Positions 1-38,068 of a stretch of 38,068 nt of DNA are shown here, one piece after another; position 1 is the first letter of the stretch, and the number at the start of each line of letters is the position of its first letter. The notes under the pieces are model-generated. The model was given only the letters and a program-made list of their open reading frames with translations, did no database searches and was not told the origin of the DNA. The DNA is from Macrostomum lignano. Taxonomy: Eukaryota. The stretch spans positions 1 to 38,068 of the forward strand of contig NIVC01004688.1 in NCBI GenBank assembly GCA_002269645.1, given 5' to 3'. The translations under genes were made by a program, and so were the position numbers.

Positions 1-300
1 CTAATCTCCCTCTCTGAACTCTAATCTCCCTCTCTGACCCCTAATCTCCCTCTCTGATCTAATCTCCCTCTCTGCGATATCTAATCTCCCTCTCTGATCA
101 ATCTCCCTCTCTGACCCCTAATCTCCCTCTCTGACCCCTAATCTCCCTCTCTTAATCTCCCCTAATCTCCCTCTCTGATCCCTAATCTCCCTCTCCGATC
201 TCCTAATCTCCCTCTCTGTGATCTCTAATCTCCCTCTCTGACCCTAATCTCCCTCTCTGACCCCTAATCTCCCTCTCTGATCCCTACTCTCCCTTCTGTG
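1..300. repeat. Minisatellite, ~20-21-bp unit (CTAATCTCCCTCTCTGAYCC), about 14 copies, probably intronic in the Hv-like gene
   Basis: Tandem copies read directly from window start to ~300; followed by a pyrimidine tract and a CCGCAG acceptor ending at 406. Confidence 0.9.
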
Positions 301-406
301 ATCCCTAATCTTTTTAGACACAAAACCCTGACTTCAAATCCTCACACTGATCCCTAAATTCCCTCTCTAATTCCTCCCCTCCACTCCGTACACTCCGACA
401 CCGCAG

Positions 407-3004
<2,598 letters not shown>

Positions 3005-3422
3005 CCGACTTTGAGACTATGATGAGTTCACCTAATAGTGGCTAGCATACTCTATTCACACCTTTGATCATCGCTAATCGAATAGTAGCACCATGCGCCT
3101 TGTTAGCAGCGATTTTTGACTTACACTCAGTTAACATCAAATATATACATATCAAAATACATAATATACCATGAAAAGACATTGTAAAACAACTGTCACT
3201 CACTGATAAACTTAAAGTGCCTTTAGTTTGCTGGATCCAATATGGTTTAAAAAGTATTTTAAAATGGCAATTTTGTAATAACTGCATTCTGAGAGATTGG
3301 AATTTTTCAATTCAAAGCTACACATTTTAATTCTGATTATCTTGTCTTCTAGAAGAAAACATTTCCACTGGGCCTTGGGTAGCGGGCTGCTATTAAGGCA
3401 GGCACACACTGACTCTGTGTTG

Positions 3423-3436
3423 GTTTCCATGGCAAC
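3423..3436. promoter_or_regulatory. X-box (RFX-binding) motif GTTTCCATGGCAAC
   Basis: Matches the 14-bp near-palindromic X-box consensus (GTTNCCATGGNAAC); ends ~137 bp upstream of the ATG at 3573. Confidence 0.55.
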
Positions 3437-3572
3437 AGTGAAACAAAAATTGTGTTGTGAATACAAGGCTATATAATAGCTGCTAAGAGCTGCCTGACTG
3501 AGCACTGAAATTGTGGATAGCATAACTGATTGCATTTGACTGGTGAGTCATCTCCTCACAGAAAATCCAACA

Positions 3573-5069
3573 ATGAGTCTTGAAGACTCCAGTGACAGCT
3601 CGAGTTCGGACGCGCCTCCCGCTACCCCAACTCCTCTCTGCATCATCTGCGACCAAGCTGCAGTCGGTGTGGCTCCGTTCTCCCGCTGCCACATGTGCAG
3701 TCAACACCTCAGTGTCGATGTGGCCAATCTATTCAAGCTCAAGGAGGAGGTCGAAGAGCTGCTGCGTGCCTACTCACAAGAGCCACAAGAGTCACAAGAG
3801 TCACAAGATTCACAAGAGTCGCAAGGCGCAGAAGGTGCAGCTAGCCGTGCAGCGCTGCTGCGACACCGACAAGACGCTGAGTCGCTGCGTCGTCTCGCTC
3901 TCGACATCCAACAGCAGCTGCAAGAGGTCAATCACAAATTCGATTTGGTACAGCAACACATCGACTCGTTTCGTAGCAGGGTGACGGGCCAGCTCTCAGG
4001 TGTGCTTGAGGCAGTGCGTGTGTGCGAGCGGGACCTCGAGGACGTCTCCAGCTACAAGCAGGAGGTGGCCACGGCGGAGGCTGCAGGCGACATGGCGGAG
4101 CTGCTTCGCCTGGTCCAGTCCATGCACAAATCGCTTGGAGACTTGGAGGCCGACTTTGAGAGGTCAGAGCGCCTGCTCAGAGACCAGAGCGACAATGAGG
4201 AGCTGCAGGTGCGGCTTCTGGGCCAGCTCGAGCGGCTGGTCGGCATTTGTGCGGGACGCAGTGAAGATCAGGGTGACTGGTTGAGAGACGCTGCGGTGAC
4301 CGCCACATCCGAGGAGATAGACAGAGAAATAGCTGCTGCTGAGAGAGAGAGAATGAAAGAGCCGATGGTATTCAGTCACAAGGTGAAGCTGGATGGCCTC
4401 GTTGATTGCCTTGCTGTGTGCAGCGACACCAGCGGATTCGTTGGTGACCGCTCAGGCCGTGTGGTTCCCGCCGACTCAGCGGTAGATTGCAGCAAGGCTC
4501 TGCCTTAGCCCAGCATCATTGCATCATTCCTTTGCTTTAGTAACAAGGATCACCTACTGCTGCTGTCTGTGGACGGTTCACAGAAGCTGCGGTGCCACTG
4601 CGACATCGACTGGAAGCAGCGCATCTGTGGCCTTCACTGCGACCGTCAGCTGCTGTTCATTGCTCAGCCTGACGCAGTGACAGTGACGGACCTGAGCGGT
4701 CGCGCGGTGCGTCGAGTCCGCCCACACATTGAGGGCTTCGGTGACATCAGGGGAATCGGCGGCAACGCAGCCTCCGTGTTTGTGTCCAGTGGAAACAAAA
4801 TTGCTGCATTCAGCAAAGCGACTTGGCAGATGGAGACGGTCATCACGCTGTCTCAGCTTCCTCGTGCTCGACTGGGCAACCTGGCGACTCACGACAACTG
4901 CATTCTGGTGACAGACTGGGAGCACGATCAGGTGCACAGAGTGCGCATCGACACCCAGCAGCTGGTCGCCTCCTTCCCGACTCAGCGTTCCGACCTCCAA
5001 CAGTTTAAATTTCCATATGATGTGGCCGTCGACAGCAGAGGCCGCCTGTTCGTGAGTGAATTTTCATAA
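3573..5069 (+). CDS. Degenerate B-box-like Zn finger / coiled-coil / NHL-like beta-propeller protein (TRIM-NHL-like); probable exons 3573-4481 and 4548-5051, 3' end unresolved
   Basis: ATG 3573 follows a CTCACAG acceptor; CIIC-x12-CHMC-x2-H motif; long heptad-rich region (ESLRRLALDIQQQLQEVNHKFDLVQQHID); beta-rich repeats ending FKFPYDVAVDSRGRLFVSE, typical of NHL repeats. A phase-0 intron 4482-4547 (GT...AG) joins the two ORFs in frame; strong donor TTC|GTGAGT at 5052. Confidence 0.6.
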
Positions 5070-5449
5070 CTTACCTCGTAGTCCTCATAACTTCTCTCAA
5101 TGTTTTTCTATTTCTAGAAGTTTCAGCACCAGCAATGGGACTTGACTTTGAATTGAATTTCTGCAAAAATGGCATGCAGTTTGCTTTAATTCTCCTCACT
5201 CGCTGCAGACTCAGCGCTCGCTTCTGTGTTGCATTTTCCTCAATGGGTCACTGCTGTGTGCATGGGCACAGGTATTTTTAGCTGGGAAATTGTTGTTAAA
5301 ATATGAGTGCTTTGGAAAGTAGAAAATAATGCCTTAAACTGGAGTAGGAGATCTAATCAAAGGAATCTGGGATAGGGTCTATGATGGAATTCTAGCATGG
5401 GGATCTGTGATAAGGATCTGGAAAGGTTGTCCAGCGCATAAAGCCTCCC

Positions 5450-5910
5450 AGTTTCTCTCATTAGCTCCATCAACACCCATTCTCTCATTAGCTCCATCAA
5501 CACCCAGTCTCTCATTAGCTCCATCAACGCCCATTCTCTCATTGGCTCCATCAACACCCAGTCTCTCATCAGCTCCATCAACACCCAGTCTCTCATTAGC
5601 TCCATCAACACCCAGTCTCTCATTAGCTCCATCAACACCCAGTCTCTCCCAGCAGCTCCATCAACACCCAGTCTCTCATTAGCTCCATCAACACCCAGTC
5701 TCTCATCAGCTCCATCAACACCCAGTCTCTCATCAGCTCCATCAACACCCAGTGTTTCATCAGCTCCATCAACACCCAGTGTTTCATCAGCTCCATCAAC
5801 ACCCAGTGTTTCATCAGCTCCATCAACACCCAGTCTCTCATTAGCTCCATCAACACCCAGTCTCTCATCAGCTCCATCAACACCCAGTGTTTCATCAGCT
5901 CCATTAACAC
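5450..5910. repeat. 27-bp minisatellite (AGCTCCATCAACACCCAGTCTCTCATY), ~17 copies
   Basis: Read directly; gives the 9-aa periodic WVLMELMRD ORFs. Confidence 0.93.
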
Positions 5911-6319
5911 ACAGTCTCCATCTGCCCAGAATTATTTCCAATTGGCTTCAGAGTCAAAACTGAGTTGTGAAAACAACTTTTACTTTTATGATTGACAATA
6001 TTTGAGCAATCAGATTTATTAGTAAAATATTTCTCATTGGGATGAACTGAATATATTTTAATTATTCGGAATTCAGATTAAAGTTCGCCTTTGTCAGCAA
6101 CAACTTGAAGGTGAACTGCAGAAAGGCAGGTATAAAATGATCAGTTTTAAGGCAAAGACAGTCACTGATTTGGTGCAGTGTGGTACATCAGAGTTTGCTA
6201 ACAGCTGAGGGCACAAAGGACGGTGCAGCACAGAAGAGCAGAGAGGAGGATTGACGGCTGCAGTCACTGCTGCTGTGGGCTGTTCGGTCAGATTTATGAG
6301 CTGAAGCTGAACATCCTTG

Positions 6320-6982
6320 TCAGTCCACCTTGGCGATCTCCACCATCCTGCCGGCATTGAGGATTTCAATCCAGTAGCCGTCAGGGTCCAGAATGAAGGC
6401 GAGGCCCTTCATCTTGCCATCGTCCGGCTTCTTGGCGAACTTCACGCCGAGTCGGTCGAAACGCCTGCAGGCCTCGGCGACATCCGGGACGCTGATGCCG
6501 ATGTGGCCGAAGCCGCGGGGGTCCGAGTTGCCGTTGTGGTAGGCCTGGCAATGGGATTGGTGTGGGATGGCAATGGGATTCAGCAGTCCAGACACTGGGA
6601 TTCAGCAGTCCAGACACTGGGACTCAGCAGTCCAGACACTGGGACTCAGCAGTCCATGAACACACACCTGGTCAGGGTCAGACTCTGTCCCATAGTTGTG
6701 GGTCAGCTCCACAGTCCCCGGCAGCCTGAACAGGTAGGCAATGCGCTCCGTGTCGCCCTTAGGAATGCTGGCCTCCTCAGCGTAGCCCATGAAGTACAGC
6801 GAGAACGCCATGCTGGGGAAGTCGAACTTGCCGAGCAGCCGCATCCCCAGCACTGAGGAATAAAAGTCCAGCGACCGGCGAGGGTCCTTGACTCGCAGCA
6901 TCGTCTGCTGCATGATGAAGCCGCTGGTCTCAGGCGGTGGCGGCTTGCACAGAGCGGCGAGCTCGGATTTTGATAGGGCCAT
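6320..6982 (-). CDS. GLO1: Lactoylglutathione lyase (glyoxalase I); exons 6668-6982 and 6320-6544, 179 aa
   Basis: Phase-0 GT-AG intron 6545-6667. Motifs [36 protein letters not shown] and [12 protein letters not shown] retain all four metal ligands (Gln, Glu, His, Glu). Confidence 0.95.
6581..6656. repeat. 22-bp tandem repeat (CAGCAGTCCAGACACTGGGAYT), ~3.5 copies, in the GLO1 intron
   Basis: Read directly. Confidence 0.85.
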
Positions 6983-7051
6983 GATTGATTGACAGGTGAC
7001 AGCAGGTTGCCAGGTGGGGGATTGGGGTTGGGATTGGAGTGCTGAATGTGA

Positions 7052-7432
7052 CTGATTGATACCTGAATATGGCACTGATTGACACCTGAATATGGCACTG
7101 ATTGAAACCTGAATATGGCACTGAATGACACCTAAATATGGCACTGATTGACACCTGAATATGGCACTGACTGAGACCTGAATATGGCACTGACTGACAC
7201 CTAAATATGGCAGTGAGTGATACCTGAATATGGCACTGATTGACTCCTGAATATGGCACTGATTGACAGCTGAATATGGCACTGATTGACACCTGAATAT
7301 GGCACTGATTGACACCTGAATATGGCACTGATTGACACCTGAATATGGCACTGATTGACACCTGAATATGGCACTGACTGAGACCTGAATATGGCACTGA
7401 CTGACACCTAAATATGGCACTGACTGACACTA
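7052..7432. repeat. 23-bp minisatellite (ACCTGAATATGGCACTGATTGAC), ~16 copies, immediately upstream of GLO1
   Basis: Read directly; explains the false N-terminal extension of ORF 6602-7420. Confidence 0.93.
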
Positions 7433-8124
7433 ATCATGCTAACAATTATCAAATAAATTGAACACTCAAGGCTTCAGTTTCACAGTCGCACTGAAGCAGG
7501 GAAAAATCTGCCTACAAGCTGCAGTTGCTGACCAGATGCAGGCACAGCTCGCATGCCAATTTGTATTCAGACTCACCGACACTGCAGCAAAGCGATGGCC
7601 GATTGGCTATAATTGACAGGCAACAGAAATCATGCACTGGTATTGCTCAGCTTTTGACAGAATGCATGAAAATTACAATAAGGAAAACGCTACTGACTAC
7701 TAACAGTAGTAGGGAAGTGACACACCAGCTTAGAAACCTACCGCAGATTAAAGTACATTCGGAGACTAAATGATGAGAACAGTATCAATATTAAAACTTA
7801 AACTAATGCAAAGGGACTGGGGTATTCAACAACAGACATGCATATTGAGGACAAATGAAGGTCGATTATTCAAGCCTCTTATTGACAAGTCGCTACTGTT
7901 AATAACAAAACAGTAACAAAGTACATAATGTACTTATAGATGATAACTTTGACTGGCTTACAAAATTCATAACAGCATTTGTGGCTGATGGGTTAAGCTG
8001 CAGATACAGGAATATGTGCTTGAAATATTTAATGACTTATGAGCTTTTAAAATGCATTGAATCTTTATTAAGCATTCGGGACTGAGTGACGTGAATATTA
8101 GGGTTTCTGAGGCTAAGATTAGTC

Positions 8125-8881
8125 TATCAGATTATTCACAATCTGGTCATAGATCTATCAGATTATCCACAATCTGGTCATAGATCTATCAGATGATCCA
8201 TAATCTGGTCATAGATCTATCAGATGATCCACAATCTGGTCATAGATCTATCAGATGATCCACAATGTGGTCATAGATCTATCAGATGATCCACAATCTG
8301 GTCATAGATCTATCAGATGATCCACAATGTGGTCATAGATCTATCAGATGATCCACAATCTGGTCAAAGATCTATCAAATGATCCACAATCTGGTCAAAG
8401 ATCTATCAGATTATCCACAATCTGGTCACACATCTATCAGATTATCCACAATCTGGTCATAGATCTATCAGACTATCCACAATCTGGTCACAGATCTATC
8501 AGATGATCCACAATCTGGCCACAGATCTATCAGATTATCCACAATCTGGTCATAGATCTATCAGATTATCCTCAATCTGGTCACAGATCTATAAGATTAT
8601 CCACAATCTGGAGACAGATCTATCAGATGATCCACAATCTGGTCACAGATCTATCAGACTATCCACAATCTGGTCACACATCTATCAGATTATCCACAAT
8701 CTGGTCACACATCTATCAGATTATCCACAATCTGGTGACAGATCTATCAGATGATCCACAATCTGGTCACAGATCTATCAGATTATCCACAATCTGGTCA
8801 CAGATCTATCAGATGATCCACAATCTGGTCACACATCTATCAGATGATCCACAATCTGGTCACACATCTATCAGATGATCT
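8125..8881. repeat. 31-bp minisatellite (CAGATKATCCACAATCTGGTCAYAGATCTAT), ~24 copies
   Basis: Read directly; 31-aa periodicity of the overlapping ORFs. Confidence 0.93.
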
Positions 8882-8939
8882 ACCAGCCAATATCTCACAG
8901 AAACTGGACCACAGCAGTCCCACAGTGCACCGCAGAAGA

Positions 8940-11900
8940 TCACCAGTTTTCGTGACCGCCGCTGCCGCCACCGCGTGGAAAGCCGCCGTACCGAGCCAGT
9001 CTGGGGTCCGCGCCGCTGGGCTGGCGGGACTGCGGCTGAGGCTGCGGCTGCTGCTGGCTGGCAAAGTGGGCAGCGGAGGCAGAGACGGACCGCCGCCACC
9101 TCCGGCACCTCCCGCACCTGCGCCACTTCCGCCACCCCCGCTGCCGCCGAAGAGCGAGTCGAGAGCCTTCTGAATCTGGCCAATATTTGGCTGGGGAGGC
9201 TGCTGCTTGGACTGATGAGGCTGAGGCTGCTGGCCAGCCGCACCAGCCGCTGCCGGATTCAATAAGCTGAGAATTTTTGCCTGCAAGTCGGCTTGCTGCT
9301 GCAGAATGCTGGCTGCTGGGGCTGCCGGCTGCTTCTGCTGCTCCGGCGTTCTCTGAGGCGCCTGCTGGTGAGGATTCTGAGGTTGCTTAGGCTGCTGATG
9401 ATGCTGAGCCTGCTGTAGATGCTGGGGATGCTGAGGCTGCTGGCTTTGATGAGGCGGAATATTGGGATTGGAACGATTATGCTGCTGCATCATTATGGGA
9501 GGATGCTGAGCCGGCTGCTGCTGATGATGCTGCGGTGGATTTTGAGGAAGCTGGCCGATGGATTGGTTTGACGCAACGGAGACTGGGGCACCCGATTGAT
9601 GATGGCTGGAGTCTGGAATGGAGTGTGGGAAACGAATTTGAGACCATGCTTAAGTTGATGGCGGATTTGAGACAATGCTCAAGGGGATGGCGGATTTGAG
9701 GCCATGCTCAAGGGATGGCGGATTTGAGACCATGCTCAAGGGGATGGCGGATTTGAGGCCATGCTCAAGGGGATGGCGGATTTGAGACCATGCTCAAGGG
9801 GATGGCGGATTTGAGGCCATGCTCAAGGGGATGGCGGATTTGAGACCATGCTCAAGGGGATGGCGGATTTGAGGCCATGCTCAAGGGGATGGCGGATTTG
9901 AGACCATGCTCAAGGGGATGGCGGATTTGAGGCCATGCTCAAGGGGATGGCGGATTTGATTTGTGAAGTTCAAAAGCTGCTTAAACGGGCAGCTCATTAA
10001 CCTTCGTGAGCAGCCCATGCCGGTGAGCTGAGCACCCAACTCACAGCTCCTATCCTGCACGGAGCCGGCACCAGCCGCCAGCCGCTCCCGCCTGGCCGAA
10101 ATGAACTCGGCCAGCTCGTCCAGCTCCCGGCCGCTGAGCATCCGATGATCGGCCAGCAGGTGCAGCAGGTGCATCAGCCGAGGCGTCGGCCGCACGAAAC
10201 CCGCCGGCAGCCGCTCGTTGCCGGTTGGCGCCGCCACCGAAGCCGGAGGCGGCAGCTCGCGAAGGTCGCGAAGCACCGTCTCGAAATGACGGCCCAGCAT
10301 GGACTGGGCGTCGTCTATGGGCATGTTGCGGTGCTCTGCGAGGGGGGGGGGGTGGCGAGTCTTCGAGATGGCAGCTCGATGTCGGGACTCTCTGGCTCTT
10401 CCCGCTGTCTGTCTGTCTCTTGCCGCTGTCTGCTTGTCTCTTTTCCGTTGTCTACCTGTCTCTTTTCCGCTGTCTACCTGTCTCTTTTCCGCTGTCTACC
10501 TGTCTCTTTCGCTGTCTACCTGTCTCTTTTCCGCTGTCTACCTGTCTCTTTCGCTGTCTACCTGTCTCTTTCCGCTGTCTACCTGTCTCTTTCCGCTGTC
10601 TACCTGTCTCTTCCCGCTCTCTACCTGTCTTTGCTTAACTCTCTGTCTTTTTCTCTTTATCTCCTAATTCTCTCTTTACGTCTCAATTGGACTACTACTA
10701 GTCAGACCCATCTCTAAACTCACCAAAGGGCTGCTGGCCATAGAAGATTCTAACAGTACACGATTGGTGCAACTCGTTCTGCCGATTCAAAATCACAGCG
10801 TAGAGCACGCCAGTCCTGGCCAGATCTTCCATAGCCAACGGCATTAGCGATTCGTGTTTGAGCACGATTAGATTAGTGCTCAGGGAGAGCCGGTTTAACC
10901 GACGTTCGACACTTTCAGCATAGGGCCTGTGGCGTGGTGTTAAATGAAAACTGTCGTAGTATCGCATCATTTACACGTATTAAAATAGTTTCAAGGGTCA
11001 GCTGGAGGTGGCATACTAGCACTGAGGTAACGCGTCTAGCTCGGGAGAAGCTGTAAGCTGTAAGGGAAGCAGTGGTCTGGCGCGGCACTTTAAAATGTAC
11101 CAGCTGCCCAGGCTCGATGCCAAGTGCAGTCACATTATTTGGGGCGAAATTGGAATCTCGGCTTGGCTCTGCTCGTGCAAATTATCGCCTTTGAGGGCCA
11201 ACCCCCAAGGCACAGTGTGAAGTGTACATGCCTAACGATCAATAAAGTTCGGGCCGCTGTACACTCCGGAGTGTGTGCCTGCTATAATTAAACTAAACAG
11301 ACTGCCGATATGTATAGTTATACGATATGTATGTAAAACGACACATTGATGCAGAATGATTGTCACGCAAGCAGCAAGAAAATTGATTTTTATTTTAGCA
11401 GTAACACTTTTTCTCATTAAGGTAAGAGAGAAAAAGTAATTAACGCATCGGTGGAAATTGTCACGAAATCAAAACTCAGGTAGTTCTTTCTGCCCTGATT
11501 GCAGCGCATGGGCATTTTGGCGGACGGCGTCCGGCGCGGATCTAATACGGCGCGGCGCGGCGCGTACGGCGCGCGGCGATTAGTACGGCGCGGCGCGGTA
11601 CTAATTAGATGCCGAGGCATTTAGGCTTGATAAGACAGTCATAGTTACTCCTGCCGTTTACCCAAAACTGCGTTAATTTTGCTTTAGAGTTTCTTTCATA
11701 GGTAAGTCATTTCACAGCGTGGCGCAGGTTGTGTAGGCGTCTGGCGTACTTAAGCCATGCGCTGCAATAGGGCTTTCTGCACTTCTACTTTTTTGTATAT
11801 TTCGTGACAACTATTGCCTACACAATAAGAAGTTGCACAGACATAATGCAATAAAGAAGCTGTCTATCACGTTAAGGTATTTTAATAACCAACTCGAATA

Positions 11901-12146
11901 ATTAGAAAAACTCGTTTTACAGGCTAATGAAAATTGTCATCCAACTAGGATGCAATTACAAAAATGTTTTTTTTAGTTTTTCATATAATAAATCATATAT
12001 CAGAAGCTAAGTGTAACCAGTTATAAAACATCTTATTAATCATTGCAATTGCGCGTGCGCATGCATGTTATGTTCCCTCGTCTAAGGGCTACTCGTATAC
12101 GCATGTCAACACACCCGCCCACACACCAAAGCAGGGCTACATTCCC

Positions 12147-12195
<49 letters not shown>

Positions 12196-14101
12196 TCTAG
12201 TGAAATGTAGAATGTAGATTTAGCCACTACATATATATACGAGTACTTATAAGTCTACCATGATTGCAATTCAAACGATCAAAATGCTGATGGCTTCCAA
12301 TTCAGCTCCGTGAACTTAAAAATTTGGCCAACTGTAATTAAAATGCAAGACATCTTATCAGGATTAAAGAGAACGGGGAGGGGTTGATAAATACTGACTG
12401 AGAAATATCCCACAATGTGTATACTACATTACAGATGTACTATTAAGTATTTTACTGTCTGAAAATTGAAAATTGAAATCAAACATCCATCATATTCTCC
12501 TACATGGCAGTCGTGAAGAGCTATGAAAGACAACGCTCGTATCTACTCAAGAAACAGTATCATGTATAAAATCTACTATAAGACATTCCACTCTTAGATC
12601 CCAGTCCACAAATGTTTACTGTCAAGGACACATTCCTGCAATCTATTGAGACACAATTCTATTGTTGAGGATACATTTATACAATCTAGTGAGACACAAT
12701 TCTACTGTCAAGGACACATTGAGACACAATTCTACTGTCAAGGACACACTGAGACACAATTCTATTGTCAAGGACACATTGAGACACATTTCCACCGTCA
12801 AGGACACAGTGAGACACATTTCCACTGTCAAGGACACATTGAGACACAATTCTACTGTCAAGGACACACTGAGACACAATTCTATTGTCAAGGACATATT
12901 GAGACACATTTCCACCGTCAAGGACACAGTGAGACACAATTCTACTGTCAAGGACACATTGAGACACAATTCTACTGTCAAGGACACACTGAGACACAAT
13001 TCTATTGTCAAGGACACACTGAGACACAATTCTATTGTCAAGGACACATTGAGACACATTTCCACCGTCAAGGACACAGTGAGACACATTTCCACTGTCA
13101 AGGACACATTGAGACACAATTCTACTGTCAAGGACACACTGAGACACAATTCTATTGTCAAGGACACATTGAGACACATTTCCACCGTCAAGGACACAGT
13201 GAGACACAATTCTACTGTCAAGGACACACTGAGACACAATTCTACTGTCAAGGACACATTGAGACACATTTCTACTGTCAAGGACACATTAAGGCACGTT
13301 TCTACCGTCAAGGACACATTAAGACACAATTCTACTGTCAAGGACACATTAAGGCACGTTTCTACCGTCAAGGACACATTAAGACACAATTCTACTGTCA
13401 AGGACATAAACACAGATTCTACATCATAAAACGCATTTTTATACTATTAGACAGGTCCTTTTAAAACCATTTAAAACCAGGACCTAATTAAAACACATCT
13501 AGACAATAATTAGGACCTTGAAGACAGGCTCATAGTAGAATTATACAAAAACCTACCGAACTTCAGTTGACGAGGCGATTACGGCAGCGTCATATGCTCG
13601 CTCAGTTGGATGCAACGGCGGATGACGCTGCAAAGGCACCTGATGCTGACTCTGATTGGATTGATGAGGCGTCGATTCTGGTGCAGGTTGCTGCTGCTGC
13701 TGCTGAGGGAAACTCGGTGGCACCATGGATGAGCCGATCGCCTGAGCTGCACCGACGCTGCTTCTCTCGTCCCGGTCTCGGTCGCGATTAAACGAAGGGC
13801 CGCGTCTGCCTCCTCTGTCCCTGTCACGATCTCGATCTCTGCTGTCTCGAGACCTCTCTCGATCTCTGTCTCTGCCTCTATCCCGGTCCCTGTCTCTATC
13901 CCTATCCCTGTCTCGATCCCGATCTCGACTGCCTGGACGCCGAGGCGGCGGGCTGCGACTTCTGTCGCGACTTCTGCTGTAGCTGCCGCTGCCGCTTCTA
14001 CCGGTAGCGCCGCGGCCGCCGTTCTGAGATTGCGATTGCGACCCCGGCTGTTGCAGAGCCTGCTGCTGTTCCTGCTGTTGCTGCTTCTGGTTTGTAGCCA
14101 T
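8940..14101 (-). CDS. NCOA5: Nuclear receptor coactivator 5 orthologue; exons 13557-14101, 10724-10926, 10045-10335, 8940-9612 (one probable 1-bp indel near 9087), ~570 aa
   Basis: GT-AG introns with consistent phases (2,1,1). RD/RS-rich N-terminus, then YDAAVIASSTEVRPYAESVERR...AMEDLAR...NELHQSCTVRIFYG...EHRNMPIDDA and LLADHRMLSGRELDEL..FI..RRERL, matching the recalled NCOA5 motifs DCSVIVVNKQTKDYAESV, HRSCTVNI, EHRNMP and LLADNRYLT; Q-rich tail. Confidence 0.85.
9643..9959. repeat. 29-bp minisatellite (GGATTTGAGRCCATGCTCAAGGGGATGGC) with strict A/G alternation (58-bp dimer), NCOA5 intron 3
   Basis: About 10 copies alternating GAGAC and GAGGC. Confidence 0.92.
10402..10630. repeat. ~21-22-bp minisatellite (GCTGTCTACCTGTCTCTTTTCC), NCOA5 intron 2
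   Basis: Read directly, ~10 copies. Confidence 0.9.
12151..12192. repeat. (TC)21 microsatellite
   Basis: Read directly. Confidence 0.97.
12618..13406. repeat. 30-bp minisatellite (GAGACACAWTTCYAYYGTCAAGGACACABT), ~25 copies, NCOA5 intron 1
   Basis: Read directly; the 10-aa periodic ORFs in several frames are artefacts of it. Confidence 0.95.
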
Positions 14102-14420
14102 TAAAATTGACCTTGTTTTGGCTCAAACTCTACACTTTAGGAATAAAAATATTAGTCTGTATTTTTAGTATTCAGTTTGTGTTCTTTACTTGCTGGAAAA
14201 ATGTTTGCACACATAATAATAATGAAACAAAGAAATGATTAGCGGAAGCAACAGCGATCTATTGCTGTCTGATTTGCTTCTATACAATGTTGCCCGCTTG
14301 CTAAGTTAAATCCTTTTGTTGCTAGGTGGCTTGCTTTTGTTGCTATGTTGATTTTTTCCCACTGTTGCCAAGCTAAAATCCATAGGTCGCTAAGAAGGAT
14401 TATCTCTTAATTTCGGAACG

Positions 14421-14742
14421 GTTGCTATGGTATATCATCCGGTGGCTATGTAAAGTGCCCCTGTTGCTATGGTAAATCATACCGCTATGTAAATTCCTCC
14501 CGTTGCTATGGTAAATAATCTGGTTGCTATGCAAAATACTTAAGTTGCTATGATCAAGCACCGAGTTGCTATGTAAATTACTCCCGTTGCTATGGCAAAT
14601 TACTCCCGTTGCTATGGTAAATAATCTGGTTGCTATGCAAAATACTTCAGTTGCTATGATAAAGCACCGAGTTGCTATGTAAAATACTCCCGTTGCTATG
14701 GTAAATCCAGTAGAGGCTATGCAAAATTATCCCGTTGCTATG
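14421..14742. repeat. 21-bp phased array with conserved GTTGCTATG core and divergent spacers, upstream of NCOA5
   Basis: Cores at 14421, 14463, 14502, 14523, 14544, 14565, 14586, 14608, 14629, 14650, 14671, 14692, 14734. Confidence 0.85.
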
Positions 14743-15304
14743 CAGTTGCTAAGAAAAAAACTTATAAAGTAGCTTACTCCCAGGCCTAGCACCCTCGAAT
14801 TAGAAACAGTTTTCATTTTTTCGATGCCCTCAAGAAGACAGGCAAAAAACGATCGATATAATCTTCGCTTGAGCTTCCCCAAGTTTCCTATCTTGAGAAG
14901 AGACACAATTTCATACACTTGCCAAGTAAGGATTTGCTGAATTGCAAATAGCCAAATAGGTATATATTAAGCTTCCTCTTGGCCAAGTTCGTCCAAGACT
15001 TTCCACTCCCCTCTCCAGATGAAAGTTGGCACTAAGAGCCGTGCAAAATTCTCTTTTTACTACTGGCACCCAACCCCAACGAGCTACTCTTAGAGACGCT
15101 TAAAAAATAGAGACCTGTCTTTACTTTCTCTCTTCCATCATCCATCCACAGAATTTACTAGTTCAACTCGCTCGCACACATGCGGACAGCTAAATTACGG
15201 AGCCTAAATTACAGGCAGACTTTCATGTAACTAATAGCAATTTAAACACTTCTCTGCGTCATAAAACTGTTTGACAATGAATCTTCTAGACTCTAAAATT
15301 GAAT

Positions 15305-15440
15305 GAGACAGACGGATAGACAGACAGACAGACAGACAGACGGACACAGACAGACAGACAGAAAGACAGACAGACATACAGACAGACAGACACAGACAGA
15401 CAGACACAGACAGAGAGACAGACAGACAGACAGACAGAAC

Positions 15441-15510
<70 letters not shown>

Positions 15511-15595
15511 TGGACGGACAGACAGACGGACAGACAGACGGACAGACTGACGGACAGACAGACGGACAGACTGACGGACACAGGCACAGACTGAC
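15305..15595. repeat. (GACA)n microsatellite, degenerate
   Basis: Read directly. Confidence 0.95.
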
Positions 15596-16384
15596 AATAC
15601 TTCTCCTTAAAACTGTAAACCCCAAAAGTAGACATAAGAAAGACACAGTAATAATGCACATATAACTACATAGTTATGTGTATATCAATATTAATATTAT
15701 AAGCTTCACAAAAAATTGCGCTGCTGTAAAACCAGGTTGAAGAAAAATAAGAGAGCAACTTTCACAACAGACGCGTTCTCTAAGTGTGACAGCTATAAAT
15801 ATGAATAATAATCTTATATAAAAATATTATATTAGAATCAAGTTATTAGTAATAATAATTATGTTAGTATACTATTAGCAGTAGAAAAAAACTGCAAAAG
15901 TGGTCGCTAAGTGCACAGAATGGAGCAGTGAAAAATGCCATTGATAACACTAAATGATTTATTAGATATTATATACAATAATACAAGCATTATAGGTGAT
16001 GTAATTATTAAATGATGCATAAATCGACACTGAATCAACAGATCAATAAAATAGATGATAACTTGATTGATTGATTGATAGATAAACAGCAAAGCTAAGC
16101 TTTGTATGAAAAATAACTATGGAAAAATATGGTTTGCATATTAGAGAACTGACTGTAAAAACACTTGTCGATACTGTAACATAACACAGGTAGACTTTCT
16201 TGATAGTCACATCCGAGGTTGAAACAGAATTAACACAACAATTAACATTCAGGTAAATATTATATGAAACAAAAATCGTTGCAGAATTTAACTACAAAGC
16301 TTCTGTAGCTTTTCTTCGTTGATCAAACTTTAGAAACACAAAGCTTTAAAGATCTGAGAAGGTCAAAGCGACGCTATAGAAAGA

Positions 16385-17415
16385 TAAAAAACTTCAGAAT
16401 GGAAGATGATAAACTTCATGGAAGAAGAGGATAGACCTTAGAAACGGGGAGAATAAACTTCAGAGGAGGAGGGGATAAACTACAGGGAGAAAGAGGATAA
16501 ACTTCAGAGAGAGAGGATAAACTTCAGAGAGGGAGAGGATAAACTTCAGGGAGGGAGAGGATAAACTTCAGAGGAGGAGGGGATAAACTACATGGAGAAA
16601 GAGGATAAACTTCGGAGAGAGGATAAACTTCATGGAGGGAGGGGATAAACTACAGGGAGAAAGAGGATAAACTTCATAGGGAGAAGTTAAACTTCAGGGA
16701 GGGAGAGGATAAACTTCAGAAGGAGAAGATCAACTCTAGAGTGGGAGGGGATAAACTTCAGGGAGAAAGACGATAAGCTTCAGAGAGGGAGAGAGGATAA
16801 ACTTCAGGGAGGGAGAGGATAAACTTCAGAGGGAGAATATAAACTTTAGAGAGGGAGGGGATAAACTTCAGAGGGAGGGGATAAACTTCAGGGAGGGGAT
16901 AAACTTCAGGGAGGGGATAAACTCCAGGGAGAAAGACGATAAGCTTCAGAGAGGGAGAAGATAAACTTCAGGGAGAAAGAGGATAAGCTTTAGAGGGAGA
17001 AGATAAACTTCAGAGAGGGAGAGGATAAACTTCAGGGAGAAAGAGGATAAGCTTTAGAGGGGAGAAGATAAGCTTCAGAGAGGGAGAGGATAAACTTCAG
17101 GGAGAAAGAGGATAAGCTTTAGAGGGAGAAGATAAACTTCAGAGAGGGAGAGGATAAACTTCAGGGAGAAAGAGGATAAGCTTTAGAGGGGAGAAGATAA
17201 GCTTCAGAGAGGGAGAGGATAAACTTCAAGGAGAAAGAGTATAAACTTCAGAGAGGGAGGGGATAAACTTCAGAGACGGAGAAGATAAGCTTCAGAGAGG
17301 GAGGCGATAAACAACAGGGAGAAAGAGGATAAACTTCAGAGGGAGAAGATAAACTTCAGGGAGAAAGAGGATAAACTTCAGAGAGGAAGGGGATAAACTT
17401 AAGAAAAAGAGGATG
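16385..17415. repeat. Purine-rich ~20-24-bp minisatellite with core GATAAACTTCAG, ~45 copies, downstream of the glypican-like gene
   Basis: Read directly; three-unit higher-order blocks around 16970-17230. Confidence 0.92.
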
Positions 17416-17581
17416 AAAAAATGAAAGAAAAACTGAAAAAGCTGAAAAAAATTAACTATCAAGCAGAACGCACAGAATATTACACTTATTTCACATACAT
17501 TTACAAAATACTTAAAATACCTAAAACATATCTTGTGTTATTCTTCTTGAAAACAAAACAAAAAACCTATTTTGATTTCCG

Positions 17582-18808
17582 TCAGCGCGCAATCCTCAGC
17601 CTGATAGCCGCATAGCCGAGAGCCGCACAGATTAACACGCTAATCGGATTAAACGCTAATCTGGCGCTGGCCGAGTGGCATCTAGACGTATCTGAATAGA
17701 GGCACTCCCTTTGCTGGCCTCGCATAGCAACCATCTGCGGCCCGTGTACGGAGCCTTCGCCGCGATTGCGTACAGCGCCGCCAGAATCTGGCTCGCCATC
17801 GGGATAAGTCTTGGGCAGCCAGAGATCTGGCGGCGGCGGAGCCCGCGGATCGGGCAATGGCGGGTACATGTCGATGATCTGGTTGCCGCCCGGCTGCGGC
17901 GGTCGCTCACGACGTGGCGGCGGCGGAGGCTCCAGGTCCCCAGACGGTTCGACGTCATTGCCGGGATTTACTGGCGTCAACGAAGACGGACGAAAAGGCG
18001 GTGGTATAAGAGTTGGCTTCGAGTCGCCAGACGTTTGTTCGATAATTTTGTTATAATTATTCAAAGATCCATTCGTTATTAAAGTTGGCGGCGCCCCATC
18101 GCCGGAAGAAAGTATCGTAGGCAGCTTCGGAGGAGGAGGCGGCGGAGCTGATCCGCTCGATGTCAAGTCGAAGTATTGTCTACGAAGGCGTCTCCGCCTT
18201 GACAAAGTTAATTCATTTAGAGTCGATAACAGACTCGAGATAGGCAGCGGCCTGCTCAGATAGTAACTAACGGACGGAGGAGCCAAGCAGGGCACTGCAT
18301 TGCACTTGTCAAACAGGCTCTGCCAATTGAGCAGACCGCGAAATGAGCTCAAACAGGCGTTGTAACGAATAGAATTAGCTTTATCAATCACTCGATCCCA
18401 AACTTTAGACAGCTCAAATAGCGGTTTTAAACAGAGCTTTAAATTCGTGGAATTCCAACCGGCATTGACAACAGTTTCTGTGCCAGCTTCACCGCGGCAG
18501 AGGCTACAGAATCCGGAGGATTTTAGATGAACAGTGAGACAATCTGAAGGAGCTGCAGCCGCGGCACTGATAGGCAGCTCTTGTCTGACATAATCCAACT
18601 GGCGATAGTATCGTTTAATACGATTATTGGAGCAAGTATTGGAATTAATCACTGTCAGATGATTGCGCAATAGATCTGCCAATTGTTTGCGAGCAACCTT
18701 AATTAGCGAAGCTTCTAGTTGAGAAGCGCAACATTCACCGCTACAAATTGGTCCGCTTGGTCCACCTTTGACTGAGTCTAGGATGCCTAGGCTGGCAAAT
18801 GCCTGGCT
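17582..18808 (-). pseudogene. Glypican-like GPI-anchored proteoglycan, 3' portion of an intronless CDS interrupted by the LINE
   Basis: SQAFASLG...PICSGECCASQLEASL, DCL...FCSLCRG, LCL...ELSKVWDRVID and LFDKC resemble conserved glypican Cys blocks; RRRRLRR basic site; acidic Ser-Gly sites; hydrophobic C-terminal tail. In frame with the 5' portion across the TSD. Confidence 0.65.
18795..18808. repeat. Target-site duplication, 3'-side copy (GCAAATGCCTGGCT)
   Basis: Identical 14-mer at 24643-24656; bases on both sides differ between the two copies. Confidence 0.95.
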
Positions 18809-18917
18809 TGACTTACTTGACTTAGCTGCAGGGCGGTCCGAAGACGCAGCGGGGAGGCGAGCGTCGCCCATTCCGCTAATCCCTGAAAGACCCGCATAGG
18901 CTAGGGCGCGGGGCCGG

Positions 18918-21900
18918 TCAGGGAGGTCTGCCGGTCCTGTCTGCAGCGTTGTCTTCGGTGGGGAAGACGGAGGCTCGCTTGGTGGCCCGGAGGAACCGGA
19001 TGAGCCGTGGGATGTTCTCGGGCCGGCAAACGTCGTCCAGGGACGGGTTGGGCCCGAGGTGGTTGAGCCGGTCTCGGTTGAAGGCCGGGCAGTAGCAGAC
19101 GAAGTGCATGGCATCTTCATTCTCGAGGCTGCAGAAGGGGCAGAGTTCACTCCGGCGAACACATCGGAGGAAGCAGTGCCTGGCAAAGCAACCGTGACCT
19201 GTGAAGGTCATAGTGAGAGCGCGGATATCTTTTCGATTTTGATTCAAAAGGATTCTCCGCAGCTTGAGGGACGGATTGGGCACTGCCGCACGAGATTGGC
19301 GGCAGTTGGAGATACCATCCCATCTGCGCAAGTGCAGGATGTCCGCCCAGTCGTTAATCTGACGATTAATGACTGTGGCGGGGATGGGGGCCAGGGGCAC
19401 GGGGCCAAGGGGCGAGCCGGAACAGCCCGCCTTAGCGAGGGAGTCGGCGAGCTCGTTACCTTTGAAGCCGGCGTGTCCTGGGATCCACGTGAGCCGGACG
19501 GTGTTCCTCCGAGCCAGCTTGTTGAGCTGCCCGATACAGTCGCGGACTGTTCGGGAGTTCGTAGTGGTGTGACACAGGGCCTGTAAAGCGGCCTGGCTGT
19601 CAGAGTGGAAGAAGATTCTTTTGTCCTTGAAGTCCTTGCGGTGGAGCTCAGCTGCACAGGAGCTGATGGCAAGGACTTCATTCTGGAAGACGCTGGAGAG
19701 TCTGCCAGTGTGTTGGGCGTGAGTAGCAATCACGCGGCCGTTGATAAGGATGCAGACTCCAAAGCCGGATAAACCGTCTTTGGAGGATCCGTCAGTGAAG
19801 CAGTGAACCTCCTGAGGGGCCCAGCTGTCGTTGGCGTTCTCCCTGGAGGGGATCGTGACCTTGAAGCGTTGGTAGAGGTTGAGGGAGCGCGGTTCAGCGT
19901 CCGAAAGGACAGCCGCACTCCCACTCTCCTCCAGAACTTTAAGGCACAGGTCAGAGTGCGGCAGGAGCTTGCGCTTCGCCATCGCTCTTTGTGGCTTGAA
20001 GCTAACACCAGCCTCGATGAGCCGGCGGGTGGTTTTAGCAGCCTCGCGACGGACAAAGATGTCCAGAGGCGGGAGGCAGAGAAAGGCGTTGAGGCCGTCA
20101 AAGGGAGCAGAGAGCGGGGCATTCAGGATCATGCGGCACGCACGTCCCTGCACCTTTTTGAGGGCTTCGTGGCAGGTTTTAATCTGCAAGGCGCTGGTCC
20201 AGACCAGGCCGGCGTATGTAACGGCCGGTCGGACCATTGCGGTATAGATCCACCAGAGACGCTTTGGGGTGAGGCCCCAGGTGGTGCCGACGGCTCTGCG
20301 CAGCTGCGCAAGAATCGCGAGGGCTTTTTTGGTTTTGGCCTGGACGTGGGTGGACCAGCTCAGCCGGTGGTCCAGCGTAACGCCGAGACACTTGGTTTGC
20401 TTGCAGGATGGAATTTCCACTCCGTAAAGCTTTAGTGGGCGAATACGCCAGTTTACCCTGCTGGTGAACATGATCGCGACAGTTTTGGTCTCGGAGAGCC
20501 TGAGGCCGCACCTGTCCGCCCAACGTTCAGCAGAGCGAATGAAGTTTTGCAAAAGATCTCTAAGGGTTTCAGGTGACGGTCCGGATGCCACGGCTGTGAC
20601 ATCATCGGCGTAACCGACCTTGAGGATGGGGTCAAGATGGCTGTCCTGGAGGAGCTCATCGATGACCATGTTCCAGAGAACTGGAGAGAGGACACCGCCC
20701 TGGGGGCTGCCTTTGCAGACGGTTACCGTCCGTTGGTGGCCCAACAGGTGTGCGGTGGCAGTACGGTGGCTGATCATATACATGATCCACCGGGTGAGGT
20801 GCGAGTGGGTTCCTCTAGCACGTAGAGCTCTGTCAAAGGCCTCAAAGAGGACATTATCGAAGGCTCCAACAATGTCGAGGAAGACAGCGAGAGCGTAGCC
20901 ATTACCAAGAACGGCTTTCTCCAGCATGTCAACCAGAACGTGAAGCGCGCTCTCCGTGGACCTGCCTGCCCGAAAGGCATGCTGGTTCTCACTGAGCGGC
21001 TTGTTCTTCAGTTCCACAGAGAGGAGGCGCCAGAGCACCAGTCTCTCTAACAGCTTCACCAATGAGGAGGTGAGGCTAATTGGTCTGAAGGATTTAATGG
21101 ACCGGTAGTCCGGTCGGCCAGGCTTGGGGATAAAGACCACCTTGGCCTCGGTCCAGGATTTCGGAACAAAGCCGAGCACAATGCAGGCTTTCAGAAGCCG
21201 GCAAAGGTTCCGCAGGAAACCGGTGCATTTCACCGCCTCCCGCAGGAAGGCTGGCACAACGCCGTCCGGTCCTGGGGATTTGAAGGGTTTGAAGGAGGAG
21301 ACAGCTTTAGTAACGCGGTCCTCCGTGATGATTGAGTCAGCCAGTACGTGTCCGCCCACTGAGTGGTCAGGGGGGCCGGGCCTAGCTGGCTCGTTCGGGA
21401 AAAACGCTGTTAGCATCGCTTCCAGTGTTTCTCCTGGGTTCTCAGTGAGCGAGCCGTCGGCTCTCTTGACTGAGGAGAGTTTGGACATTTTGTCCAGGGT
21501 GAGGGCTTTAACGATTCTGGAGGTGGGGCGGGAGCCCTCAAGTTCCTCACAGTATTCGCGCCACTTGTTGGTTTTGGCGTTCCTAACCTGCCTCTTGAAC
21601 TCGTGGATAGAGTTCAGGTAGGCGGTTTGGTCGGCCGGGTTTTTAGTTTTTTGGGCCCTGCGGTGAAGCCTTTTGGCTCTGCGACGGAGGTCGCCAAGCT
21701 GCGGGTTCCACCATGGGGCCGACTGTTTGCCTTTATATGCCTTTAGTGGGCATGAGGCTTCGAAGGCAGCAGTGAGCGAGTCCGTAAGTGCGGCCGCAAA
21801 TTCATCTGCTTCTTCGCAGGTGTTGATGGAGACTGGAGCGCTAGTGCAACGATAGGTCTCCTCCAGGGCAAGCCTGAAGGCGGTCCAGTCGGTATTCCTA

Positions 21901-22622
21901 GCATTCCGTTTCCAGTAAAGCTGGCCTGCGTTACGGGCGCTGGCCAGCGTGAAAGAGATGAACTTGTGATCGGAGAGGGACGCCTCAGGAAGCACCCGCC
22001 ATTCCCTAGTGCTCTGGAAGAGCCTGGGCGTGGCGAGGGTGGCATCCAGCACCTCCGATCGGCGTCCGTTATTGAAGGTAGGGGTACTACCCGAGTTACA
22101 GAACTCAAGGGTTGTAGTAGCAATATAAGCCAGGAAGTCTTCACCTCTCTGGTTTATATCAGAACTGCCCCAGTGGGTGTGGTGGGCATTGATGTCACCT
22201 GCCACGAGCAGCTCATAGTTTCTGGTGGAGCAGAGCTCGACCAGTGTGACAAGCTCTACTGGGATCATCTCGCCGTCGCCCGGTAGGTAAACCGAGGCGA
22301 TGAGGGTAGTCCTCCCAGGGAGTATGTCTTCAGACTGGATGACACAGATGTCCCTGGTGGACAGGTCTGATCTGAGCCATGCGTTAATAGAACTGGACAC
22401 CATGATGCAGGATCTTGGTGCCAGGTTTCCCTCCCGGGTACCAGCGGTTAAACACTGGTAGCCGGTGGGGACATGTTGGGGGCTGCCCCTAAGCGTCCAA
22501 GGTTCCTGGATAAGGATAATCCCTGGCACGTATTGGTCAGTGTGCTTCAAGAGGTTGACTGAAGCAGCAATGCTGTGCTGCAGGTTGACCTGCAAGCAGT
22601 GGATGCCCTGGGAGACAGTCAT
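18918..22622 (-). CDS. LINE ORF2 (1234 aa): apurinic-like endonuclease, reverse transcriptase, RNase H, CCHC knuckle
   Basis: APE motifs ILIQEP, SVYLP, AGDINAHH, SDH; RT motifs FRPISL, QHAF, FLDIVGAFD, GSPQGGVLSP, YADD; RNase H motifs FTDGS, QNEVLA, SDSQAA, HAGFKGNELAD; C-terminal CPFC-x7-H-x4-C. Confidence 0.97.
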   Translation of the reverse strand: MTVSQGIHCLQVNLQHSIAASVNLLKHTDQYVPGIILIQEPWTLRGSPQHVPTGYQCLTAGTREGNLAPRSCIMVSSSINAWLRSDLSTRDICVIQSEDILPGRTTLIASVYLPGDGEMIPVELVTLVELCSTRNYELLVAGDINAHHTHWGSSDINQRGEDFLAYIATTTLEFCNSGSTPTFNNGRRSEVLDATLATPRLFQSTREWRVLPEASLSDHKFISFTLASARNAGQLYWKRNARNTDWTAFRLALEETYRCTSAPVSINTCEEADEFAAALTDSLTAAFEASCPLKAYKGKQSAPWWNPQLGDLRRRAKRLHRRAQKTKNPADQTAYLNSIHEFKRQVRNAKTNKWREYCEELEGSRPTSRIVKALTLDKMSKLSSVKRADGSLTENPGETLEAMLTAFFPNEPARPGPPDHSVGGHVLADSIITEDRVTKAVSSFKPFKSPGPDGVVPAFLREAVKCTGFLRNLCRLLKACIVLGFVPKSWTEAKVVFIPKPGRPDYRSIKSFRPISLTSSLVKLLERLVLWRLLSVELKNKPLSENQHAFRAGRSTESALHVLVDMLEKAVLGNGYALAVFLDIVGAFDNVLFEAFDRALRARGTHSHLTRWIMYMISHRTATAHLLGHQRTVTVCKGSPQGGVLSPVLWNMVIDELLQDSHLDPILKVGYADDVTAVASGPSPETLRDLLQNFIRSAERWADRCGLRLSETKTVAIMFTSRVNWRIRPLKLYGVEIPSCKQTKCLGVTLDHRLSWSTHVQAKTKKALAILAQLRRAVGTTWGLTPKRLWWIYTAMVRPAVTYAGLVWTSALQIKTCHEALKKVQGRACRMILNAPLSAPFDGLNAFLCLPPLDIFVRREAAKTTRRLIEAGVSFKPQRAMAKRKLLPHSDLCLKVLEESGSAAVLSDAEPRSLNLYQRFKVTIPSRENANDSWAPQEVHCFTDGSSKDGLSGFGVCILINGRVIATHAQHTGRLSSVFQNEVLAISSCAAELHRKDFKDKRIFFHSDSQAALQALCHTTTNSRTVRDCIGQLNKLARRNTVRLTWIPGHAGFKGNELADSLAKAGCSGSPLGPVPLAPIPATVINRQINDWADILHLRRWDGISNCRQSRAAVPNPSLKLRRILLNQNRKDIRALTMTFTGHGCFARHCFLRCVRRSELCPFCSLENEDAMHFVCYCPAFNRDRLNHLGPNPSLDDVCRPENIPRLIRFLRATKRASVFPTEDNAADRTGRPP

Positions 22623-22624
22623 GT

Positions 22625-24154
22625 CTACTGTCCAGGGGAGGAGAAAAGCAACTCATTCTCAGCCTCATCGGTGAGAGTTGAGTCGCCAATTTCCATTGGC
22701 TCAGGCTCAGCCGCCTCCCCAGCCGCCGCGGAGGCGGACACGGCGCCCACGGCAGGTGAGTCACCTAGCCGCGCTACACCGCCCTCCTCCCCAGCGACTG
22801 GGGTACGGCTGCTGCCTTCGCCTTGCGCCCCGCCGTCGGGAGTCTGAGCTCGGCCGGCAGCGTCCTCCTGGTGGTAATCCCACCAGTTGGAAGGCTGAGC
22901 CGTGCCGTCGTCCAGTTCCCTCGGCTGGCTTTCAGTGTTTTTTCGAGCGGCACGAGTCTGCTCGAGGTGAAGTCTCAGAGACTGAGCTTCGTCAAGTGCG
23001 CGCTGGATTAGACCGGACCGCCGGCTACTGCGGGCGGGTCTACGTCCGCGCGAGGCGGACTCAGCAGCGCGAATAGCCTTGTTAGGCTCGGGATCGGGTT
23101 GCTGCTGCCGCTTGGCCGGCGGGGCATGAGCCCCAGCTCCGGGAGCGGCGCGCTTCCCGTCTTTCTTGGTCTCCACCTTGCCCTCCTCACAGCGGAGGAT
23201 GGTCAGTTGATGGAGACCAAGGTGGAGGTTTGTGCCGTGCGGTAGCCGCTTGGCCCATCCCTCCGTCAGGCCGAGGATGACTGTGGCCCCGGTCGTGCCC
23301 TTGCGGACCGTGCTGTGGTACACAAGACCACTGGCGTCGAGATCCGGGTGCCGCTTGAGCAGGAGCTGCCGCAGCTGCTCCCCGGACTTGATTGCACTGT
23401 CGGCCGGGACCCAAATCCGATGGCGGATGGTCTTCGGCCGCTCGCTCTCCAAGGCGAAGGTCAGCTGGCCCAGGTCGCTGTGCCAGTCGAACTTGGGCAG
23501 CTGATCCCGCAGGAGCTGGGTGCTCTCCTCGGATTTGCACCACAGTAGGATGCACCCGTTCGCCTTGGTGGACTTGACGATGTCCACGAAGACGCCCTCC
23601 AGGGTTAGATTGAGCAAGCCCTCGTCGATGGTACGCCACGCGACGTCGAGCTGCTCGGGCGTCAGGTCGAAATCCCCGCCGAGGATCATCACGGCGGGTT
23701 GCAGCGGCTGCTTGACCTTGGACGCGTAGGACTCGGAGGTCTTGAGCGGGGCCGCTTTGTCTTTGGAAGGCGGTAGGCCGGCAGGGTTGCCCCCCTGAGA
23801 GCCCGAGGACACGGCGGTTCCTGACGGCCCAGCCGCGCCACCGGACTCCCCAGAGGGCCTCCCCGCTGCGGTGGCTCCCGAAGGCCTCACCGCGGCTTGC
23901 GTGCCCTCCTCAGACGCAGCAGCAGCCCGCTTCTCCTGCCGCTTACGGTTGCGGCGGATGTTCCGCTGTCGTCGAGACTCGGCCGTGCGCGGTCGGCTAG
24001 ACTGGCGGCCAGGGTGATCGGCGGCAGCGTCAGCTGGCCCGGTTGGACCAGGTTGGGCGTTGGTGCTACCAGTGGTAGCTACCGGAGCGGCTGATCCCGG
24101 TGAGCCAGAGGCGACCGGGTCAGTTTCTTTAGGGATGGTGGCGTTAGTGGCCAT
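22625..24154 (-). CDS. LINE ORF1 (509 aa), DUF4780-like core flanked by disordered basic and acidic regions, no gag CCHC knuckles
   Basis: Lies directly upstream of ORF2 (TAG-AC-ATG). The core GCILLWCKSEES..LLR..L...W....L.......P....RIWVP resembles ORF1 of LOA/Lian elements (recalled similarity). Confidence 0.8.
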   Translation of the reverse strand: MATNATIPKETDPVASGSPGSAAPVATTGSTNAQPGPTGPADAAADHPGRQSSRPRTAESRRQRNIRRNRKRQEKRAAAASEEGTQAAVRPSGATAAGRPSGESGGAAGPSGTAVSSGSQGGNPAGLPPSKDKAAPLKTSESYASKVKQPLQPAVMILGGDFDLTPEQLDVAWRTIDEGLLNLTLEGVFVDIVKSTKANGCILLWCKSEESTQLLRDQLPKFDWHSDLGQLTFALESERPKTIRHRIWVPADSAIKSGEQLRQLLLKRHPDLDASGLVYHSTVRKGTTGATVILGLTEGWAKRLPHGTNLHLGLHQLTILRCEEGKVETKKDGKRAAPGAGAHAPPAKRQQQPDPEPNKAIRAAESASRGRRPARSSRRSGLIQRALDEAQSLRLHLEQTRAARKNTESQPRELDDGTAQPSNWWDYHQEDAAGRAQTPDGGAQGEGSSRTPVAGEEGGVARLGDSPAVGAVSASAAAGEAAEPEPMEIGDSTLTDEAENELLFSSPGQ

Positions 24155-24642
24155 AGCTGAAAAGCGGGGGAGGGCTACTCGTTATGCGAGTTGAGTACCC
24201 GACTGGCCGACACCTCAAGCCAGCCGGTTTGAAAAAAGGACCGCTAGCGACCGGACTACTCCCCGGCCTTCCAGCCCATCGGCACGGTCAAACACCTTAG
24301 GCATTAGAGGGTACGTTAAGCAGTACCACGGCCTGCAGGCTGGTGAGCCAGACCCGCATACCCAAATTCGGCCGAAGCCACTGGATAGGGTCGCCAGCGC
24401 CGGAGCCCAGTCTGTCCAGCAGCCCTAGGGTCTGCCTTGAACACACGCGGGGACGAGTACCCCTGGGTCGACTTGCGAGACAGCGTGGGGGAGTCTGCGG
24501 CTGCCAGAGGCAAATAGAGGGTGCAGACCTCCCACCAGCCTTGACCTGCTGAAGATGGGGGCAGGCGTGAAGCATCGCAGACCTTAGCTCGTAGGCCTAG
24601 TCTGTCTCATACTTCACTGGCATGCTGAATACGCCTTCGCGT

Positions 24643-24656
24643 GCAAATGCCTGGCT
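24643..24656. repeat. Target-site duplication, 5'-side copy (GCAAATGCCTGGCT)
   Basis: Identical to 18795-18808. Confidence 0.95.
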
Positions 24657-24749
24657 AGCTGGCTTGCAATTGATCGATGATTTTGCCGACTTTGTTATTG
24701 GAGACAGGATGGCCAAGGTGGTTAAGAAAAGCAACTGGCTAAGCAGCAT
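24643..24749 (-). pseudogene. Glypican-like gene, 5' portion (signal peptide and first Cys)
   Basis: ATG 24749 with A at -3: MLLSQLLFLTTLAILSPITKSA-KSSINCKPASQAFA. 107 nt + 1213 nt (18794-17582) = 1320 nt = 439 aa + stop once the LINE and one TSD copy are removed. Confidence 0.75.
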
Positions 24750-25579
24750 CTTCGAGTACTGATTGTAGAAGTTTCGTTGTTTCTTTTGTTTGCTTACTGA
24801 CACTGCAACGTGTGTTCAAGAGTTATCAGATATATACTACGTACAGCGTGCTTGTAGCAAAGATTTAGCACTTGAAATAAGAGAGTTAGCCAATAGCTAC
24901 AGTCCTACTGCAATAGCAGCTTTAGGCCAACCCGTACGCTTCTACTTACAAGGAGCATACAGCGCAACACTGTGCCAAGCTTACAGTGCAATAAAAGCAT
25001 ATAGAAAGCCATTGGACTAAACCAATAGTAATTAAGGCAATAACAGAGGCAGTTTTTGTTCGACTAAATAATTATCATTTTATGGAACTAGGAAGTAAGG
25101 CAAATAACATGAAGCATGTTTGAAAATACGAAAAAACGCTTAATACTTTATTCATACTATTCTATATAGCATAAGTTGTGTTCACATTACTAGACCAAAA
25201 GAAAATTGGACAACTGCCCATGGATTTCAATTTATTTTTTCTTCAGAAACTACAACTCTTTCACTTTCGTGTCACCCTCCCCCCTGGGGCATAAGCCATT
25301 CATACTTACTTCGCGGGGACAAGGGAAAAGGGGGAATGTTTTCCCCCTCCCGTCAGAGCGCTTGAAATCACTAGCAAATGTTAGTAAAGCAAAGAAAACC
25401 ATGCAGTGAAAGAATTCGCTTGCAGCTATAATAAAGGAACTAAAGTACGATATAATCAAAGCCATATTACTGCACTAAAAAGTATAGACTCGTGACAGAA
25501 TAGCAGGACAAAAAAGACAGATTAGCATCGTTGGATGCTAGTTTGTTCTAAACAGAAACGAAAAAAATACAAAAAATCG

Positions 25580-26425
25580 GGTCTATGAAATTTGCTTGCG
25601 GAAATTTGCTTGCCGAAGTCTGCTTGCCGAATTTTGCTTGCTGAAGTCTGCTTGCGGAATTTTGCTTGCCGAGCTTTGCTTGCCGAACTTTGCTTGCCGA
25701 GCTTTGCTTGCCGAACTTTGCTTGCCGAACTTTGCTTGCCGAGCTTTGCTTGCCGAACTTTGCTTTTGAGCTCTTGTATTTCTAATTTTCATTTTCTAAG
25801 ATTCGTGGAAGTCGTTTATAGTTTTATGACTTTGTATGAGGATATGGCGGATTATTAATTACATTTTATATACTAAAATATTATTAGTATATGCATATTA
25901 CATTAGCATCACTGCAATTATAATACCTGCTCAATCGTGCTGAAATCAGGAACTACAAATATTTATACTGTTACCGATCCCTATCTACCTATACTAAATC
26001 TCTAAGCATTCTATATACTACATTCTTAGAATGAAACTCTATAAGCCTAGTTTGAAAGATTAGTGTCAAGTCAGTTTACGTCGACCCTGATAAGAATCCA
26101 CTTGCAAAGCATCTGTAGTAAGTAATAATTGACTGACCAACTTTACAAGCAATCAAAACAACCAAGCAAACAAGAAAATAATTCTGCAAGTTAAAACCTT
26201 GCGATTGTGTGATTGCAAATTTCTAGAAAGCAGACATCAAAATTTTGCAAGCAAAGCTCGGCAAGCAAACTTCGGCAGGCAAAGTTCCTGCAAGCAAATT
26301 TCCTGCAAGCAAAGTTCGGCAAGCAAACTTCAGCAAGCAAAATTCCGCAAGCAAAGTTCGGCAAGCAAAGTTCGGCAGGCAAAATTCCGCAAGCAAACTT
26401 CGGCAAGCAAACGTCGTACTCCCCA
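25580..26425. mobile_element. Foldback-like element: inverted arrays of a 14-bp unit (TTTGCTTGCCGAAC) flanking a ~480-bp AT-rich core
   Basis: Left array ~25588-25765 (TTTGCTTGC), right array ~26246-26412 (GCAAGCAAA), ~12 units each in opposite orientation; no coding capacity; exact termini and TSD not found. Confidence 0.5.
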
Positions 26426-28234
26426 AAAAATCATGCAGCATTTTTTGTCATTTTGATACAAAAAGGATAAGTTTAACGATTAGCTACTTATTAGTAGAGA
26501 TACAAAGATATTTAATAAAAATCCATATAATATAGATAAACACTGATTATGAGGCAGAACAATGAATTTTACATATTAATTGAAGACAAACTAAACGAAC
26601 GCCTGTGTATTTGGTACTGTAGAGGGGAGTGAAGAGAGAAGGAAGGGGCGGGAAGAGAGGAGGGAAGGAGGGGATCAAGAGAAACGAGAATAGAATATAA
26701 TCATTGGGTCCATGGGCTATACAATCCATCAACTTCAAGAACAGACCAGATTTTACAATACTAATGTTGTACTGGGTCGAGTGCATAATGCAGAAGTTTT
26801 GCAGACTTCATGTGTCCTGGACTTGTACTGATTACTCTGTGTACATCTGCATAAGCTCAAGGAGGTGTCATACTCATACCAGGAGTTATGCCAACACTAA
26901 ATTAAAAGCTTAAAATTAAATATCTTTAATAAATCCTAGGCATATACTAAGAAACTACTAATTACCAACTATGTTCTAAGAATTTTTAGAAGTGAAAATA
27001 GCACTATAAAAACTTTATGATACCTATAAAATTGCAATAGTAGACCTAGAATAACTTTGATGGCTTACTAACTTGGGATGCTTAAAGAACTAAAATTGAT
27101 TTCTCACAAACCTCTTTAAGAGCATATAAAACAAATTTTATCATATCATGAATAAAGCATTTGAAACCATACTTAATTTATCCTTTTGTCATATCATTCA
27201 ATTTGTCTGCTAAATAGACCTTATAGGGAAAAGTTGTAAAACTGTGGATAGCATCTGGCACACATTTAATTTTTTCTGAAGTGCAGTGTGGGCACAGGCA
27301 TGCAGCATAGAAAGGGGCCTAATACCTCTATGAAAGGGGCCTATACACTTGTCATTTATAATGTTTAGAGATATTCCAAAATTTTGATTTTGATTTTTCA
27401 AAACTTATAATTTTTAAGAGCAAATTTTAATTTAGAAAAATATTGCATATCAAAATTTTGGAAGTGTCTAAAAATGGCTAAAAATAAACTAATTTCTGCT
27501 ACATATACATGTTTTTAGCTTTGCATAAGCAGTAAATCAAAATTTAAAAAGTGAGTGTTGGTCATACTTAACTTTGTTTTTCAGAATTTTGACTTTGGAA
27601 AATTTCAATTTCAAAAAGTTAGCAAATTTTGATTTTGACAGAAAATGCTCTTTTGGAACATCTCTAATAATGCTAAAGTGCAGTAAAATAATTTTAACTT
27701 TATTCTAAAGTGTGCATCCAGAGGATTGCAACATTTATTCCAATAGGGTAAATATATAAAATAGAACATTAGTTTGTTTGCTGATTAAATTTTTTTTTTC
27801 TAGAAGATAAAAAATTGGATGACAAACAAAAAGACTAAAAGCTCTAAAACATTTATTTTGGATTTTCATTAATAAATTATCATTTAGTAAATTTAAACTA
27901 AAGTAATATATTATTGGTTGGCTTTAAAGTCACTCAAAATAATGCTTTTAGAGGTCATTGACAACAACTTACAGCTTTTGATTAGAGAACATAGAAAAAA
28001 TCTTCTTTTCTACAAATATCATATTTGAAGTAAAAAAGTAAACTTTTTTAATTTAGTTCTTATAGTATAGCACATTATGAAAATCTTTTTGTAACATATC
28101 TTATATTGATTATGACTTAGTTTTCTTAGTTTATAACTTTTATATATTTACTTTTTTTTCTATTTTTTAATTGCAACCAAATTCTTTTTTATTGCAATCT
28201 AGCTCTGATTCAATTTAGATTCCACTTCTTGTCC

Positions 28235-28999
28235 CTATTGGAACAAGTTTCAAAAACCCGCGGACGCGCGACACGGGTGCCAAAATTGTGCCCTCAAAAG
28301 CGCAACATGACACCAAATTTTGTTGACTGGGGGGTGGCGACATGTGACGCAACACCGATGTCTGTTGACCAAATGACCAGGGGGGGAGGACACCACAGCA
28401 GCCACGTTGCAATTGACAATTCCCATTCTGCCATTCACTCCCGACACCGAGACCATGGGACGATGGATGAGAGTATTCCTTTCAACTTCGCGGAAAAAGA
28501 AATGAAATTTAAAAAGAATAAACAGTAAAACAACAAAGGTACAACACTTAGAAAAAAAGCACATGCATTGTAAATAACAAGTAACATTTCTAAAAATTAT
28601 ATTTGAAGTATTAGTTACTTTACCGTCAAAATAAAAAAGAAAAGTTCAAGAACTAGTTATTATCAAACATGTTTGAAACATTTAAATACCGAGAAACAAC
28701 CGTGAACATATTACAATGAATGAAACACAGTTTGCGAGGTTTTGGCTGCAGATCCAGGCTGCAATGCGACACATGACGATGCCAGCCGCCAAGTTGCCAC
28801 ACTGTCGCGTTGCGCGACGCGACGCATGACAATACCAGGTTTTCACAGTGTCACGCGACGCGACGCATGACAACACCAGGTTTCCACAATGTCACGCGAC
28901 GCAACACACCACTTGACACCACTGTCGCGCAACACAACACCAGGAGAATCCAAAAATGCGACGGACGGTTGTCCGCGTTTTGTCAACTTATTCCAATAG
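28235..28999. mobile_element. MITE-like non-autonomous DNA transposon with ~30-bp imperfect TIRs
   Basis: Left CTATTGGAACAAGTTTCAAAAACCCGCGGAC versus reverse complement of right CTATTGGAATAAGTTGACAAAACGCGGAC (14 of first 15 match); internal CGCGACGC repeats; candidate direct repeat CTTCTT at 28225-28230 and 29002-29007. Confidence 0.6.
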
Positions 29000-29984
29000 A
29001 GCTTCTTATAGACTATAACATTTTGGTTTCTTGTTTTAAATGTATTTTTCTACATTTCTCCTTTCTTCTTTTTATTTTTATAGTAATACTTGTTAAATAT
29101 TTATCATTTTTGCTTTGTCTTTATATTTTTAATGTTTAACCATTATATCTTTTATATAGCTTTTATAGGCATTTATAATAAATAATAACATAGAAACTAT
29201 TATACTATATATACATCAGCAATATATATCCCACGGATTTACATAGATTATCAGTGTTGGGCACCAGTCCATTAATATGCATTAATCTATTAAAAAGCAT
29301 TAATAAACATTAAGATTTTATGCTACATTACATTTTAGGTGTACATTACCAGACTGCCATTAAGATTTTTTGTACTAATAGATTAACAAATTTGTGTTAA
29401 TAATTTTGTAAGTCAACAACAAATTCATTGTTAATGGTAATGACAAAGTTAATAACCAAAGACACAGGAAAGAACAAAAATAAAAGTCTGACAAGAAGTT
29501 ACAACATTATGAATGTATTTGAATTTACTTAAATGGCTAACTAATATTTTTGTTTAAAACAATAAACATGCAAATATAACAACTTCTTACTAATGAACTT
29601 TAATAATGAATTAAAATTGAAAACTTTATTGCTTGCATCTGAGCATGCATCAATTTCAAATTTTTACCAGGACTTCATTATAGTAGCTGTTCTATGCAGA
29701 TATAATTGATTTATTGCTGGATTTGTTTCTGTTACAGAGGGCAACCAATTTGTTTAATTTGTTGACTTCAATTAATGAAATTTGTTGATTTGATTGTAAG
29801 CAATTTGTTGATTGTTAATTTTGTTGATAATTGATAATTGTTAATTTGTTAAGTCTTAATAGTAGATACATGGATATTTATTTCCAACCATTTGAATAGC
29901 ATGCATTTTATACAATAAAACAAATTATAAGACAATTTGACTCACTAGATAAACAATGGATTAAAACAACTACATATACTATAC

Positions 29985-31180
29985 TGTACTAACAAATTTA
30001 CCAGTTGATAGTTGTAGCTACTACATATATAGCTAGTTGACAAATTTACTAGTTGACAGTTATGGCTACTACATATATAGCTAGGTGACAAATTTACCAA
30101 TTGACAGTTATAGCTACTACATATATAGCTAGGTGACAAATTGGACTTCTTCAAGTTTATGTTGATAAAATACTTCCGATTTTTCGATTTTTCTGAAACT
30201 TGCGGTGGAGACTTATGGGGCACCCAAAATTACAAAAATGCAAAAAAAAGTGTAGAAAGTTACCTGTACGGTTGATGCAATGATGATTTACTTGATTCCC
30301 TATTCTCTTAATGAGGTTCAGTGAGAAAAAGTTTCTACAAATACATTTTTAAAAGTGTATCCACTTGACTTTTAATTTCATGGCACATGTGCTAGAACTT
30401 CATTAGGCCAATTAAAGATGAATATTAATATCTACAAATTAATATGCAGAATGTTTTTTATGTTTGCAGATTATAGTTTTTCAATTTAGTTATAATGCAT
30501 AGACAATGCCATGTCATTGTGTGCTTTTTTTTAAAAACTGCCACATCACAACCTGCTCAATCTTTGTACTTGCACTTTCACTGCACCCAGCCAAAGCAAC
30601 GTTCAAAACTCGCACTTGTATTTCGCACCTCAAAACCAACTACTGTACAAGGCTAGATTACTAATTCTATTGTATTAAGGCAGTAACAGCACTTAATTTC
30701 GGTAAGCAAATTAATTTAGATAAAGTTATGTTTCAACCCCCCCCCCCTATTAGAATTGGAATTTATCAACACAATCTTGAAAAGGTCTCTATGCCTCTAT
30801 TCAAGTTTATGTTGATAAAATCAATCCCCATGAAGAATCTCCCCACTCTAAAACCCCCCATTCCCAATGCCCCGGTGGTTGGTTTTAAGCTACATATAAT
30901 TGGGTTAAAGCTACCTAAAAATGGAGCTCAAATTTGAAATCAGCACCATCAAAAACCCCTATAGAGACAAAATTATGATCCTATCCAAATTGAAACTATT
31001 TTATCAACATAAACTTGAAGAAGTCCGACAAATTTACCAATTGACAGTTATAGCTACTACATGTTTAGCTAGTTGACAAATTTAACAGTTGACAATTTTA
31101 CTAGTTGACAAATTTACCAGTTGACAATTTTAATAGTTGACAAATTTACCAGTTGACAAGTTTACTAATTGACAAATGTA
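29985..31180. repeat. Minisatellite (GTTGACAAATTTACCAGTTGACAGTTATAGCTACTACATATATAGCTA, ~48 bp, decaying to ~16-bp subunits) split by the 30143-31026 insertion
   Basis: The same unit continues in register on both sides of the insertion. Confidence 0.8.
30143..31026. mobile_element. MITE (884 bp) with perfect 30-bp TIRs and 8-bp TSD; Merlin-like by termini
   Basis: TIR GGACTTCTTCAAGTTTATGTTGATAAAATA at 30143-30172 and its exact reverse complement at 30997-31026; TSD GACAAATT at 30135-30142 and 31027-31034. GG termini with an 8-bp TSD fit Merlin better than hAT or P. Confidence 0.85.
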
Positions 31181-34100
31181 TGCATTTGTGAATATACTAT
31201 GCAGCTAGGCATATTATAAAAAAATTATTCCAAGCTCAGAAATGTTTGTGCACAATTTTTTTAAGAATATATAATTAAAAAAACATAAATATGTTTAACT
31301 AAACTTTAGCAGGGTTGCTTTTTGCTAAAAACTGATATTCTTTGTTTTAATTTAGTTTTTCCCATAAACTGCATTAATATTTTTATTCTAGTTTTTAATA
31401 TTTTAAAAGAGCTTTTGTTGCTTGATATTTAACTAGGCCTATACAATTACATCAGTCCTGAATTCAGCTTTTTTGTATGCTGACTCAGTGGCGGCATAGT
31501 ATCTCTAGTGCAGTAATTAGGTGGTTAGCCCTCTTTTAAGAAAGTAAAAAATTATTAACAAATTATGATACACTTCTTACAAAATAAATGTACAACATAA
31601 AGTTTCTTATAAAAATGCATTTTTAATCATTGATGCAAGTTGTATAACAGGGAGAGACTATCTGCCTTCCTTATGATTTTTTGAGGGCCATGGGGCTAGT
31701 AGGATGGTACCCGGTAAAATGCGGAATCCGCAATGGAATCGGAATGGAATAGTACGGTAAAACGCGGAATCCGCAGCGGAATGGTAAACTGCGGAACAAA
31801 GTGCAGATTCCGCACATTAAAGTAAAATGCGGAATGAAAACTAACTGAATTATACTTTTATTCATCACCTTATATTTAAAAAAACATCTGAAATTTATGT
31901 ACATTTTTGCTGAACAAATTGTTTTTCATTGTCACTATGACACTCAAATCAAATCTGTTGATCTTCCCTTAGCAAAATCCTCAGCAGAATGGTTAAGATG
32001 GAGTAATTTTTGGAATGAAGATAGAGCTTTGGCAACTTATTTAAGGTAAATTCATACTCTAGAAGCGAAAGTGCATACTACGTACAATTTTTATATTTAA
32101 TGTATTTCAAAAGTGCCCGCTGACATGTGGCGAGAAGTCATCCTACATCCTATTGCTGTCAAAAAAAATCGTAGCATTAAATGTGCATTTCTTAAAAAAA
32201 ATTATATCCGAAACTTTAGGACAAGATAGATTTTAGCGAAGCTAAAATTACGATTTGCAAGACGCTTTTACGTTTTTAGTGTCAAGAAAGGCAATAAATA
32301 GCTGTATTTGTCTGGAACTTTTCTTCCTGCAGCATAAAATATAGTTTTTCCACCTCGGTCGCATTGGCAAATCGTCAGCGGAACATTAGCGAAGTTTCGC
32401 CAGCGACTTTTCGCCAGCGACAGGACAGCGAATCGCTGGCGAATAAGTGCTTGATTATTTATTATTGGGGCTCTATTTTGCTAGTAAATATAAGAAAATG
32501 TATAAAATTATTTGATTTCTCACTTGCATAACAATCCCTTCATTCTATTCTATCGAATTAACCACTGCTTGGGGGTATGAATCAGATAAATCATATATAG
32601 TGACTTCTCTAGGCAATAGAAAGTTAGGTATAACGAGTGGAACTCCTCCACTGGAGGACAAACCCAAGAAATTCGACTCCCCGAATTGTAATGTTGATGC
32701 AGTGTTTGAATCGCGAAGTCAAGTCATAGTATGGAAATTATCAATCTGGGCATACGTTTATATTTATAGTTGCACATCGGGTTCCGGAGTATCTATTACA
32801 AAAATGGGCATTGTTTTTATCGCAACCTTTTTGTTAACTTTATTAATCTATGCCTGCAAATAGTGCTTACTTCTAAGGACACAAATCAATTGGCCGATCT
32901 TTTTGCCTTGTTTAAATACTTATTTTTCAACAATGGCTGACAGGAGCAATTCAAATGTGTTTGCGCTTGTTCCGTTGTAACTAGACAAAATCTATATAAT
33001 AAGACGCTTAAAATGTTTTCTCTATTGATACAATACCGTTTGAAGCTGTCTAGCTTTACTGTAGCTAGCTACACCATTTTTGTTAGCTACCTGTGGATGT
33101 CTAGCTTTACAGGATCTAATTAAGCAGACGAGCCTCTTTTTCCAATTACAGTGTAGCACTGAATTAAATATACCTATATGCTCTATAATTTAAAATTATA
33201 CTGTCAGTGCTTTCTGTAACTAGGCCGTTCTTTGGACTATCCTATGGAAGGCGTGCAAGCCTATAGTATAGATTAGACAGTCTACCAATGTCATTGTCAG
33301 TGTAATCAGTGTAATTTGGCTATATTTTAAATTGGAACAATTTTTTCATCTAATGCTAATGGGTGATGGCTTGGCTTTGAACTGTGATATTCTGGGCCGT
33401 GTTTCTTATTTTGGAAAATTAGTTATGTAACTAATGTTAACTAGATTTAGAACTACATTGCTGTATTGATGCATTATTTAAATTGCAAAGCCATAGTAGT
33501 ATATAAATTATCAATTGCTTATCAGTTTGTTTAGTAACACTTTCATCTTTGGGTTCCAAAATAAATGGTTGATTAGGCCAAAATTGTGGCAAATAATTTG
33601 AATTAGTTATATTAGTTATTAGTTAGTAATTGGTATAACTTGATAACTATTATATCTTTATGTATATTTGCAATTTTATATTGCAAAAATCTAGTATTGC
33701 TTGTATAAACTTATATTAGACCTAAAGATTTTATTATTCCACTCTTCCCTTCTACTAGGGGGCCTATTACTATGACAATTGGATAAGAAAAGTTAGTTAT
33801 AATTAGTTATAATTAATTTGCTTGCATGGTCACTAAATCAATAATATCTATTGTTTTAAGTCAAGCTAAAAAGAGCATTAATATATATTAATGTTCATAA
33901 TTTTTTCAATAGCTATATAAAATTATAATAGTCTAGCCTTTGCATTATATTCTTTTGATAGGATATGGCCTATATATATATTTTTAAACTTGTTTTCTTT
34001 GTCTATGCATTGAATTTTAATGCATTTTTGGCTTTGCATTTTTCTAACATATACTAAACTAGCCAGGTCACTAGGTTAAGCAAACTAAAGACCATTTTGA

Positions 34101-35290
34101 CACCATGTCAAGGAGAAATGAAGGAATAGCTAGCTATTTTATTAGCCAACTGCCTGCCTAGGACTTCTTAAGCTTTAATCCTATAAAATAGTTCTATGTG
34201 ATCTAGGATCTATGCAAATGTTCTATACTTATACTTTTGGATCTTTGCATGCTGCTAAAAATCTACTTAACTGATCATAACAATCTTGAAAGCAGCTAGG
34301 AAAGCAGCTTTATTATTCTGTATTTTGGCTTAAGATTCATTTCACTTCATAAATTATTTCAAAAGTTATAGTGCAATATGTACTAAAGGGTCACCTTTAT
34401 AGTTTAAGAAAATTGAAAGTCACCAGCCAATCTACAATATGTGGATAAATTGGAAAATATTGGACAAATAGAATCTGGGACCCTGGGTAAGGTTGAGACT
34501 TGGGAGACAGAGTAAAGAGTTGTCTTTTTACCAAAAAAAGCAGGGAATATATTTTAGACATTTAAGGTGTCTTGTTTAGGGGTTTTACTTCCAAAATATC
34601 ACTTCAGCAAAACAAAATTATTAGTTGGTTTCACTTCATGAAAACCAAATCTCTAGTCAATTTATAGTTGATGCTATTTTGTCCCATTTATTTGTATCCT
34701 CTAGACTTAAAATCAAAATGGTTATGCTTTGAATTATATTAAGTTATTGTCTCAATAATCACTGAATGGTATTTAATCATTCAAATGAAAAAAATATAAA
34801 TTATAAAATAATATTATAAAATACATGAAAAAAAGAACATTGAAGTACTCTTATTCTCTACTTTGATTGCAATTTTGGTCATTAGCAAAGTTGTGACTAA
34901 TTTCAAGGTGGCACAGTGTACTATTTGCTATATAGGTTTCCATTTCAGGGGACACATGCCCATGTTGCTGCAAGGCTTTGCTGCCCATGAGTGTTATTGA
35001 TTATCCCTTTCCAAGTTATTATTTAAGCATGTTTTTATCTCATCTTTGACTTTGGTAATGTGCTCCACAGAACATGAACATGGAGCATGGAACATGAGCA
35101 TGGAACATTCCATGTTGACTATGTTCTATGAAATATTTATTCATTTATTTATTGAGAATTTCAAGATTATAATAGAGAGAGAAAGCATATATATATATAT
35201 ATATATATTCTTATGTCTGCTTCAATTACTTTGCATCCAAAGCTCTTAACATTTTCTTTCTTTGCAGCACCCTTGCTCTCATGCTAGCAC

Positions 35291-37968
35291 ATGATTGCCC
35301 CATTGGAAGTCATTCAAGGGGACTTCAGCCCAGAAGAAGCTCAAAAGATAATTATTGAAACTAGCCAAGATTCTTGTATCACTCTTCCACCAGTGAGTCC
35401 AAAAGGTGGAGAAGTTTATCTGTACTACTTTGATGATGAGAGCAGTAAGTGAAAACATCATTTTCAGTGCACATTGCTTCTACTTTCTACTTTGATTTGT
35501 TAATATGGCTCTGGCTCTGGCCTACCTGCTGGGGTTTGGTACACCCAGCCAACCTGACAGTTAAGCTGAGGTGTGACTGACTCATGCCACTTTTTATGTC
35601 CATTTTTCAACTTTCTTTTTATATGGCACCTTTTTCACTTCCTCAACTTGTCCTATTGATTGCAAACTGCTTTAACTGGATATATAGTACAAATGTACCT
35701 TTGTGGGTCCAAAATTAATGGCAAATATTTTTTTGCCAAATGTATAATGAATTAGCCAAATATTTAAATTATTCGTTTGCATGTCTAGAGTGCCAATTTA
35801 AATTAAAAAATTAGTTCTCAAAATAATGCACTTATGCTATTTAATTGTATATATGAATCCACCCAACCCATTTATTTTAGAGTGCAACGACTATCTCTGT
35901 GACCAATATCAGTGGCGGAACAATGGCGCATTTAAATTGCTTCCAGCCCAGTCACCTCTTGTTAAGAAAACTTATTTTATTCCTCGAGTCAAGGATTCAG
36001 ATAAGCAAGGTCAGCCGCTCTTTCGTCGAAATGTCTACCAACTCATTGACAGTAGTAGCTCAGAGCTGCTTCGCCGACGGCTTATTGTTTATATTGGTGA
36101 CCATAGCCAAGGCAGTCTTGAGCCCCATGGCAATTGTCGCAGCCCTTCTGCCAATCCATTTCAACAAACGTGTCCTAGTGTTCTGAAGGAATTGCAGCAG
36201 CGCCTGGCTGAAAAAGGCAGTTCTCCGAGCCAGGTGTATCAGACTGCCACAACGTCTGCCTCTGTTGATCCTCAACACGAAGCAGTGTTAAAGCCGCGTG
36301 ATCACTACCAAGTGGCTAATGTACGAAAAGTAGTCCTACAGAATCTTCGATTATCAAATGACGACGTTGTAAACTGTATCGAACTTGGAGTGGATCTTGT
36401 TAACTGCATTCATCAGATGGATTTTCTACCGCATCTTGGTGTAATTGTTGCACTTCCTGAAATGCTAACAATGCTCGACCAAATTTTGCAGTGCCAAAAT
36501 TTGCCATGCAAGAACTTACTTGCGTACGATACCACTTTTAACCTAGGTGATTTTTTCTTTCGACCCTGACCTTTCGCCATCCATTGCTTCTTTCTCAACA
36601 AGATGTAATGCCTGTTTTGCCAGTTGCATTTTTACTTCATGACCGCAAGCTAGAAGCCATCCACAGTGATTTTTTTTCACTGATGTTGCGCAAGATACCT
36701 TCCCTGTCTACTAATCGAGGTGTTCTTGTCACGGATTGTGAAGTAGCAATAAGTAACGCGGTGAACCGTGTTTTGAGTGACATGAGCCACCTTCAATGCT
36801 GGATCCACATCGTTTGCGATGTCAAGTTTTGGCTGCATAAGAACGGATGTTCCTCTGAAGAAAATGGTATCAAATCCCAACTCGAGGATCTTTGGCGCTC
36901 TCAAACTCTCGAAGAGTATTGCAGCAAGCTTGAGGATGTCTCGTCTAGGTGGAGTGCAAAACTTTGTGATTATTACTTTTCTCAGTGGCATGCCATGGTT
37001 CAGTGCAAAGTCGGTCGCTGGGTACTTGAGCCACTTGGTTTGTACAATGCCTTTAGTGGAGTGACTATTAATCAAGCCGAGGCGTTCAACACTGTTGTTA
37101 AGCGTGCTCAGAACTGGAAAGAAGTTCGTTTGGACGAGGCGATACTAACCGTGTACTATCTTCAAGCATATTTACTGCACGAAACGAATCGGGCCTTTGC
37201 AAACCTCGGTAGCTTTCGGCTGCGTCCGGAATTTCAACAGTTAGCCCAGGCGGTGCCAGCAGTCAATTCACACCCATTCATTGAACCAGCCGAAGTCGTA
37301 CAGCGAATCAAGCATCGCAGGAGGCCAGTCGATGAAAACGATGCGAGCGATAGAAAAGCTAAGACACCAAGCTGTCACGTTCCTAAGTCTCAGATGGCCC
37401 GCGCGGAAGATTTAATTCGCCAGAATAAAGTTGTTGGTGTTCCTAGTACGGGATCATTTACTGTGATTGGTACAACAGGTGATTGTCACAGTGTGCGCCT
37501 TTTTCCAAAGGAGAAATGTACCTGCCCCGCAAGTGGGACGTGCTACCACATTATTGCTTGTCGACTGTCAATTAACCTTAAGGGAAACTTTAAAGCAGGC
37601 AATGCTCAACTGCTTCGACGCAACTTGCTCCCAAAAAAAATAGACGATCAGGGAGAAAGCGTCCAAGGGATATTGACTTAGACAAGTCGGCATCCGACTC
37701 CGACGTTGAAGTTCGTGGCATCAAGAAAGTCTGCCATATTGAGAGCGCAAGCGACCAATCTGACGCGGAGCCTTCTAGTGATAATAATGCCGCTCTTGCT
37801 GAAGAACATACAGCTAAGTCTGCTGAAGATCGATGCGCCGGCTACACTGAAGATCGATGCGCCGGCTCCGCTGAAGATCGATGCGCCGGCCACTCGCACT
37901 ACACAGCGATGACTCCACTGAATCGATGCGCCGGCTCCGCTGAAGATCGATGCGCCGGCTTCCACTGA
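35291..37968 (+). mobile_element. Mutator-like (MULE) DDE transposase with SWIM zinc finger; spliced (exon 35291-35444, intron 35445-35880, exon from 35881); two apparent -1 frameshifts
   Basis: Exon 1 MIAPLEV...PPVSPKGGEVYLY joins in phase 1 to KCNDYLCDQYQWRNNG; catalytic-type motifs YDTTFNLGDF, VTDCE, CWIH, NQAEAFN; SWIM CTC-x5-C-x-H. Adding one T at 36551-36556 and one A at 37633-37640 gives ~747 aa including RRSGRKRPR. TIRs not found in the window. Confidence 0.8.
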
Positions 37969-38068
37969 AGATCGATGCGCCGGCTCCACTGAAGATCGAT
38001 GCGCCGGCTCCGCTGAGATCGATTGCGCCGGCTCCGCTGAAGATCGATGCGCCGGCTCCACTGAAGAT
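37821..38068. repeat. 24-bp tandem repeat (GCTGAAGATCGATGCGCCGGCTCC; AEDRCAGS in the transposase frame)
   Basis: Read directly, ~9 copies to window end; becomes noisy with indels. Confidence 0.9.

Follow-up and report, generated by a model that had tools for sequence, protein, structure and literature searches.

A 38,068-nucleotide stretch of the Macrostomum lignano genome (assembly GCA_002269645.1, contig NIVC01004688.1; the window) very probably contains a recent insertion of an autonomous, RNase H-bearing LINE in the coding exon of the gene Mlig022675, of which an empty copy has been retained. The features concerned are listed below in window coordinates, in the direction of transcription; L001 is the uninterrupted copy of the locus and L002 a related LINE family.

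24643-24749, minus strand: host gene coding sequence, nt 1-107 (Met1 to codon 36), with a signal-peptide-like N-terminus and the first cysteine
24597-24749, minus strand: truncated ORF as assembled, with 36 native and 14 LINE-derived residues; stop codon at 24597-24599
24643-24656: target-site duplication (TSD) copy at the element 5' junction, GCAAATGCCTGGCT on the plus strand and AGCCAGGCATTTGC in gene sense; single copy at L001 10145-10158
18809-24642, minus strand: full-length LINE (non-LTR retrotransposon), 5,834 bp, absent from the collinear L001; boundaries from the TSD; no LTR or TIR
24155-24642, minus strand: LINE 5' UTR, 488 nt; 83% identity between element nt 31-71 and the related family near its 5' end (L002 33-73)
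22625-24154, minus strand: LINE ORF1, 509 aa, uninterrupted; basic N-terminal helix, tandem RRM-like core, C-terminal helix and acidic disordered tail
18918-22622, minus strand: LINE ORF2, 1,234 aa, uninterrupted; AP-endonuclease, reverse transcriptase, RNase H and C-terminal Cys/His motif
21957-22592, minus strand: ORF2 AP-endonuclease, aa 11-222 (Exo_endo_phos_2, E 2.8e-20; Exo_endo_phos, E 1.1e-7)
20373-21131, minus strand: ORF2 reverse transcriptase, aa 498-750 (RVT_1, E 2.3e-34; YADD at 671)
19422-19814, minus strand: ORF2 RNase H, aa 937-1067 (RNase_H, E 1e-12; acidic catalytic residues present)
ORF2 aa ~1161-1178, minus strand: C-terminal Cys/His motif, from motif reading
18809-18917, minus strand: LINE 3' UTR, 109 nt, with the tail TAAGTCAAGTAAGTCA at 18809-18824; the element ends in (TAAGTCAAG)2
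18795-18808: TSD copy at the element 3' junction; the AG with which it begins on the sense strand is shared with the tail repeat, which it completes
17582-18808, minus strand: host gene coding sequence, nt 94-1320 including the stop codon, with a Cys-rich helical region, a Pro-rich region and a C-terminal hydrophobic segment

Target site and uninterrupted locus

Within the window, exact copies of the 14-mer GCAAATGCCTGGCT are found at 18795-18808 and again at 24643-24656, and nowhere else on either strand; the interval between the copies (18809-24642) measures 5,834 bp. By our own calculation, approximately 2.7 chance pairs of 14-bp exact repeats are expected in 38 kb, such that a repeat of this kind is not in itself improbable; it becomes decisive because it matches, to the base, the insertion boundaries set independently by the empty-site alignment. 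On the minus strand, the 3' end of the element reads ...CTGCAGC TAAGTCAAG TAAGTCA/AGCCAGGCATTTGC (the slash marks the junction), with a 2-bp microhomology in which the initial AG of the TSD finishes the second 9-mer tail unit. The TSD length is taken as 14 bp (12-14 bp). At the 5' junction, the repeat can be extended imperfectly to 24 nt (83% identity); this was considered and rejected as 5' microhomology, the six matches among the ten added bases being attributable to chance.

The uninterrupted copy was found on contig NIVC01000404.1 of assembly GCA_002269645.1 (L001 spans positions 158170-179540), a contig that shows collinearity with the window over about 27 kb. L001 aligns to window positions 24643-29463 and 12687-18808, the two alignments overlapping in L001 by 14 bp (10145-10158), where the 14-mer is present once, precisely at the junction. 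A single copy at the very position of the element identifies L001 as a true empty site; the uninterrupted state is ancestral and persists in this second, almost identical version of the locus. The initial annotation had described a perfect 14-bp TSD around a 5,834-bp element with two intact ORFs and a tail repeat running into the TSD through a 2-bp microhomology. The exact-repeat search, the empty-site alignment, the uninterrupted frames of 509 and 1,234 residues and the base-by-base reading of the junction uphold each of these points.

Between the filled and empty loci, 1,320 of 1,320 coding nucleotides are identical and no differences occur across about 3.1 kb of flanks (window ~16000-18808 and 24643-24930); SNP divergence is approximately 0.3-0.4% in the 10 kb upstream, and two MITE presence/absence differences also separate the loci. 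This level of divergence would fit an allelic pair, duplicates of very recent origin or a single locus represented in two assemblies. That the loci are not alleles but duplicated or homeologous copies (of the L1, L2 or S subgenomes, or of the DV1 extra large chromosomes), with the insertion fixed in one redundant copy as a case of early post-polyploidy gene fractionation, has in our estimate slightly less than an even chance. The Mlig_3_7 assembly is highly redundant, with 180-312 Mb duplicated at an identity of at least 95% (PMC5730564), the three subgenome copies that it contains differ mostly by indels, and negligible heterozygosity is reported within each subgenome of the inbred line (PMC10733133); the two MITE differences also favor separate copies. 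However, the subgenomes differ by 1.4-2.4% in SNPs (32-36% with indels counted; PMC10733133), and the local SNP divergence given above is far below these values. In this neopolyploid genome, near-identical copies commonly differ by indels of transposable elements. The status of the two loci as alleles or duplicates alters only the population status of the insertion and not the identity of the feature. The initial annotation had suggested a possibly polymorphic or haplotype-specific natural knock-out; the data are also compatible with fixation of the insertion in one duplicated or homeologous copy.

The interrupted gene

Joining the flanks in silico yields a 1,320-nt ORF (MLLSQLL...IRLRIAR*, 439 aa) with its stop codon at 17582-17584, the product of which is 100% identical to the GenBank entry 'hypothetical protein BOX15_Mlig022675g1' from Macrostomum lignano. 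The LINE has the same orientation as Mlig022675 and splits codon 36 in the only coding exon of this gene, and the interrupted copy has coding capacity only for a 50-residue peptide, for which an exact-product look-up gave no match. At least one intact copy of Mlig022675 exists in addition to the disrupted one. Both the 439-aa ORF that the initial annotation had restored by excision and the stop that it had placed at 24597, following the signal peptide, are thereby confirmed, the former by the joined flanks and the identical annotated protein and the latter by the reading frame (36 plus 14 residues). For the 'hidden gene' that it had proposed, 'hidden' is an overstatement since the gene was already annotated on the empty copy. 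It had further named the lack of an empty-site allele or ortholog, together with that of a transcript for the joined ORF, as grounds against its reading. The first is contradicted outright by the uninterrupted copy and the second by inference: the empty copy is annotated, and the GenBank annotation of GCA_002269645.1 was derived from a transcriptome assembly (PMC5730564), from which a Mlig022675 transcript can be inferred.

The host gene would be classified as an orphan gene for a secreted protein, secretion being predicted. A phmmer search against 1.84 billion representative proteins returned only the protein itself, as did a word-indexed search, and no Pfam family scored above threshold. The one homology lead is a weak, sub-threshold match to the N-terminal CC motif of glypicans (PF01153; E 0.0018, 17.6 bits against a gathering cut-off of 26.4), which covers only profile positions 25-88 of a core of about 550 positions. 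Like glypicans, the protein has a signal peptide, the N-terminal motif C...PxxICxxxxCC..LE, a Cys-rich core predicted to be helical (pLDDT 42.6), SG dipeptides in a disordered region further downstream and, at the C terminus, a hydrophobic anchor. However, its core comprises about 200 residues with 12 cysteines, whereas that of glypicans comprises about 400-450 residues with 14 conserved cysteines, and, unlike a glypican, it falls below the PF01153 cut-off, matches no PDB glypican and has no homologs. A search of PDB sequences gave only chance-level matches, with no glypican even at E <= 10, and the single-sequence AF2 model (pLDDT 42.6) was too poor for a fold search.

If the ORF were not a functional protein-coding gene but an orphan that is fast-evolving or decaying, 'knock-out' would overstate the effect of the insertion. 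We consider this unlikely, although the empty phmmer and Pfam results, the low pLDDT and the low-complexity Pro-rich region that makes up about 35% of the protein all lean towards it. An ORF of 439 codons is very unlikely to arise by chance, the architecture is that of a secreted protein (a signal-peptide-like N-terminus, 12 cysteines within residues 28-205 and a C-terminal hydrophobic anchor), and both the annotation from transcript evidence and the weak glypican CC-motif match argue for a genuine gene.

The remaining alternatives concern the insertion itself. Placement of the LINE in the contig by long-read mis-joining is very improbable: M. lignano assemblies are repeat-rich and chimeric scaffolds make up 36% of Mlig_3_7 by length (PMC10733133), but a mis-join would not produce a perfect 14-bp target duplication around an element that is complete from its first base to its tail repeat, nor base-exact register of the two flanks with the empty site. 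An ancestral filled state, with the empty site generated by recombination between the 14-bp repeats, is scarcely credible, since such recombination seldom occurs, the intact ORFs and the near-identical second copy mark the element itself as young and, had the LINE come first, it would be a coincidence that its removal restores a long open frame encoding a protein of coherent architecture, even though a deletion between the TSD copies leaves exactly one and cannot be distinguished by sequence from a site that was never occupied.

Coding capacity and relatives of the element

The element is identified as a LINE by an ORF2 that combines AP-endonuclease, reverse transcriptase and RNase H, by its tail repeat and TSD and by the absence of LTRs and TIRs; no terminal repeats other than the 14-bp TSD were found. 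A YxDD reverse transcriptase, an N-terminal AP-endonuclease, a simple-repeat tail and presence/absence at an otherwise identical site are all observed. The GC content is 57-67% in the LINE and 37-50% in the flanks. Searches of the window for further fragments of the 5,834-bp element and, with Rfam, for structured RNA families gave no matches.

ORF1 has no Pfam match and no CCHC knuckle. Its core (aa ~150-321, window ~23192-23707) was modeled with AF2 from a two-sequence alignment as two beta-alpha-beta-beta-alpha-beta units (pLDDT 72-90), and a Foldseek search with this model gave tandem RRMs as the best matches (IMP3 RRM12, U2AF65, Npl3 and HuR; probability ~1, E 5e-4); ORF1 is therefore predicted to have an RRM fold. 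LINE ORF1 proteins with RRM domains are classed as type I/II, in a scheme reportedly due to Khazina and Weichenrieder. ORF2 matched L1 ORF2p, R2 and the TRAS1 endonuclease among PDB sequences. Its ATG lies 2 nt past the ORF1 stop in another frame (TAG AC ATG), and this short distance suggests that ORF2 is probably translated by reinitiation.

The RNase H-bearing 'I group' of LINEs, a grouping reportedly made by Kapitonov and coworkers in 2009, comprises the I, LOA, Nimb, Ingi, Tad1 and R1-like clades. Like its members, the present element has two ORFs, an ORF2 ordered as AP-endonuclease, reverse transcriptase, RNase H (C-terminal to the reverse transcriptase, as in this group) and C-terminal Cys/His motif, a short tandem 3' repeat that is not poly(A), a TSD of the variable LINE type and an RRM-type ORF1; its endonuclease is closest in the PDB to that of TRAS1, a member of the R1 clade. 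Typical I- and Jockey-type ORF1 proteins carry CCHC zinc knuckles. The present ORF1 lacks them and the tail unit is TAAGTCAAG rather than (TAA)n, such that neither of these traits of the I clade sensu stricto is seen. The nearest full-length relatives are at most 60% identical and carry no clade names. ORF1 is 47% identical to P0078 by BLASTP (56% over aligned columns) and 36% identical to the L002 ORF1, and the ORF2 of L002 is 60% identical in protein and 67% in nucleotide sequence.

The last ~75 nt of the 3' UTR are much more conserved with L002 than is the coding sequence, the terminal sequence CCCTGCAGCTAAGTCAA and a hairpin-forming stretch being kept in a family with an ORF2 that is only 60% identical. 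In 'stringent-type' LINEs, such as UnaL2 of eel (CR1/L2-type), the reverse transcriptase recognizes an element of the 3' UTR together with terminal repeats. The present element resembles these in the conservation of its 3'-terminal ~75 nt and motif CTGCAGCTAAGTCAA between families and in a varying number of terminal repeat units (two here and one in L002). Unlike in stringent-type LINEs, however, the predicted 3' UTR fold is no more stable than that of shuffled sequence (z 0.21), such that the idea of a recognition structure rests on conservation in two sequences.

Mechanism, age and significance

Insertion would have proceeded by target-primed reverse transcription. The ORF2 endonuclease would nick the plus strand immediately 3' of T18808 (...CCTGGCT^AGCTGG...), and the freed 3' end (...CT) would pair with the terminal AG of the TAAGTCAAG repeat of the RNA to prime cDNA synthesis; the duplication would result from a second nick, staggered by 14 bp. 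The reverse transcriptase may recognize the conserved 3' UTR together with the terminal 9-mer repeat, as in 'stringent' LINEs, with slippage accounting for the different repeat numbers in the two families, and ORF1p may act as a tandem-RRM RNA chaperone.

A second copy of the element elsewhere, found in P0004, agrees with the present one at 1,087 of the 1,090 residues compared (501/501 against ORF1 and 486/487 and 100/102 against ORF2); its gene model is fused to a kinase that is absent from the window. Exact ORF1 and ORF2 products were not found in protein records. Their absence, like that of the 50-residue peptide, is probably explained by the GenBank annotation, which excluded transcripts overlapping repeats (PMC5730564). 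Since no substitution separates the locus copies over ~3.1 kb, we infer that the insertion is very young and postdates their divergence; together with the near-identical second copy, this bears out its initial description as recent. The intact ORFs and the one other near-identical copy suggest that the family is probably still active. It is rather improbable that the sequenced inbred line acquired the insertion during its time in the laboratory or still segregates for it. Were this the case, the family would be transposing now in M. lignano; it would be the first non-LTR element shown to be active in a free-living flatworm amenable to transgenesis, and a natural insertional mutagen eroding the redundant gene copies of a neopolyploid in real time.

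Gene-disrupting LINE insertion polymorphisms are familiar from human L1 in F8 or APC and from the I-factor and Doc insertions of Drosophila. As in these, the element of the present case lies in an exon in sense orientation, is bracketed by a TSD and truncates the reading frame, and an empty allele is available; the present case differs in that the host is a neopolyploid with redundant copies, for which a low fitness cost would be expected, and in that the disrupted gene is an orphan. The locus is a clear but unexceptional instance of a gene copy knocked out recently by a transposon and does not challenge existing understanding. A literature search for LINE families of M. lignano returned only work on LTR elements, and the family appears not to have been described previously in this species. 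Its ORF1 (a predicted tandem RRM with no zinc knuckle and no Pfam family) and conserved 3' end are small additions to LINE diversity. The base-precise pair of filled and empty sites offers a marker with which haplotypes or subgenomes can be assigned, a means of testing for non-LTR activity in a regeneration model with piRNA silencing in somatic stem cells and a concrete case in which a transposon has cost the genome one copy of a gene shortly after whole-genome duplication.

Insertion site and the empty locus

The window contains exactly two copies of the 14-mer GCAAATGCCTGGCT (18795–18808 and 24643–24656), and the 5,834 bp between them (18809–24642) form a non-LTR retrotransposon (LINE) on the minus strand. 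Read on that strand, the 5' junction is ...GCAAGCCAGCT-AGCCAGGCATTTGC-ACGCGAAGGCG... and the 3' junction is ...CCCTGCAGC-TAAGTCAAG-TAAGTCA-AGCCAGGCATTTGC-CAGCCTAGG..., so the tail comprises two units of TAAGTCAAG, with the final AG common to the tail and the target-site duplication (TSD). Removal of the element and one copy of the 14-mer gives a 1,320-nt ORF of 439 residues that ends at the stop codon at 17582–17584. The insertion point lies within codon 36 of this host coding sequence (gene Mlig022675, minus strand) and the duplicated bases are nt 94–107; as assembled, the frame consists of 36 native and 14 foreign residues and stops at 24597–24599. The initial annotation had described the perfect 14-bp TSD, the two intact element ORFs, the restored 439-residue frame, the 2-bp overlap of tail repeat and TSD and the early stop at 24597, all of which were reproduced here.

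Over the entire length of the restored protein, identity to the GenBank entry 'hypothetical protein BOX15_Mlig022675g1, partial [Macrostomum lignano]' is 100%. The locus of this entry, L001 (GCA_002269645.1, NIVC01000404.1:158170–179540), is collinear with the window over ∼7.5–34.5 kb in reverse orientation, with 96–99.6% identity. Two alignment blocks adjoin the LINE.

L001 5341–10158: aligned with window 29463–24643
L001 10145–16257: aligned with window 18808–12687

The blocks have 14 bases in common (L001 10145–10158), so that the target is single in L001 and its flanks are uninterrupted; the sequence read at the junction shows the flanks directly joined. An uninterrupted copy, for which a search had been proposed, is thus present, and the boundaries of the indel coincide exactly with those of the LINE inferred from the repeat. 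The host coding sequence is identical at 1,320/1,320 positions, and no difference of any kind from L001 was found in window ∼16000–18808 and 24643–24930. The sequence around this block differs by 0.3–0.4%, more in repeats, with most of the differences outside it falling in minisatellite arrays. Three subgenome copies of the M. lignano genome show an SNP divergence of 1.4–2.4%, with large indels making up most of the difference (PMC10733133). The window and L001 are much closer than this, which implies that the insertion postdates their very recent common ancestor.

The empty state must be ancestral, because chance would otherwise have to account for a coherent frame of 439 codons across the two flanks; the same consideration makes it very unlikely that the empty site arose from the filled one by a TSD-mediated deletion. 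Introduction of the LINE into the contig as an assembly artefact is also very unlikely, since a mis-join would not surround a complete element with a perfect 14-bp target duplication or keep the two flanks in base-exact register with the empty site. The filled and empty loci could be alleles, copies on recently duplicated chromosomes or one locus represented in different assemblies or sublines.

Organization and relatives of the LINE

The element contains two uninterrupted ORFs and neither LTRs nor terminal inverted repeats (TIRs).

22625–24154, minus strand: ORF1, 509 aa
18918–22622, minus strand: ORF2, 1,234 aa

ORF2 includes an AP-type endonuclease (Pfam E 2.8e-20), a reverse transcriptase (E 2.3e-34) and an RNase H (E 1e-12) with intact acidic residues, together with YADD at residue 671 and a Cys/His motif at the C-terminus; a PDB sequence search matched L1 ORF2p, R2 and the TRAS1 endonuclease. 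ORF1 lacks a CCHC motif and matches no Pfam family at a threshold as permissive as E<=1. In an AF2 model built from a two-sequence alignment, ORF1 residues ∼150–321 have a pLDDT of 72–90 and the core forms two beta-alpha-beta-beta-alpha-beta units, for which the best PDB matches are the tandem RRM proteins IMP3 RRM12, U2AF65, Npl3 and HuR (Foldseek, probability ∼1, E ∼5e-4). The ORF1 stop codon TAG is followed after 2 nt by the ORF2 ATG in another frame, a spacing that suggests translation of ORF2 by termination–reinitiation. The element is placed, at group level only, among the RNase H-bearing LINEs of the 'I group'. Zinc knuckles in ORF1 and a tail of (TAA)n, two hallmarks of the I clade, are absent from the window element.

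Among the closest full-length relatives is L002, a LINE on a Logan contig (60% identical in ORF2, 36% in ORF1). Another close relative, L003 (JGI metagenome 3300038379, contig Ga0394873_0103931), is 47% identical in ORF1 by BLASTP and 56% over aligned columns, and there ORF2 and the ORF1 stop share a 4-nt overlap; the family therefore has relatives in organisms whose DNA was sampled from the environment. L002 and the window element are only 67% identical at the nucleotide level in ORF2 but show strong conservation over the final ∼75 nt of the 3' UTR and in the terminal motif CCCTGCAGCTAAGTCAA. This 3' end may be a cis-acting recognition element, although the predicted fold of the 3' UTR is no more stable than shuffled sequences; the number of terminal units (one in L002 versus two in the window copy) would vary by reverse-transcriptase slippage. 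Conservation with the related family is likewise seen in a block of 41 nt close to the 5' end, consistent with the window copy being full length.

The host gene and neighbouring repeats

Only one annotated intact copy of the host gene is on record. The GenBank annotation of Mlig_3_7 was derived from a genome-guided transcriptome (PMC5730564), which implies a transcript of this copy. The protein begins with a hydrophobic, signal-like segment, followed by a predicted helical region with 12 cysteines (residues 28–205), a region of 25% proline (residues 250–400) and a C-terminal hydrophobic segment preceding RLRIAR. No homologues were detectable among 1.84 billion representative proteins or in a word-indexed search of 5.8 billion proteins. 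The only lead is a sub-threshold match of the N-terminal C...IC...CC..LE motif to Pfam Glypican (E 0.0018, 17.6 bits versus a cut-off of 26.4), which gained no support from a PDB sequence search or from an AF2 model too poor to use. We treat the gene as an orphan encoding a putative secreted or membrane-anchored protein.

Other features of the region are as follows.

Window 11494–11772: MITE-like element, 279 bp; 8-bp TSD CTTTCTGC at 11486–11493 and 11773–11780
L001 5065–5340: MITE, 276 bp; 8-bp TSD GTCTTTGG; empty site at window 29456–29463
Window 36584–37681, plus strand: ORF, 365 aa; weak, sub-threshold match to MULE/Mutator transposase (E 4.7e-4)
Window 35826–36569, plus strand: adjoining ORF, 247 aa; no match
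Window 6602–7420, minus strand: ORF segment; Glyoxalase-superfamily match (E 1.2e-9) and short CIAPIN1 match (E 1.4e-5)
Window 8123–8880, 9636–9959, 10392–10630, 12690–13406, 14421–14742, 16389–17404 and others: minisatellite arrays

The 279-bp element has imperfect TIRs of ∼18 bp (CCTGATTGCAGCGCATGG) and is missing from L001, where the 8-mer stands once; its 8-bp TSD suggests hAT-style mobilization. The 276-bp MITE, with perfect 14-bp TIRs (CATACATGCGCAAC), is present in L001 and missing from the window; 111 bp of its interior share 92% identity with the internal part of the 279-bp element, and the termini differ. Besides the LINE, the collinear 27 kb thus contain two presence/absence differences, both MITEs, indicating that transposable-element indels are frequent in this genome, in agreement with PMC10733133. 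The 365- and 247-residue ORFs may be remnants of a Mutator-like DNA transposon. The glyoxalase/CIAPIN1 segment, which partly overlaps a 23-bp minisatellite, probably represents exons of cellular genes. The minisatellite arrays are dense (periods of 20–64 bp, up to 47 copies), and the 22/64-bp array at 16389–17404 starts ∼180 bp downstream of the host stop codon.

Family activity and genomic setting

P0004, a UniProt M. lignano protein, is a chimeric gene model in which the LINE ORF1 (501/501 identical to residues 1–501) and two stretches of ORF2 (identities of 100/102 and 486/487) are combined with an NDR-like kinase. The kinase is absent from the window, so P0004 represents a second, near-identical LINE copy at another locus. 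This model is publicly annotated as a 'non-specific serine/threonine protein kinase', the chimera being an annotation artefact from that copy, and the same kind of contamination, from related LINEs, appears to affect several further M. lignano models in UniProt. Several more models contain relatives 50–75% identical to the element; M. lignano therefore hosts several related families. The second near-identical copy, intact ORFs, perfect TSD and undiverged flanks make current or very recent activity likely.

The initial reading, a very recent natural knock-out by insertion of a LINE, is supported by the empty site, the undiverged flanks and the intact element. The insertion is real, cleanly documented and very recent; it interrupts a coding exon, was made by an apparently undescribed and probably active LINE family, and lies in a genome whose redundant copies normally differ by transposable-element indels.
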